Part shown: piece by piece, positions 1-64,000 of the stretch
Position numbering within the stretch: the first letter of the stretch is position 1
Layout of the letters: each line of letters starts with the position of its first letter
Assembly: GCA_051294905.1 (NCBI GenBank)
Contig: CM119372.1
Span: 11,534,001-11,598,000 of the forward strand
Source: Botryllus schlosseri
Lineage: Eukaryota
Length of the DNA stretch: 64,000 nucleotides
Direction: 5' to 3'
The notes under the pieces: model-generated
The model's input: the letters and a program-made list of their open reading frames with translations, nothing else
What the model was told of the DNA's origin: nothing
The model's database searches: none
Position numbers and translations under genes: made by a program

Positions 1-7
1 CGAAATG

Positions 8-221
8 TGTCGAGTCAGGAATCCCTGCTGGCACCAATCATAAATACGCCGATCTTACGACGGCAACTGTCTTAACTTGTTTCCCAAGAGGTCAAAAATA
101 CGGGAAATCCCTAGTGTTGGGTCAGGTAGCCCCTGCTGGCACTAGTCGAGAAAGTGTCGGGTCAGTTAGCACTGCTGGCACTAACCAAAGATGTGTCGAG
201 TCAGGAATCCCTGACGGCACC
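8..221 (+). repeat. Four imperfect copies of a ~28-bp unit (GTGTCGAGTCAGGAATCCCTGCTGGCAC)
   Basis: Copies near 8, 113, 154 and 193 with irregular spacing. Confidence 0.75.
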
Positions 222-225
222 ATTC

Positions 226-630
226 AGTAGACGTCGAGCGTGGAATGCCCGCTGGCGTAAATAAGGACCTGCACGAGAAAACTGGTCCTGAAAGCTCTCG
301 TGGATGCACTTGTCCGAATAACTGTAACAATTCGGCCCATAGCCTCCATGCGACAGCAACAGAAGACGTCGAGCGTGGAATGCCCGCTGGCGCAAAAGAG
401 GACCTGCACGAGAAAACTGGTCCTGAAAGCTCTCGTGGATGCACTTGTCCGAATAACTGTAACAATTCGGCCCATAGCTTGCATGCGACAGCAACAGTAG
501 ACGTCGAGCGTGGAATGCCCGCCGGCGTAAATAAGGACCTGCACGAGAAAACTGGTCCTGAATGCTCTCGTGGATGCACTTGTCCGAATAACTGTAATGA
601 TTCGGCCCATAGATGCATGACGACAGCCAC
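226..630 (+). repeat. Tandem repeat, 3 x 135 bp
   Basis: ACGTCGAGCG recurs at 231, 366 and 501; units are nearly identical with no spacers. Confidence 0.95.
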
Positions 631-691
631 AGTTATGAGTAATTTCCCAAACAAAGCAGCTGTTACCGGCTAACCGGACACATGTCCGGTC

Positions 692-2050
692 ATGACCGGC
701 AAGGAGTCTGGGGATTTTAAGATGCACGTCTCCCCAGAAACGGGCCCCGGCGGCGACCGAATCCGCCGGCGTGACGGTAGGCGTGGGCACACGCCGAGAT
801 CAGAGGTCAGATTGAATAGGTTGGGAATCCCCGCTGACAACGAAGAACCTCGCCCTCTCTCCACCAACACCAAAACCCCGTTCATCACGAGATTCGCATT
901 GGGCCAATAACTGGCCCAATTACTATGTAGCCTAACCTTACAACAAGACACCAGTCCCAGCGTGAAGACGGAACTCGAAAGTCTCTGTGCACAATCGGTA
1001 GCACTGGCGAAACTGTCATACAAACCTCCTGACTTTTGACTGGCCTAGAAAATATCGCCATTCCTGAAGGAGTCTTGACAGCCGTTTATGATCCATTTGC
1101 TTCCGAACTTGATAGCCTGCGGGGCCAACTCAGCTCCCCCCAATCCATGAAATACCAATGCGACATCGGACGTAAGGACCCATCGACTAAGCCTTTCGTT
1201 TCTGGCCCTTATAACCCGACGCGGGAGGGTCAGGCGAAGGCACTAAAGGAAGCAATAGATATAATACCTTATTTTGGTAGTATTGAACAAGGTTTTGCCG
1301 AATGAAAATTGGCTATTTTTGTTGTTCATGAGAAAATGAATGAATCACTACAAGACAAGGCGAGTCGCACTCGATAGTAGCAAGACGGACGTCAGAGGTA
1401 AACCCCCATCCCAAGAAGTGTACATGATCGCTTACTACAGTCCGACGTGGGTAACTCCAGCGGCGAAAGACTATGATCCTAGCACTACAGCGCTGAAACA
1501 TCTGCCACCCCTAACAATACAATGGCGGATGAAAGCGAGGCTGGTGCAAGTAAGACGATCGAAATCGATGGCTAACAAAAAGGGGGAGTATAAAACTGAC
1601 AAACCAATTGATGCGACTTATGGGAAGTAACAGTTGCAAACTCTTCGCGCGCGAAACCAAACCGACGGAATGGTGGAACACCTACAACGACGCGAGTGCA
1701 TCCGGTCACCACTGCGAAGGCTCTGCAGAACTCCACGGAAGACGGCAGGACCGACATCGGAACGGACTACCAAAACCCGGACCACAACCGTAAGGTAAGT
1801 ACCGAAACAACTGTTTTTTATTCAACAGGAGACGACAAAGGCGACTCGTCCTCGAAGAGTGTCGAACTAATGAATACTGCCTTGGAGTCAACGATGGCTA
1901 ACGCATCACCGCAGCCTGGGCAGAAAAACCGAAGTTTGGGAACACCCGCTCCTGAGTATTCCCGAATATCAAGAACCACCGTGGGGAAGACAACCACAGA
2001 TTTCGTTGACCACAACTATACTCGGTGGCTGCACGAACTGGTGATGATGG
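692..2050 (+). pseudogene. Possible decayed gag-like ORF of an LTR retroelement
   Basis: GC-richer run of broken + strand ORFs with IIPYFGSIEQGFAE*KLAIF and EWWNTY segments reminiscent of Gag; no pol motifs seen. Confidence 0.3.
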
Positions 2051-2051
2051 A

Positions 2052-2316
2052 AGAAATTTGAGACAAGCAAAACTGGAGAAGAATTCTCAAAAACAGAGCT
2101 GAAATCACCACTTTTCCCTCCGAAATACCCGCCGGAGCTTCACTTCTGCGCTAATTTGCGGCATATCACTCGCAATTTCCTCTAAATCTGACCTAAATTT
2201 TCAAAAAAGAGGACAAAATCTCAAAAAAGAGGACAAAAGGGCGTCCTCTGAGGACACTTTCAAAAAAGTCAAAAAAGAGGACAAATCCTCTTAAAAGAGG
2301 ACGTATGGTAAGCCTA
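2052..2316. mobile_element. One-ended copy of hAT MITE family A (TAGGGTTACCATA TIR)
   Basis: Matches 62165-62558; ends ATGGTAAGCCTA; the other end is missing. Confidence 0.8.
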
Positions 2317-3152
2317 ATATAAGGTAAGAGAAATATCCTTGATCGATAGAATGATTATGGAAGGTGCAAAACTGATACCTATCATGGAACCAGTGGTTGT
2401 AATATTGGTGGCAACAGGGTTGATAGCTCTGGTGATTGTGTTATGGGTAGGTTGTATAAGGTGTCGTCGACGTAGAACCTTAAGTCGTATGAGGAACACG
2501 AGGAGACGAAACGGAACAAGTCAATGGATGGCGATAAGTGTAATATGGAACACAACGGAGAATGACAAAATTTGAAGGTAAGAGATAGTTCTTAAAATTT
2601 GAGTGTAAATACAGGATATACGTAGTTTGTATAGGAAAGTAGTAAAATGTGATGTGATAATTTTAGAAAATTGTTAAGTAACCTTGTGATAGGTATCAGG
2701 AATACAAAAATAATCCCGGCGATGCATTGTTTGCGATTGGTTTCAAGTGAAGTATTTTACGTAATGGGAGTAGACGGAAAAAACAGAAACCTCGTAACTA
2801 GGAATATGCTAAGTCATGGTAAACTAGTAATGTAACGTAAGAAATTAAGAAAGACAGAGTATCGTTTATATATGGTATCAAGTGAAGTATTTTACATAAT
2901 GGGAGTAAACGGAAAAAACTGAAACCTCGTAACTAGAAATATGCTGAGTGATGAAATATTAATTCGAGAGAATAGTAAAAGAAAAAGGTTGACGTGTAAT
3001 GGTACTTAGTCAATAAAGTGATCACCATGAACGGGTAATGTTGGTGTATAGTTTACTAGTTCCAAATATTTCATGACTGTAAATATGGCCCACCATAATG
3101 TTGGAAACTACCGTTTCTCAATCCAGCAATTACCTATCATATCGTAACCTAT

Positions 3153-4429
3153 CAGAGGTGGTCAGTAACGAGGTACTTCTACTTTTACGAAGTACTCAAG
3201 TAGTTTCCCTCTACTTACTCAAGTAGATCTGATTTTCGCTACTTCTACTTCTACTTCGTAATATTTTGTGATCTACTTACTTACTTTTCGCTATTTTCAG
3301 TTTGTCGAGTAGAAGTAGTTTAATACTATAATAAGGAAGATAGGCTGAGGAATTTCGGGGCTGTTTTCACGGAGTATCAACATTTAGTTTTCATAAAAAT
3401 TGAGTTAAAGCTCAGAATTTTGGTCGCGCTTCGCGCTCAGTGGATACTGAGTAACCAGTATGATTTCACGAAAGTATCAGTGAATATAATTTAGGTAGCT
3501 GGTTGGCGTTCACACCGCATTGTCGCCCTTCGCCCATATGAAATATTTCATCACAGTATATATGGCTCATCATAACGTTTGAAACTGATGTTCAGCATTT
3601 ACTTATCATATCGTAATCTAGCAGTCCATGGCGTGTCCTAATCTGGAAAAGGAGACTCTGACTTTTTTAGTTTTAGAGCTGTTTTAGCATACCACCTTTG
3701 AAACTTTCTGGACAAAAGACATGAAATACATTTTCCGCTTTTAGAAGTAGTATGTATATTTCATTTTCAATTCCCTTTATCATATACTTTTGAGTTCTAA
3801 TTAATATCAGTTCTTTTTCTGGATACCATATACATGTTGATTGTTGAAGTGTAAAAGCAAGTGTAGTAATGCCTTCAATTTCCAGAAATAAATCTACACA
3901 ATATGGCATTTTTACGATCCACCATACTTTTTATTAATGTTTACTAATCTCGCAAAGTGTTTACACCGTATGCTATACAACTTCTCCGTATTGTTCTTCG
4001 ACTAAACTACGGGCCTTATAATATGTGGGAGTGCCCCATACTATGGTATTTTCTAAAACGTGCTGCTCGAGTAAACATTGGATTAGTATCGCATTTCCAT
4101 ATCAATATTATCATTTTCATTCCATGATGCGGACGAATGCTTATGCTGTCGAAAATCGGATACATCCTGGTATGCATCAATATGAATCAAGCTCGGCCCC
4201 TGTCGCATAGCTCAATTTGCAGCTTTTGACAATCCATGCGAACGAAATACGATCGTTTTCACAACTACTTACTTACTTGAGTAGATTTAAAGTCAGGAAA
4301 TTCTACTTCTACTCCAAGTAGTTTTGGGGTGCTTATGGAAAAGTACTTCTACTCGTACTTGAGTAGATTTTTTCTTCGCTACTTCTACTTCTACTTGAGT
4401 AGCCTTCTTGACTACTTTGACCACCTCTG
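3153..4429. mobile_element. hAT non-autonomous element family B (CAGAGGTGGTCA TIR, TACT-rich subtermini)
   Basis: CAGAGGTGGTCA...TGACCACCTCTG; perfect 8-bp TSD TAACCTAT (3145-3152, 4430-4437). Confidence 0.92.
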
Positions 4430-7400
4430 TAACCTATAATCCCATTACGTGTCTTGCTAATCGGGAAAACCCAGCTTTTTGACCGTTACACCTATTTTAG
4501 CAGATCACCTTTGAAGCTTTATGGACAATAAAGACATGAAATATATTTTCCGCCTTTTAGAACTGGTATTTGTATTTCACTTTCAATTGCGAGTATCATA
4601 CTTCGAGTTCTAATTACTTTCAGTTCTTTTGTCCGCAGAATATACATGTTGAAGCATAAAAGCAAGTGTAGTAATGCCTCTATTTTCTGAAACTACAGCT
4701 ACACTAAATATAACTTTTACGATCCACAATATTTGTCATTAACGTATACTAATCGCGCAAAGTGATGAAACTGCCCGATACACACTTCTACGTATTGCTC
4801 GCCGCCTAAACTTGGGGCCTTGTAAAATGGGATAGGGCGCCATGCCATGATCTTCTCTGAAAACGGGGTCTTCTAGTAAAGAAAGTGTTAGTATCGCATT
4901 TTCATATCAATACTATAATTTGCATCCCATGATGCTGAACAATGCTTATTCTGTCGAAAATCATGCATGCATCAATACGAATGCATCAATACGAATCAAG
5001 CGTCAAAAATATCGATCTAGCCCCTAGCCATAAATCTAGCGATTTTCTAGCGATTTTTTTTCAGAAATATCGAGTAAAAATCAGTTTTTCGAAACAAACA
5101 TCATGCGCGTTTACCCATTTGACACATATCTTGCACGTCCGCACACATCGTCGATCTGTGTTCAGATTGCGTTCATGTATATGAACGTTTACTGGCATTT
5201 CTAATTTCTGGTCATGAGGGTGAAGTTAGCCATAACTTTTCCAGCCATAGGGTTCTAAAGTGTCATGTGCGGTAAACTGGTTAAGATGCTGAGTAACTGA
5301 AGCCCAACACTTTAATATCAAGCACGAACATTCTCCCTGAATGCAATGCTTTACACTAGGTTTTATACCTAAATTATAAACGCCCACACCGGACGAATAT
5401 AGGATCTACACCCTCCCCTAAAACCCGAATTCGCAAGCTTCTATAAGGGCAGCTGGATCCCAGACTGATAAATATTTTCTAACGGACTTTTGCGGGCAGA
5501 TGTCATACCTAATAAATGATACATGAGCTGGGTGGATGGGGAAGTAGTAAAATAATTGGCTGGTCAGCCGCTACAAGCAAAGTGGTCTGTAGGCTATATT
5601 GGCTATGGTTAGCGGGTTGGTCCTAGGAATATTTTCCTGATGTTGCTACCTATAGTGGCTGGCAAACCCGGTTCAAGTCGTGTTGCGTCGGGTCAAGTCG
5701 CATGTAGGGTTGGGACTTCGGGATCAAATTTGAAATCCCGGGATCGGGATTTCCCGGGATTTGCGCTTCTCAATCCCGGGATTTCCCGGGATTAACAAAG
5801 TAGTAAAATTCACATACAAGCTACACACACAACATTTATTCCTTGTAGTATTGACGCAGAAACATGCTCCCGTGAATACGTATGAAACCCAGCGACCGAA
5901 GGCCACCCGGATAATGAGCGTATAAATTCATGTAGCTCCCGCCTGTTTCGTGTAGAAATTGGTTCGTCAAACGTGATCCAAAAACGTCCAATGTTGCGTT
6001 TCATTGCCATAAGATCTTCTTCCACACACTTACGGATTTATTTGCTGTGCTCGATTACCAAGTCACGGACCCGTTTGTGACATCTTGACAAGTCATAGCC
6101 ATAAGCTTGAAGGCCCGACCAATTCACTCACTTTGGGTAATTGAATAAATGTTAACCCGTCCACATGCAGCAGTTAACTGGTTAAGAAGTTCATCGAGGC
6201 GAGGCTTATGCGATTTATTTTATAGGAATCGATCTTCCTCATTTTCATTTTTGGCTGATCTTTCTTTCACTTGTCCGATTGAATCATTCTTGGTTTAATT
6301 ACTATCATTTGTACAGACCTTAAATGCGTTATCAGTCCCTTTGTGCTAGACACTGAAGCTCTCAAAACGTCTTGACACAAGTTGCATTTGGCTTTTTATG
6401 TAGATTTATAAAACAAACAGTTTTGCCAAACATGTTATTTTCTCTTCGCATTGACATCTTCGAAATTCGCTATTATTCGACCTGTATTTCACCTCCACAG
6501 CATCGTCCTTGTGACTTTCCGATACTCAGTTACACTATAGATAACTAACCTACGGATAGATGGGCAACACGTGATTCACGGTCGAGAGCCCAGATGCCGT
6601 CAGATTTGTTGTCGCTTCATAGCATGAAGCGGCAGGTTATTGGCCAGATTGATGATTGGTGCAGATAGGATATAGGGCAATCACAACAGGTTATTTAGTG
6701 ATACAGTACACAGGCACTGGCGCGGCTATCATTGCATTAATATCAGGAGGATATTTCATGAGCAAAATAAGTCATGATATTCACTCTATTATTAATTGGT
6801 TTCAATATTGATTTCGGCTGAGATTTCCTTGAACTATTTTGGTTTGTATAATCATTAGTGCGGCCATGTTTTGATATGTCAAAATCGTAGTAGTACAAAA
6901 GTTGCCTATTTCTGAGCCAAAAACGTTTTTTGATGCTTAACTACTTCGTTAGGACAGCTATAGTTCCTACCAGAAATGAAGATCTAAGAAGTTGGCTACA
7001 ATTTTAACATTATGTGGTCAAAAAAAAAACGCCCTAATAATCAGAGATAGGTTTTAGTATGTATTGCTAAATAAAGACAATATGTTTTCATAATCCAGTC
7101 ATAATTGATATGGAATAATTATATTTCGAATTACTGACTGAGGATATCATGTGTGCGTAGGGCTTGGCACAATGATTCTCGAATCTTAACATAATATGAT
7201 TGCGGTGGAGGATACATCAACGAGTCACGACTGGAGCTATTTCACTTCAAAGTCAGCTGTCATAAAATAATCCAGTTTTTGGGCAACATAGTCTTCTTGC
7301 TTTGCATGTTGATACTGCCTAGCCATGCAAAGATTCCTCCTATGTAAAAAAGAGGTAAACCAACACTATGGCTGAAACCTTGACGTTGGTGTGTTGGCTT

Positions 7401-7688
7401 TTGTCCAATATCAGCTGGCAGTCCACTTCGCAATGGTGACATATCAAACTGACACATATATCCTCAGTATTTATTATTTTCAATATTTAATATTATATTA
7501 TGTATATTAGGCCTATTCAATCGACTTTCGCTTGGGTATTGGGGATGCATCGTAGGGCTTTGCCGATCTTTTCATTGCGTTTGATTGGGTGACATGATGG
7601 ATGTCGTACGCTAGCTGTGAAATATCCGGATTTGTCCGTCTTCTCCCCATTTGTCTCTGCAATCACAATCCCAGTCAATAATCTAACG

Positions 7689-7905
7689 CAGGGGTGGGCA
7701 AACTACGGCCCGCGGGCCGCATGCTGCCCGCAACACCGTTCTGTGCGGCCCGCGAGAGTCTAAATAAACTTTTTAAAAATATTGATACAATGCGTACTAA
7801 AAATAGAATTAATGCAGGGACTTGATCAACTTTTTCTTAGTGTATTTCACCTTGATAATTCTTAGACAGTGCATCTGAAGAGGCGCGCGCAGCTGAGCTC
7901 GACTG
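7689..7905. mobile_element. Truncated hAT-Charlie-type MITE end
   Basis: CAGGGGTGGGCAAACTACGGCCCGCGGGCC start; interrupts the left arm of the foldback; no second end. Confidence 0.7.
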
Positions 7906-8463
7906 AAAAATGCCTCTAGCACATCTTGCGTGAACGTTCCAAGGGCCAACTTGGGCATTTCTTCGATGAGACGATCGCATAGACCCACCATATTCCGTGA
8001 CGTGAAAATTAGGCCTTCCATTGTGGGTTTTGCCATCATTCGTTTTGGCTCACCACGACTTGGAAGCATATTTCTAAATTACATGATGACCCGAAAATAC
8101 CTCGAATAATAACTATGAGGAACTGACCTTCCAACTCAATAATCGATCCGCAAATTCACCCAGCCATGCAATTCTTTCATCGTCCAGGCTGCATATCGGA
8201 TAACTAATGCGGCATGTGCCGACATTGATTATTGAACCATCTGTTTTAGGTCATAAAATCAAGCCCCTTGTTATATAAGTGAAAATTCGTTACTCATACC
8301 TTTCCATCATCAGAACAAAATCAGATGTACCGGTTGCTCCCATCCCTTTCAAACAATTTCCAACTTTGTGACTCAATACACCCGTAGCCAAACTGACATT
8401 CATCTGGCATGAAAAACGGTCACATTTCAGCCCAGTGAATGATTGCAAGCGCATCATCTATAC

Positions 8464-8850
8464 CAGTGCTTCTCAACCTATTTCAGTTCGCATCCCACTT
8501 TCCATCTAAATTTCATTGCGTGGCCCACCACACACCCTTTCGCGACAAACGTTCAAACCACTACAGACAATAGAGCGAATAGCTGTGGGACTCATGCACT
8601 TTGGGACCAAAAACACATTTTCTCCATAAGGCTGTATTGAGTTTAGTCCGAAAGTGCACGAGCCCCGCAGGCCCGTCAATTACATGTTCCAGAATCATCA
8701 TCCAAAAGTGGAAGAAAACGTTGAAAATATTGACATTTTTCGACTTGGTCTTCGTGGTAGAGAACAGATCTACAAATTGGGATCTATCATCGTTTCTTAA
8801 AATGTCTTCGCGGCCCAAGTGGGCCGCAGCCAACCGGTTGAAAAGCACTG
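8464..8850. mobile_element. hAT-Charlie MITE in a P-transposase intron
   Basis: CAGTGCTTCTCAACC...GGTTGAAAAGCACTG; TSD ATCTATAC/ATCTCGAC. Confidence 0.85.
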
Positions 8851-9084
8851 ATCTCGACCAGAGGTGTCAAACATATTTTTTGCCTACTTTAGATCGTGGA
8901 TTTAAATTAACATGGGCCAATGTAAATCCGGACTGGTAAAGTGACAGGCTGCGCGACTCCACGACAAACAGTTTTTGGATATCCGTCCATAATAAACCTT
9001 GCCCTCTCCCATTCATGTTCATGTATCGAGATCCCTCTGCTTTCGATGAATAGAGAGTTCCGTGTGGCTGTTAGGATCCTAAGA

Positions 9085-9988
9085 ATATATCGGGTATGGA
9101 ATTTCGGGACTGTTTTCACATGGTAGGCCTACTAACATTTAATTTTCATAAGTCAAGTAATACCCAAAATTTTCGTTGCGCTTCGCGCGCAGTAGATACG
9201 GCGTGACAAATATGTTTAAACGAAAGTATCACAGTAAGTATACCCCCCCCCCCACCATAACATTTGATACTATCGTTTCGCAATCTAGCAGTAACATGAC
9301 GTGTCCAAATCCGGAAAAGTGAACCTTTACTTTTTTTAACGTTAGACTTAGACCTGTTCTAGCAGACCACCGTTGAAACTTTCTGGACAAACGACACATT
9401 ATATATTACCGCTTTTTTTGTATTTTTCTTCAAATTACGGGCATTATTGTCATTGTTTCAGTTATTGTGTAAACATTTTGAAAACATACGAACTGCCATA
9501 TTTTTAATTAACGTTTACTAATCGCGCAAAGTGTTGAAGCCGTATCCGACACAACTTGTCACCAATGCTCATTGACTAAACTAGGCGCCTTATAATATGG
9601 GGGAGGGCACCATGCCATGATATTCTCTAAAACGGGGTGTTCAAGTAAACAAAGAATTAGTAGCACATTCCATATCAATACTATCATTTACATCCCATGA
9701 TATGGACGACTGCCTATTCTGTCAAAAATTGACCCCGCCTGCGATGCATCAATATGAATCAAGCTCTTTACTCCTTCCTCATAGCTTTTGGCAGTCCATG
9801 CGAACGAATTACGATAGTTTTCAAAACTACTTACTTGAGTAGCTTTAAAGTCAGTCAATTCTAATTCTACTCCAAGTAGTTTTAGGTTGCTTATGGAAGA
9901 AGTACTTCTACTCATACTTGAGTAGATTTTTTCATCGCTACTTGTACTTCTACTTGAGTAGCTTTCTTGACTACTTTGACCACCTCTG
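9085..9988. mobile_element. Left-truncated family B element
   Basis: Homologous to about 3345-4429; ends TGACCACCTCTG. Confidence 0.8.
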
Positions 9989-10157
9989 GTAGTGCTCATC
10001 GTACTACAATATAATATGATCTAAAATTATCAGGTAAAGCTACCTTGAGGAGATGCTGAGGATCGGAGCATAGAAAAATTGGCCTTTCAGGAGCCTACGG
10101 ATTTGGATCAGTAAAGAGTCCATCTGATGGAATCTTCTTTGTCCCAGCAATAACCTG

Positions 10158-10477
10158 GGCCTAATTTTCACGTCACGGAATATGGTGGGTCTATGCGATC
10201 GTCTCATCGAAGAAATGCCCAAGTTGGCCCTTGGAACGTTCACGCAAGATGTGCTAGAGGCATTTTTTGGAAATTTAGTAAGATACTTAAACGTAATAAG
10301 GCGTTAGATTATTGACTGGGATTGTGATTGCAGAGACAAATGGGGAGAAGACGGACAAATCCGGATATTCCACAGCTAGCGTACGACATCCATCATGTCA
10401 CCCAATCAAAGGCAATGAAAAGATCGGCAAAGCCCTACGATGCATCCCCAATACCCAAGCGAAAGTCGATTGAATAA
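10158..10477 (+). pseudogene. Duplicated last 1.5 exons of the P transposase within the right arm
   Basis: GLIFTSRNMVGL..QDVLEAFFGNL, GT-AG intron 10278-10333, then RQMGRRRTNPDIPQ..SIE*. Confidence 0.88.
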
Positions 10478-11736
10478 TATATATAAGATAATATTAAATA
10501 TTGAAAATAATAAATACTGAGGATGTATGTGTCAGTTTGATATGTCACCATTGCGAAGTGGACTGCCAGCTAATATTGGACAAAAGCCAACACACCAACG
10601 TCAAGGTTTCAGCCATAGTGTTGGTTTACCTCTTTTTTACATAGGAGGAATCTTTGCATGGCTAGGCAGTATCAACATGCAAAGCAAGAAGACTATGTTG
10701 CCCAAAAACTGGATTATTTTATGACAGCTGACTTCGAAGTGAAATAGCTCCAGTTGTGACTCGTTGATGCATCCTCCACCGCAATCATATTATGTTCAGA
10801 TTCGAGAATCATTGTGCCAAGCCCTACGCACACATGATATCCTCAGTAATTCGAAATATAATTATTCCATATTAATTATGCATGGATTATGAAAACATAT
10901 TCTCTTTATTTAGCAATACATACTAAAACCTATCTCTGATTATTAGGGCGTTTTTTTGACCACATAATGTTAAAATTGTAGCTAACTTCTTATCTTCATT
11001 TCTGGTAGGAACTATAGCTGTCCTAACGAAGTAGTTTAGCATCGAAAAACGTTTTTGGCTCAGAAATAGGCAAGTTTTTACCACTACGATTTTGACAAAT
11101 TTTGACATGTCAAAAAATGGCCGCTCTAATGATTATACAAACCAAAATAGTTCAAGGAAATCTCAGCCGAAGTCAATATTGAAACCAATTAATAATAGAG
11201 TGAATATCATGACTTATTTTGCTCATGAAATATCCTCCTGATATTAATGCAATGATAGCCGCGCCAGTGCCTGTGTACTGTATCACTAAATAACCTGTTG
11301 TGATTGCCCTATATCCTATCTGCACCAAACATCAATCTGGCCAATAACCTGCCGCTTCATGCTATGAAGCGACAACAAATCTGACGGCATCTGGGCTCTC
11401 GACCGTGAATCACGTGTTGCCCATCTATCCGTAGGTTAGTTATCTATAGTTACACTGCTACGATTCGTAGACTACGACGGAAGTGATTGTGTAGTTCATT
11501 GTTATGACATAGTTGACTTTAATATCAAATAATTGTGAATTGTTTTAGACGATCAGCAGAGTTTGTGACAGTGCTTTATTACCAAAATAAGAGATATGGC
11601 GCTACGTAAGCCTTGGAAAATGTTGTTTACAAATCCCGGGATTTCATTGGGATCGGGATTTCCCGGGGTCCCAACGCTAGTCGCATGTCGTGTATACATT
11701 GCAGAAGTGCGTCAAGTCGCATGTCGTGTTCGAGTA

Positions 11737-12668
11737 GGGGAGATGTGGTACCGATGGATCAAAAATTGGAAAATGTTCGCTGGCCCCAAAATGTTCAGCC
11801 GAAAACAGTAGATCTTTTGCTGGCTCAGCACTTTGATACAAGCTCTTATACCTATCGCGCACATATACATGAATATCCGTCTTTTCAAAAAATATTTATG
11901 GACGTTTAAAATTTGTTGCTCGAACGTGTCATCGGTCCCCACCCGGTGGGTCCAATGGCACACGACCCGGGGACCTGTGACACATACCCTAAAAAACTCA
12001 GATGCGACAACCTTTCTTGCTCACTATTATAATCTAAGCTACAGCAAGCCAAAGAAGAATTTTCGGTCGCAACCATCAAAAAATAGATATTGACTCAAAT
12101 GTTGTCATAAAATCACGTTTCGAATTAGGCTCGGACTTATAAATTTGAGGGTACATACATATTGCCCGAAAATCGACAGTGTGACTTCCAAAGACCTCGT
12201 TATAGCGATAAAACATCATATTCAATTATTACATAAAGATTTTCTGTACGTAGTCATGTTTCATTTGTTTCATGATTAGTATGCTTGATTATTTTGCTTG
12301 ATTTGGCTATTGTATCATCGGTCCCCACCCTACTAATTTTGTACATGAATCGAAAAAAATTTCACTCAAGGAAAGAACTGAAAAAAATAATAGGTTCCAT
12401 TATATAGCCTGATACAAGCCCTAGAATTCACAATAAAAATGATTGCTGGTTTGTTCGTGTTGAAGGTTACAAAGAAAAATGGATATGTCGATCTAAATTT
12501 AGTTTACACCCACCAAAACAAAAAACATCTGTGAATTTTTTTGTATGTGAGGAAAGATGTTGCCAGCATGCAATTGTAGAAAACTTCACGGAGTGTAATC
12601 ATGGAATTATCATAGAGAATTTTCAAAGTATTTTCGGTCCCAGTTTTCCATCGGTACCACATCTCCCC
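11737..12668. mobile_element. TA-flanked MITE, likely Tc1/mariner-pogo type
   Basis: TA|GGGGAGATGTGGTACCGATGGA...TCCATCGGTACCACATCTCCCC|TA. Confidence 0.85.
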
Positions 12669-12971
12669 TACTCCAACACAGTTTAGGAAAGTCAAGCGCC
12701 TTTCCAGTTTCCAAGGTATATCGCATCACGTATTCACAGACGAATAGAGAAAGGCACTTGTTTATCTAATATCTAGGAGTCTTTTCACCTCATATCTCCG
12801 TACAACGGCAGTTCGTGTCACGCATATATAGTGAGTGGTTGTGCCTGCAAACCTATAGTCAGTGCATGGTCAGTGGTCACGCAGAGCGATCATTGCGTAG
12901 AGAGATCTGTTTTTATCGAAATATACTACACGTTTTGTCTCACTTAGAGATTACTCTTACGTAGCCTATTA

Positions 12972-13321
12972 TAGGGTTGCCATACGTCATCCTTTACGAG
13001 GTTTTTGAGAATGTCCTCCGAGGACGCCCCTAAATGTCCTCCTTTACAGCTTTTAAAGCTAAGATAATGGGGAGATTCGAGTGAAAATGGGCATAAATGA
13101 CGCTAAATAAGAAATTCGTGGTTCGATCGAGAATAACCAACTTTTTTTTTAGTCAAAACCATGAATTTGAAGTACAAAGTGTGGAAGTCGGGAGTCGAAC
13201 GAAAGTGATGATCTTTTTTTTAGTCAACGCACCAAATTTTACAGCAAAAATTGAGAGATCGGCTGTTTTCAGATTTGATCAATTAACTTTTCTGATCCAA
13301 TTCCAAAATATGGTAACCCTA
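12972..13321. mobile_element. hAT MITE family A
   Basis: TAGGGTTGCCATA...TATGGTAACCCTA; TSD GCCTATTA/ACATATTA. Confidence 0.85.
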
Positions 13322-13350
13322 ACATATTAGAACTATGAACTAGAAATAAG

Positions 13351-14517
13351 CAGAGGTGGTCAGTAACGAAGTACTTCTACTTTTTGAAGTACTTGAAGTA
13401 GATTTTGCGTACTCGTACTACTTATTAAGTAGTTATGATTTTAGACTATTTCTACTTCTACTTGTCAGGGTCGATTCCTCAGATCGTGGTCAGATTATTA
13501 TGTAATCACTGAATAAGTAATCAGTGATCAGACCATATCACATCATGCATTCGACGGATGCTGATTCACTGTCAATCTGTAAATCAATGATTCGTGACGC
13601 ATTTGACGCCGGTACCTAGGAAACGGCGTTGGGCCGTTTGCTACGTCATTATGCAGTCGCTGAATTTTGCAATGTGCGCCTGTGCGGTGCTTACTTCAGA
13701 ATGTTATCAAGTACGGAAACGTCTCCGCTGTCCCATAATTTCGAACACGAATTTGTAATTCTTTGACTCTGGTTGTTGGCTTGTAGAAACTGCATGCTTG
13801 CACTGTATTACACTCATAATACTTTCCTCGGTTCAGTTTAACGACTTTTGCGTAAAATCTGTTTTGCGCTAGCCTAGCCGATTGGAGGCAGGAATCCCTT
13901 CTAATTTCCCGAGGCTGTGATGGTCTATCAGTCTCCTTATTTTCACAATAATTAATAACCCTATTATGTATGCGCAATACCCATGAGAGTGCAAATGTAA
14001 AATTCTCGGAACGTTTGCTACTGGTACTCATTTTAGTTACAAAATATTTATGTTGAAGAGCGACCACGCAAGGTAGTAGACAGTCTCAAAACCGCCATTC
14101 GGGTTTCAGGATAGCAACTGCTAGATGACAACAATATAATTCTCGAATACCTCCAGTTACAATGCCACCTGATACATCCCGTAACTGTAGGCCTACCACC
14201 GAACGCCGCAAATTATGGTGTAATATCACTGATCACTAAGTTAATCCACCAACTTTCGTTGATTAACTTTTAACCAATGATTACCAGTGACCACGATCTG
14301 TGGAGCACAATCGTGATCAAATATAGGTGCTAATCAATGATCAGGCGTTAACCAACATCTGAGGAATCGACCCTCAGTTTTCCGTTTTTCAGGCAAACAT
14401 ATCCGTAAAATACTTACTTACTTGTGAACTGCCACTCCTCATTCTACTTGAGTAGAAATCCCGGTGGTACTTCTACTTCTACTTGAGTAGTGACGGTGAC
14501 GACTTTGACCACCTCTG
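13351..14517. mobile_element. hAT family B element with nested insertion
   Basis: CAGAGGTGGTCA TIRs; TSD GAAATAAG/GAAAGAAG. Confidence 0.88.
13468..14373. mobile_element. PIF/Harbinger-type MITE
   Basis: 17-bp TIR GGGTCGATTCCTCAGAT; 3-bp TSD TCA on both sides. Confidence 0.85.
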
Positions 14518-14805
14518 GAAAGAAGATAAGTGATTTTCGTGTGAGTTATAAGTGATTCGTGACAGACGAATAAAATATAGCTGAGAAGAATTTATTGATA
14601 TTCTGGTTCAATTTAACACCTTCAGGAAGTAATGCAGATTTAGGGCTTTTTTATCGCTTTATATGAATAATACCTTCATCAATGTATATTGTATATATAT
14701 CATTGGCTACATCTAGCGATTTTTAACACCGGTTTTAGCGATTTTCTTCCATCCGGAGCAGGCGACACCGCAGAATCGGGGAAATACCCCGGTACAACTA
14801 CTCAG

Positions 14806-15233
14806 CAGAGATGAGCACGGATTAGGATTAGGTTTTGAAAAAACAGGATTTGTGAAATTTTGTCGGATTTGGATTGGATTTGGATTAGACATTTTTTTCA
14901 GAACGGATTAGGATTTGGATTGGATTTAACTATTTTCTGGGAGATTGAAATGTCGTGTGGCGAATGGCGACAAACTTTATTCAGATCAGTTATTAATGTA
15001 CTTATGGTTACTAAGTTATCTTGAATCAAGTGAATGGTTGGTTGTGAAAGAAGATTTTCGAATCATTCCATTGCATAAATTAGTTTTTTTTTCCGAATTT
15101 CCAGTTGGAATCGGATTAGGATTGGACATGGACTTGAATATGAAAAAGTTATGGATTAGGTTTTGGATTTGGATTTGAAGGTTCGGATTTGGATTGGATT
15201 AGGACATAGAAATTTCAAATCCGCTCATCTCTG
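14806..15233. mobile_element. hAT MITE with GGATT subrepeats
   Basis: CAGAGATGAGC...GCTCATCTCTG; perfect TSD CTACTCAG. Confidence 0.9.
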
Positions 15234-16058
15234 CTACTCAGCTCAGTGCAGCTGCAGACCGTTGTGGCTCTATCTTTTACTATGGTAATGGTTCTATTAG
15301 AATTTTTGGCTTAAATGACAGTACTCAGTCACTGCAGCAACGGCAGGCAGTTTAGCAACCATCTGTCAAGTTGTGTGGCTTTTGTTTTCTAGAACATTGT
15401 TTCTTAATCTGGGTTTTAATGAACCCCAGGTATTCGGTGAGTCGGTCTCAGACTCAGCAGACAGAGGTCGGTTTTCATATTGTTGGTTGGTTGGTTGGTT
15501 ACTTACAACGTATTCTGAGCGAATAAGCCAATTGCGCGATTAAACGAGTATATATGAAAACGACGAAATGCAGTAAAAATTATATGAGAGTCGCCTAACC
15601 AATTTTAAAACTCGTAATCACTGGTCAACTGCGTGAACTTCAAATATTTCCAGACTGGACTGGACTGGACATCTGGACTGACTGACTATTACAACATAGG
15701 CTACAACTAACGAAATATTGTGACTAATGAAGATTAAATTAAGACCGATTTCTTTTATGGATAGCCAGCTATAAAATCGCTGATAGACGTATAGGTAGGC
15801 CACACCTGTATGGAATCGTCCTATGTGCTCACGCAATTCTTTATTTATGTATTTTTTATGAAATTACTTCAACTTGGAGAATCATTGCTGCTCACCTGTT
15901 ATATTAGGAAAACGTACCGAGATTTCAGTAGGGGGCCTACATGCTATATAATTGTTGACAAACATGCCCGCATTTCGGCCTTTTCAAAGCGTTCTCTCGA
16001 CTATGGCTTTATATTTCAGTCAAAACAAAAAATTACGTGTTCACATATCCATTTAGGG

Positions 16059-16781
16059 CAGGGCCGGCCAACCTTTTCAGCCAAAGGGCCACATTCGATT
16101 GACGAACTGTTGCGCGGGCCACTAGCCGCGCGAAGCGCGAAAATTTTCTGAAGTTCGCAGGTCAATAATATTGTCACCTGACTATATTGCGGGCCTGTTG
16201 TATATCGCTGGGCTCAGTTTGCAAGGACTGGGCTATTGGCGTCTGGACATATCGATATCGAAAGTTTCGACCAACATGCGTCAATCATTTTGTGCCTAGG
16301 TTTCATAGTCGAAGGTCCTTCTGAGAGTGCAAACGCAAAGTCGCGTATGTTGAACGACACTCTGTCTCGTAATCGCGAATATAGTTAGATTAAATCTTAT
16401 ACATTAGGCGTTCTTTCATTTTCACAAAGGTGCAACAATATTAAAAGCAAGAAATCGAGTGACAACATGTTGCGCGAAGCGTGTAGAAAATTTTTACTTT
16501 TGATAAATCTATCGCAAATTATTCTGATTTATTGTAGTGTACGAAGATCTACCAATATGTGACTGGCTCATGGATCAGCCAATGCTTCGGAACTGATATT
16601 TTAGTCATCACATCTCAAGTGTTGCGGCCAGACTAATCAAATTTTTGATTGGCCTCACAAGTTCACAATCTGTGCAATCCATTTTTGATAACATTAGAAA
16701 TTTCGGAAATTACCTCGCGGGCCACTCAAAACCCTCTCGCGGGCCACATGTGGCCCGCGGGCCACGGGTTGGCCGGCCCTG
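16059..16781. mobile_element. hAT-Charlie MITE (CAGGGCCGGCCAACC TIR)
   Basis: Perfect TSD ATTTAGGG; inverted sibling at 38676-39581. Confidence 0.93.
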
Positions 16782-18640
16782 ATTTAGGGGCAAATGGCAA
16801 TAAGATTTTCATTGTTCTTATCATGGAATAGGATTTGGAAGGAGACATCTATAACTTTTTGTGAAAACTGTGTTTCAAAAAACCGGGCGTTTTGTAAGTC
16901 AATGAGCTGTTCTTATGCAAAACGATTACTTATTGATAAGACTTCCTAATAGATTGACTACCCTACCCACCTATATTTGTTTACATCCGATCCTGAGAAG
17001 TATTGTTGAAGTGTAAGTGTAATTCCAGACATAGCCGCCCGGTTATGATGTGGACATTATACCCTTCACATCGGCAATGCCATAATTGGTTTCATGGAGA
17101 TGGTCACATGTGCTATCACCCTGCACCTGCTGAAAACGTTAGACCGCTTTCACGTTGCATCTGCTTGTGTGTATGCCTTATCTCCAATATTACATGTTTT
17201 TTTAGTTCAAAAATCTGAGAGTCTCGCGGCTCATCTGCCAGTATGGAATCGGTGTCCAAGGCACGCAGGATCACGCCGACTTGATCGCCAGTTGCACGCG
17301 GTCACGCCGTCACGGGTCGTTGATTTCATTAAAAAAAGTAAAAAAATAAAATAAAAAATTGAAAAAAAGTCAATGTTCTCAGCCACCCCAAATGCTATAT
17401 TCCAGTTAGTATGTGGTATATAATGTTTTGACCAAAACCTCTAGCCAGGATCTGTTGATTACTGTCTGTTGGTAAAGTACTTGCACCTTACCAGTTGCTG
17501 ACCATTAGCATCTGATCTCCTCTCACTGGCTTAACACAGTCATTTGAAGTCAGTATCCTTGCTTGTCACGCCGCTAAGTTGACTCTGTCACGCGAAAAAA
17601 GCTTCTATCACGCAGGATTTATTTCAAAAAAAGGACGGAGATTCCAATCAGCCTCATCTGAGAATCTGTGACGGCACACAGTTTGGGAATCACTGCTATT
17701 GGCACTAACACTAATTTACATCAAGTTTCTGTCATCACACCGGTACTGCATGCTAGTTGCGGCACATCTGTGCGTGCCTAGCTATTGTTTACACTAATCT
17801 GTCTATGATGGAAATTGAAATAATTCTGTATTAATATTGCAATATCGATATAATTCAAGTGTTATATTACCAATGAAATGTTATCGGTGGTTTAGCCCTT
17901 GCATATTATTTTACTTTGTAGTCCGATCCAGAAATGAATAAGCCTACCATTCGATCCGGAAATGAATCCCATTTATCTTTTCTAAATCTCATCTTGTATC
18001 GCACGCTTCAGTTACCTGCCATCAAGATTGTACCTGTATAGTAGGCCCATAGCTGACGAAATTACTGAATCACACATTCAACAGTATCATATATACAACA
18101 ACCAAGTTTGTAGGAAAATTTAATATGAGTTTGAGTCTAGATTCAGTCCACCAGCTTGTTATGTTTCAGAGCATGGTTGAATCAAATATATTTTCATTTA
18201 TTTACAATATGTGTGTCAGTTTATAACATGATTGATATAATATGATATAATAATATGTAATTAAAATATAGTCCGTGAAGTAAGTTCTTTATATTGGTTC
18301 CACATACGCAAGACTGATATATCCTTCTCTCCTCCCCACTCTCCAATATACATGATTCTCCTTTCTTATAGGCCAGTCCGGATTTACAAATATCACCTTG
18401 AAAAGAAGACATAATTTCGATTGCATTTCAATAAATGATTACCAGCGACGTAGCCAGAGAGGAGGGGGATCGAAACCCCTCCCATTACAAACTTGAAACC
18501 CAGTTCTTTTAAAATGCAAGTTGTATATCCAACATTGGTTGCTCATTTGCAACTCAGCATTTTTTTGGTTGGCTACGCATTTGCATATTGATTGAGATAT
18601 TTCTGTTTTGAAATGTAGGGTAATGTCTGTGAAATAAATA

Positions 18641-21600
18641 ATGTTGAGCGGGGATTTTGACTTGCCTGGACAACAAATACAATCATCAACTAACATAAAT
18701 GGACAAACAAGGTACCATACCGATAGCAATGTATATTTATATGCATATTTTCTGCTCAGTTTCAGTTCGAACAATTACGATCTTGAAAGATGAACGATTC
18801 TAAATTAAGGACTGACTTTTAAAAATTGCTGAAAAACTAATAATTCTCATTTCGAATTGTTAGGGTTGGACATTCGGAATTTTCAGCGCCGATGTCAGAG
18901 AGTCAACGTTACAGGACCTTTGAAAACTTCCCGAACAAAGATATCATCTTAAAGTTATACAATTCTGGCTTTTATTATACTGATGTGGAAGACAACACTA
19001 TTTGCCACAGGTTTGTTTGGTGCCTGAGAACTTAACAACGATGTATACTGTATCATTTGTTTGGAAATTACCACTACAGGGATCTGAGATAGTCCTACTG
19101 ATTTAGTGTCTGACTCATCAGTCGCCTGACTGACTCAGTTACATGCTGATATGTGTTCTGAACCGGAGTCAGTTCATTGAATTGCAAGTCTGTGTTGCTG
19201 TTTTATTACCAGACCATTTGATTACCATGCAGATGCAGCGTCAGCATATCGACGTGGCAAGATGATGATGATCCAGGAATGTTTCATGAAATCGGTTGTC
19301 CTTACAACACTGGGGCAGTAAAATCAAAAATTTTACCAGTACCATCCATTATTGATGAACCAATCGAGGACACTGAAGGAACAGTAAGTTATCACAAAGT
19401 ATTAAATATGTGATCTGATTAATTGTGTTGCCCGTTTGCAGGCTCCACTCGTGCCAACCATACTGGAACCGGCGCAAAGTGAGTGCAAAGTGCTTCTTAA
19501 CTTGTTACTTGATAATCACAGATCTATATCCGGAATTTTAGGTGCGGAGTCTGCCGGCATGGCTTCCGCTAATCGCGTGAGTAAGAGTTCTTTCTGCTGT
19601 ATGCTTCAGCCATGTTTGAGGCCGAGTTCTGTTCAATGTGGTACATAATTCGGAGTTGATATGATGAACAGTGAACACTTCAAACAACGAGCAACACTGT
19701 TATCTTTCTGGTGTGAGGGCATCGGAGTCAAAGCCTGGTGTTTGAACGTTTATTTCACTAGTGGGTCGGAACCAAAGCTGTGAATCTTGATTTGAAGTAA
19801 TCCCAATTTTATTGATAGGAGTCGTGAAGGGCAGGGAAAAATTGAGTACCTGACTGATTCGATTTTAAGTTGATTATCAAGCCTTGCAACAGCTGTGACT
19901 GAAGTCCCATAAAGATTTTGCAAGATTGTGCAATGTACACGTACAGCCCGTGATGTCGGCAGAAGTGGATTTTGTGCTGGTCTGAAGCTTTCAGAGTTGA
20001 TATGATTGAAATTGTTGGTATGAGAATTCTTTCCATTTGAATGGAGCCTTATATTATGCTGGGAGTTCTGTCAAATGATAAATCGTTTTGAGTAATTTGC
20101 ATGTACTTTTTTCCTCCAGCCTTACGCAGTGGATTCGCGATTCCCGTTTGGCCCGATATACGTGCAGAGTCACGCCGCTATGATGAAAGCTATCAACCCA
20201 CGCAAGGAGGAAGATCGTAGGTTAGCTTCATGACAAACAGGATAATATTGCAGCTCTTTGGAAATTACTACCGTGTTGTCCTGATCTGTAGATACACATT
20301 CACCTTCAACGACGCTTGGAAGCGGAACACCAACGATGTTTTGCCGTACAAAGAGCTTGCCGCAAATGGATTTTTCTATTTGGGCAATCTGAAGCGGACG
20401 CAATGCTTTTCTTGTCTTGAAGTCATCGGACATTGGTATCGTAGCGACGTGAAATGCATCCATAAGATTCACGGGGAAAACTCGGAACATTGCAGGTTCG
20501 TCGAAAAATCCACTCTTGTCGTGTTCATTTCTTGTCACTGGTGCCAGTAAAAATTGGGCTTTTGCCATGATGTATCATCTCAGTGCATAACAGAACTGGT
20601 TTCATAGAACTGGTTAGGACTTTGGTTTTAGTGAGAGACGAGGAAATGTGACCACGAGTGTTGGTAGCATGCTCCGTTAGGCTGTATGAGTTTGGACCAA
20701 GGTTGTAGAGTCCGGAGTTTCGTTGGATTTTCTATTGATGGATTCTGGAGTGGGAGTCACAGAAACCTTTGAACACCAGTTAGAATCGGGGTTTGTGGAA
20801 ACACCTTGTGGCTGGATTCCGGGGTAGCTAAAACGCTCCGATTCCAATTTCAACTACCTTAAAATCGAACCAAATATTCTAAAATGTTACTAAAAAGTGC
20901 AGTTGCAATTATGGTAGTTCGAGTCGTGTAGGTGTTTCACGTGTGCAAACTTTCACAGCTTAATTTCTTTCTGCGAGCACATTTTTTTAAATTCGGAAAA
21001 TAGATGAAAATAACCCGATAATTGATAATAAGTAAAATGCAATAAACGTTCCTCAGTAGATTTAAAGGGATGTCGGAGTTTTGTGAAGAAAATATTAAGG
21101 GTCGGTGTGTTTCAAGTTCCCAGAGTAGGTATATTGATAATGTCTGGAGTCTGTGGTAAAGTGAACCGACTCCACAGCACTGGTTCGTATGCTTACTCTT
21201 ACTGCGACTACCAAACATGAAATTTCGTGCAGAATGGCACGAGGTCAAGACCCAACGAACGTGCCATCTCGAATTCACCATTCTTCCGATAACGACGTCG
21301 GAACGTCGTCATCACAGCATCGTACTCTCGACAACTCGAATTTATTGCCGAGAACATTGCTGACTCCGGCTCGAACTGATTTCGACTTGACCAACACGCC
21401 GCACGAACACAATTCCATACAATTGTCAGTAAATTCTGTCGAAGTATCAACGAGCGCCTCAGAAAAGGAGCAAGAACAGGACGATCGTCGACTGTTTTCA
21501 AACTCATCTGCGGGCTCGCTACAAATATCGCCGTATCCCGGCGCTGGTCCTGAAACAAACTACTTGCCGCACACGGCCCGCGGGCGACTTGCTAGCTCCG

Positions 21601-24600
21601 GCGAAAAGCTACCGGTTCAGGTTGCTGATGAGTCATCTGAGCCACACTACTCGTTTGAAAATACTGCGCCGTCGCGCAGTAGCTCGCAATATGTTGGACC
21701 AGCGCGTCCGTATCAAGGGGAGGAGGACAGACCGCAAAGCGCTACTGTAATACGTCAAGACACGGAGGAAGGCGTCCGGCACATGGAAACGGAGATTGTG
21801 GAGTCTCCGTTTCAGTGCGATGCGCCCCAATACCCTGAGATGCGTGATATAGACGCTAGACGGGAGAGTTTCGCAGCCTGGTGGACGAACAGTGATGTCT
21901 CGAACACGGAGGATATGGCACATGCCGGTTTCTATTGTTTCGGTGAGTTTTGGGCAGAGGCATTCAAAGTCTGTGCTCATCGTATATTTCTGCTCCAGTA
22001 CAAGTAGAAGTAGTGATTTCCGAGTAAGAACAAAAGGTAGTAGGTGTTCCAGGTATACTTTTGGCTAAATTATGGAAAGCAGTGAAATAGATTGCTATTC
22101 AAGTACAAGTGCAAGATGTAGAGATTTCCATAAGTATTCTAGGCCTAGTTTTGCCTTAAGCACTGAAAACTGAAGTACTCAAGTACGAGTGCAGGTAGTG
22201 GTTTCTGATTATGATCCGCTTGAAGAAGTAATAGCAAGCACTTCAAAGTACTTTTAACCAACCAACTCCGGTTTTTGGCTGCGATTTTTCCACACCTTGA
22301 AACTTCCTCAAGACTCTTATCACATTTTCAGATTGCAATAGCACAAAGTGCTGGTACTGCGGAGCCGTCAAACGCGGATGGCGGCCCGGCGACGACCCGT
22401 GGGAAGTTCACGCCGAGCTGTTTCCACAGTGCGTGCCCGGATCGCGTTACGGTTCCTGCGCGTTTCGAGTTCATGCTTTTTATTGTTTCGACAGCTGCGA
22501 ATATCTACTGAGCAAGAAAGGCGTCGAATTTGTCGAGGACGTCCGCAGCAGAATGCCGCCGTCGCCGCCGGTTTCGTTCTTACCGCCGGCTACGCCTTCA
22601 CCACCCCACTCGCCTATCTACAGAGTCCCTTCTCCGAACATGTCGTTTGGATCGTTTGACGAATCGCCGTATTCGTCTCTGGAGACTTACGGGGTAAGGG
22701 TTAGCGCTCGATTTGCGTGCCATTTGCTGTCGCGGTTGTTTCGAATTTACGACCGCAGTGCCGCGAGTGTCCGTGTCTGTGCGTGGTCGGAAAGCAGATG
22801 CGTCGTCCAATGTAGCCAGCTAGGTGCATTTGCCAGTGAAGGCAGGCGTTCGAAGTACACAAGACAATATATCACATTGTTACCTTATCACTAAAAGCTT
22901 GTCGATTGACTCTCATCAGCCAAGTTGGCCGGCCCAAGAAACCATCGTTAGTACTCAGAAGGAGTAACGGTAAACTCCACTCAAGTAGAAGTAGCTGTTC
23001 CCAAGTACGTAAAAAGTAAGTATTCTAGAACTAGTTTGCCTAGATAACTGAAACAGTAAAAATCGAGTCCACTTGCTTCAAAAACTAGAAGTAATTTGAA
23101 TAGTAAAACCATGCAAGTCAACGGTAAAGTAGGGAAAAGGCAATACGAGTCGCGTGTCAGTAAAGTTGTTTGAGTACTCCGTTACGGACCATCTCTGTCG
23201 CATATCTCCCAGTACCATGGCGGAGCTGCTCAGCCAGTGGCGGTTATCGACCCACGGGAAGTTATGGAGAAAAGGAAAAGATTACTGGAATCCTCCCTCG
23301 ACTCTGAGTTGACTATGGCGGCTATGGAAATGGGCTTCGAACTGCCGATGATAAAAAGGTCAGTGTCTAAGAGCGTCACGGTACTGAAAGATCTATCGTG
23401 ATGATCCGTCTCGACCGCAGGGTCCTGAAGAGTAAGATACGGCGTACGGACATCACCTATCCCAATCCCACAGCTTTACTGGACGATTTGCTGAACCCGC
23501 CAGCGGATTTGGACCCTGACTCGGACGACGAGGACGGCGATCCTGTCGGGTATGTATACTATGAATGAGTGAATTGTCAGCAGCCGAAGTAGTTCGATGC
23601 GCAAACTTTATTGCACTTTCAGAAACGTAGCGGGTGCTTCTGCGGCGTCCGAAGTCGAGACGCAGGTAAGTCGCTAATTTCCCGGTCGTCGACGTGTGTT
23701 GCTAGTTGTGGTAAGCGTGCGCTTGCAAGATACATGTGATTTCGGATTGTAGTGTCGCGCAACGTATTGAAATGCTGGAAAAACTCACAAGCAAGGAGGC
23801 AATGGCTCAAATGTTGTGATTCGTGGCGGAAATACCCTTTCGCATGCTGAACACACCTCGGTTTAAGCATTAGTGTGTTTGCTGTTCAATGTGCTCGTTA
23901 CGGCTGCTCAAAAAAACTTTTGGTTCTGATTTCACTGGCTATGTGATAAAATTGTTAGGCTGGCTAAAACAACGCTGCTCACCAAATTTAACTCCATTCC
24001 AACCAGTAGAAGCGAGGTTCTTGCAGTTGAAAGTTTTAAATTTACTATTTACTGGCGTTCACTGCTGAAGAGAGCCAGTCGAAAGCTTCCAGTGGAATAA
24101 ATTTAACAATATGAACGTATTGTTTGCTGCAATAAATTTACTATATAAAAAAAATTCAAATTTTCTGCCGACCACATAAAATTGTTAGGCTGTCAGTAGA
24201 GACGATGCTCACAAAATTTGGCTCAATTCCAACCAGTAGAAGCGAAGTTACTGCAGTAGAAAAATTTCTAATTCCATGATTTTATAATGAATAATTAAAA
24301 AGTTAGCCACCGTAAATACTATTTTACTCGAATCCAAATTGTTCTACTGTAATAAGTTCGCTTCTACGGGTTGCAATTGAGCCAAATTTAGTTTGCATCG
24401 TCTCTACCAACAGCCTGACAATTTTATGGGGTCGGCAGAAAATTTGAATTTCTTTCATTTATTTTTTAGATAATAAATTCAATACTTTCTACTGCAAGAG
24501 CCTCGCTTGTAATGGTTGGAATTGAGCCAAATTTGGTGTGCAGGGTTGTTTTAGCCAACCCAACAATTTTATCACGTAGCCTGTGAAATCTGAAGAAGTT

Positions 24601-25100
24601 TATTTTGAACAGCCCTAGTGTTCATACTACTGCAAAGTCACCGAAATGTGACTGGTGCGGATTGAAATTCAGGTCGAAGGGAAACTTTTTAAATACTGTT
24701 ATGAAGCCCCGGCTCGATTATGACTGCGTGAAACAACAATGGCATGAGATCTCGTGACATTTTAGAGGGTAAAAGGCGCTTTTCGCATGAGGCTTCCGTT
24801 TATAGCCCTGTCGTCGGTCAGCCCTGGGTTGGAGATTCTATGCCTTTTGTGTTGCAGGCAAGCGGACAGAACGCGCCGAGAATGGACATCGAACTGCCGT
24901 CTGACCCGCAAGAGATGACGGAAAAGTTGCGGGAAATCGAGAATGAAAAACGCTGCAAAGTCTGTCTCGATCGCGACGCGGTCGTTCTGTTCATTCCGTG
25001 CAAACATCTTTGCACGTGCGTTGACTGTGCTCAGGCGTTGAGAACTTGTCCGTTGTGTCGGAAGCGGATTCAAAAGTCCATGAAAACGTATTCTACTTGA
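18641..25100 (+). CDS. IAP: Inhibitor of apoptosis protein (3 BIR + UBA + C-terminal RING; XIAP/DIAP2-like architecture), 14 coding exons, about 770 aa
   Basis: Phase-consistent GT-AG exons: 18641-18711, 18864-19010, 19233-19383, 19442-19478, 19542-19576, 20120-20220, 20292-20495, 21233-21942, 22332-22428, 22495-22693, 23213-23358, 23421-23549, 23623-23665, 24858-25100 (2313 nt incl. stop). BIR1 RYRTF..SGFYY..CHRC-x16-H; BIR2 EEDRRYTF..LAANGFFY..CFSC..HGENSEHC; BIR3 RRESF..MAHAGFY..CWYC-x16-H-x6-C; UBA AMEMGF..LLDDLL; RING CKVCLD..FIPCKHLCTCVDCA..CPLCR..TYST*. The start exon and small linker exons are the least certain. Confidence 0.93.
22862..22925 (-). ncRNA. Degenerate minimal hammerhead ribozyme motif (GAAA changed to GACA)
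   Basis: Reverse strand CTGATGA-G-AGTCAAT-C-GACA-AGCT-TT-TAGTGATAAGGTAACAATGTGA, homologous to the 24058 and 36838 copies. Confidence 0.6.
23899..24617. mobile_element. Foldback-like hAT MITE in IAP intron 13, arms built of tandem subrepeats
   Basis: TACGGCTGCTCAAAA...TTTTGAACAGCCCTA; nearly the whole element is an inverted repeat; TSD GTGCTCGT/GTGTTCAT. Confidence 0.82.
24049..24132 (+). ncRNA. 84-bp insertion carrying a minimal type I hammerhead motif (likely Penelope-like pLTR end)
   Basis: TTCACTG-CTGAAGA-G-AGCCAGT-C-GAAA-GCT-TC-CAGTGGA followed by AATAAA; 12-bp direct repeat TAAATTTACTAT (24037-24048, 24133-24144); absent from the mirror arm of the host MITE. Confidence 0.75.
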
Positions 25101-25178
25101 TATGACGATTCGTACCTACTCGAAGGGCTACTTGTTGGTGTTCGCCGCGCATTGCAGCGGCGCGGAAATGTCTGAAAT

Positions 25179-25215
25179 TATAGATAACTAACCTACGGTA
25201 GGTTAGTTATATAAA
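25179..25215. mobile_element. 37-bp remnant of two P-element tips (probable excision footprint)
   Basis: TATAGATAACTAACCTAC-G-GTAGGTTAGTTATATAAA matches the first and last 18 bp of 6536-11448 (two mismatches on the right); flanks CTGAAAT/GTGAAAT. Confidence 0.85.
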
Positions 25216-25556
25216 GTGAAATCAAATATGCTGCGAACGATATGCAACTTCACCTCTATATTTTATCCTCAAAATTTTTTACGCTCATTACTTATGTTAG
25301 ATCACGGTAAACTGGTTCATATGATGGGTGTGGTTGGATTTCCTCAGTAGTGCGTTCAATTCACAGTATGAGGTCGATAGGGACGGGGTGGGTTCGAGTT
25401 CAATGCAGGTGTCATGAATGACAGGTCTATGTAACAAAATTTTAGTAGGAAGGTTCGCCGAAACCTGAATTATATCCGGTGCGGAAAGGCAAGAAATTGA
25501 GATTGGGGAGAATGTAAGTTTCGTGACGTCGCGTGAAGTAACCAACCAATATGACG

Positions 25557-26521
25557 CAGTGTTGGGATGACTCGAGTCATGACTTGACTCGAGTCAGACT
25601 CGAGTCACCTTTTCCGTATGACTTGACTTGACTCGAGTCACTTTGCTAAAATGACTTGACTTGACTCGGCGTATCAGAAATGTGGATTGACTCGTGACTC
25701 GGAGCAAAATTCACGAGTCAATTTCAAGTCATCAATTATTAATCGGTGTCGATAAAAATCACTTTATCTTGCATATGTTCGGATTGTTCGCGAAACGCTG
25801 ATGCAAGCCGTGAGAGGACTTATAATTCAATGATGGTACGTTTTACTGATCCTCCATTGTTCTCTCACAAATAAATTTACCGCAAACGAACTGATCGAAG
25901 CTTACAGCTTACGCTATCGATAACAAATATAGTAAAGTAATTTACAGCAAAATGTCTATTTCTGTTCTATGTTCTTATCTAACAAAACCTCTTGCTTTAT
26001 AGAAATTGAATTCGAATATAGTTTATATAGTCGATCCTCAACCTTTGGCGCAGGCTCGAATTGTATCATATCAATTTTTAAATGGGGATAATGTATTGCA
26101 TCTTATCAATTCCTTTCTCTATTCTCTATTTTGGCTGGTAACTGTGAACTGAGACTATGCAATTACTTACGTAGTTAGCAGTTCTTCGTATATGTTAGCG
26201 ATGCAGCGCCTTCTTCCGTGTGTATTTATCTCTATATTCGTTCATAGCTTCAAAATCAATGACCACTCAATCTGTATTTCAGACAGCTAGCAAACTGCAA
26301 TGACGTAATCATGCCTCATACTTAGAAAAGGCTACTTGACTTGAATTGTGACTTGACTCGTGACTTGACTTGACTTGACTCGACTTGACTCGAGTCACCT
26401 CCAAAAATCGAGTGACTTGACTTGACTCGAGTCACCTTCGAAAATCGATTGACTTGACTTGACTCGAGTCAAAATGTGCAATGACTCGTGACTCGAAGGT
26501 AGTGACTTGATCCCAACACTG
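25557..26521. mobile_element. hAT MITE family C (CAGTGTTGGGAT TIR, GACTT/GACTC subrepeats)
   Basis: Perfect TSD ATATGACG. Confidence 0.93.
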
Positions 26522-26676
26522 ATATGACGTCGTATACATGAGGCATCGAGGGCGACAACACAGTGAGATCAAAACGAAAAGTCACTAAAGATTGTAGTTA
26601 CGATTTCATCCTTCATTTCAAATTCCTTGCTTTGGGTTAGCTTCACTACGCGTGGAGTATGGTGAAGATATGAGGA

Positions 26677-27090
26677 AAGGGTTGTAACCAAGTCAATCGA
26701 GTCATTTTCAACTCGTCTCCACCGCGTCCACGTCACAGCGTTGAGAGTAATAGTGTCTACCGCTCATTATCGAGTTTAAGTTCAGTTCAACACGCTCTTT
26801 CGGAGCTCTTGGTGACATCGAAGGCCTACACCCTACATTCGTAGTATAGGCCTACTCATTTTCTGACTCTTAACATGTTTGTTTATTTTTACAGATTGAA
26901 GACAGTTTCTGAGACCATTTCTCAAGTACCGTCCCTGATACACGAGGCTTGCCTTAATTAATATAGAATCACCCAAGTCAAGCGCAATGACTCGAGTACA
27001 AGACGAGTCAATACACAAAGTGACTCATGTCGGGTCGAGCAGAGTCAATATTCATTTTTTGACAAAATGACTCGAGTCATTACAACCCCG
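26677..27090. mobile_element. hAT MITE family C2 (AGGGTTGTAA TIR)
   Basis: AGGGTTGTAACCAAGTC...GAGTCATTACAACCCC; sibling at 60757-61319. Confidence 0.7.
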
Positions 27091-27255
27091 GTAATACCAT
27101 CATGGTATAAAGTCGAGACATGTCCCCACTGCCGCAGTTCGTAATGACTTATTGCTGTGCGAGATGTTGTCTGGCATTCATGGAGTCTCGTCATCAAAGT
27201 TAATTTTACAATTGGGCGATATACGGAGTCGCAATATAGCTTTTACAACAGCTTA

Positions 27256-28631
27256 GGGGAGACCGGGGACAATTGTAACACTTTTCGTATTTTCCAACAT
27301 TACGTGTTTTTCTCATGGAAATTTCACTTCCAAAGTTTTTTATAAAGAAGCCAACAACTCGATAGTTGATATGAAAACTAAATTGGAACTCAATCAACAA
27401 TCAATCATAGAAATTATGGGTCGCAAAAATCGCTGCTCAAATGTTACAATCGCCCCGTACCCAGGGGCAATTGTACCACCCTTGCGGGGCAATTGTAACA
27501 GTATTATTTATAACTAAACACAAACTAAATGAACAACGAAAACGGAAGCACTAATTGTAATATTGCATGAAACTAAAGGCAGAGACGTTTGAACGCTTCT
27601 AGGCTACGCCCCATCGCATTTATGGCATCTGAATGCAATAGCACCCTTCGTGTCTTGTTCAAGATTAAAGTGTACAAGAGACACATTCATTCCATCATCT
27701 CCCTACACATATTCGGCCTCTTTTACCAAGGTTCTGCTGTTCAGCGGGCATAATGAGTTGGTCATTCGGTCACCTGCGAAGGTGCGAAACCGACCTGGCT
27801 AACATATCTTGGTTGAATGGGCCGATGATAGTATAGTAAAACGAGGACGCAACATTGTGTGGCGTCAAAGCTATAATGACATTTATCTGTGCTGTAGAAA
27901 ATTAACATAAATTGTTCACATCAAATATCAAAATGTAAGTGGGCCATGATCAAAGTCAGAGGACGAGAATTAAGCCATGACTATTGAAGTTCGACACACC
28001 AAAAGTCGATCAATATGAGAAAGGGTGGTTGAATCACGAAAATAACCGAACCGTCAGATTCACATCACCACTATTGTATGGCCGTTTCGACAGATGATAA
28101 TGTTAGAATTGGTATCGCAAGGCAGTATCTGTTCTGGTGAACTTCTGGCTGTTGCAAGATTATTCTGCAGTAGATGAATGGTAATACCAACATATGAACA
28201 AAGACATTCAGAATTGATAACATTATGTAACGGGGCAAAAGTAACAGAGTGTTACGATTGCCCCTGACACGCTCAACCATGATTAGTGTCTCAGTATGGT
28301 ACCTTCCCGGCGATGCAAGTCCTATTCTTTCTATCACCACGGTGGACTATAGTAACATTGTTCCAGCTACACATATTACGTTGAAACTACTTGAGGTACT
28401 ATTCGTCTAGACAAATTATTCCAGACCAGAAAAACTTTACTCAAGGGTCAAAAATTTCGTTTTTTGCAAATTATTCCGGAGTTTCGCATCGTAGCTCAAC
28501 GTAACTCCAGGTATAATAGGAGAGATAACTACTGCATGCACACTTGAAATATCAAGCTGATTTCTCCATCCTACTAGCGGTGAGGACGATTGTTACATTT
28601 GCCCCTAGTTACATTTGTCCCCGGTCTCCCC
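27256..28631. mobile_element. TA-flanked pogo-like non-autonomous element
   Basis: TA|GGGGAGACCGGGGACAA...TTGTCCCCGGTCTCCCC|TA; internal GGGGCAATTGTAAC repeats; possible decayed Cys-rich coding fragment near 27600-27720 on minus. Confidence 0.85.
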
Positions 28632-28866
28632 TACATTCCAAATATATTTGAATCTCGAAGGTCGACAGTACCGGCGAAAGACCTTACTTATACAATCTGC
28701 AGTCAAGGATCACGTCAATACAACGCTTATAACTACTTTCTGGCTACAATTCACCGCAAAGCAATAAATTGCTCTGCGTTTCTAATGTTGCTTTACTACG
28801 CGGCTTCCGCGATAGCATGGTCGTTGAATTCGCACAATATTGTTGCTCTTCACTACGTTTCAACTA

Positions 28867-29242
28867 TAGGGTTACCATACGTCCTCCTTTTTCCGGTTTT
28901 CGAAAATGTCCTCCGAGGACGCCTAAATGTCCTCATTTTTGAGATTTTGTCCTCTTTTTTGATAATTTTGGTTCAATATAGTGCATAAATTCGACTGAGA
29001 TACAGTAAATCAGCACTGAAGTAACACTCCTGCGCTTATTTAGGGATGGGAGCTGGGCCGGAAAGTTTACCTTGTTTTTAGTCAACCATAACCACAAAGT
29101 GGTGAAAAATCTACCATTTTTTCCGAATTTTACTCCACAATTCTAAGTCTTAAAATTTTGAAAAAGTGTCCCCCTTTTCCCGATTTTCTGAAAATTTTGA
29201 AAAAGTGTCCCCCTTTTCCCGATCCCAAATATGGTAACCCTA
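28867..29242. mobile_element. hAT MITE family A
   Basis: TAGGGTTACCATA TIRs; TSD GTTTCAAC (extra TA on the left); internal 39-bp tandem duplication. Confidence 0.88.
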
Positions 29243-29369
29243 GTTTCAACAGCTTGCAAAAACCATTCAAAACTAAAATGGTTCGGAAGAAGGTGCAAAT
29301 GGAATAAAATATATCACGTTTCGATTTTGGTATGGAAGAGAGGTTTTGTGATCCACCAAATATTCCAAT

Positions 29370-29472
29370 AGGTCCGTCACGGAGGGGACGAGTAACAAGG
29401 CATTTATAGGTCATATCGTCACCTCCAGTCAAGTTTGTTTAACGAATCAATAAAGTCTGTCTGTCTGTCTGT
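29370..29472 (+). mobile_element. Probable LINE 3' end with (TCTG)n tail
   Basis: AATAAA immediately followed by (GTCT)4. Confidence 0.5.
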
Positions 29473-29560
29473 AAGTTCATGTTTTAGCTTAATCCAACGT
29501 ATATAAGATTAGGCCAATCACTCGCCATGAAACTGCGCAGACCCTGTGTCGTATCAATAA

Positions 29561-30744
29561 CAGTGTTAGGATCAAGTCACTGCCTTCGAGTCACGAGTCA
29601 TTACAGATTTTGACTCGAGTCAAGTCAAGTCAATCGATTTTTGAAGGTGACTTGAGTCAAGTCGAGTCACTCAATTTTTGGAGGTGACTCGAGTCAAGTC
29701 GAGTCAAGTCAAGTCACGAGTCAAGTCACAATTCAAGTCAAATTGAATTTTCGACCTATGAGTGATGATTCAAAGTCGCAACATTTTGCCAGCTGTGTGA
29801 AAGACCGATAAATTAGCAATTTATCTTGAAACAAATAACGAATATAAAGTTACATTTACATGCAAAAAGGCGTTGTATCGCACACACCACGTAGAACTTA
29901 TAATAAAATACGTGAGTAACTGTATAGTTACCGGCTGCAGTCTGTTATTATCAGCCTAAATCAATGATATAAATAGCCAAAATATAGGATCGAATACGAA
30001 ACCTCGGGAAGTTTAAACAAATTGATATGGTTACAATACACTACCCATATACACGTCCGTGAGAATATAAACGCATAAACTATGTTCGATTTAAATCATA
30101 CAAGAGGGTTGGTAAAGGTGAGCACAGCACAATGCAAGCGCTGAGCCATTTAAGAAACAGAGATACGTTGCTATTAATCTACTACTACTACAGTAACAAT
30201 TGAATAGCATATTCATATTGAAATGAACCCCAATATTTTCGGCTGACACTCGTCAGGGGTAATCGTCAGCAACTAGTAGAGAACTGGAAAGAACATTGTA
30301 TATCAACAATCGTATCACAAAATGTGACGTCACCAGCATGGAATTTAGAATGAGAGAGCGTTAAATGTACTATTTTAGGTTGGTGCATTTTGATGAAAGT
30401 CGACTCCATGGCTACGGTGACGTAAGCTGTGATCATTACGTTTGCGGCCAATTTATTTGTGATGTAACAAGCGAGGACCATTGAAACGTACAATAAGTGA
30501 ATGACTGGTTGTTCTCACAAGTGCTACCGACGTATCGCGAATAATCTTTGTACACATGAATTCATACAGTGACTTAGTCGACACCATTTACTTATTGATG
30601 ACTTGAAATTGACTCGTAAATTTTGCTCCGAGTCACGAGTCAATCCACATTTTTGAAGCGCCGAGTCAAGTCAAGTCATTTTTGCAAAGTGACTCGAGTC
30701 AAGTCAAGTCATACGAAAAAGTTACTCGAGTCATCCCAACACTG
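29561..30744. mobile_element. hAT MITE family C with an internal Penelope-like insert
   Basis: Perfect TSD ATCAATAA. Confidence 0.92.
30195..30410 (-). mobile_element. Penelope-like 3' fragment with hammerhead motif
   Basis: Reverse strand: MESTFIKMHQPK (resembles the GIY-YIG C-terminus), then ACCC-CTGACGA-G-TGTCAGC-C-GAAA-ATAT-TG-GGGT at about 30227-30260; absent from other family C copies. Confidence 0.6.
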
Positions 30745-30816
30745 ATCAATAATACTATCAGCGACCATTTTATGTATAGCCTACTATAGGCGTAGATTCA
30801 AAGGTGAAAGCCACAC

Positions 30817-33800
30817 CTTATTCTTCTTCATCATTATCTCTTTTCCATAAACATCATTTACAGTTATCGACTGGACGACGGTATACACTGTTTCGTGCGG
30901 TTGTAATTTTGCAACGTAATTCGCGGGCATAAATCCTGTTTTCCCGTTGCATTGACCCTGAATAACATGGAACGAAAATCAATCGAAGATCTTGGGTTCA
31001 AATTAAACCACGCGACTTGTTCGTCTGTAGACTGTTGTGTGCTGTGTAGGCCTAATGCAGTTTTATAGATATTTTAACTAAAAGTCTCCAATTCATATCA
31101 GTCCACCCAACATTGAAATCGCTCACAAAGCCGTGTTCACTGCTCATAGCAAGGAAGCGTAGCGACACGATTAGAGATGACTAATATGGTAACTCTTGAA
31201 ACCACCTCTGAAATCCTGCTCCCCGGTCAGTGGCCAATGGCCATCATATAAATGCTTAGCATCCGGATTATATGGAATAAGTGAGCTATGTAGGTGGCAT
31301 GCTTGACATAAAATTGGTTGTTAGAGACAAGATTTCAAATTATTGGAGAAATAAGAACTTTATTATAGATTCCGATTCCGTTGTTGTTGATGGCATTTGT
31401 ATTGGGCACGAGCAGCCGTCTTCATAATTTGCGGAGTAGCGTACTACGTAATGAAACACTGGCGCGTTGTGCATATAAAGACAATGACTCAAAATTCATG
31501 ACTCTGAAATTCAGATCCATATTATGCCCAATCAAATCCAAGAAAATGTAATCTATTTCTGACTGCGATAAGTTGGGCGCAACAAACGAACTGTTCTATT
31601 CGATTACTTGGCGATCATTCAATATCATCGCCAAATTACATACACATTTGGTAGAAAGATAAGACCAGTCACTATCATCCAATAAATATGGCGACTTAGT
31701 TTAATGTATAAACAACGTACCACCCACCAACTTTCATCTTTATCTTTGGTGACGCGAATTTTATCCCCGGGTCTGCTCGGATTAAAAAAAATCGATTCGT
31801 TTGGAGCTTGTTTACACTGTGGTTAACAGTGGCTCGTGAACTGGTTCGAACACTTACTTCAAGGTTAGGTCATCCTTTTCTGTTCCCTTGAACTTGTAAA
31901 GGGCGACATAAGTATTCGGGTGGTTTGGAGAAGCTTGCTGAAATGAGTAATACGGAAAAAATTCAGAAGAGATCGTCGAACCTCTACAAAGTTATGGTTC
32001 GTGCGATCACGAACTATTATGAAAGGTTCTTTTTGAACACCAACGTGAACACATCACATCACGTCACATCATGTCATAGGCATAATGCTAATTCAAACAC
32101 AACTAAATATTTTACCTTCCTGTCTATGCATGAGACGGTTGCCGAAAAAGTTATAGTCAATTAGTCATAAATCAGAGTAGCCTGGTGCCTGTGGCATATG
32201 GGGCAAAGTGTTATATCGTGATCTTTACACCAACTTATCTGTGAAAGCCTAAAATATGTGGGGTTATCGATCTACAAGGGTCCTTTATTGGTACCCATAA
32301 TATGGGATGGTGTGAACGTGATATTCACGTTCGCGCTCTGTGTCTTAACCTCACAAATTTAGAGGTTCACGTTCTCAAACGAACCTTGGCAGGTTCTTCA
32401 CTGTGAACATTTTTCATATATTACAATTTTCACTTCATTATAACATCTTTGGTTGAAATTTATTGCATTTCAACTGCGGGCCACTCTATGCATGGCGCTG
32501 ACAGCATAAAAAAAATCAACACTAGACGAGCATGCTGCACCTCGAAAATCTCAAAAATTTTACTTGCTTTATTGCAAAAGTTGGCTCGAAATAACCAGCC
32601 TTCTGTTTGTGAATACTTACCGTCTCTCTGCTGTGAGCTTGACCCGCAATGACACAACATCAAGAGCGAAATGCAATACATGTAGTCAACGAATGATGCT
32701 TATTGAACCTATATCGTTGTCGCTTGCTATCGTTGTCTAATGTAAAAAATCCAGCAGGTGTACGGTGACTTCAAATGTTTATTGTATCATAAAAATAAAA
32801 TCCGTGCGGATGTGGTGTCAGCTATGCTGCTGTATCACTTGTTAACGTGGTAATATCGGCAACAAGTATAGAAACCTGTTTTACATTCTGCTCAATATCA
32901 ACGTTGCAATACTCAGACGACGAATACATTATCCGGTATGACCTAGACCAGGGGTTATCAACCTTTGTTTGGTTGCGGCCCATTTTCCGGCTTGAAAATG
33001 TTATGTGGGCCCCTCTTATCCTACAGTGATAGCTCTGTTCAATGCATGGTAAGCGCTGGCGCCGATATGCCGAGTTCTCTAAAATATGCGCATTATTATA
33101 CATATTCAAATGGTGTTGCAGTGTAGACCTTTAAGGACATGAAATCACTACATGCGCGACGAAAATTCTCAAGTCGAACAAACCTCCTCCAACTAACGAA
33201 CAGCGAAATATATTTGGGCCTTCGACCTCCCACTAATTTGGGGTTTGGGGTGTGGAAGTTACGGCCTTAGTAGATCACGTAACGCTTGAGTACATCATGG
33301 CCGTCCAATGGTCTACTCACATCGCAACCCAGCTATATATTCCCCGCATCCACTGTGTGGTTGGGGTTTTAGTTCCACTAAGGTGGGGGATAACATAACC
33401 ATTCTGGACCAGCTTCAGACAATTCTTTGGTGAATGGGATGGGCCTTACACAGAGATGTGAAGAAATAATTTTTTATTATGTCAACTTTACAATGTACAA
33501 TTGTACAGTATATCTTGTGCTCACTGCAGTTGCGCTGTCAGAACATTCAATCCAATGATACAATCAATTCAAGTCACTCTAACATTATGTAAAGGTACAA
33601 TGACTTCAACGCCGACTGCAATGATTAATGTGCTGCGATAAATGTCTCATCGATCAGAGCTGGATGAAATGTAGCCTACGTATAATTCGATAATATGATT
33701 ATATTTTTGAGCGTTTGACATAAAAATATAACTAAAATTTTACTAATTCTACAATTTTCCAAATAGTTCTGTGGTCCATATCAAAATGCCCTGCAATTGG

Positions 33801-36800
33801 CCCACAGTTTGAGAACCGCTGGCCTAGACCGTTCAGGGGTAAGCTTAAATTCCCTTGCAAGTCCTCGTCAAAATTGTTGGCAAAGCGACGGAATATTTTG
33901 ATTTTACGGGATTATTATACCGTTTGATTGCCCCAGTTGATAGATTTGCCGACGTTGAAAACGTCAATTTGTGCTTCAGCATAATAGTGACCCGAGTCGT
34001 CGCTGTATAGGCTATCGTGTACACTGTACAGTAATATAGGCCATCACTTCAATGTAGGGTTGAAATTACCATAATGACGTCTCGTGACGTCATGAGGTTC
34101 ACGTTCACGTTCACACAGAACCTCTGAGAGGTTCACACCATCACTAGTACCCAGTATTAGTGATCTTCGGAGCCCAGTAACAACATTGCACCACTGCATC
34201 CAAATATAAAAAAATCGAGTTACTGTGGGGAGATAAAGGCTCATGATTTTGACCTAGCCCGATTTTGGACCAACACGTTGCTGAGGTAAAAGTCAGTTCA
34301 AGCGTGAAAAGCGCGACATTTAACAAAAACTTTCGGGAATCACTATAATCTTTCACGATCTTGGTTTTCTGTTGCACTTCTTGTCTCAGCATCACCTCGA
34401 TGTAGCGAGTGTTGGGAAGTTTGAATTCAGGAAATTTTAACCAATATTCAGATTTCGGAGAAATTCTGATATTTCTCCAAAAACGTTCACATGGTAGGAC
34501 CTACACAGTACACATTCGGCTATACGGCATTTCATTCTCAATATCAAGTTGTTAGTCGTGTTTCAGCACAAGAGGATTTTTTAACGGTAAGACCCACAGG
34601 AATAGACTACTTCAATCTTCCATTGCGATCCCATCATGTTTCTTGACAAAACGATCGATCAGACCGCTTATGATTTCGTCTTGTTCGTTACATGTCTTTA
34701 TAGATTTATATATACATTCTCACAGTAATGAGAGAATTCGATATGGTAAATCAATAGTATATTGACCTATTTTGAAGTCAGCATGCTCAGCTATGTATCA
34801 TTCAATACATTAGTTGTTGCTGCTAAAACTGCTACGGACTCCAAAATGTCACAAAACGAGAGGAATTCTGACACAAGGATAAAGTTACCTTTCTCGTATT
34901 CGGTGATCCAAAACCTGCGTCTAAAAGTTGTAATAAAATCCACTTAGATAGGTGTGTAATCGTAACCAATGTTTCAAACTGCGTTTATTCGCAATTTCAT
35001 GTTTCATTGCATGTGAATAAAGATACAGCTGAATACTCGATGCAAGAAACGACCACACTTCAAATATGAGGCTATAGAAATCACACAATCATCGGTAGTT
35101 TACGGCATCAAATGACTACATTACATATATTTTATAAATTTTGAACAACACAGCGTAGGCCTTCATAGGTCCGCGTATAATCACTAGTAAGTCATGCTAT
35201 CAGGCCAGGATCTTCTGGAAATGAGAATATGGTAGAGGTAAAATTGAGTTGGCCATATTGTAATGATAACCTTTATAGCCGCCAGGTCTCTTATTTATTC
35301 CAGTAGTCAGATGTACTCGCAATTTTATGCAACATCACATTATCAACAAATCTATGCGAATATTACCGGAAATTCCCTCTTCGTGGCCACATTTCGCAAT
35401 TGGCACATCCGAAGATCCAGTAAGTCCGTGTTCGGCGCCTGATAGCTTGTCCGTCATACTTATGGCTGTGAATAAAAAATATGACGGGCTATTGCAAAGT
35501 ACACTAACCGGTGATTTAATTTTAAAGTAGGTGGCAGATGGCCAATAAACACGTCATGCTTCATTCCTACCTTCTCCCAGTCTCAGCACCTTCAATTCTT
35601 GCAACACTTTATAATCATGGTGAACTTCACCTGTGAAGATGCAGCAAGTGCCCTCGTGATACATTGATTAACAATGGTTGCAATAGCCTACGAGTTACTT
35701 TCCAAATCAACACTTAATTGTCGAAAATTAACATGCTGTGACAATTACATTATGCCTGCGACATGATCAGGGCATGGTAGGGTATGGTATGGAACGACAA
35801 TTTTCCATGCTCCATACTTGCCTTACTCTCTCAATACCATATAATTGCAATTTTCCATACCATACCAACATTGTTCCATACCATACTTGATACATATTCC
35901 ATACTTTCAAATACTTCAATATCATAAGTATAGTACCTTCTCTAGCACCTATATTATTGATATTTCGGATGTCATTTTTGCTTAAACTAGCCATGATGCG
36001 AATCTAATTCCTGGTGATAGTTTTACAGAGTCTGTTTTGGTGAGGTGCCGTGTACGTCTACTCTGCAGATTCCGCGAGCAAAATGAGATAGTCAGCAGAT
36101 TGCTATATTGGACAGTCCATAAAAGGGACGGGTAACATACGGCCCGCGACGAGATTTTGTCCGGCTCGCGGACAGTTTCCCGTCTTGCTTGATAATGTGG
36201 CCCGCGGTCCCAGTCTGCCGAGATTCCCCACTATTTGCCTAAACGTCCAATTTTAGTGACTGTATTATATAGGTGTGCGCACTGTGCAGCGTGCGAGAGT
36301 GGAGCTTACGCGTAAGTTCGTCGAAGCGAGAAGACTTTCATTATCGGCATTTACGATGTACTCAACCCCAATGAATTGAAATCTTGGTAAATTTTGGGTA
36401 CTGGGCTTATCAAACGCTTTAAAATCCTAATTAAGGATTGCACCGTGGTTTAGTTGATCAAAGAGAAGCAGACACGGCGGCGCTTGTATGACAATGCTGT
36501 TCTCAAATCCACATTGTATTGTCATTATCGGCGAGAAATGGCTCTGAAGTGACATATTTCTGTCGATAAGATACATTCATTAAATGACGCGAAACAATAA
36601 CTTCATATTGTTAATTTATTCGCTAAAAGCTTTTCGACAGACCCTCATCAGTAGCGAAACGTCAGTGATAGGGTGAATCAAATTCGAAAATGTAAGAACT
36701 ATTTTGTCTGTATGACGTAATAATAACAAAAACAAACAACTAGTAGACGGACTAGTTGTTTGTTTTTTGTTATTATTACGTCATACAGACAAAATAGTTC

Positions 36801-39800
36801 TTACATTTTCGAATTTGATTCACCCTATCACTGACGTTTCGCTACTGATGAGGGTCAGTCGAAAAGCTTTCAGCGAATAAATTAACAATATGAAGTTATT
36901 GTTTCGCGTTATTCTGAAGTTCTGTACCACAAATCACTTAATCATTAAATACGATTTATTCCTTGTATATATGCGCGAATAATGTATCCATTCAGCAATC
37001 CGGCCCGCCAAGTACTTAATTTTTCTATATCCGGCACTCTGACCGGAGAAGTTGCCCGCCCCTGCTCCATAAGAATATCATCACATTTCCGGTACATTGG
37101 CATGAGGCGCATGCAAGTTTGAAGTAAATACTCGCAAAATAATTTATAACATAGGCGCACCCATAAAATGTCCCAGCTACAGGCGATCAATACTGCAGCG
37201 ATCTGCGTGATTATAAGTACAGTATTTGGTTGAGGTTAGCGTGGCGAGAATTTCAAACTATATCTACCCCACTCCCTGATCTATAATCCTGATGTGAGAT
37301 CGTTTGAAATATGACCAATAAGATATCTCGCTATGTAAATAGTATAAATGTGCGGACAATATTTCAGAAGAAATGTAATTATCAATCACATTGAGCAATT
37401 AGTACGTTGCATCATGATTGCTTGTAAGCGGTCGTCACTCAAGGAATGAGGTAATTGGAGTAGCCCACATTACCAATTATTGCGTCACACGATAGACTTT
37501 GCTCGGAGACGTCGTGTCTAGACTCAATAGAATATCTGATCAACATTACTGTTGTCATGATTACGTCACAAAATCATGTCATTCCAAGTGCCCCTAAAAC
37601 TGTTGCACAAACGTGTATTTGTTCCTACACAGCATTAAATAGTTCGCGTTCACAGTTCACACATAACAAAAGCGATCGTATTCCGTGAACAGCGATCAAC
37701 GTACGGTTCATGAAGCTTGCACAGATCACAATAAAATGTATAAAACACCTAAGTATGGAAGTATTGAAATGTCGTTCCATACCATAGATTAAAATCTCCC
37801 GTTCCATACCATACTTGCATTGCTCCATATTCCATACCAAAATATCGATCCACACCATACCATACTTCCATACCATACCATACCATGCCCTGGACATGAT
37901 CCATGGATCGCAATGACAAGCTCACTAAATTTAATTAACTGACCTTCCGTCGGCGACAATTGAGATTTTCCTTCGGATTTTCGTGAGAAGCTGGCCATTC
38001 CAAACTGAAAAAGTCGCGTTCGTTAGATAGATTGCGAACTACCGGTATATCGCTCAAGCATTCCCATTAGATCTCTTCGGTAGATCACGAGAACATTACA
38101 GCAGACCACGCAGTCAGGTTAATCATAGGCTCTTAGAGGGCAAATAGGCGAAACGACGATATCGACATTAATAATGGCCAAGATTAGGGCGAAGTACATC
38201 CCAAACTAACAGCACAAATGTGTGATAATTCGAAATGAGCTACGTGCTGACCTTCCAAGTCAGCAGATGCGAAAGTGTCGACTAATCGAATAATTTAAAG
38301 GTGGGACGGGAATGTTGACCTTTTCAGTCGGCAGGGTTGTAGGTCACGGTGACATCTGCTTCCAAAAGGTAGTTAGCAATACGCCAATATTGAGCACCTC
38401 TGAACAATTATTGCCGAAGGAGCATGATGAGCGAGTAAAATGTAATTTAAACGAAATGAAGAATCAGATGAAACAATGCTAGCGGTAGCCTACTCTATAG
38501 TACAGTGGTCGGGAACCTTTTGTCCGAAGAGCCATATTGACCCCATATTTTCCATCTTAACTTCCAAAGAGCCATACGTTTTAATCAATACGTCACAATA
38601 TAAAAATTGTGACGTCATCGTAGCGCAAATTCGTCGATTTTCGTCAGTTATACGAGATCGTAGGTTCGTCTTGACCAGGGCCGGCCAACCCGTGGCCCGC
38701 GAGAAGGTTTTGAGTGGCCCGCGAGATAATTTCCGAAATTTCTAATGTTATCAAAAATGGATTGCACAGATTATGAACTTGTGAGGCCAACCGAAATTTG
38801 GTTTAGTCTGGCCGCAACACTTGATATGTTATGACTAAAATATCAGTTCCGACGCATTGGCAGATCCATGAGTCAGTCACATATTGATAGATCTTCGTAT
38901 ACTACAATAAACAGAATGGTGGGCGATAGATTTATCAAAAGTAAACATTTTCTACACGCTTCGCGCAACATGTTGTCACTCGATTTCTTGATTTTAATAT
39001 TGTTGCCCCTTTGTGAAAATCTAAGAACTCCTAATGTATCAGATTGAATCTAAATATAATCGCGATTACGAGACAGAGTGTCGTTTAACATATGCGGCTT
39101 TGCGTTTGCACTCGCAGAAAGACTGTCGACTATGAAACCTAGGCACAAAATGATTGACGCATGTTGGTCGAAACTTTTGATATCGAAATGTCCAGACGCC
39201 GATAGCCCAGTCCTTGCAAACTGAGCCCAGCGATATACAGCAGGCCCGCAATCAATGTTCCCTCTAATTTTTGCCGAGTCTGCGCACACTCACCAATACA
39301 CTGCGCAGACCCTTGGACAACAGTGCGTAACGGTGGAAAAAAAGATCATCACTTCGGATTTTTTGTGCGCAACTTCGATTTTCTGTGCGCAGAGACTGTG
39401 CCAGCACTGCGCATTTGCGCACGTGCGCAGCTTAGAGGGAACATTGCCCAAAATATAGTCAGGTGAAAATATTATTGACCTGTGAACTAGGAAAAATATT
39501 CGCGCCTCGCGCGGCTAGTGGCCCGCGCAACAGTTCGACAATCGAATGTGGCCCTTTGGCTGAAAAGGTTGGCCAGCCCTGGTCTTGACGATATGACCTT
39601 ACCTGTCTACTAGATTTTGAACATTTTTACTACGAAAATCACGCAACTTACCTATTTATTGTTCGAAAATATAGCATGAAAGGGGAGGTAAGGCATTGGT
39701 GAGGCACAGCCGGGATTAGCATAGCGCAATTCATCGTAAATATCACAGAATTTATAATATTGATAACACTGGTTTTCACATAGTTTTTGGCATGCAAAGT

Positions 39801-42800
39801 GAGAGTGGGTTTGGTGGTTCTGAAGGGCGCTGATTGCGAAGATGACCTTAGTTTCATCAGATTGGCTCTTATTCTGGAGATAACCCATGGGGAAGACATG
39901 AGGGTTCTTCATAGTCAATTATTATATATTGAAGTGCAGTATAAAATTAGAAAAAACTACGATTTTCTTCTTGCGAAGCGAAATATTCAATGGTAAATTC
40001 AGTAATTTTGGACTTTTTAGGGGTATAAGATCGAATCTCTAATCAGTAATGTGATATTCGTAATCGGCAACCTCAAAAACCCCAGAAACGGCTCTTAGAC
40101 CGAAGTCGCGATTATATTTATTCGTATCGCATATTTCATTTCATGTATTCATGCGGAATAAAATATTTCAAAAAAAAATTGAATGTAATAGCCACACCGA
40201 TTCCGATTCGATTTCTCAATTCTCATAGCATTCGGCGGTAACACAACGTTGTGCCACACGCCTACATTTGAACAGCAACTACAAAGCTACTTTGTCAATC
40301 AAGAACGTGGATCACTATGGCGTTGTTTGTAATTTGAATTTGTAATTGTGAATATCACTTCCACGGAGTTCATTTCTCGCCGTAGATCAGGAAGACAATG
40401 CGTATTTGAAGACTGCATTGTCATACAGGCGTCGCCAGGTCTGCTATTCTCATTGAGCAATCAACGCATCGTGCAATCCGAGATTTCGTGGCGCAGGCGA
40501 GACAGCAACTTAGATTTGAGGATTTTGAAACGGGGTCCGAGCCCTTAACCCTGAATACGCCACTGTATTCACCTCTCAAAGACATGGTTATACTGCCGCA
40601 AGAATAATTATACTGGTCGTGCTGAAGATTTAATAACAAGTTGCTGCAATGTTGATAAATTATGCAAAAAATTAGAATTTTCGCAAAGAGCCATACTTTA
40701 TGCCCAAAAGAGCCATATATGGCTCGCGAGCCATAGGTTCCCGACCACTGCTATAGTAGATATATAGCAGTGTTGTGTGATGAGTGACAAGTCATTTCGA
40801 GTCATTGCACATTTTGACTCGAATCAAGTCATATCGCTCAATTTTTGAAGGTGACTCGAGTCAAGTCGAGTCAAGTCGAGTCACGAGGAGTCAAGTCACA
40901 ATTCCAGTCAACTTGCCTTTTCGAAGTATGAGGCATGATTACGTTATTGCATTTTGCTAGCTGTTTGAAATACAGATTGAGCGGTCATTGATTTTGAACC
41001 GATGAACGAATACAGAGTTCTTTAATATACACGCAAGAAGGCCTTTGTACCACTCACATATACGAAGACCTGTTGAACCACGTAAGCAATTGCATAGTCT
41101 CAGTTTATGCTTACCAGTTAAAATAGAGAATATCGGATAAAAACGAATTGATAAGATGCAATACAGTAGCCACCCACATCTACATATTCATGCGATACAA
41201 TTAGAGCCTGCGCCAATGCTTAACGAGTATATAAACTATATTTGAATTCAATTTAAATAAAACAAGGGGCTTGACTGTGATAAGAACAGAGAACAGAGAT
41301 ATATATTTGCTACTTAATTACTTTAAAACTAGTTTACGACAACGTAACTCATGTATGCTACGATCAGTTCGTTTGTGGTCAATTTATTTGTGAGAGAACA
41401 TTGTAGGCTCAGTAAAACGCACAATCATTGAAAGATTGGTCGCTCTCACAGCTAACACCAGGGTTTCGCGAACAGTTCGAACACATGCAAGATACAGTGA
41501 TTTTTGTCGACGCCGATTACTTGATGACTTGAAATTGACTCGTGATTTTTGCTCCGAGTCACGAATCAATCCACATTTATGAGACACCGCGTCTAATCAA
41601 GTCAAGTCATACGAGAACGGCGACTCGAGTCTGTCTCGAGTCAAGTCATGACTCGAGTCATCCCAACACTGATATAAAGTGTTGGTGGGCGGGAGATAAG
41701 GTAGACACTACATTGAGACCACAAGAAGTATATGGTGGTCGTATATACTAGGGTTACCATGTTTAGGGGATCCTAAAAGATGACCCTTTTTCTAAATTTT
41801 CAGACTTACATTACTAGAGTCAGATCCTGAAAAAATGGTAAGCTCAAGTACAGAAAAACCCGTCTGACCGTCACTTGGCCGCGGATTTCCTATATCTCAG
41901 TCCACGTGCATTTAACCAAAATTCTCAAAAAAGAGGACTTATAGGCGTCCTCCGAGGACACTTTCAAAAAAGTCAAAAAAGAAGACAAATCCCCCTTAAA
42001 TAAGGAGGTATGGTAACCCTAGTATATACTTATTCGGGTATTGATTGTATAAGTAGTAGTTACGATGGCATTAACAGCAATGCAACCCTACGAAAGTCAC
42101 TAGTTTCCCAATCTTTCTCCATCGTTGTTGATGTTCTGACATTGCCCACCGTTGTCCTCCCCGTCAAAATCGACTATCTGTAAATTGCTTGCGACTTAAT
42201 TCAGGCCTAATATCTGCAATAAGTGAAGGTAAGAACCAAATGCTGTCAATAACTTGAGAAATATATTGTTAAAATACTAATTTCCGGCATAGAAATGCAG
42301 GATAAATGAAAATGACAAAGCCAAGATGAGGAATTCTAGACAAGTGACCATCCATGCAGGCGTCACGATAGCACATGGTTCATTTGACGCAAACGGAAAT
42401 ATACAGTTACGTGGGGATTGTATTTCGCTGAGCTTCAACACACTTTGAATAACATTGGTTTTTGAAATGCAACACTATAAACTTCTCACCGTTGGTCGTC
42501 CTTCGCACGGGGCAATCTGATTTGCACACCTCTCGTGAATATTGACTTTGCATGTTTTACATCGGAATCCTTGACGTTTGTAATCTACATGTATTGAACG
42601 TTCATCAGTAGGCTAACACAGTAACACTGAACGAGCAAAATCGATAGGCTGCCTCCAAGAGCTGTATGGGAGTTTAATATATCCTCGATTTTTCTAGACG
42701 CCGGCCGAGGCATTGCTATTGCATCAAGATGCAAGCCTGACATTACAACCCCATGTTCATCAAATTTCAATTGTGATGTAGTCAGAGTCAGGCCGATTGA

Positions 42801-45800
42801 TCTCAGGACGTCACTGAACCGTATTGATATTCTAGTGTTTGTCATTCCCCACACATATTTACTGCTATGGATCGATGAGCTGTATCATAAATGAGATCGA
42901 GTACCAAGTCAACATAACATCAGTATCCCACGAGTCGGACAGTTATGCTGCATAGTATAGTCGACATGATACAGCGAATGCTGTAAGTTTGGACGATGGT
43001 TAGAAATGATACCATTCAGGGACGCAATCAATTCGCATTTCCAATATATTTCCGAGGGAATTAAGAACATGAGCGACGACGAATCTCCTGTCTATAGGCT
43101 CCCGTCAATCAATTCAAGAGTACGACAGAAATCTAGTCGAGTTGAAGCACCAATAGAGAAGTCGCTAATTCGGCGTGGAATAATGACCACGTTAAATCGA
43201 TACGGAATCCTAAAAGTAGAGTAAACAAACAAAATGCCACTTTCGCGAAAAAAGGAATTCAGAAACCCCACCTTTATTCAAATCCATCCCTCCGGAATCC
43301 AAAATCTTGATTCAACACATCGAGAAATTGGTCCGTGGACATATGAGCATGCGACACTTCGGCATGCGACAATTGGGCATGTAACACATGAGCTATGATC
43401 ATGTGGGTTAAATTACGGGTTAGGGTTAGGCTTGGGGTTAGGATGTATATAGGGGTTAATTTTAGGACTATGTTTCGGGTTAGGGTAGGTTTTTGGTTTA
43501 TAAAGTCACATGCTGACGTGACGCATGCTGAAGGGTCCCATGCTGAACTGTCGTTTTCCATTGTTTCGCTTGCTCATATGTCGGGCAACCCGAGAAACTA
43601 TATACTACTTTGTCGCGCTTGGAGGGGCTCGCACGCAGCATTGATGAACAGCATTATGATTAGGACTGGATGCGGAACGGCTTAACTATATTTTCGAGAT
43701 TTGTAATTGGATACGGATTTCACCCTATCCCCACCTTCGGATGTTTTCGTATTTTGTCTCATGCAGACCGTTTTACGTAGTAGAAGCATGTTTTAGTTGC
43801 TTCACCGTATTGCGAGATAGAGCTCAAAAAGATGCAATAAATTCGATGATAGACACACGAATTTGAAAATCCTTGGATTTTACATCACGTAACCGCGTTA
43901 GGATAATTTCGGATTTTTAAATTGAAAAATTCTAGTAGGCGGATAGGATTCGAATTCACAATCCCAATATATTTTCAGTCGGAGCGTATTGGGACTCTCC
44001 AACGGCAGATTTCGCTCATCTATGGGACTCTGGCTCACAGTCGGTATTTTTTAACATTATGTAAATGACTAGATTCTTATAACACGAAAAAAGTATGGAT
44101 GCCGAAGGACTTCAAGTCCATGATGACTGTTGAAGAACGGTTGAATTACCATTTAGTGTCATGCTTGGACTCCACCATGGTGTTTTCAGTCTGCGTCTAC
44201 GCTAAGATATAATAATATCAGACGTTGCGGGAAAGCTTATTTGCTGACGAATATATATAGCACCTTGATTCGATACGTATTGCCACGGACCAATATCATA
44301 TGAGGTCGCGAAAATCGGGAGTAAGCGTTAATATTTACCGAGGAGTAACAATCGCTGACAGGAATCGCAGAAGGTTGGCTTCTTGAACGAACAAAACAAA
44401 AGCACATGGCCATTTATATTTTCCACGCGTGCATCCGTGTTTGATCGTCGATTGAATAGCGCTGAAACTGCAACGATATATAAATATTTACTGAATAGTA
44501 TAACATACGGAAGTACATATAGACTACTCGACGTAAAACTGAAGGGTTCAAGTTCAAGTTCAAGCTTATTCATAAAATTTCATCACTTCAAAACATCTCA
44601 AGACTGCAATACAACGAATGATAGGAAGATGCCGAAACGACTAGGAGAAGTCTTAAGATCAGACACCCACCTGGAACTAGGCGATGTAAAGAGGAGGCAT
44701 GCACACTGAATGAAAGTAAAAGAAGATAATATAAAGTGGCAAGCGATAAAATCAGGTGGCAAGTGACGGAAGGCGAGATGGATACGTCAGGTCGTGGACT
44801 GGATGACTGGTATTCATTCAGCAGAAACTGCTTGAATTTCGACTTGAATGTGGACACGCCCAACGACTGTCGGATAGCCGGCGAGATACTGTTCCGCACT
44901 TCAGGTCCGGCATATTTGATAAAGCGATGATCTTTTTTGTCAACCATATGATAGTTGGACGACGTGGATGCGGGTGTGCCGTACCGTACTTATGCACTTT
45001 TGATATCGAGGTTTGAAATCATATAGTGGCCCATATACCGGGTTGTGGTACCCTACAGGCTATTGGTCTTTACAAGAAAAATATGTACTGTACAAACCAT
45101 CAGGTCAATTAGACAGACCAAGTGGAGGTGGTGATAGCGGCATATAGTGAGGGCAAGGTTGCCATCGACATGAATCAAACACCAAGGACAGCTAAGTATA
45201 GCTGATGACAAAAAATAAAGTCAACACATCTGTCGTAATATCCCCTGTTCACGGTCAGTTTCGTTCAGTCCTGATCACCGTCTCATTGTCGGATATAAGG
45301 ACAGAATTCCCGAAGATAAGGAGGAACTAAGGATACAAGTCAAAAATAAGAACCAATCTGAGAAATAAAGACAATGTTGTTTATCATACATCGTCATCCA
45401 AAATCAGGAGAAATCTGAGAAATAAGGACGGTACGACAACCCCTGATATAGTGAATGTGTATACGTGCATTGTGCGTCTTCATAGTCTCTCAGGTTTGGG
45501 AGGAGTGAATGAATTTCATTTCGTTTAAATTGATGTTCTTGATTCTTACACTGTAAATCCATGGGTGGAAATAGGTGCATTTCAGGGATAGTGCGAACCC
45601 TTTCAAGGTTCAGGTTCGTGTGAACGGGAACCTTTTTGAAGGGTTCTGTGTAAACGCCAACGTGATGTCACGTGACGTCATATTTCTAATACCCACCCTG
45701 CATTTCAGCAAAGTGGTGTATTAATGTAAACTATAACTAGCGACGACTGAGGTCACATTAAGACGCAATGCAAAAGTAGTCTACATGGTGTCTTTTCAAA

Positions 45801-48800
45801 CGTCACCAAATGTATCAACTGAGCAATCAAATGCTACAAATATAATCCCATAAAATTAATATCTTCCGTCGCTTTGCCAACAATTTCGATGAGCACTTGC
45901 AAGGGAATATAAGCTTACGCCTAAACGGTCTACGCTCGACCGTACAATGTATTCGGCGTTTGACTATTGCTACATTGAGCAGAGTGTAAATGTAAAACGG
46001 GTTTCTATTCTTGCTACCGAAATTACCCCATAAACAAGTTATACAGTAGCCAACAACCCAATCGCACGGATTTGGTTTTTATTATACAATAAGCATATCA
46101 AATTAAGACGGATCGCTTACGCATGTTAGATTATTTACATCAGTCAACGATGTATTCTTTATATCAATTTCATTGATTGGTTGAATAAGCATGATTCGCT
46201 GATTACCTATGTTGCAGTGTTGGGATCAAGTCACTACCTTCGAGTCACAAGTCATCTCGAGTCATTGCACATTTTGACTCGAGTCAAGTCAAGTCAAGTC
46301 ACGAGTCAAGTCATGTTGCCTTTTCAAAGTACGAGGCATGATTACGTCATTGTATTTTGCTAGGTGTTTGATATACAGATGGAGTGGTGACACATTTTGA
46401 ATTGACGAACTATCATATAGTTTAGTATACTTACAAAAGGCGTTGTTTCGATCACGCATACGTAGAACTGCTATACTACGGAAGTAACTGTACAGCGTCT
46501 GTCCCTAATTATCAGCCGAAATACAAAATAGAATACGAGACCCCCGACAGTATAAATGAATTGATATGATGCAATACACTACCCACCTATACATCCATGA
46601 GATACAATTCAGGCCGCCTGTATGTCAATGGGTGACTAGTACATGAGAACTTCGTATTCCTTTACAGCTTTTACAGTTACGCTAATGGACAGGGCCAACT
46701 CAAACTCGACTTAAATGACGCGAAATAGGCAATGTGAACGTCCGAACGGTTCATTCGGGAGTCGAGTCAGAGTGATGATCTTTTTTAGTCAACACAACAA
46801 TATTTCCAGTAAATCATCCAAAATCAGCTTTTTTCAACTAACTCTTATGATTTTTAAAAAGTGTCTTCCATTCCAGATTCCAAAATACGGTAACTCGAAA
46901 TATAATCGAATTCTATATTAACTTTAAACAAGAAGTTTGGTTAAAGGGGCACTGCACTCTAAAAGTGATGTGGTCTCAAATTGAAGGGAAAAACGAAAAA
47001 AACATTTGGCAGCAGCCATTTTTTTCAGAACGCCACCGTAATTTCCTTCATAGCATCGGCTGACAACTATATAAAGTTTGATCTCTTCGTGACTGCTTGA
47101 GCGTGAAGTCGCTGTGGAAATTTCAATATATTGCAGCTCTCTTACGGTGGCGTTCTGAAGAAAACGGCTGCGGCCAAAATTTTTATTTCGTTTTGCCCTT
47201 CAATTTGAGACCACATCACTTTTAGAGTGCAGTGTCCCTTTAAGGTGAGAATATAGCATAATGAGCAGTCTGTAGAACAGAGATATACATTTTGCTATCA
47301 GATTACTTTAAGATGACGACAACGTAAGCTGTATGCTTCGAACGGTCAATTTATATGTGATAGAACAATGGAGGCTCAATAACACGCACGATCATTGAAT
47401 GATTAGTTGTTCTCACATACACCAGCGTTTCGCGAACAATCCGAACATATGCGAAAGCGATTTTTTTTCGACACCGATCACTTGATGACTCGAAATTGAC
47501 TTGAAGTAATTTTGAAAAGTGACTCGAGTCAAGTGAAGTCATACGAAAAAGGTGACTCGAGTCTGACTCGAGTCAAGTCACGACTCGAGTCATCCCAACA
47601 CTGCTCTGTTGTCAATTTCGTTCTTGCTGTTGTGGGATTGTGGGTCACGCTCAGAGCAGAGAGTTACTAAATATTCAGAAACGTAAAGCTGAATATTTCT
47701 GGCAAACATTTGTAATAAAGCAAGTACAATTTTTGAAATTGGCAAGGTGCATGCTCGTTTAGTGTTAATTTTCTTATACTGCCTTCGCCGTGCATAGAAT
47801 GGTCCGAAGTTAAAACGCAAAGAATTTCAACCAAAGATGTTATAATGTAGGGTTGCTATACGTCCCCTTTTAAGAGGATTTGTTCTCTTTTTGAAAGTGT
47901 CCTCGCAGGACACCTAAATGCCGCTTTTTGAGAATTTGTCCTCTTTTTTGAAACTTTTGGTTAAATGCACGCGGAAATCGGACTAAGATATAGGAAACAA
48001 GCGTTCAAGTAACGGTCCGGCTGGTTTTTCGGGACTTGAGCCAGAAAAATGACCTTCTTTAGTCTACCAACGGAAAATCTCATAGAAAATTTACCATTTT
48101 AACATTTCCGGATTTTACTCTAGTATTGTAAGACTAAAAATTTTGAAAAACTGTCCTCTTTTCAGATTTCCAAAATATGGCAAACCTATTATGATGACAT
48201 GAAAAACTAAAATATGAAAAAGGTAGACAGTGCAGAACCTACAAAGGTTCGTTTGTGAACGTGAACGTCTTGATTTCTGAACCTCACGCACACACAGACT
48301 GCGAACGTGAACCGCACGTTTACACCCTCCCTGGTGTATTTGTCATATTTCCATCATGGCGAGGGACGTGAATCAGGCAAACGGCACTTCCAGGTACCAA
48401 ATTCTGCTATCACATTCATTTCAATGAGTGAAAATGTGTCAAATACACCAATCCGAGTAGAGACATACCCCAGGAATGTATTGGGTTCTTTTACGTGTAA
48501 CTCATTTTGGGATTTCTTGAGGTGGTAGGCTACACGAAAGCAGAATCCACTACACTCCAGGGATACGTCTCCATAAGAATTGATGGACTTGACTCATATT
48601 CACCCATGGTAATTACAAGGTGTGAAATAACAATTTTGAACGTCAAAGTGCCTTTTACCTCATTTACACCATATGCTCGCCTGAAATCGGAAAAATTCTA
48701 TGGCCGATACCCTCACCCCAACCGCAGTGGCGAGATAGCGCAGTGGTATAATCCGCGGCTGCAACACCAATGGGCTGAGTGTTCGAGTCCGACCAAGGTC

Positions 48801-49315
48801 GACTTCAGAATTCCTATATCCAAGTGTTGGAGGTTTATCTAGGCTACTCCTCGCAGCCTCATCCGCGTAAGCGGTGTCTAACAAAAAGCCTAGAAGTGGG
48901 CCGTGCTATAAGCCGGCAGTTACGGAATAAAACTGAAGATTATCGGCCTGGTGTAAATGACCATAGTAGTCTATAAACACCTCAAAACAAACAAACAAAC
49001 TCCAACCGCATTTTCATTACTATTGGAATGACAGTCTAAGGAGCAATAGGATTAATGAATAAACGACTAATCGACGTAATCGTGCCTACGAAAGTCCCAT
49101 AAATACATTCGCAAGATGGGAACAGTGGGAAGTCTCATTGAATTTCTAACTCCCACGGCGCCGGTACTCTGAATGGGAGTGGCGCTGGCAACAAAACCAC
49201 CGAGTGAATCGGTGCGAGGATTTCGGTAGTATTTAGGGTTCATGATTTGTCACGTTCTATACGATTGCGAGTGGCGCAGTGTGCTTAGCGACACCGTCAC
49301 GAGGCCACTGATTAT

Positions 49316-49365
<50 letters not shown>

Positions 49366-49770
49366 CCGAAACACGAATGTCGGCAGCAAAGATAAAGTTG
49401 AGAGAGACTGATATTGGAAACGCGCGACTATGGAAGTCGTCCGAAAAATTACAAAGCCAGAGATTCTGAATATTACCAAGTCATTGTCATGGAGCACATT
49501 GTCTTAATAGGCGATAAGCACCAACAAATAAACAATACGATTGGCGTCACAGACTATAGCGTATTACCCAATACCTATATTTCGAATGTTTCGATCAGCG
49601 CTCAGTTATCTCCCGTACTGAAGTGTATAGGCCTACTCCGTACACTTACCTATTGCATTATGTGAGATGCGATGTCTTATTCCCGAAAAGGAATGAGGTT
49701 TGACGCTACCGACCCGATGCGGCATAGCATTCGGGCACGCGGCGACTGAGGCGCTTGCCACGGATTCCAT
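30817..49770 (-). CDS. STAC: STAC-like SH3 and cysteine-rich (C1) domain adaptor protein; terminal exon not identified
   Basis: Minus-strand phase-consistent exons: 49770-49650 (MESVASAS..), 44467/44461-44339 (NGHVLLFCSFKKPTFCDSCQRLLLL), 42584-42490 (DYKRQGFRCKTCKVNIHERCANQIAPC), 38004-37944, 35630-35571 (LKVLRLG), 35465-35367, 34920-34889, 31937-31858 (TYVALYKFKGTEKDDLTLK), 31772-31721 (PGDKIRVTKDKDESWWV), 30957-30817 (GQCNGKTGFMPANYV..start of SH3-2). C1 followed by tandem SH3 is the STAC architecture. Linker exons are inferred from splice signals and phase only. Confidence 0.85.
32301..34146. mobile_element. hAT MITE family D (AGGGATGGTGTGAAC TIR) with nested Charlie
   Basis: Inverted homolog of 55912-56890; flanks GTACCCAT/GTACCCAG. 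Confidence 0.85.
32949..33821. mobile_element. hAT-Charlie MITE
   Basis: CAGGGGTTATCAACC...GTTTGAGAACCGCTG; TSD ACCTAGAC/GCCTAGAC. Confidence 0.85.
36123..37064. mobile_element. hAT-Charlie MITE hosting the ribozyme palindrome
   Basis: AAGGGACGGGTAAC...GTTGCCCGCCCCTG; TSD GTCCATAA/CTCCATAA. Confidence 0.8.
36583..36913. repeat. Near-perfect palindrome (~162-bp arms, 6-nt spacer) with a hammerhead motif in each arm
   Basis: Arms 36583-36744 and 36751-36913; motif on + at 36838-36877 and on - at 36658-36619 (TTCGCTA-CTGATGA-G-N7-C-GAAA-AGCT-TT-TAGCGAA), each followed by AATAAA. Confidence 0.92.
38676..39581. mobile_element. hAT-Charlie MITE, sibling of 16059-16781
   Basis: Perfect TSD GTCTTGAC. 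Confidence 0.93.
39253..39446. mobile_element. Small hAT MITE (CAATGTTCCCTCTAA TIR)
   Basis: 15-bp TIR; TSD CCCGCAAT/CCCAAAAT; absent from the 16059 sibling of its host. Confidence 0.88.
40768..41671. mobile_element. hAT MITE family C
   Basis: TSD ATATATAG/ATATAAAG. Confidence 0.88.
41749..42021. mobile_element. hAT MITE family A
   Basis: Perfect TSD GTATATAC. Confidence 0.92.
43330..43590. mobile_element. MULE-type MITE with internal degenerate TTAGGG repeats
   Basis: GGTCCGTGGACATATGAGCA...TGCTCATATGTCGGGCAACC; 9-bp TSD CGAGAAATT/CGAGAAACT. Confidence 0.75.
44546..44960 (-). mobile_element. LINE 3' end (L2/CR1-group-like)
   Basis: ORF2 C-terminus IKYAGPEVRNSISPAIRQS..FKSKFKQFLLNEY; (TTGAAC)3 tail. 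Confidence 0.8.
45150..45445. mobile_element. Degenerate hAT MITE
   Basis: TSD ATATAGTG on both sides; GGTTGCCA/GACAACCCCTG ends. Confidence 0.65.
46215..47603. mobile_element. hAT MITE family C
   Basis: TSD CTATGTTG/CTCTGTTG. Confidence 0.88.
46945..47239. mobile_element. Kolobok-type MITE (TTAA TSD, ~95-bp TIR)
   Basis: TTAA|AGGGGCACTGCACTCTAAAAGTGATGTGGTCTCAAATTGAAGGG...CCCT|TTAA. Confidence 0.85.
47848..48188. mobile_element. hAT MITE family A
   Basis: TSD TTATAATG/TTATGATG. Confidence 0.87.
48727..49000 (+). mobile_element. tRNA-derived SINE, full length
   Basis: A box TAGCGCAGTGG (48736), B box GTTCGAGTCC (48781), (AAAC)n tail, TSD CCAACCGCA. Confidence 0.88.
49320..49365. repeat. 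(GA)n microsatellite
   Basis: Read directly; one interruption. Confidence 0.95.
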
Positions 49771-50059
49771 CAGGACCTGCAATTGGACTTTTCATCATTG
49801 AGAGCGGGAGGGAAGAACGAATAATATAGCTATTATACGGGGTGCGATTTCACACGCTGTCTATGGACGCGTCTATACTGGCCTTGCGCATTTTCTCGCG
49901 ATAAATAAATTGCAGATTAGTGGTGGTTTAAATTGTGCACTCCAGCCGTACCGTAGTTCGCCTTTCCAAATGCAGAGAACGAAAGAATGGCGTAAGAGAC
50001 AAAAGGATAATTCGCGACAGCGTTCAAAGCTCTACCTACATGTATGGTAATTTAGAATA

Positions 50060-50272
50060 TTTTGTTTGTGGTATTCAAGGTGCTTGTAGACTACTATGGT
50101 CATTTACACCAGTCCTATTCTCTTCGTTTTTATTTCGTAGCTGCCGACTTGTAGCACGGCCCACTTCTAGGCTTTTATAAGACATCGCTTTCACGGATGG
50201 TATATGGCGAGGAAGCAATTTTGAAGTGACGAGCTGTGTTATCGTGGACATTGTAAGCTAGTTCTTTCAATA
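50060..50272 (-). mobile_element. Retroposon 3' end sharing its tail with the SINE
   Basis: Reverse-complement homology to about 48845-48990 plus a different 5' part; sibling at 57271-57493. Confidence 0.75.
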
Positions 50273-50527
50273 TGAGAGATTGAGCATTATGGCTCCCGGA
50301 AAGAATGTTATCAATTTTTCGTGGACATAATGCGATTTATACGTCACATAACTTAGGATTTTTTGACCTCATTGCTCTTTGCCGGACTGTTGTGGGTTGA
50401 TCACGACTTCATAGATAGGTCATTTTCACTAGTGCGAGTATAGCTTTGTACTACATGTTTCGTATGCTGCGTGCAATACGACTAATTGAGGTTACAAGGC
50501 TTCCACGGTCGAAAATACCATCTAAAC

Positions 50528-51855
50528 CAGTGGTTCCCAAACATTTTTTAGCTGCCGTCCCCTTGAACAACGAATAACGTACCAGCGCCCCGACCCCCCA
50601 TCATATCTAAATAATAGAAAGCGACAGTTCTTCCGGATATATTACAATTACCAATAAGACATATGAAGCTGTTGTACATGTCATCATCATCCTCATCATT
50701 ATATTGGGTTTGGGATTTTATAAGAACAATCTGAAATCTCCACGTCCGGCTACGTGAAGTAGGTTTCTGCTGTGAGACAGAGCATTTGTCGCAGCACTGA
50801 AAGCACGTTCTAACAAATATAATCCGGGAAGGACTATGAGGGAGAATTTAACCCGACTCCAGGGAGAGTATTTCTATTGATTCAATATGTGTATCCAGAG
50901 CGATTGATAATGAGAGATGTTGAACTTTCACGTGAGCGCAAAATTATTGTACAACGTAGTCGGCTACTCAATCAGTGAAATCTCAATTTCACGGAATGGA
51001 CTGATTTATCAAGTAAAGAACTTCTGATTGGAATATATTCTGAAATCAAATTACCCTCCCCTCGTGCAGTTTTTCGAGATGATTGCTGTATACTTCTACG
51101 TCAAGATCAGATAGGCCTATATGCGAGCAGGCAAGCTTGAGAATTGGAAACGTTCACGTCTCAGTAAATCTCTCTGATCTATCACGGGCTTATGACCGAA
51201 TCCAGAAAGTGCCATTTTCACTTTGATCAGATTTCATTTTTACCGTAAAAGGATAAATTCGACTCAGAAAACTTCATGAATATAGGCCTATATTATAATT
51301 ATAAGCGATATCTTTTCTCGCAACCACATCTATTGTCGAAGGCCAGGATCGCAGCAGTGTGAAAATTCCACGATCGTTTGACACAGGGAGTAAAATTTCG
51401 GGAGGCAGTTTCCCTTAAAGTCACCACATCTAACTGTGCAGTAAGTGTTCAAATACATCGTAGTTCTCACCACACAATATACCACGATTTTGGTGATTCT
51501 CCCGACGGCTGAATCAGTCCATTGACGGGTCGGGTACAAAAATTGTTAAGTAACAATGGACTTTTCCGGTACAGCTGCTTGAACAGACATACGTCTGGAT
51601 CGACCATAAACTGCTTTAACATAATCGATTTTGCATTTCTTCATGCGTATTTTGCTGTTTTATTCATCAATCGTTTCAATACTACGCAGCAGATGCCCGT
51701 TAAACCTACACAGCCCCCATTTGCTCTTAGCGCACCCTACTGCCCAAATTCTAGCCAGCGCCCGCGCCCCCCAATCGCCCATATCGTGGGCAGCGCTGCC
51801 TTCACGCTCGCCGACGCCACCAGGGGGGCGCTGGCGTCCACTTTGGGAACCACTG
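50528..51855 (-). mobile_element. Decayed hAT Charlie/Buster element
   Basis: CAGTGGTTCCCAAA TIRs; TSD ATCTAAAC/ATCCAAAC; minus-strand remnant YLLERAFSAA..SRNLL..RGDFRLFL at about 50700-50830. Confidence 0.85.
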
Positions 51856-52937
51856 ATCCAAACTATATTTCCGTTGATAAATTAACTGTTGGTGACAAGG
51901 ACAGTATAGTTTCAGTACTCGAATCGTGCCCGGCCCTGATTATAGCAACACTCGTGAAAATATTTTGTCTGCAGTTCGAGTACGGTGGCTTTCTATAAGG
52001 AAAATGACCGTTGCCAAAGATTTTTCACCCTTCCAACTTCAATTTGAGACCACGTCTTATATGGAGCGTAATATATTCAGAACGCAATGAGTTGGTTCAG
52101 GTGATCGGAAATTCTATTGGTAAGTGCCGAAAACATTGTTCACAACCGAGGACAAAGTGCCAAATTACGTATTTACGTAAATTCTGCATAGGTTTTTGGT
52201 AATTGGCTTTACCAATGCGACTGAAACAAGAAAGCATGTAATGCCTCTAACAATACCACTATACCTGAATAATTCAGAGACAGGTCGAATGGACTATTCG
52301 GGTACTACCCCTCAGTGACGTCACAAAGAACACAGTTTCATAAATTTTATACCTATTCAAGACCGCAAGGAAGCAGACCACGACGACAGATACTTGGCAA
52401 ATTTAGCAATCGTTAAATACGACGTATGGTCGTTAACTAACAATGTCCGTCATTGCTATATGTGAACATTATTCGCTGCATGCAACATGATTTTAAAGCT
52501 TAGATAAACGCACTGCGACATTAGTTGACTGGAGTCGATAAGTCATGTTACTGGCATAGTATCAGATGACCGACGTGGCAGAATTTGAATTACACGAGGA
52601 GTTTGATTGAAGTAGCCTACTCGTTTGCTAATAGTCAATTACCGATATTCCTGCACTGTCATCGTATTCGTTGGTTTGTGGTGAAAGTAACATTGTACTG
52701 CAATATCGATTGCACTCCTTCACTACCCTAATGTGTAATGTACTCGATTCGAACGGCAGGGGCTTAATCGATTGGCCTCTACGATTAATCATATCATAGG
52801 CCTTGAACTCGTTTGACCGTTTACAATTCACTAATCCGTTTAGAAATAGATCTTCAATGCTAAAGATACGTCACATGCAGCTTCTCATAAGCTCACAGTA
52901 ACCATGTTAATGTCAACGATTTGTTTGCATGAATTAC

Positions 52938-52940
<3 letters not shown>

Positions 52941-52981
<41 letters not shown>

Positions 52982-53100
52982 CTTTATTCGTATACATTAC
53001 ATATCAACATTACACTACAAAAATGTAACAGTGAAATGCGACATGCAAGGTAGACGGGAGGCTCGATATGACAAAGTCTTCAGAGCCGAGCCACCCAGGA
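52941..53100 (-). mobile_element. (GA)n microsatellite adjoining a probable LINE 3' end
   Basis: (GA)n 52941-52978, minus-strand AATAAA next to it, GGCTCG..CGAGCC stem. Confidence 0.6.
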
Positions 53101-53506
53101 CAGGAGCAATTTGTCCGGATTGCGATGATTTGATGTAAATTGTGCATTAGATTTTGCACATAGTGATGTCACAGATATAGTAACGCTACGCTGAAAACAT
53201 GACATAAATATAATAATGAATTTATTCTAATCAGAGATTGTGATAGGAATGGTGCAAACACCGGAAAGGTCCGTGTAAACTAGACCTTAACAACCGGTTC
53301 GCTGTGAGCATGAACACGAATCTATTAAATGATGTGATGTCACATATATTACTAATTGCATTACATACCATGTATCCAAAGCGTATGTAGACGGGTATCT
53401 ACAGCAGGGGTGTCAAACTCGTGGACCGCGGGGCGATTCCGGCCTCCATGTCATAGTATATTGCTTGTGAAGGCCATGTGAGTCTGGTTGCTTGGAAGCG
53501 AATAGC

Positions 53507-53881
53507 CAGTGGTTCCCAACCTTTTTCGACCCATCGCCCCCTTTTCAAGCTCAACACCGATCATCGCCCCCCAAATTTTGCGTACCAAAAATGGGCATAC
53601 AAACTGTAATCACCGGCGGGTTGAATAAAAAAAATAAGAAAAGGTCAATATTTCGGCTCGATGTCGAATTTGACACTTTTGCAACTAAATTTTCGTGGGA
53701 TGACTAAAAAAGAAAAGGTCAGCCGTTTTGACGCGTCATCGCCCCCTTCGCTATTTTCGCCCCCTGTTGCCCCCTTTGTTCATTTTCGCCCTCCTATATC
53801 ACCCCCTTCGTCATTTTCGCCCCCCTATAGACCGCCAAATCGTCCCCTGGGGAGCGATATCGCCCACGTTGGGAACCACTG
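53507..53881. mobile_element. hAT-Charlie MITE family E (CGCCCCC subrepeats)
   Basis: CAGTGGTTCCCAAC TIRs; flanks GAATAGC/GAATAGAC; truncated inverted sibling at 59643-59940. Confidence 0.85.
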
Positions 53882-55764
53882 GAATAGACCAAATGCGTAA
53901 TAGGACCATAAACTATATTTTTCACTTTTACAAAAGGGCAGTCAGTCTCAAAATCGAAAATGAGCAAATAACGCTCATTAACATTACAATCGCACGTTTA
54001 TCGATCATGTCACGAAATCAAACATCGTCAATCCGCACAAGAACACAGCATTTTCCATGCGAAAACAATCATTTATCATTTTTGTCACTTTCTTCCCACT
54101 TTATGGAGGCCGCGATGCTGCATAAATATTGTCTGGAACCGAGTCAGTCGCAATCGTATTACTGCAGGCCCCAGGTTTCACCTCGACTGACGGAACCGAA
54201 TGAATTCTCATCTACCGAAATTACGAAAGAAACCGCATCGAGGTCAGGTGTATGGCCACAGAAGAACGTTTCTATATGTACTATGTACACAGTGTACAGC
54301 CGCGGTTTGCATGTACTCAAATGACATGAGAATTGTTTGAAACGGAAAGATGTGTCATGTACCCTTCCATCCACCAAGTTTCATAAAATTCCAGACGTGT
54401 TTCACACTGGGATATATACCCAGTTCATTAGGAATTTAATCGAAGCCAACACCACAAAATGGCGATATAATGAAAAGATAAGAATAAGTCGTAACGACTT
54501 GTTGACGGCGATTAATCAGAGTACAAACCTGGTGTACAGATAAGGTAAACAACAACTAAGAAAGAACGTGCTAAGAGACACATGCTTAGTGCGACCATGA
54601 AAGGTTGGGCAGCACTCTGTCATAAGAAATCATAGGCTGTACAATTCAGGTACTCGATCTATATGTTAAGGAATCATCTTGCATACCTTTCAGGCATGAA
54701 TATAATAACTAAAATAAAACCTCAAAGATCCAAAGACAATTGAATTAGTGTCAAAATGATTCCATTATAAATCATGGTGGATTCGATTTGACAAGAAGCG
54801 AATGTCCGATCAATAGTAGCGATTGTCAATTGAAAAGAGGTATACTTTACACACAGTACAAAACATTCAGCAACAAATCTGATATAAAAGAATTGTAAGG
54901 CACTTAGATCACATTTGCACACAAAACACACTTCCTTGAGTATATATCTCTTACCGCGTTGTGCTACAAATCCAACTGTTCTGAATATTTGGCCAGTGCC
55001 GCTCAAGATTCCAACTCCAGTCTGCACTGCCACCCACGCACCTATAGGCTTACACCTGCGGTTGCGTAAGACTACCATAAGTTATTCATCTTGTCAAGGA
55101 TAATTACCGGTAACGACTCGTTAGCCTGCATAGTGCATATACGGGCTTGGATTTTATTGAACGACTTTGCTGACCGTATTGATCATCATCTCGCAGAGCC
55201 TCTCCAATACCCTGCGAGCATATTTCAAAATTTCCCATCAATTATCTTAATTAAAGCCACCTGCTGCATGCTTCCACACCGCTACAAATGTAAGATTATA
55301 TTGTATCTAACTAACCAATAAGGAAGGAACAATGCAATAATCAATACACTACCTTGGCAATTAACACCTTTGTTTGAGGGTCGTTTATAATCGAGGTGAT
55401 CACGGTACGAATAAGATTCACAATTGGAGCGTTGTTTGTACTCTGAATACCGGCTGCACTGAAAGGTTAGTCCATGAAACAATCTTCCTCCAACAACTGC
55501 GTTTCCGGCGATTGAGAGACCACAGAATAGCCTGTGTGAGATTGACACAAGGGACACGCTGATTTATAGGGTCGTCGTATGAAGATCCGCAATAATTCAT
55601 CTTGTGCTCGTCCGTCATTTCGTGAATCAATAATCCGTTAACGACAAGTTCAGCGAAATACCGCACGACAACGGGGCTCTTGAAATATTCAAAAGGTGTC
55701 AGCGTGATCGTCATTTTATTACTGGATATTCCGCCTATTCCGTCCATGATTACGGTCGTGTCAA

Positions 55765-57250
55765 TCAGGTTCATTAATATTTTCATCGTTTCAAAACATC
55801 ACAAGACTGCGATACAATGAAAAGATAGGAAGGTGTCGAAACAACTTGGAGTAGCCTTTGATATCAGACACCCAACTTAGCCTGGGCGAAGTAAATAAGA
55901 GGCATGCACAGTAGGGATGGTGTGAACCTCTGAAAGGTTCGGGTTCGTGTGAACGCGAACCTTTTTGAAAGGTTCTGTGTGAACACGAACGTGAACCTCG
56001 TGACGTCATGTTGCTAATTCCAACGCTATCTTTCAATGAAGTGATAGCCCATATTATTGTACACGATGCCTAGCGAAGACTCGGGCCACATAATGTCGCA
56101 TTGCTGAAGTACATATTGGCGTTTTAAACGTCGCTAAATGTATCAACCGCGGTTATCAAAGGATATAATAATCTCACAAAATCAATACATTCGTCGTTTT
56201 GCCAACAATTTCGACGAGGACTTACCAGGAAATAGAAGCTTACGCCTTAATGGTCTTAGCCAGACCGGACAATGTGTTCGGAATCTGAGTATTGCTACAT
56301 TGATATTGAGCAGAGTGTAAAACGGGTTTCTATACTCGCTACCGATACCATAAACAACAAGTTATATAGCAGTAGCCAGCACCTTAATCGCACGGATTTG
56401 GTTTTAATGATACAGTAAAGATATGAAGTCGAGATTGACCCCATACGCCCGCTCGATTTTTTACATCAGAAAACGATATCAATGTAATTGATTAGTTTAA
56501 TAGGCATCATTCGCTGACTACGTATATCGCTCGTGATGTTGTGTGATTGCGGGTCAAGCTCACGGCAGAGAGTCACTAATTATTCACAAACGGAAAGCTG
56601 GATATTTCGAGAAATTTTTGGTAACAAAAATGCAAGTAAAACTTTTAAGGTTGTCATGGTGCATGCTCGTTTAGTGTTGATTTTTTATGCTGCCAGCGCC
56701 ATGCATAGAGTGACCCACAGTTGAAATGCAATAAACTTGAACCAAAGATCTTATAATTAAGTGCAAATCACAATTTACCAAAAAGGTTCACAGTGCAGAA
56801 CCTACCAAGGTTCTGTTGTGAACGCGAACCTCTAAATTTCCGAGGTTCACACACAGAACACGAACGTGAACCTCACGTTCACACCATCCAATGCACAGTG
56901 CACACTGAATGGAAAGTAATGAAGAGAATATAATACGCAAGCGACAAAATGAGGTGGCATGTGGCGGAGGGCGAGGTCGATGTTAGGTCGTGGACCGGTA
57001 ATCCTGAAGACTGGCTAGTATTCATTGAGAAGAAATTGCTTGAATGCGGACATGCTCGACGACTGTCGCATAGCCGGTGAGATGCTGTTCCACAATTGGG
57101 GTCCGGCATACTTGGTAGAGCAATGCGTTTTCTTGTAATCAGTCCTGATCATATATGGTAGTTGTTCTTCGTTGACGCGCGTGTGCTGTAGTTGTGCGCT
57201 TTTGTCTCCGAGGTGTATGTGTACAGATATTGGCCACGTGCTTGTCAACA
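55765..57250 (-). mobile_element. Second LINE 3' end, split by a family D MITE
   Basis: 55790-55911 plus 56899-57130 match 44587-44940; STKYAGPQLWNSISPAMRQS..FKQFLLNEY. Confidence 0.8.
55912..56890. mobile_element. hAT MITE family D
   Basis: Perfect TSD ATGCACAG. Confidence 0.9.
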
Positions 57251-57270
57251 CCAGGAAGAAAGTAATTTAG

Positions 57271-57493
57271 TTGTTGTTGTTGTTTGTGGTATTCATGGTG
57301 TTTGTCGACTACAATGGTCATTTACACCAGGCCGATATTCGTTATTTTTGACTCCGTAACTTCCGACTTGTAGCAGGGCCCACTTCTATTGGCTTTTATA
57401 AGACACCGCTTACACGGATGGTATAAGGCGAGGAAAGAATTTTGAAGTGACGAGCTGTGTTATCGTGGACATCGCAAGCTAGTTCTTTCAATA
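57271..57493 (-). mobile_element. Retroposon 3' end, sibling of 50060-50272, (CAA)n tail
   Basis: Direct homology to 50060-50272. Confidence 0.75.
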
Positions 57494-58371
57494 ACTGAGG
57501 TCAATTTTTGACGTGTAGTGCGCATGTCATCGCCGATATTTTCTATGTTCGAATATTGTGGCATGTTAATTCGACGCAGAAAAAAAGAGTGATCCGTCTG
57601 GTCAACCGACAGACACAAGGATTTTGTTTATAAAGGTCGCTCTACAGACTATCGCAAACCTATATATTGTCGCATTTCTAAGTGCCGTATGCGCATGCGC
57701 GGAGTCTCCCCACAGCAGTACAATGAAATCAATATGAAGTCAGTCTGTTGTGACATTCAACTGTGGAAATGCAACATTTGAGGCGAAGTTCGACAACCTT
57801 TCGCTCACCTCCTGTATAGATTCCAGTGTAGCGCGTGAACTCGGCCGGAGTGCAGTTCAACGAAATCATCCCCCACAGTGCGTAAACTGTGATGTAACAC
57901 AACAATGGTAGCCCGATATAGCCCAGGGATCGGGAACCAATGGCTCGCGAGCCATATATGGCTCTTTAGGAGATATTGTATGGCTATTTGAAAAATTCCT
58001 GATTTACCACTTAATTCGCAGCTTATTTGTGATAAATTCTTTTTGTAAATTTTGATAACGATCTAAATCATTCAGCTTGTGGTAGCTCAGACAAGTCTTT
58101 CTAGAGTCACAAAGTGGCACAGGGGATCTGAACCGCCTTACCCCTCGGAACCCAAAATCCTAAAATTTATGTCAAATATTGTGAGCTGATAATTGCTTAC
58201 TTAACAGCCCAATATAATAGTTTTTCTTTCTACAATGGTGAAAACAACTTCAATTTTTTAGGGGTGTTCATCTGACAAATCTCATCAGTCTGGTCTGGTC
58301 GATAATTTGTACAGTTTGAATAATTTGTATAGATGCAAAATCAAAGTCGCTATTGCTCAGACAACCATGCA

Positions 58372-59303
58372 AAGGGATGGTGTGAACCTGTGAAAGGTTC
58401 AGGTTCGTGTGAACGCGAACCTTTTTGAAAGGTTCTGTGTGAACGCGAACGTGAACCTCATGACGTCACGTGACGTCATATTGATAATTCCTACCCTATA
58501 TTTCAGTGAAGTGATATATATTAATGTAGGCCTACACGATACCCAGCGCCGAGTCGGGCCTCATAATGTCACAAGGCTGAAGTACATACTGACTTTTTAA
58601 CCGTCGCCAAATGTATCAACTGCGAAGCAATCAAACGATATAATTATCCCACAAAATCATTATCTTCCGTCATTTTGCCAACAAATTCGACGAGGACTGA
58701 CATGGGAATATAATCATACGCCTTAACGGTCTAGGCCAGACCGGACAATGTATTTGGAGTCTGAGTTTTCCTACGTTGATATTAAGCAGCGTGTAAAACG
58801 GGTTTTACCCCATTAACAAGTTATACTGCAGTGGCCAACACTTCAATCGCACTATTTGGTTTTAATGATACAATAAACATATGAAATCGAGAGGGACCCC
58901 GTACGCTTGCTAGATTTATTACATCCGACACCGATATCAAGTTCATTAATTGGTTGATAAGCATCAATCGCTTTTCGGTCTTGATATTAAGTGATTGCGG
59001 GTCAAGCTCATAGCAGAGAGTCACTAAGGATTGTAACAAAGCCAGTAAATTTTTTGAGATTGTCCGGGTGCATGCTCGTTTAGTGTTGATTTTTTAATGC
59101 TACCAGCGTCATGCATATAGTGGCCGCAGTTATAATGCAATAAATTTCAATCAAAGATGTTATAGAATGATGTGAAAATCGTAATAAATGAAAAAGGTTC
59201 ACAGTGCAGAACCTATCAAGGTTCGTTTGAGAACGTGAACCTCTGAATTGCCAAGGTTCACACCCAGAACGCGAACGTGAACCTCACGTTCACACCAACC
59301 CTG
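58372..59303. mobile_element. hAT MITE family D
   Basis: Full-length homolog of 55912-56890; TSD degraded. Confidence 0.87.
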
Positions 59304-59499
59304 ATGCAGCATAATAATTCGCTGTACCTCACATCGTGCGCACATTGATCGTGCGCGCATTGATATAAATTGATATGAAGAGTGCACCGTCATATAATAT
59401 AAAAAGTCTAGCTGTCTATCTTGATTAGATATGGTAATTGTATCATAAAAAAAGACAAATCCGTCTGATTTGGGTGTTAGCTGATGTATAACTTGTAAT

Positions 59500-60148
59500 A
59501 TCTGTAACAAGTATAGAAACCGGTTTTCACTAAGATCAATATCATTGTAGCAACAGTCTCACGCCTTAAGAATACAATTGCCGGTTCAACCTAGACCGTT
59601 AAGGGCGTAAGATTATATCCCATTGTGAGTCTTCGTCTAAATCAGTGGTTCCCAACGTGGGCGATATCGCCCCACAGGGGGCGATTTTGCGGCCTAGGGG
59701 GCGAAAATGACGAAGGGTGCGATAGGGGGGCGAAAATAGGCAAAGGGGGCGACAGGGGGCGAAAATATCGAAGGGGGCAATAGGGGGGCGATGACGCGCT
59801 AAAACGGCTATATTGGAGTCAAGTCGGAGAAAAGACCTTTTTTTTCTAGTCAAACCACGGAAATTTAGTTGCAAAAGTGTAAAATTCGACAACGAGCCGA
59901 AAAGTTGACCTTTTTTTTAGTCAACTCGCCGATGATTACAAATTGGCCTATGGCCATTTGCCATGTGTGGCCCGAGTCGTCGCTAGGTATCATGTACATA
60001 ACACGGAAATGTAGGGTTCGAATTAGCAATATGACGTCACTTGACGTCATAGGTAGAGGTACGTGCACGCGTTCGCGTTTACATTGAACCTCTCAAAAAG
60101 GTTCTCGTTCCCACGAACCAGAATCTTCAGGGGTTCAAACCATCTCTG
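59500..60148. mobile_element. Truncated inverted family D copy interrupted by a truncated family E copy (59643-59940)
   Basis: Homology to family D left end and body and to 53590-53881. Confidence 0.7.
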
Positions 60149-60756
60149 GCAATATTGCAACAAATCATCAACGAAGGCATATCTAAAAGCTATGCTAATG
60201 TTACTGGTACAGAGTTTGAGAATTTGGCAAGCTGCCACTTCAAATTAGAATCAATACGCCACAAGGGGTCGCGGGTGTCGTGTATCAATCTAGGAAAACT
60301 AAAGCAATGTTACGAGCCACAGACAGAAAAAATGTAGCGAGAACGGATGGATAGGATGGACGATATATGTTGATGATATGTAGGCTAACTGTTGAAACTG
60401 GTGACACGGAATGAAATCAGCTATAACAGGAAAGTCAAACTCAATTTAGGTCTCGAACTGGATTCAATCTTTTTATCGCTTGCGGGCCGGACCAGTTTAA
60501 TGATGTCAACATGTTTCCTGCAAATGCATATCGATATTATTATTATTATTAAATATTCGAGGCTTACAATGCCACCTGTCACCTTGTACACCACGGCATA
60601 GACATTTGTATAGTTCAGTATCACTGACTTTTTATATTTCAGTATCTTCGACTTTTTGGAATTCTTTCTCCAACTTCGCATAGCCTTTATTGCAGATGTC
60701 CGAATTCGGGTCTCTGCTGTCCACTTTTTACATCGTGGATTATACTGAGTCTCTGA

Positions 60757-61319
60757 CAGGGTTGTAACCAAGTCAAGGGGTTCCGAGTCACCAGTCAATC
60801 GCATTTTTACAGTTTTGACTCGAGTCAAGTGGAGTCATTTTCAACTTACCACCGAGTCAAGTCTGAGTCCAAGTCAACTAGTGGAGGGCTGAGTCCGCGT
60901 CATAGTGTTTTGACTCGAGTCCGAGCCCAAGTCAGTGTGTTCACTGTTCAGTTTACAGTTCAATCCGGTTCAAACCACTTTTTTCAACTCTGCTCGAGTG
61001 ATATAGATTGGATCACATTCACAATAGTAATTTTCCTTAGTCGTAAGAGTTTTTGGCCCTATTTTCCAAGTATCAGGACTGATGGACGAAATACCAATAC
61101 TCTGGTAACTTTACTATTCTTCGAAGTCACAATGGAATGTCTGTCTTGGCCGCCCTAGTCTTGAGTCATATGACTTGGTTCGAGTCATGCACAATAACTC
61201 GAGTACAAGTCTTGCCAATACAAAAATTGACTCGAATCGAGTCGAATCATTTTACGCATTTGAGAAAATGACTCGAGTCAAGTCGAGTCACCAAAAAGTC
61301 GCGACTCATTAGAACGATG
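60757..61319. mobile_element. hAT MITE family C2
   Basis: CAGGGTTGTAACC start; TSD GTCTCTGA/GTCTCTGG. Confidence 0.75.
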
Positions 61320-61465
61320 GTCTCTGGGCTATTTCCAAGACAGCGTTAGTGCAGTGGGGTCGGCGATGAGGAGCCCTGGTAAACCCCAGAAACTGCGCCA
61401 CTCGCCTCCCGTCCATAACAGTATGTGATTTGAGTGAGAAGCTTCACACTCCAGTCCATACATAA

Positions 61466-62990
61466 CACTGGTCAACACATATTTTTAGGCAGACAAAGTA
61501 AGAGTGGTTTTGGGGGTTCTGAAGGGCACTGATTCCGAATATGACCTTCGTTTTTTCAAATTGGCTCTTGTTGTGGAGATAACCCATGGGGCTGTTTTGA
61601 CCAAAATCTCCCATTTTCGCGGTAATGACTAGATATACAATCGGTTTAATGGTGCTATAAAGTTTAGAACTTCAATCTACTTGTTATGTTTTACGCACAG
61701 AAGACTATATTAAATCAAAATATACGTAAATAAACTCCAGTCATGTATAGAAGTATTTACCTAGCCAGATAGTCAAATAACGTGGCATTAATTCAATCAG
61801 TTTTACGTCAACCACCTATTGTAAATTTGAAATAATCAGTTGGAATACAATATTATTGATATATTTTAAATCGAAATTCTTTTTTGTACGATTTTCGCCT
61901 GCAAGCTATTTAGTGCAGTTTCTCTAAAGGTTCCGGCAACGGTCTGACGTAATATGATCAATGGCTCATCTCATCTGCCCTGGTATCTTTCTATTGTTGT
62001 TCTGATGTCTTGTTAGAACCTCTCCCCTTGCTAATCAACATGATGATCAGGAAATATATCAAGATGACTGAACAGGAAGTGAACTTTTATGCTCATGTTT
62101 GTTCCAAGTTTTCGATATGCTAGGCTTACCATATTTCGGAAATCTGAAATGAGGACACTTTTTCAGAAATTTGAGACTTGCAAAACTGGAGAAGAATTCT
62201 CAAAAGCCGGTTAATTTTGCCCACTTTGTGATCGGTTGACTAAAAAAAAATCATCTTTTTCGCTCAGTGCTCAAAATACCGTTTTTCTTTCCGCATTGCT
62301 AGGTGGATGACTAAAAAAAAGGTCATTTTTCCGCCCAGAGCTAAAATCACCGTTTTTCACTCTGAAATAACCGCCGGAGCGTCACTTCTGTGCTAATTTA
62401 GGGCATATCACTCGCAATTTGCTCTAAATCTGACCTAAATTTTCAAAAAAGAGGACAAAATTTCAAAAAATAGAACAAAAGGGCGTCCTCCGAGGACACT
62501 TTCAAAAAAGTCAAAAAAGAGGATAAATCCTCTTAAAAGAGGACGTATGGTAACCCTACGATATGCAGATACGAATTTTCGGACCAACTGTTTGTAGTTG
62601 GGTGCTTTGTGATCAGCTAAAAAGTTTTATTTACTACATCTTAGGAGAAATTACATGCTGTGAACTCCTCCTAATGTGAAATTGGAATCTTTCATCGCTA
62701 TTCGAATATACCAGATACCAGATTTAAGCTTCTCGTTTGATAGGGTTACTAGGTATACCCACTTCGTTGACTCAGTGGAAAATTATCCATTTACCAGCCA
62801 AAAGAAATGAGACACATATGAGTAGGTAGTTAAGCCGTTCAATAAGGACAAATTTTATAGATTCATACTCCTCTTTAATCTTGGTAGAATGACCAATTGA
62901 TGCAGGAGAAGATGAATTTCCGTTTTGGAAAAGTACAATTTTTAGGCTTGACAAACTGCTTTTTTGACAAACAAATATTTCGCATCATGC
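61466..62990 (-). pseudogene. Decayed Chapaev-like (CMC) transposase, copy 1
   Basis: TAA|CACTG terminus; minus-strand SSLKIVLFQNGN..IGHSTKIKEEYESIK, LSNEKLKSGI, MSIKVHFLFSHLD, QGERF*QDI..ERYQGR; stops and deletions. Superfamily assignment is from motif recall. Confidence 0.75.
62121..62558. mobile_element. hAT MITE family A inserted into the Chapaev-like remnant
   Basis: Perfect TSD CGATATGC. Confidence 0.92.
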
Positions 62991-63019
62991 CATGTTAATA
63001 TTGATAGAATGACTGAGAA

Positions 63020-64000
63020 TGACATGAGGGTTCTTCATAGTTAATTAGCCATTTATGCGCAGTAAAAAATTAGAAAAAAACTACGATTTTCTTCCCACCA
63101 AGTGGAATATTTAAGGGTAAATACAGTAATTTTGGGCTTTTTAGGGGTATAAATATCTTCTGACAGAGAGCCAATCTGACAAAACTAATGTGATATTCGT
63201 AATCAGCAACCTCAAAAACCCCAGAAACGGCTCTCAGATGTTCTGCCGTAAATGCTACGAAAAACATCCTTCAAAGCTCTCAAATTACTTTATTGGATTT
63301 GAGGATTTATAATCTTGAACTAATCCCTTCAAATAATCAGGATCCTTGGTATTTCCAAGAAATTTAGATGCAACTTCAATGAAAGAGATTCATGTATTTT
63401 TTCCAAATTCGCCTTCTTAAAATGAATAAATAGGTCTTTTTTTGTGAGTGTTCTGATTTGAGGTCCAACAAATACACCCTTTATTGTATTAACTCAAATG
63501 ACGAAACCTTTCGTGCACTCCTTTTGATCAGAGCATTCAAAAAAATTTTCATGAGACCCAGTTTAATATATAATGGCCCAAATACAACATTAGATCTGTC
63601 GATAACAGCAGGCCCTGAAACATTTAGTTCAGCTTGATTCAACGTTATACAGCTGCTGATCACCATCACGCTCATGCTGCGAACATTCTTTAGAGTAGAC
63701 AAACACTCTTCACCGAGAGAATTTTGTTCAACTGTTGACAAAACTTTTGAAGGCAATGGACTTGTGACATCTGGCCCATGAGGAATCGGCCGCATTGCAC
63801 AAGTCAAATTGGATATTGAATTTTATCGTGACTTTTGACATTGAATCCCAGCAAAAATACACGCGAGAAAAAGCCTAACAATCTTTTCCATGTCCATGTG
63901 GCTCTCTCCAAACCATTGGCACACCAAATGCTAAAGATTTTTTTTCAAATGCTTCATAGCCTCAATGTCGCTTTATTTTTCATTCAGTGTGCTGTGTGCA
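63020..64000 (-). pseudogene. Decayed Chapaev-like transposase, copy 2 (runs off the window)
   Basis: CAMRPIPHGP, GPLYIKLGLMKIFLNAL, GVFVGPQIRTL, SKFLGNTKDPDY. Confidence 0.75.

What the first reader, a model, noticed from the sequence alone, without database searches (positions are those of the whole stretch)
6536..11448. Galileo-like foldback built from two inverted 3' ends of an intron-rich P transposon
Seen: the arms are not ordinary TIRs, because each carries the transposase's last exon (RQMGRRRTNPD..stop) and 3' region reading outward. The minus-strand transposase is cut at about 10158 (junction at a GGCC) and its 5' half is replaced by an inverted copy of the last ~1.29 kb. The unit has a perfect 7-bp TSD, GTTACAC. 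Known: Drosophila Galileo is a P-superfamily foldback with long TIRs and 7-bp TSDs, and it generates inversions. Inference: this captures long-TIR foldback formation by template switching or gap repair in a non-insect P family with at least 5 introns.
Basis: partly seen in the sequence, partly recalled or inferred. Interest (0 to 1): 0.8.

Follow-up and report, generated by a model that had tools for sequence, protein, structure and literature searches.

The report
P transposon with two tail ends
A dead P-type jumping gene has lost its front half and carries a mirror-image copy of its own tail instead, and this two-tailed form likely spread to several places in the genome using the enzyme of intact relatives, an architecture described in fruit-fly Galileo elements and seen here in a different, intron-rich P family.

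Summary
A 4,913-bp element (6536-11448) sits between 7-bp duplications (GTTACAC); empty-site contigs skip exactly 4,920 bp. Its arms (1,480 and 1,291 bp; 24 substitutions, 6 indels) each hold the last two exons and 3' region of a P-superfamily transposase with five introns; the remnant is 45% identical to a Ciona P transposase. The junction is not an assembly artefact: contigs cross it in 3 of 4 public runs laid, and all 4 also hold a sister form that continues the reading frame natively. Corrections: GGCC is not a shared microhomology (0-1 base), and this is not Galileo (introns, no repetitive arms). Nor is it a one-off event caught in place: contig depths suggest several copies that outnumber the native form, so it is likely a small mobile subfamily; a second insertion site was not seen. 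Recruitment of transposase sequence into long inverted ends is already published for Drosophila willistoni Galileo. The scan noted a similar half-transposase foldback elsewhere in this genome (e1-7786373) but not this family. Verdict: new variant of a known kind, moderate interest.

The parts
6529..6535 (+). Left 7-bp target-site duplication GTTACAC, inside a partly palindromic target (CA-GT...AC-TG)
   Evidence: empty-site joints skip 4,920 = 4,913 + 7 in X1, X5, X6, X7
6536..8015 (-). Left arm: the element's own 3' end (terminus, 3' region, last exon, part of the QDVLE exon)
6859..7136 (.). Stretch of both arms overlapping a higher-copy repeat; carries 17 of the 30 arm-to-arm differences
   Evidence: 17 in 278 bp against 13 in 986 bp, Fisher p 3e-5; depth bins
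7513..7656 (-). Last coding exon (RQMGRRRTNPD...stop), left-arm copy
   Evidence: five named ascidian relatives end about 45 residues after the same NP motif
7690..7905 (.). 216-bp insert in the left arm (hAT-MITE-like end, label recalled) that removed 33 bp including the exon end and splice donor; shared by copies in all 4 runs
   Evidence: loose ends at 10266-10267
7906..8073 (-). Exon with the catalytic Glu (QDVLEAFF)
   Evidence: E 1.5e-15
8128..8240 (-). Exon (WF...DDERIAWL), with a frameshift; introns 8127-8074 (54 nt) and 8299-8241 (59 nt) flank it
8300..8403 (-). Exon MNVSLA... (GTP-binding insertion domain)
   Evidence: PF21788, E 0.056, below cut-off; E 2.5e-7
8404..8887 (-). Intron holding a MITE of about 8465-8850
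8888..9078 (-). Exon ATRN...HVNLNPRSK, with a frameshift near 9055; acceptor position uncertain (9078 or about 9067)
9079..10043 (-). Intron filled with high-copy repeats (other copies at window 3349-5001)
10044..10156 (-). Truncated exon (…SDPQHLLK), cut about nine codons after the position of the second catalytic Asp; holds a stop at 10095-10097
10157..10157 (.). Inversion junction: one base that matches neither parent strand seen in contigs
   Evidence: tables 7 and 8
10158..11448 (+). Right arm: inverted copy of the last 1,291 bp; QDVLE exon part 10158-10277, intron 10278-10333 (56 nt), last exon 10334-10477
11449..11455 (+). Right 7-bp target-site duplication GTTACAC
25179..25215 (.). 18+1+18-bp excision footprint with this family's terminus (0 and 2 mismatches) between 7-bp flanks that match at 6 of 7
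   Evidence: lead from e1-9355334

Best explanation
This is a non-coding derivative of an intron-rich P-superfamily transposon in which the 5' half is replaced by an inverted copy of the last 1.29 kb, and which likely moved on as a small subfamily with two identical 3' ends, likely cut and pasted by the transposase of a sister subfamily that keeps the native 5' half. Shown: structure, TSD, P-type exons, junction in independent runs, native continuation in a sister form about 8% diverged. Inferred: several copies, and independent transposition. Inferred origin: after excision a P-type enzyme leaves about 17-18 bases of terminal repeat on both broken flanks; since both carry the same sequence, the 5'-side flank can prime on the 3' end of a template. 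Both flanks would then copy the 3' end inward (3.6 kb and 1.29 kb), could not anneal, and would be joined by end-joining with little or no microhomology, as seen. The insert in the left arm came after the duplication and before the spread.
For: Arms, TSD and exons: (45% identity over 296 columns to Ciona P0030, E 5e-72; groups with the ascidian proteins on a 100/100 split of an 11-row tree). Junction crossed collinearly by contigs in X1, X5, X6; native in-frame continuation in 4 of 4 runs, 1,100 nt long in X7. X6 bookkeeping: over 10130-10149 the depth 741.8 is exactly two junction contigs (383.2 + 92.7) plus the native one (265.9); window-type inner arm 1035.2, about twice the junction total of 476; right-arm intron form 470.4; contigs of single diverged repeat copies in that run lie at 53-61 and 100-125, which gives roughly 4-9 junction copies. 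One X6 junction copy has its own extra insertion at 10127, so junction copies differ from each other. Native-type depth is about equal on the 5' exon and in the arm region (X6 266, 359, 319, 326; X5 5.1 and 5.9), so the native form holds the inner arm once. 5 of 7 differences between the two subfamilies in the QDVLE exon are silent third positions. Footprints keeping 16-21 bp of each end (5 joints; window 25179-25215) fit the 17-nt staggered cut of P (PMC7776569).
Against: No second insertion site with a different TSD was seen; no genome was available. Contig depth is a rough measure and the single-copy level was read from other repeat contigs, not from a single-copy gene. Only one contig (X5 record 14: 61 and 31 letters, counting the junction base) reaches the tool's 31-letter bridging rule; X6 pieces pass the junction by 25 letters, X1 pieces by 17-18. 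In X5 the right-arm intron form (5.5) is well below the junction depth (13.1), which the bookkeeping does not explain. X7 holds both intron forms but shows no junction contig. The native partner is a proxy 8% diverged, so the true parental bases at the junction are unknown. If the element is mobile, the TSD cannot tell gap repair from fusion of two neighbouring copies. Drosophila P is recalled to need one 5' and one 3' end (not found in searches).
Confidence: 0.65

Rival explanations
1. The foldback formed once and never transposed again; extra copies are passengers, duplicated with the surrounding high-copy repeat or a larger segment, or the depth excess reflects pooling or library bias.
For: The flanks are themselves a high-copy repeat (depth 9,000-17,600 in X6); no second TSD seen; in X5 the junction depth (13.1) fits as few as 2-3 haploid copies.
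Against: Empty sites of the flanking repeat are abundant (joint depth 3,156 in X6); at six left-flank positions no X6 or X5 contig carries the window's letter (weak, since such changes could be later); apparent copy number differs between runs; junction copies carry different secondary insertions.
Confidence: 0.22
2. The element arose by fusion of two neighbouring copies in opposite orientation (local hop or nested insertion, then a deletion), and the composite was then mobilised by its two outer 3' ends; no mis-primed gap repair is needed. This differs from the best reading only in the origin.
For: P elements hop locally (PMC7776569); the junction has 0-1 base of microhomology, which fits a deletion joined by end-joining as well; arm differences are unevenly spread.
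Against: In X5 one 784-bp contig at about twice the middle depth appears to stand for both arms, so the arms were identical at founding, which one template explains most simply; the window's arm differences look private to this copy.
Confidence: 0.25
3. The family natively has long, Galileo-like terminal repeats, and this is a simple internal deletion derivative.
For: The native 5' terminus was not seen, so its repeat length is unknown; D. willistoni Galileo has 69 bp of ORF inside its standard TIR.
Against: Native-type sequence of the inner arm (10158-10653) is at about the depth of the native 5' exon, not twice it; contigs that leave the terminus after 34 or 51 bp hint at short native repeats.
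Confidence: 0.07
4. The inversion is an assembly or library chimera.
For: Foldback chimeras are a known artefact (recalled); no long read was seen; the window base at 10126 is shown by none of the 4 runs.
Against: Arms differ by 24 substitutions, 6 indels and a 216-bp insert; unique TSD; junction in contigs of three studies, two if X1 is left out as a possible source.
Confidence: 0.01
5. Whatever its origin, the foldback acts as a Mu-killer-like source of hairpin RNA that silences the family in trans.
For: A transcript through the element would fold 1.29-kb arms holding about 260 bp of coding sequence (sequence).
Against: No test was possible; the native subfamily is about 8% diverged, and the promoter-bearing 5' end is lost, so transcription would need an outside promoter.
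Confidence: 0.1

Closest known systems
Galileo copies with extended (recruited) TIRs: D. willistoni copy 147 and D. mojavensis '2RT' copies (PMC4168063 section 6 and passages; PMC3573991 parts 1-4 of 7)
   Same: P superfamily, 7-bp TSD, non-autonomous copy whose long inverted arms took in internal sequence; copy 147 has 1.6-kb TIRs with at least 545 bp of transposase, and related copies have different TSDs.
   Different: Galileo is intronless and already has 0.3-1.2-kb, often internally repetitive TIRs; here the parent has at least five introns, no tandem arrays in the arms, and apparently carries the inner arm once. [quoted passage not shown]
Drosophila melanogaster P element (PDB 6P5A; PMC7776569 sections 6, 7 and passages)
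   Same: Homologous catalytic core with GTP-binding insertion (relative P0023 hits 6P5A at E 4.5e-19); spliced gene; footprints fitting a long staggered cut.
   Different: 8-bp TSD, 31-bp TIRs, unlike 5' and 3' ends (9 and 21 bp spacing); transposase has a C-terminal domain that this family's ORF lacks.
Ascidian P-like transposases (Ciona intestinalis P0023, P0028-P0030; Phallusia P0031)
   Same: Nearest named relatives, 37-45% identical; same short C-terminus.
   Different: Only their proteins were seen; their ends and TSDs were not. Kimbacher et al. 2009 on Ciona P elements was seen only as a reference-list entry.
Mu killer of maize (recalled, nothing read)
   Same: Inverted duplication of part of a transposon.
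   Different: Mu killer duplicates the 5' end, is immobile and has a shown silencing role; none of that is shown here.

Membership tests
P superfamily | RNase H-type DDE core with GTP-binding insertion | tested here: met
   Remnant 45% identical to P0030; relatives pass Pfam cut-offs for PF21787/21788/21789 and hit 6P5A. Direct Pfam on 12 window ORFs gave only a sub-threshold PF21788 hit.
P superfamily | 7-8-bp target-site duplication | tested here: met
   7 bp, confirmed by empty-site joints
P superfamily | Long staggered cut leaving about 17 nt of terminal repeat | tested here: met
   Footprints keep 16-21 bp per end; indirect evidence only
P superfamily | N-terminal THAP domain | not testable with these tools
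   5' half is absent; only 30 letters of the native continuation were shown
P superfamily | Termini starting 5'-CA (recalled rule of thumb) | tested here: not met
   Ends start TATAGA; the footprint at 25179 starts the same way
Galileo | Intronless transposase ORF | tested here: not met
   Five GT..AG introns; Galileo intronless per PMC3698922 and PMC3688188
Galileo | Long TIRs in near-complete copies | tested here: inconclusive
   Inner arm is single in native copies by depth; the outer 800 bp and the native 5' terminus were not resolved
Galileo | Internal tandem repeats in the TIRs | tested here: not met
   Only two-to-three-copy AT-rich 10-16-mers
Galileo | 7-bp TSD with consensus GTANTAC | tested here: inconclusive
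   Length met; GTTACAC matches 4 of 6 specified positions (consensus); one site only
Galileo | Transposase falls in the Galileo clade | not tested
   No Galileo protein was among the 11 rows of the tree
Recruited-TIR (2RT-type) non-autonomous foldback | Internal sequence of one end repeated in inverted form at the other end, between matching TSDs | tested here: met
Recruited-TIR (2RT-type) non-autonomous foldback | Independent insertions with different TSDs | not testable with these tools
   No genome held; only depth evidence
Two-gene P elements (earlier scan notes) | Transposase ends early; tail domain on a convergent second gene | tested here: inconclusive
   Early end met. Inward-reading arm ORFs gave no hit in Pfam (0 of 10), homolog search (46), PDB (61) or Atlas (43, 62); motif likeness by eye only

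The most novel reading that the evidence does not exclude
A symmetric P element with two 3' ends transposes on its own ends and has overtaken its native parent in copy number. This P transposase would then not need the 5'/3' end asymmetry of Drosophila P, and a short-TIR, intron-rich P family would have produced a Galileo-style long-TIR lineage in one step, independently of Galileo.
Probability: 0.5. Interest if true: 0.55.

Novelty: new variant of a known kind. Interest (0 to 1): 0.42.

Why it matters
It extends to a second branch of the P superfamily a process that the Galileo literature called unique to Galileo, with both parent-like and derived forms present in one species. If the two-tailed form is mobile, it is a natural test of whether P transposases need two unlike ends, and a model for how long-TIR foldback elements, which promote inversions, arise from ordinary short-TIR transposons.

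Tried and rejected
Whole-genome search: no genome is held. Terminal sequence in viral and metagenome contigs: 0 matches; profile scan of metagenome contigs: 42 pattern hits, none confirmed. Run search: no RNA holder listed, so expression and hairpin RNA were not examined. GGCC microhomology: rejected, the native partner has other letters there; a 5-base word shared by both parents lies 5 bases further on and only in the X1/X5 variant. Transib-like end (CACTATAG on the left) rejected: the right side does not match and the 7-bp TSD is confirmed. A further exon after the stop (FYIGG frame, 7263-7463): no Pfam hit, no profile hit, and relatives end at the same place, so not counted. Convergent second gene in the arms: unresolved. 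Literature searches for two-like-end P elements or this ascidian case found nothing relevant; most subscription papers and Repbase are outside the library. Earlier-finding look-ups by sequence found no other note on this family. Absence of a junction contig in X7 is not read as absence, since its depth over the element is very uneven.
Full report
Observation. The element spans 6536-11448 (4,913 bp) between two copies of GTTACAC. The right arm is 10158-11448; the left arm is 6536-8015 and carries a 216-bp insert (7690-7905) in place of 33 bp. Outside the insert the arms differ by 24 substitutions and 6 indels over about 1,260 columns, and the inner 110 bp are identical. Differences are uneven: 17 events in 6859-7136 against 13 in the other 986 bp. 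The TSD is real: contigs of all four runs laid join the flanks while skipping 4,920 bp, element plus one duplication. These empty sites come from other copies of the flank, which is itself a high-copy repeat, so they do not show whether this insertion is polymorphic.

The gene. Pfam on 12 window ORFs gave only a sub-threshold GTP-binding-domain hit. A search with the QDVLE exon found 28 proteins; two long ones pass the Pfam cut-offs for P-type RNase H and GTP-binding domains, are named as Ciona intestinalis proteins, and one hits the Drosophila P transposase structure at E 4.5e-19. A profile from 11 such proteins hit 8 of 2,905 ORF pieces in the window, all inside the element. Read through with X at joins and stops, the remnant is 45% identical over 296 columns to Ciona P0030 and sits with the ascidian proteins on a 100/100 split of an 11-row tree that held no Galileo, 1360, Drosophila P or THAP9 sequence. 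Six exons and five GT..AG introns (965, 484, 59, 54 and 56 nt) are seen; two acceptor positions are uncertain because phases do not match, and there are a stop and at least two frameshifts. An ascidian-like host is an inference from these relatives and the short introns.

The junction. Of 24 runs listed I laid four, from four studies. On 10050-10320 (32 of 211 pieces shown) contigs cross the junction collinearly in X5 (10096-10187), X6 (10078-10181 and 10127-10181) and X1 (to 10173 and 10174); only the X5 piece reaches the tool's 31-letter rule, and none is shown in X7. In all four runs other contigs leave the window at 10156 and continue the reading frame (GLSVNRS-L/F-FK, matching the stretch just after the second catalytic Asp of the relatives); in X7 this continuation is 1,100 nt long. 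So the THAP/HTH region and the first two catalytic residues are what was lost (inferred from the alignment). The native partner does not carry GGCC at the break; one base (10157) matches neither side. Because the native form seen is about 8% diverged (6 differences in 79 bp, 10 in 119 bp), microhomology is 0-1 base as far as can be told. Five of the seven listed differences in the QDVLE exon are silent third positions, as expected for two once-active subfamilies.

Copy number. The tool warns that summed depth is no copy number, so I used single contigs. In X6 the depth over 10130-10149 (741.8) is exactly two junction contigs (383.2, 92.7) plus one native (265.9). The window-type inner arm has 1035.2, about twice 476; the right-arm intron form has 470.4; native-type pieces run at 266-359 on both sides, so native copies hold the inner arm once. 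Contigs of single diverged repeat copies in X6 lie at 53-61 and 100-125, giving roughly 4-9 junction copies; this baseline is indirect. One junction copy has a further insertion at 10127. In X5 the junction has 13.1 against 5.1 native, arms 20-28 against about 10 in the middle; in X1 native-type letters are 3% or less of summed depth. The left-arm insert is in all four runs. Against: in X5 the right-arm intron form is only 5.5; X7 shows no junction; no second TSD was seen.

Mechanism. Shown: the structure, the native alternative, and footprints that keep 16-21 bp of each end (five joints, lengths; and 25179-25215 in this window, a lead from e1-9355334). These fit the 17-nt staggered cut of P (PMC7776569 section 7). 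Inferred: such breaks leave the same terminal sequence on both flanks, so one flank can prime on the wrong end of a template; both sides copy the 3' end inward and are joined by end-joining. Fusion of two neighbouring inverted copies gives the same product and cannot be excluded. Inferred: later spread in trans. If the form is mobile, this copy's TSD dates from a later jump, so the site does not capture the formation event.

Comparison. TIR extension by recruiting internal sequence is described for D. mojavensis Galileo (PMC3573991, parts 1-4 of 7 read). D. willistoni copy 147 has 1.6-kb TIRs holding at least 545 bp of transposase, with a related copy at a different TSD, and the authors call ORF recruitment so far unique to Galileo (PMC4168063, section 6 and passages). 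Galileo is intronless (passages of PMC3698922 and PMC3688188) and often has tandem repeats in its arms; this element has introns and no such arrays. It works like a recruited-TIR Galileo copy but is not filed as Galileo. Drosophila P has unlike ends (PMC7776569 section 6); that it needs one of each is recalled, and my searches did not find it; passages of PMC10983969 added only the staggered cut. No paper on this ascidian-type case turned up, but Repbase and most subscription papers were not searchable, and I did not open the supplements of the Galileo papers, whose copy tables may hold more such cases.

Open point. Earlier notes of this scan describe P elements in this genome whose tail domain lies on a convergent second gene. 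This family also ends early, and the arms have tail-like motifs by eye when read inward (6656-6808, 7195-7344), but five searches gave no support. If such a remnant exists, the foldback holds it twice.

Verdict. Real, P-type, two 3' ends, likely a small mobile subfamily; a new variant of a known kind. Interest 0.42.

Noticed in passing
window 25179-25215: 18+1+18-bp footprint with this family's terminus and near-matching 7-bp flanks; already noted as e1-9355334.
   Followed up: yes
termini (6442-6655; joints 6586 to 11360): Very high depth on the first 50-90 bp and a joint giving a roughly 160-bp element suggest a high-copy MITE family with related ends; contigs leaving after 34 bp may be the native 5' end.
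   Followed up: no
window 6656-6808 and 7195-7344 (+), mirrored in the right arm: Possible decayed convergent tail-domain gene read inward; no search supported it.
   Followed up: partly
window 7137-7147 and 7458-7468: 11-bp perfect inverted repeat (longer with mismatches) bounding about 330 bp inside each arm; nested insert or subterminal repeat.
   Followed up: no
window 7516-7570 and 10420-10474: Both arms' last exon is about 12 residues shorter than in relatives, lacking the KGGNTT-like motif.
   Followed up: no
window 5800-6528 and 11456-11650: The element sits inside an unidentified high-copy repeat whose empty form is common.
   Followed up: partly
window 16059-16757 and 38682-39581: About 700 bp of 91-92% inverted repeat 22 kb apart.
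   Followed up: no
window 36583-36913: Hairpin with 150-bp arms, 98% complementary, 31-bp loop.
   Followed up: no
window 225-629: Tandem array of 135-bp units in a G+C-richer start of the window.
   Followed up: no
position 10290: Native-type copies continue the last intron with other sequence, so it is longer or holds an insertion there.
   Followed up: no

What the first reader, a model, noticed from the sequence alone, without database searches (positions are those of the whole stretch)
22862..36913. Dispersed family of minimal hammerhead motifs with covarying stems (5 copies in 14 kb)
Seen: copies at 22862-22925(-), 24058-24096(+), about 30227-30260(-), 36619-36658(-) and 36838-36877(+) share CTGANGA-G-N7-C-GA(A/C)A-short palindrome-T-N, and most share a downstream CAATATGA-like tail. 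Stem I changes while keeping pairing (TTCGCTA/TAGCGAA, TTCACTG/CAGTGGA, ACCC/GGGT), and the stem III palindrome switches between AGCT and ATAT. Known: Penelope-like retroelements carry minimal type I hammerheads with a 1-bp stem II and palindromic stem III, proposed to cleave as dimers. Inference: several Penelope-like subfamilies, or a non-autonomous ribozyme retroposon family, have colonised this locus.
Basis: partly seen in the sequence, partly recalled or inferred. Interest (0 to 1): 0.75.

Follow-up and report, generated by a model that had tools for sequence, protein, structure and literature searches.

The report
Penelope retroelement ends with pseudoknotted hammerheads
The five hammerhead-ribozyme motifs lie in four short leftover insertions, at least one of them and likely all broken-off ends of Penelope-type jumping genes, and they share a predicted RNA knot that replaces one ribozyme stem; self-cutting is untested.

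Summary
The motifs are real, but they are four insertions, not five, and every copy has a defect. The pair at 36.6/36.8 kb is one head-to-head insertion with a 9-bp target duplication and a 31-nt tail on one side. The 24.0-kb copy has a 12-bp duplication, and its empty site lies in the window. These are 5'-truncated terminal-repeat fragments of abundant Penelope-like families, a known class with known hammerheads. Papers I could read show Penelope hammerheads with longer helix II and no pseudoknot; two key papers were unavailable. Cleavage is untested, and RNA reads show no pile-up of ends. This scan already noted the same pseudoknotted motif at seven other places in this genome.

The parts
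22856..22923 (-). c1: fragment truncated just 5' of the hammerhead core (C3 at 22919); no stem I 5' strand, no pseudoknot strand, GACA for GAAA; predicted inactive. Ends approximate.
   Evidence: profile hit E 1.7e-4; pairwise alignment to c5 runs through the start-codon region
24037..24048 (+). left target-site duplication of c2 (12 bp, repeated at 24133-24144)
   Evidence: 1 of 3000 random 30-nt pairs shares 12 nt or more
24049..24132 (+). c2: 84-nt insertion; pseudoknot strand 24051-24056, stem I 24058-24064 with 24090-24096, core from 24065, C17 at 24089, ATG at 24111, ends at nucleotide +22 of the reading frame
24133..24144 (+). right target-site duplication of c2
23899..24617 (.). host fold-back repeat; its right arm lacks c2 and so shows the empty site
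   Evidence: I16, I17; alignment of the two arms
30196..30380 (-). c3: fragment of a very abundant sister family; pseudoknot strand 30270-30265, core from 30256, G at position 17 (30231; most family reads have C), palindrome AATATT, ATG at 30216, ends at +21. 5' end uncertain (30380 to about 30412).
36577..36585 (+). left target-site duplication of the c4/c5 unit (9 bp, repeated at 36942-36950; these are its only two occurrences on the + strand of the window)
   Evidence: 9 of 3000 random 30-nt pairs share 9 nt or more
36586..36744 (-). c4: inverted 5'-truncated copy; core from 36651, ATG at 36606, ends at +21, no tail
36751..36941 (+). c5: direct copy; core from 36845, position 17 at 36870, ATG at 36890, 17 codons identical in translation to the start of P0122, ends at +52; 36911-36941 is the 31-nt tail absent from c4
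   Evidence: (joints to 36941-36943)
36942..36950 (+). right target-site duplication of the c4/c5 unit
18844..25100 (+). host inhibitor-of-apoptosis gene (BIR domains and RING); c1 lies antisense and c2 sense in its introns (intron limits read by eye)
   Evidence: Pfam hits; sequence

Best explanation
The five motifs are four short insertions: the c4/c5 unit is a 5'-truncated end of a Penelope-like retroelement, c1-c3 likely are too, and each family carries a type I hammerhead motif predicted to replace helix II with one G-C pair plus a 6-bp pseudoknot. Shown: motif, target duplications with empty sites (c2, c4/c5), inverted copy, one-sided 31-nt tail, identity of the c5 peptide with a full-length reverse transcriptase protein, and covariation of the pseudoknot. 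Inferred: the element's endonuclease nicked AT-rich DNA, its reverse transcriptase started at one of two sites about 21 and 52 nt into its own reading frame, and stopped after 80-200 nt, so the hammerhead just upstream is what most copies keep. In the parent element the ribozyme would cut 14-21 nt before the start codon, probably only when two copies pair through the palindromic stem III, as in a tandem transcript. The copies here are most likely inert.
For: c5 matches P0122 residues 1-17 exactly (tblastn E 2.7e-12); P0122 has RVT_1 (E 1.6e-9) and a weak C-terminal GIY-YIG hit. 3' ends fall at +21 (c4), +22 (c2), +21 (c3) and +52 (c5). A metagenome family with the same architecture has two 3' boundary clusters about 33 nt apart (21 of 101 distinct copies at positions 26-27, 38 of 101 at 57-60) and a GIY-YIG frame upstream (Pfam E 1.2e-4); two further families show the same endonuclease C-terminal motif upstream by eye. 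Inverted copy, one-sided tail and opposite-strand hammerhead pairs are described Penelope traits. Pseudoknot 6 of 6 pairs in c2, c3, c5 and all three metagenome families, with changes on both sides at all of pairs 1-5 in at least one family; structure count 79% paired against 67% shuffled and 27-49% slid.
Against: No reverse transcriptase or endonuclease coding remnant was detected near the copies (0 such Pfam hits in 133 frames scanned; none for the c3 frame). The candidate endonuclease end in c3 is not significant (profile E 4.7; pairwise E 0.008; no homologue) and lies where family coverage has dropped. c2 and c3 match P0122 at only 4 of 8 and 3 of 7 residues. The GIY-YIG hit of P0122 (E 0.0068, 17.1 bits) is below Pfam's cut-off. 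I did not see P0122's DNA. The covariation set has 7 sequences, two nearly identical, with two rows partly out of register; a single 6/6 pseudoknot match has a 1-6% chance rate. RNA reads show no pile-up of ends at the predicted cut.
Confidence: 0.9

Rival explanations
1. The motifs belong to a non-autonomous, retrozyme-like or SINE-like family: a short ribozyme RNA of fixed length that is transcribed, self-cleaved and re-inserted by a Penelope enzyme acting in trans.
For: c2 begins 2 nt before the pseudoknot strand, so it holds just the complete ribozyme plus the 3' end. Family coverage peaks over the ribozyme. Non-LTR retrozymes are reported as derivatives of Penelope terminal repeats.
Against: No tandem array at any copy. 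No end lies at the predicted cut. Coverage decays gradually 5' of the core, as for random truncation. 3' ends stop inside the first codons of a frame that exists full-length.
Confidence: 0.07
2. One copy, c2, has been co-opted by the host as an intronic self-cleaving switch of the inhibitor-of-apoptosis pre-mRNA.
For: c2 is sense in an intron of the gene and keeps the core, a 7-bp stem I, the 6-bp pseudoknot and C17.
Against: It sits inside another repeat with an intact target duplication, lacks one A of the palindrome that 36-79% of family contig depth carries, and has no same-strand partner nearer than 12.8 kb. No conservation in other species was tested.
Confidence: 0.02
3. The hammerhead resemblance is a chance pattern in an ordinary repeat and has no structural meaning.
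For: Rfam finds no hammerhead; every copy has a defect; about 11 of the 123 metagenome matches look like chance hits without the family context.
Against: 0 of 200 simulated windows give a strict hit; the core is invariant while stem I and the pseudoknot change on both sides across six families; the c3 defect at position 17 is private to this copy.
Confidence: 0.01

Closest known systems
Pseudo-LTRs of endonuclease-bearing Penelope-like elements (Craig et al. 2021, PMC8557442, passages; Frangieh et al. 2024, PMC11167929, parts 1-2 of 4)
   Same: 5' truncation, inverted 5'-truncated copy, 30-40-nt tail on one side, AT-rich target with ATT, hammerhead next to the start of the reading frame, two 3' boundaries inside the frame.
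   Different: Boundaries are at about +21 and +52 of the frame, against a stem-loop at +111-118 in the anole element; there the frame starts at stem II and the cut is 26 nt downstream of the start codon, here the predicted cut is 14-21 nt upstream of it.
Minimal hammerheads of metazoan Penelope-like elements (Cervera and de la Pena 2014, PMC4209133, parts 1-2 of 4 and part 2 of 3 of the supplement)
   Same: Type I topology, palindromic helix III, U or C at position 17, dispersed single copies, pairs 100-700 bp apart on opposite strands, predicted dimer requirement.
   Different: Their helix II has 3 or more pairs, usually with an extra base after A9; here it is one G-C pair (at most two) with a 7-nt loop and no extra base. 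'Pseudoknot' has 0 occurrences in their main text and in the supplement file searched.
Pseudoknot hammerheads: one-pair stem II example of Perreault et al. 2011 (PMC3088659, passages) and the PK hammerhead of Zhan et al. 2024 (PMC11300833, passages)
   Same: A single G10.1-C11.1 pair stacked on a 6-bp pseudoknot that takes the place of helix II; both published RNAs cleave fast (over 1.2 and 16 per minute).
   Different: The Perreault construct is a type II metagenome RNA; the Zhan RNA supplies the pseudoknot strand from the loop of an extra hairpin (helix IV) with an A-rich triplex. Here the strand is a plain leader 1-2 nt before stem I, and stem III is a bare palindrome.
Non-LTR retrozymes (Li et al. 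2026, 10.64898/2026.07.22.740005, parts 1-2 of 5)
   Same: Non-coding repeats with type I hammerheads related to Penelope terminal repeats.
   Different: Retrozymes are defined by tandem units each with a hammerhead; none of these copies is tandem.

Membership tests
Endonuclease-bearing Penelope-like element (terminal fragment) | Single frame with reverse transcriptase and C-terminal GIY-YIG endonuclease | tested here: met
   Met through linkage for c4/c5 only: 17/17 identity to the start of P0122 (RVT_1 E 1.6e-9; GIY-YIG E 0.0068, under the cut-off; relative P0072 E 1.4e-4). The domains themselves are not in the window.
Endonuclease-bearing Penelope-like element (terminal fragment) | Same linkage for c1, c2 and c3 | tested here: inconclusive
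   Short frame starts at the same place with 3-4 identities; c3 family reads continue in frame into the conserved I-L-K-F-C-T motif (loose end at 30196, translated by eye); c3 endonuclease end not significant.
Endonuclease-bearing Penelope-like element (terminal fragment) | Terminal repeat holds a hammerhead and the start of the frame | tested here: met
   ATG 40-46 nt after C3 in c2-c5.
Endonuclease-bearing Penelope-like element (terminal fragment) | 5' truncation and adjacent inverted 5'-truncated copy | tested here: met
   c4/c5; opposite-strand joints in other c3-family copies; same arrangement in L078.
Endonuclease-bearing Penelope-like element (terminal fragment) | 30-40-nt tail at one end | tested here: met
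   c4 ends at +21, c5 at +52; two boundary clusters in the metagenome family.
Endonuclease-bearing Penelope-like element (terminal fragment) | Insertion at AT-rich sites with target duplication | tested here: met
   Met in 2 of 4 insertions: 12 bp (c2), 9 bp (c4/c5); no exact duplication of 8 nt or more for c1 or c3.
Penelope/Poseidon clade | No cysteine linker between the two domains; placement in a reverse transcriptase tree | tested here: inconclusive
   No Cx2-5CxxC motif in P0122 or P0072; no tree with named references was built.
Type I hammerhead ribozyme | Core CUGANGA, GAAA, U16.1 and H17, with G10.1-C11.1 and stem I | tested here: met
   Met in c2 and c4, and in c5 apart from the first stem I pair; not met in c1 (GACA, no stem I) or c3 (G17; family reads 78-92% C, 6-14% U)..
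Type I hammerhead ribozyme | Site-specific self-cleavage | not testable with these tools
   Needs a bench assay; two RNA runs showed no pile-up of read ends, in libraries not built to show one.
min-HHR of Cervera and de la Pena 2014 | Helix II of 3 or more pairs, usually with an extra base after A9 | tested here: not met
   One pair (two at most), 7-nt loop, no extra base against their descriptor and alignment.
min-HHR of Cervera and de la Pena 2014 | Absent or palindromic helix III | tested here: met
   AAGCUU in c1, c4, c5; AAUAUU in c3; imperfect in c2.
PK hammerhead (Zhan et al. 2024) | 6-bp pseudoknot on a single G-C pair in place of helix II | tested here: met
   Predicted from pairing and covariation; not probed.
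PK hammerhead (Zhan et al. 2024) | Extra hairpin (helix IV) and A-rich triplex linker | tested here: not met
   Only 1-2 nt separate the pseudoknot strand from a 7-bp stem I in c2, c4 and c5, leaving no room for them.
Non-LTR retrozyme | Head-to-tail tandem units, each with a hammerhead | tested here: not met
   None of the 31 tandem-repeat rows overlaps a copy.

The most novel reading that the evidence does not exclude
A clade of animal Penelope-like elements uses a hybrid hammerhead: a pseudoknot brace like that of fast microbial ribozymes plus a palindromic stem III that closes only between two copies. It would act as a tandem sensor that cuts 3-21 nt before the element's own start codon and so releases a translatable, uncapped message only from competent tandem copies, as ribozymes before mycovirus frames are reported to do.
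Probability: 0.2. Interest if true: 0.6.

Novelty: new variant of a known kind. Interest (0 to 1): 0.3.

Why it matters
Hammerheads in Penelope terminal repeats are known, and these copies are decayed fragments, so the locus itself is ordinary. The architecture is the part worth testing. Published Penelope hammerheads cleave poorly in vitro and their role is open; the anole ribozyme needs the element's protein and is dispensable for insertion in vitro. A family with a conserved pseudoknot brace, a known full-length protein (P0122) and many natural variants gives a direct way to ask whether a Penelope ribozyme can be fast, whether it needs a dimer, and whether the cut serves translation. Descriptors that need 3 or more pairs in helix II, and Rfam, miss it, so it may be under-counted in animal genomes.

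Tried and rejected
No whole genome was held, so no genome-wide count or alignment. Rfam: no hammerhead hit. A narrower metagenome pattern found 0 matches. The c3 frame 30269-30409 found no homologous protein; its likeness to an endonuclease C-terminus ranked 3rd of 3434 window peptides at E 4.7, so it is not used as evidence. Pfam scans of 12 plus 121 stop-to-stop frames (of 369 frames of 55 aa or more in the window; the 121 lie in 18.8-41.8 kb) found no reverse transcriptase or GIY-YIG. The missing 5' half of c1 was not found within 3 kb. c4 and c5 as dimer partners: rejected, since they are on opposite strands and a transcript through them is predicted to fold into one long hairpin (-259 kcal/mol). 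A conserved hairpin 3' of the ribozyme: folds differ between families, not kept. A degenerate 10-bp duplication at c3 (8 of 10, seen by eye): not relied on. Summed contig depth is not a copy number and is not used as one. No RNA holder was listed by the run search. The strand bias in the single-cell run cannot be assigned without the library layout. A look-up of earlier findings by sequence gave nothing. Papers PMC5785218 and PMC4509812 were not held. The organism was not determined here; 'sea squirt' comes from an earlier unchecked note.
Full report
1. Observation. The window is repeat-rich animal DNA holding an inhibitor-of-apoptosis gene (BIR and RING hits). The five motifs are present, with cores at 22919(-), 24065(+), 30256(-), 36651(-) and 36845(+), here c1-c5. 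My type I hammerhead descriptor found c2 and c4; 0 of 200 simulated windows gave a strict hit and 4 of 200 a loose one. A profile from c2-c5 and three metagenome copies found all five, c1 included, and nothing else under E 1.4. Rfam reported no hammerhead.

2. Four insertions, each damaged. c4 and c5 are the arms of one inverted repeat, 98% complementary, differing at two positions in the ribozyme. c1 starts about 4 nt before the core, so it has no stem I or pseudoknot, and reads GACA. c2 lacks one A of the palindrome; 36-79% of contig depth at that place has the A in the four runs laid. c3 has G at position 17, while reads and contigs of its family have C in 78-92% and U in 6-14%. c4 has one mismatch in the pseudoknot and c5 an A-C at the first stem I pair. 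U at 17 is common in published Penelope hammerheads.

3. Insertion anatomy. c2 is an 84-nt insert between two copies of a 12-bp AT-rich sequence in the left arm of a fold-back repeat, and the right arm lacks it. The c4/c5 unit lies between two copies of a 9-bp sequence (36577, 36942); contigs of related host repeats skip from 36517 or 36555 to 36941-36943. Random 30-nt pairs share 9 nt in 9 of 3000 trials and 12 nt in 1 of 3000. No exact duplication was found for c1 or c3, although contigs and RNA reads skip c3 from about 30183-30197 to 30413-30425. c5 runs 31 nt further 3' than c4. An inverted 5'-truncated copy and a one-sided 30-40-nt tail are described traits of Penelope-like elements (PMC8557442, passages), and hammerhead pairs 100-700 bp apart on opposite strands were reported in PMC4209133.

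4. Link to a Penelope protein. Of 123 matches, 110 are one repeat family, two more are separate families (L037, L095), and the other 11 or so look like chance. The large family has a GIY-YIG frame upstream (L078, Pfam E 1.2e-4); L037 and L095 show the same C-terminal motif by eye. Searching with that endonuclease gave 170 proteins, 120 listed, many with reverse transcriptase domains. The full-length P0072 begins with a peptide whose best match among 127,894 window positions is the c5 frame at 36890 (score 49, next 32). Searching with its N-terminus gave P0122, 850 aa, whose first 17 residues equal the c5 translation exactly. P0122 has RVT_1 at E 1.6e-9 and GIY-YIG at E 0.0068, below the cut-off. 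This N-terminal domain is widespread (209 representatives). I did not see P0122's DNA or learn its organism. For c2 and c3 the frame starts at the same place but matches only 4 of 8 and 3 of 7 residues; 646 contigs and 263 and 1028 RNA reads of the c3 family continue past 30196 with letters that read, in frame and by eye, as the conserved I-L-K-F-C-T motif. Against: no reverse transcriptase or endonuclease remnant was detected in 133 frames scanned, and the candidate endonuclease end in c3 is not significant.

5. Two 3' boundaries. The ends fall at +21 (c4), +22 (c2), +21 (c3) and +52 (c5) of the frame. In the metagenome family 21 of 101 distinct copies end at positions 26-27 after the palindrome and 38 of 101 at 57-60, that is about +22 and +53-56; the rest are spread. 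PMC11167929 (parts 1-2 of 4) showed that a Penelope enzyme cuts AT-rich DNA at ATT on both strands and starts reverse transcription at two internal sites whose spacing is the tail. Both duplications here contain ATT. I infer the same mechanism. Whether the head-to-head pair arose by two primed events or by fold-back copying cannot be told.

6. The ribozyme. Stem II is one G-C pair closing 7 nt. Six of these pair with a leader 14-16 nt before the core: 6 of 6 in c2, c3, c5 and the three metagenome families, 5 of 6 in c4. Among c2, c3 and c5 two pairs change on both sides, and L095 changes four more positions. Each single match has a 1-6% chance rate. On a sequence-only alignment of 7 rows (c1 left out; c2 and L095 partly out of register) the structure is 79% paired against 67% for shuffles (0 of 500 reach it) and 27-49% when slid; pairs with a change on both sides, 7, were reached by 51 of 500 shuffles. 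The shuffles ignore relatedness and I derived the structure from these sequences, so this supports but does not prove it. L037 does not form stem I in register (1 of 7). Stem III is a bare palindrome with self-duplex energies of -4.3 (AAGCUU) and -0.2 kcal/mol (AAUAUU), so a dimer is likely needed (precedent). No same-strand partner lies within 6 kb of any copy, and a transcript through c4/c5 would form one long hairpin. The copies here are probably inert.

7. Abundance and RNA. On the 311-nt c3 stretch 27,329 contigs of run X1 were laid, 7,646 only in part, with coverage falling gradually 5' of the core: many dispersed, variably truncated copies. RNA runs X23 and X21 gave 3,136 of 12.9 million and 10,332 of 22.2 million reads; 99% and 68% run on into other sequence, which fits read-through of dispersed copies. 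No pile-up of ends was seen; these libraries were not built to show one. Four insertions within 14 of 64 kb has P about 0.04 after the fact.

8. What is known. PMC4209133 (parts 1-2 of 4; supplement file 2 searched and part 2 of 3 read; file 1 not searched) describes Penelope hammerheads with palindromic helix III, low activity and a helix II of 3 or more pairs. PMC3088659 (passages) shows a one-pair stem II with a 6-bp pseudoknot cleaving fast in a metagenome RNA. PMC11300833 (passages) gives the structure of a pseudoknot hammerhead with an extra helix IV that is absent here. PMC13725137 (passages) reports short-helix-II hammerheads before mycovirus frames, slow in vitro but cleaved in vivo, one 7 nt before a start codon. 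I also saw passages of PMC6765202, PMC6155905 and PMC10085705 and parts 1-2 of 5 of the retrozyme preprint. Five searches listed no paper that, in what I read, joins this pseudoknot to Penelope elements; but Lunse et al. 2017 and Weinberg et al. 2015 were not held, and they or their supplements may describe it. Earlier notes of this scan report the same motif at seven other places in this genome. I had noted the pseudoknot and the start codon before reading them; they gave me the lead to PMC11300833 and the label 'sea squirt', which I did not check.

9. Verdict. Real, explained and mostly known: terminal fragments of Penelope-like elements (confidence 0.9). The pseudoknot-braced, palindrome-ended hammerhead is a variant that I could not find in the papers available, and it is cheap to test. 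New variant of a known kind; interest 0.3.

Noticed in passing
window 18844-25100 (+): Inhibitor-of-apoptosis gene with three BIR hits and a RING finger; a stretch near 23214-23358 looks by eye like its UBA exon.
   Followed up: partly
window 31628-31822 and 30787-30978 (-): Weak SH3 hits (E 2.6e-4 and 0.03): possibly exons of a second gene on the minus strand near c3.
   Followed up: no
window 23899-24617: Fold-back element built from two nested pairs of related inverted arms; it hosts c2.
   Followed up: partly
window 6527-8015 and 10158-11457: Long inverted repeat, 97-100% complementary in several blocks, about 2 kb between the inner arms.
   Followed up: no
window 225-633: Three tandem 135-bp units, open in several frames, no Pfam hit for the + frame.
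   Followed up: partly
window 44588-44989 (-): Frame whose middle resembles, from recall, the C-terminal end of a LINE reverse transcriptase protein; no Pfam hit.
   Followed up: no
window 27699-27843 (-): Two weak tblastn matches (E 0.56 each) to the C-terminal endonuclease motifs of P0072, in the right order; possibly a very old Penelope remnant, possibly chance.
   Followed up: no
L078:542-1652: Head-to-head pair in the metagenome family with arms of unequal length; both copies end at the first 3' boundary, without a tail.
   Followed up: partly
L001:57-63: In the metagenome family the start codon lies inside the 3' strand of stem I, 3 nt after the predicted cut.
   Followed up: partly
window 30266-30276 and 36744-36754 (-): An 11-nt word is shared between the c3 leader and the centre of the c4/c5 palindrome; may be chance.
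   Followed up: no

What the first reader, a model, noticed from the sequence alone, without database searches (positions are those of the whole stretch)
25172..25222. Probable P-type excision footprint (18+1+18 bp) just after the IAP stop codon
Seen: a 37-bp palindrome made of exactly the outer ~18 bp of each end of the 6536-11448 element, between 7-bp near-direct repeats CTGAAAT/GTGAAAT, starting 78 bp after the IAP stop. Known: Drosophila P transposase makes a 17-nt staggered cut and end-joining leaves roughly that much of each TIR at the donor site. Inference: this family uses the same long-overhang cleavage, and the footprint independently fixes the terminus and 7-bp TSD. It would form a hairpin in the presumed 3' UTR, where no canonical AATAAA is nearby (the mutated right tip reads TATAAA).
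Basis: partly seen in the sequence, partly recalled or inferred. Interest (0 to 1): 0.75.

Follow-up and report, generated by a model that had tools for sequence, protein, structure and literature searches.

The report
P-transposon excision scar in IAP transcript
A 37-base mirror-image sequence in the untranslated tail of an apoptosis-inhibitor gene is most likely the scar left when a P-type jumping gene cut itself out, and its length suggests that this enzyme cuts about 20 bases inside its ends rather than the 17 known from the fruit fly.

Summary
The 37-bp palindrome (25179-25215) is real: both tips of the 6536-11448 element between 7-bp near-repeats. That element carries P-transposase exons running into its arm (Ciona P transposase, E 1.5e-8), so the family is P superfamily; flanks of other copies read RT-NNN-AY, like 1360's GTTNAAC. 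The same unit sits at dozens of other loci, mostly 37 bp, with rarer length variants and one tip-templated insertion. Identical scars also recur after fly P excision, so this does not refute a scar. A 17-nt tail needs three extra bases to give 37 bp; two 20-nt tails give it without trimming. Best reading: end-joined excision scar of a P clade with a longer stagger (18-21 nt, likeliest 20; inferred, not measured). No empty or full allele appeared in four runs. It lies in the spliced IAP 3' UTR; poly(A) is at 25321, 106 nt beyond TATAAA, and SNPs break the stem, so it looks like a passenger. The scan noted two-gene P elements and another scar type elsewhere in this genome, not this scar.

The parts
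25172..25178 (.). left copy of the 7-bp target-site duplication (first base differs from the right copy)
25179..25198 (.). left retained transposon tip: 20 nt identical to the end of the 6536-11448 element; 25197 is the unpaired centre of the palindrome
25198..25215 (.). right retained tip: 18 nt, 2 mismatches to the element; the A at 25211 is shared with 16-17 contigs of other loci, the A at 25214 is private
   Evidence: table 3
25216..25222 (.). right copy of the target-site duplication, GTGAAAT, fits RT-NNN-AY
   Evidence: table 7
24858..25321 (+). last exon of the IAP gene: RING domain, stop 25098-25100, 221-nt 3' UTR holding the scar, poly(A) added at 25321; spliced from an exon ending at 23665
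   Evidence: (6 spliced reads in X23; 4 poly(A) reads in X21), 76
20221..22891 (+). upstream IAP exons with BIR domains (context)
   Evidence: PF00653 E 1.1e-12 and 1e-7
6536..11448 (.). non-autonomous member of the parent P family: two 3' ends in inverted orientation (arms of about 1.15 kb, 96% alike) with nested inserts
6529..6535 (.). left TSD GTTACAC of the parent-family copy
11449..11455 (.). right TSD GTTACAC of the parent-family copy
7528..10157 (-). broken P-transposase exons in order along the minus strand: 10157-10017, 9088-8885, 8442-8128, 8057-7905, 7656-7528 (Ciona residues 178-465), GTP-binding domain and C-terminal RNase H part
10158..10477 (+). inverted duplicate of the last two transposase exons, with a 56-bp GT-AG intron (10278-10333) and a stop at 10475-10477, 971 bp from the tip; the last exon lies inside the long arm

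Best explanation
A P-superfamily transposon of the family seen at 6536-11448 once inserted into the IAP 3' UTR, duplicating a 7-bp RT-NNN-AY target. Its transposase later excised it, cutting one strand at the element's edge and the other strand about 20 nt inside, so the donor site kept a single-stranded 3' tail of terminal repeat on each side. End joining aligned the last three bases of the two tails (two G:C pairs around one G-G mismatch, both 3' ends paired) and filled in, giving 20+20-3 = 37 bp between the two target copies. The same route made the same unit at many other loci. SHOWN: the sequence, the P transposase in the family, the 7-bp target motif, many loci, a dominant 37-bp length among forms that align, the place in the mRNA. 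INFERRED: that this site once held a full element, the cut geometry, the repair path. Tail length: 18-21 nt fit, 20 fits best. The hairpin is probably a neutral passenger in the UTR.
For: Family is P: tblastn of Ciona P transposase P0004 (PF12017, PF21788, PF21789) maps residues 178-465 onto the element (best E 2.4e-25), and the last exon lies inside the arm that ends in the same tip. Target motif: loose-end consensus at other loci ends GTTTAAC / GTCTAAC on the left and starts GT-A/T-TAAC on the right in two DNA runs, against 1360 GTTNAAC with 7-bp TSD (PMC3276498 Table 4) and Galileo GTANTAC (PMC4168063). Architecture equals fly P donor-site junctions: TSD, tail, short microhomology or insertion, tail, TSD (PMC2895639 Table 1). 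Recurrence: 51 of 98 laid contigs in X1 and 56 of 109 in X7 fit only partly and carry diverse flanks; 4 of the 6 listed X1 contigs from other loci are ungapped over the unit, one is 3 nt longer, one 1 nt shorter; no indel inside the unit reaches 8% of depth. One X1 contig holds a 31-nt insert built of repeats of tip positions 2-10, 3-10 and 1-10, like the templated inserts of fly P junctions. Tail length: 37 bp needs 3 untemplated bases with 17-nt tails, 1 with 18, none with 19 or more; among tails of 17-23 nt only 20 gives 37 bp with both 3' ends paired. The junction has 1 nt of microhomology while registers of 4-6 nt lie deeper in the arm (70, 79, 96 bp remnants), so the end points look cut-defined.
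Against: No empty and no full allele at this site in 4 of 4 runs laid, so the history of the site is not seen. No genome was held, so arm lengths could not be tabulated; the lay favours forms near 37 bp and would miss 32-bp or much longer remnants. In flies a trimmed join (30 bp, 14 of 66) beat the untrimmed one (32 bp, 5 of 66), which weakens the no-trimming argument for exactly 20 nt. The tip aligns with the fly 17-nt tail at 10 of 17 positions in register (p 0.007-0.025), which would put a homologous cut at 17. A tip variant is shared by 16 (X1) and 17 (X7) contigs, as a mobile subfamily would also give. Zebrafish THAP9 left larger flanking deletions rather than tidy scars in fly cells (PMC10983969 passages).
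Confidence: 0.7

Rival explanations
1. Same excision scar, but the enzyme cuts 17 nt inside as in Drosophila; the extra 1-3 bases were copied from the sister chromatid in a very short, aborted gap repair before end joining.
For: The tip aligns with the fly tail in register for 17 nt (10 of 17); fly P breaks are often repaired by partial synthesis followed by end joining (PMC2895639 passage).
Against: The three extra bases are exactly the next three of the repeat at many loci, and 37 bp dominates among aligned forms; aborted synthesis should give varied lengths (inference). No loose end continuing into the arm at 25198 is among the 6 rows shown per DNA run (34 rows in all not shown).
Confidence: 0.15
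2. The 37-bp unit is itself a mobile micro-element that the family's transposase inserts at new RT-NNN-AY targets.
For: High summed contig depth over the unit (246 and 646 times the locus depth; not a copy number), dozens of flanks, one dominant length, and tip variants shared among loci (25211A with 25214T in 16-17 contigs; 25208A in 3+3 contigs).
Against: A P-type cut 17-20 nt inside each end would leave at most 3 paired bases of a 37-bp substrate (geometry from PMC7776569; inference); P ends need internal transposase binding sites (same review); the shortest P-derived MITE named in the Anopheles passages read is 205 bp; recurrent identical scars are normal for P breaks; shared variants can come from parent subfamilies.
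Confidence: 0.07
3. Transposase-independent collapse of a long inverted repeat (hairpin slippage or 'nearly precise excision' as recalled for Tn10) that deleted the interior.
For: The family forms kilobase inverted arms, which are unstable in general (established knowledge).
Against: Slippage uses the best microhomology; the 37-bp register has 1 nt, whereas 6 nt (70-bp remnant), 5 nt (79) and 4 nt (96) are available. The end points fall at P-tail length.
Confidence: 0.05

Closest known systems
Drosophila P element donor-site junctions after excision (P{wa} assay, Chan, Yu and McVey 2010, PMC2895639; 17-nt stagger, PMC7776569)
   Same: Both TSD copies kept, nearly whole terminal tails kept on both sides, short microhomology or templated insertion at the join, recurrent identical products.
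   Different: 37 bp instead of 30-32 bp, so a longer tail; 7-bp instead of 8-bp TSD; natural, apparently fixed germline scars at many loci rather than laboratory events.
1360/hoppel and Galileo (P superfamily, Drosophila)
   Same: 7-bp TSD with palindromic GT-N3-AC target (1360 GTTNAAC, Galileo GTANTAC); long arms extended by non-TIR sequence as in Galileo.
   Different: Ends read TA...TA; the transposase has introns (Galileo and 1360 have none) and stops just after the catalytic domain. No excision geometry for these families turned up in my searches.
Ciona intestinalis P transposase LOC108949295 (P0004) and the two-gene P elements noted by this scan in the same genome
   Same: 63% identity over the catalytic stretch; both proteins end about 60-70 residues after the last catalytic motif, without the usual C-terminal domain.
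   Different: A separate C-terminal-domain gene was not shown in this copy; I did not compare the ends of those elements with this tip.
MITEs derived from P elements (Anopheles P-MITEs, BuT5)
   Same: Non-coding, many copies, ends and TSD of a P family.
   Different: Those are 200 bp to over 1 kb and keep subterminal sequence; this unit has only the tips.

Membership tests
P superfamily (parent element) | P-type transposase: RNase H domain with GTP-binding insertion domain | tested here: met
   PF21788, E 0.056, weak alone; E 1.5e-8 to P0004
P superfamily (parent element) | Terminal inverted repeats joined to that transposase gene | tested here: met
   last exon inside the arm, stop 971 bp from the tip
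P superfamily (parent element) | 7- or 8-bp TSD with palindromic target motif | tested here: met
   2 of 2 window loci with 7-bp repeats; RT-NNN-AY flanks in 2 of 2 DNA runs; compare
P superfamily (parent element) | [quoted passage not shown] | tested here: inconclusive
   the 5' part of this copy is replaced by a duplicate of the 3' end; no THAP hit in 62 of 62 frames scanned
P superfamily (parent element) | GTP-dependent cleavage with a long stagger | not testable with these tools
   needs biochemistry; the scar is indirect evidence only
Drosophila P element family (narrow sense) | 8-bp TSD, ends with 3'-terminal G, C-terminal domain in the same protein | tested here: not met
   7-bp TSD, 3'-terminal A, reading frame stops after the catalytic domain; not filed here
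Drosophila P element family (narrow sense) | 17-nt stagger | tested here: inconclusive
   37 bp needs 3 extra templated bases under 17 nt; shorter classes were not visible to the lay
P-type excision footprint | Both TSD copies and both terminal tails kept, nothing internal | tested here: met
P-type excision footprint | End-joining signature: short microhomology, length variants, templated inserts | tested here: met
   1-nt microhomology here; 2 of 6 listed contigs differ in length; 1 contig with tip-templated insert
P-type excision footprint | Full-element or empty allele at the same site | tested here: inconclusive
   none in 4 of 4 runs laid, out of 24 listed
MITE (mobile as a unit) | Many similar copies with their own TSDs | tested here: met
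   also expected of recurrent scars
MITE (mobile as a unit) | Subterminal sequence sufficient for transposase binding and end pairing | tested here: not met
   only 18-20 nt of each tip; not filed here

The most novel reading that the evidence does not exclude
The 37-bp palindrome is not only a scar but is itself inserted as a unit at new 7-bp targets by the family's transposase (or tails left at a donor site are re-used as substrate), which would make it a mobile element far smaller than the P-derived MITEs in the papers read and at odds with P cutting geometry. A milder and likelier novelty, part of the best explanation, is that P transposases lacking the fused C-terminal domain cut about 20 nt inside (probability about 0.45, interest about 0.6).
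Probability: 0.07. Interest if true: 0.8.

Novelty: new variant of a known kind. Interest (0 to 1): 0.5.

Why it matters
[quoted passage not shown] A genome that keeps many uniform scars records the cut position of a distant, 7-bp-TSD, TA-ended P clade without an assay. If the tail is 20 nt, stagger length varies within the superfamily, and since the fly's single strand wraps over the C-terminal domain, which this transposase lacks, there is a direct structural question to test. The scar can also classify non-coding elements as P-type. For the IAP gene itself the finding is ordinary: a passenger hairpin in a 3' UTR.

Tried and rejected
Pattern scans: 6 metagenome matches were unrelated palindromes, with different arms and no match to the element; viral contigs 0; prokaryote genomes 0. 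Rfam: no match at E 1 in 25050-25400. Look-ups of earlier findings by sequence found nothing, nor near the place. The 55-aa GTP-domain fragment alone found no true relative: 2 spurious repeat proteins, 0 of 19 candidates, no Atlas hit; read through with X it had no Pfam hit; the catalytic fragment had no Pfam hit and only spurious PDB hits. A candidate start of a separate C-terminal-domain gene at 6656-6808 gave no Pfam or Atlas hit: not claimed. A 7-bp hAT group (hATw, recalled; Repbase notes hAT families with 7-bp TSD) was dropped once the P transposase was found. A 5-bp TSD with C...G ends was dropped because at least 16 of 33 (X1) and 18 of 32 (X7) listed left-flank contigs align through the T at 25178, so that base varies; contigs with T are favoured by the aligner, so the share is inflated. 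TATAAA as poly(A) signal: rejected (one poly(A) end, 106 nt away; only 4 reads, so minor sites are not excluded). Selected RNA hairpin: the stem folds well (z -4.6), as any palindrome does, but the SNPs at 25189 and 25211 do not keep pairing. The run search listed no indexed RNA holder on record; this was not used as evidence. Kimbacher 2009 on Ciona P elements was not held, so its TIRs and TSDs could not be compared; supplements were not read for any paper.

Full report
OBSERVATION. The sequence is as described. 25179-25215 is a 37-bp palindrome with one unpaired centre base, between CTGAAAT and GTGAAAT, 78 bases after the IAP stop at 25098-25100. The left arm is identical to the end of the 6536-11448 element for 20 nt; the right arm matches for 18 nt with mismatches at 25211 and 25214. 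The tip occurs four times in the window: twice on the element, twice here. A 20-mer match is expected 2.5e-7 times by chance, 6 of 7 flank identity has p=0.0016, and of 10 short palindromes in the window only this one has a flanking direct repeat. The gene is an IAP: BIR and RING domains.

THE PARENT FAMILY IS P SUPERFAMILY. Of 62 reading frames of 38 aa or more inside the element, one gave a weak hit to the P-transposase GTP-binding domain (PF21788, E 0.056; four other weak hits were unrelated families). The frame 7903-8078(-) then found 2 proteins among 16 candidates, one a Ciona intestinalis protein with three P-transposase domains (E 1.5e-8, 63% identity). With it, tblastn lays residues 178-465 in order along the minus strand from 10157 to 7528, and again, inverted, at 10158-10462. 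The last two exons are split by a 56-bp GT-AG intron; the last exon lies inside the long arm and stops 971 bp from the tip. So the element is two 3' ends of a P transposon facing each other, flanked by GTTACAC on both sides, and the tip in the scar is a P end. Like the Ciona protein, this frame stops soon after the catalytic domain. Earlier notes of this scan describe two-gene P elements with that truncation in the same genome (AI notes, not checked beyond this resemblance).

OTHER LOCI AND OTHER INDIVIDUALS. One lay of 24620-25560 on 4 of 24 listed runs (two sets of DNA contigs, X1 and X7; single-cell RNA reads, X21; bulk RNA reads, X23). Summed contig depth over the palindrome is 22,921 (X1) and 41,221 (X7) against 93 and 64 on the unique flanks. 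This is not a copy number, because overlapping contigs add up, but bin arithmetic shows that the high depth runs to about 25208, ten bases past the point where a full element stops matching, so these contigs carry the junction. 51 of 98 contigs laid in X1 and 56 of 109 in X7 fit only partly; the loose-end rows shown (6 per run; 34 rows in all hidden) count 33 left and 23 right flanks in X1, 32 and 28 in X7, with low agreement (0.44-0.6), that is, different loci: at least about 25 per run, probably more. Their consensus next to the unit is GTTTAAC or GTCTAAC on the left and GT-A/T-TAAC on the right, with C or T next to the tip: a palindromic RT-NNN-AY target in a 7-bp register. 1360 has a 7-bp TSD and GTTNAAC (PMC3276498, passages and Tables 2-4 seen); Galileo has 7 bp and GTANTAC (PMC4168063, abstract and passages). 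Of 6 X1 contigs from other loci among the 16 pieces listed (194 not shown), 4 are ungapped, one has 3 extra bases and one lacks 1; no indel inside the unit reaches 8% of depth. One X1 contig holds a 31-nt insert made of copies of tip positions 2-10, 3-10 and 1-10, and 6 reads in X23 show a near repeat of the right arm. 16 contigs in X1 and 17 in X7 have T at 25214 without a listed C at 25211, so a second tip variant exists and the window's right tip is one change away from it; this is read from the absence of a table row and depends on how the tool aligns. At the IAP site itself every haplotype seen keeps the unit (X1 one sequence, X7 two, X21 two); no deletion, joint or run into the arm is listed.

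PLACE IN THE mRNA. Six X23 reads join an exon ending at 23665 to 24858. X21 reads lie on the plus strand, peak at 25132-25195 (depth about 150), cross the palindrome and fall away by 25323; the one poly(A) loose end is at 25321 (4 reads), followed in the genome by a GU-rich stretch. The scar is therefore in a 221-nt 3' UTR. TATAAA lies 106 nt upstream of that end, too far for a usual signal (established knowledge). Two SNPs on one haplotype (25189, 25211) do not keep pairing. I read the hairpin as a passenger.

MECHANISM. Drosophila P transposase cuts the 3' end at the edge and the other strand 17 bp inside (PMC7776569, passages and section 6 seen), leaving 17-nt 3' tails at the donor site. 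Table 1 of PMC2895639 (passages and Tables 1-3 seen) lists 66 joins: 14 share one 30-bp product, 5 share a 32-bp product, 18 carry insertions, several copied from the tail, and 20 lost nearly all of the tails through long microhomology. The unit here has the same build, and recurrence of identical products is thus expected of scars. What differs is length. With 17-nt tails a 37-mer needs three further bases that happen to be the next three of the repeat; with 18 it needs one; from 19 none. Listing how two identical tails can anneal, only a 20-nt tail gives 37 bp with both 3' bases paired (two G:C pairs around a G-G mismatch), while 19 predicts 36 and 17 predicts 32. The 36-bp form stays under 8% of depth. 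Against leaning too hard on this: flies preferred a trimmed join, a 32-bp class would probably not have aligned, and the tip resembles the fly tail in register up to position 17 (10 of 17; p 0.007-0.025). I put a scar with tails of 18-21 nt at 0.7 (20 likeliest), a 17-nt cut with short copying at 0.15, a mobile micro-element at 0.07 and slippage at 0.05; slippage should have used the 4-6-nt microhomologies deeper in the arm.

COMPARISON AND NOVELTY. It works like a fly P donor-site scar and comes from a member of the P superfamily; it is not a member of the Drosophila P family (7-bp TSD, 3'-terminal A where the fly G contacts GTP, no fused C-terminal domain). Ten literature searches (listings seen) showed no report of natural genome-wide P-type scars, or of a cut position for a P-superfamily enzyme other than the fly's; the library lacks most subscription papers, including the Ciona P paper, and Beall and Rio 1997 is cited only through the review. 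Other papers seen as passages: PMC10983969, PMC4455052, PMC3698922, PMC1562414, PMC12448946 (no bearing found). The host is an animal, probably an ascidian by the Ciona hit and earlier notes; I did not establish the species.

VERDICT. New variant of a known kind; interest 0.5, resting on the inferred longer stagger and on the scars as a fossil assay, not on the IAP gene.

Noticed in passing
window 6536-11448: The element is two 3' ends of a P transposon in inverted orientation (junction at 10157/10158) with matching 7-bp TSD; either it moved with two 3' ends or gap repair copied the 3' end onto the 5' side. Ends read TA...TA, unlike fly P.
   Followed up: partly
window 6656-6808 (+) and mirror 11176-11331 (-): A short frame facing the transposase could be the start of a separate C-terminal-domain gene as in the two-gene P elements noted elsewhere in this genome; no Pfam or Atlas hit.
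   Followed up: partly
window 25306-25311: GGTAAA 10 nt before the poly(A) site; 6 of 8 X23 reads have A at 25306, giving AGTAAA, a recalled variant poly(A) signal. A few X21 reads run on to about 25450, hinting at a minor longer UTR.
   Followed up: no
window 16059-16757 and 38682-39581: Two about 92% alike copies in inverted orientation, 22 kb apart, enclose the IAP gene; probably two separate MITE copies, TSDs not checked.
   Followed up: no
window 23899-24617: Palindromic MITE-like insert with internal repeats in the last IAP intron; its sequence also resembles the near-perfect 150-bp-arm foldback at 36583-36913.
   Followed up: no
window 25556-26525 and several other places: Abundant repeat family rich in a short palindromic GACTCGAGTC motif begins 235 bp after the poly(A) site and holds the nearest AATAAA (25870).
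   Followed up: no
window 63484-63822 (-): Frame with a PLxIKLGLMK-like motif that I recall from DNA transposases; no Pfam hit.
   Followed up: no
window 225-629: Three tandem 135-bp copies (91-96% alike) inside open frames, followed by fragmented frames to 2061; no Pfam hit.
   Followed up: no
window 25414-25458: X7 haplotypes differ by a 10-bp insertion and a 24-bp deletion just downstream of the UTR.
   Followed up: no
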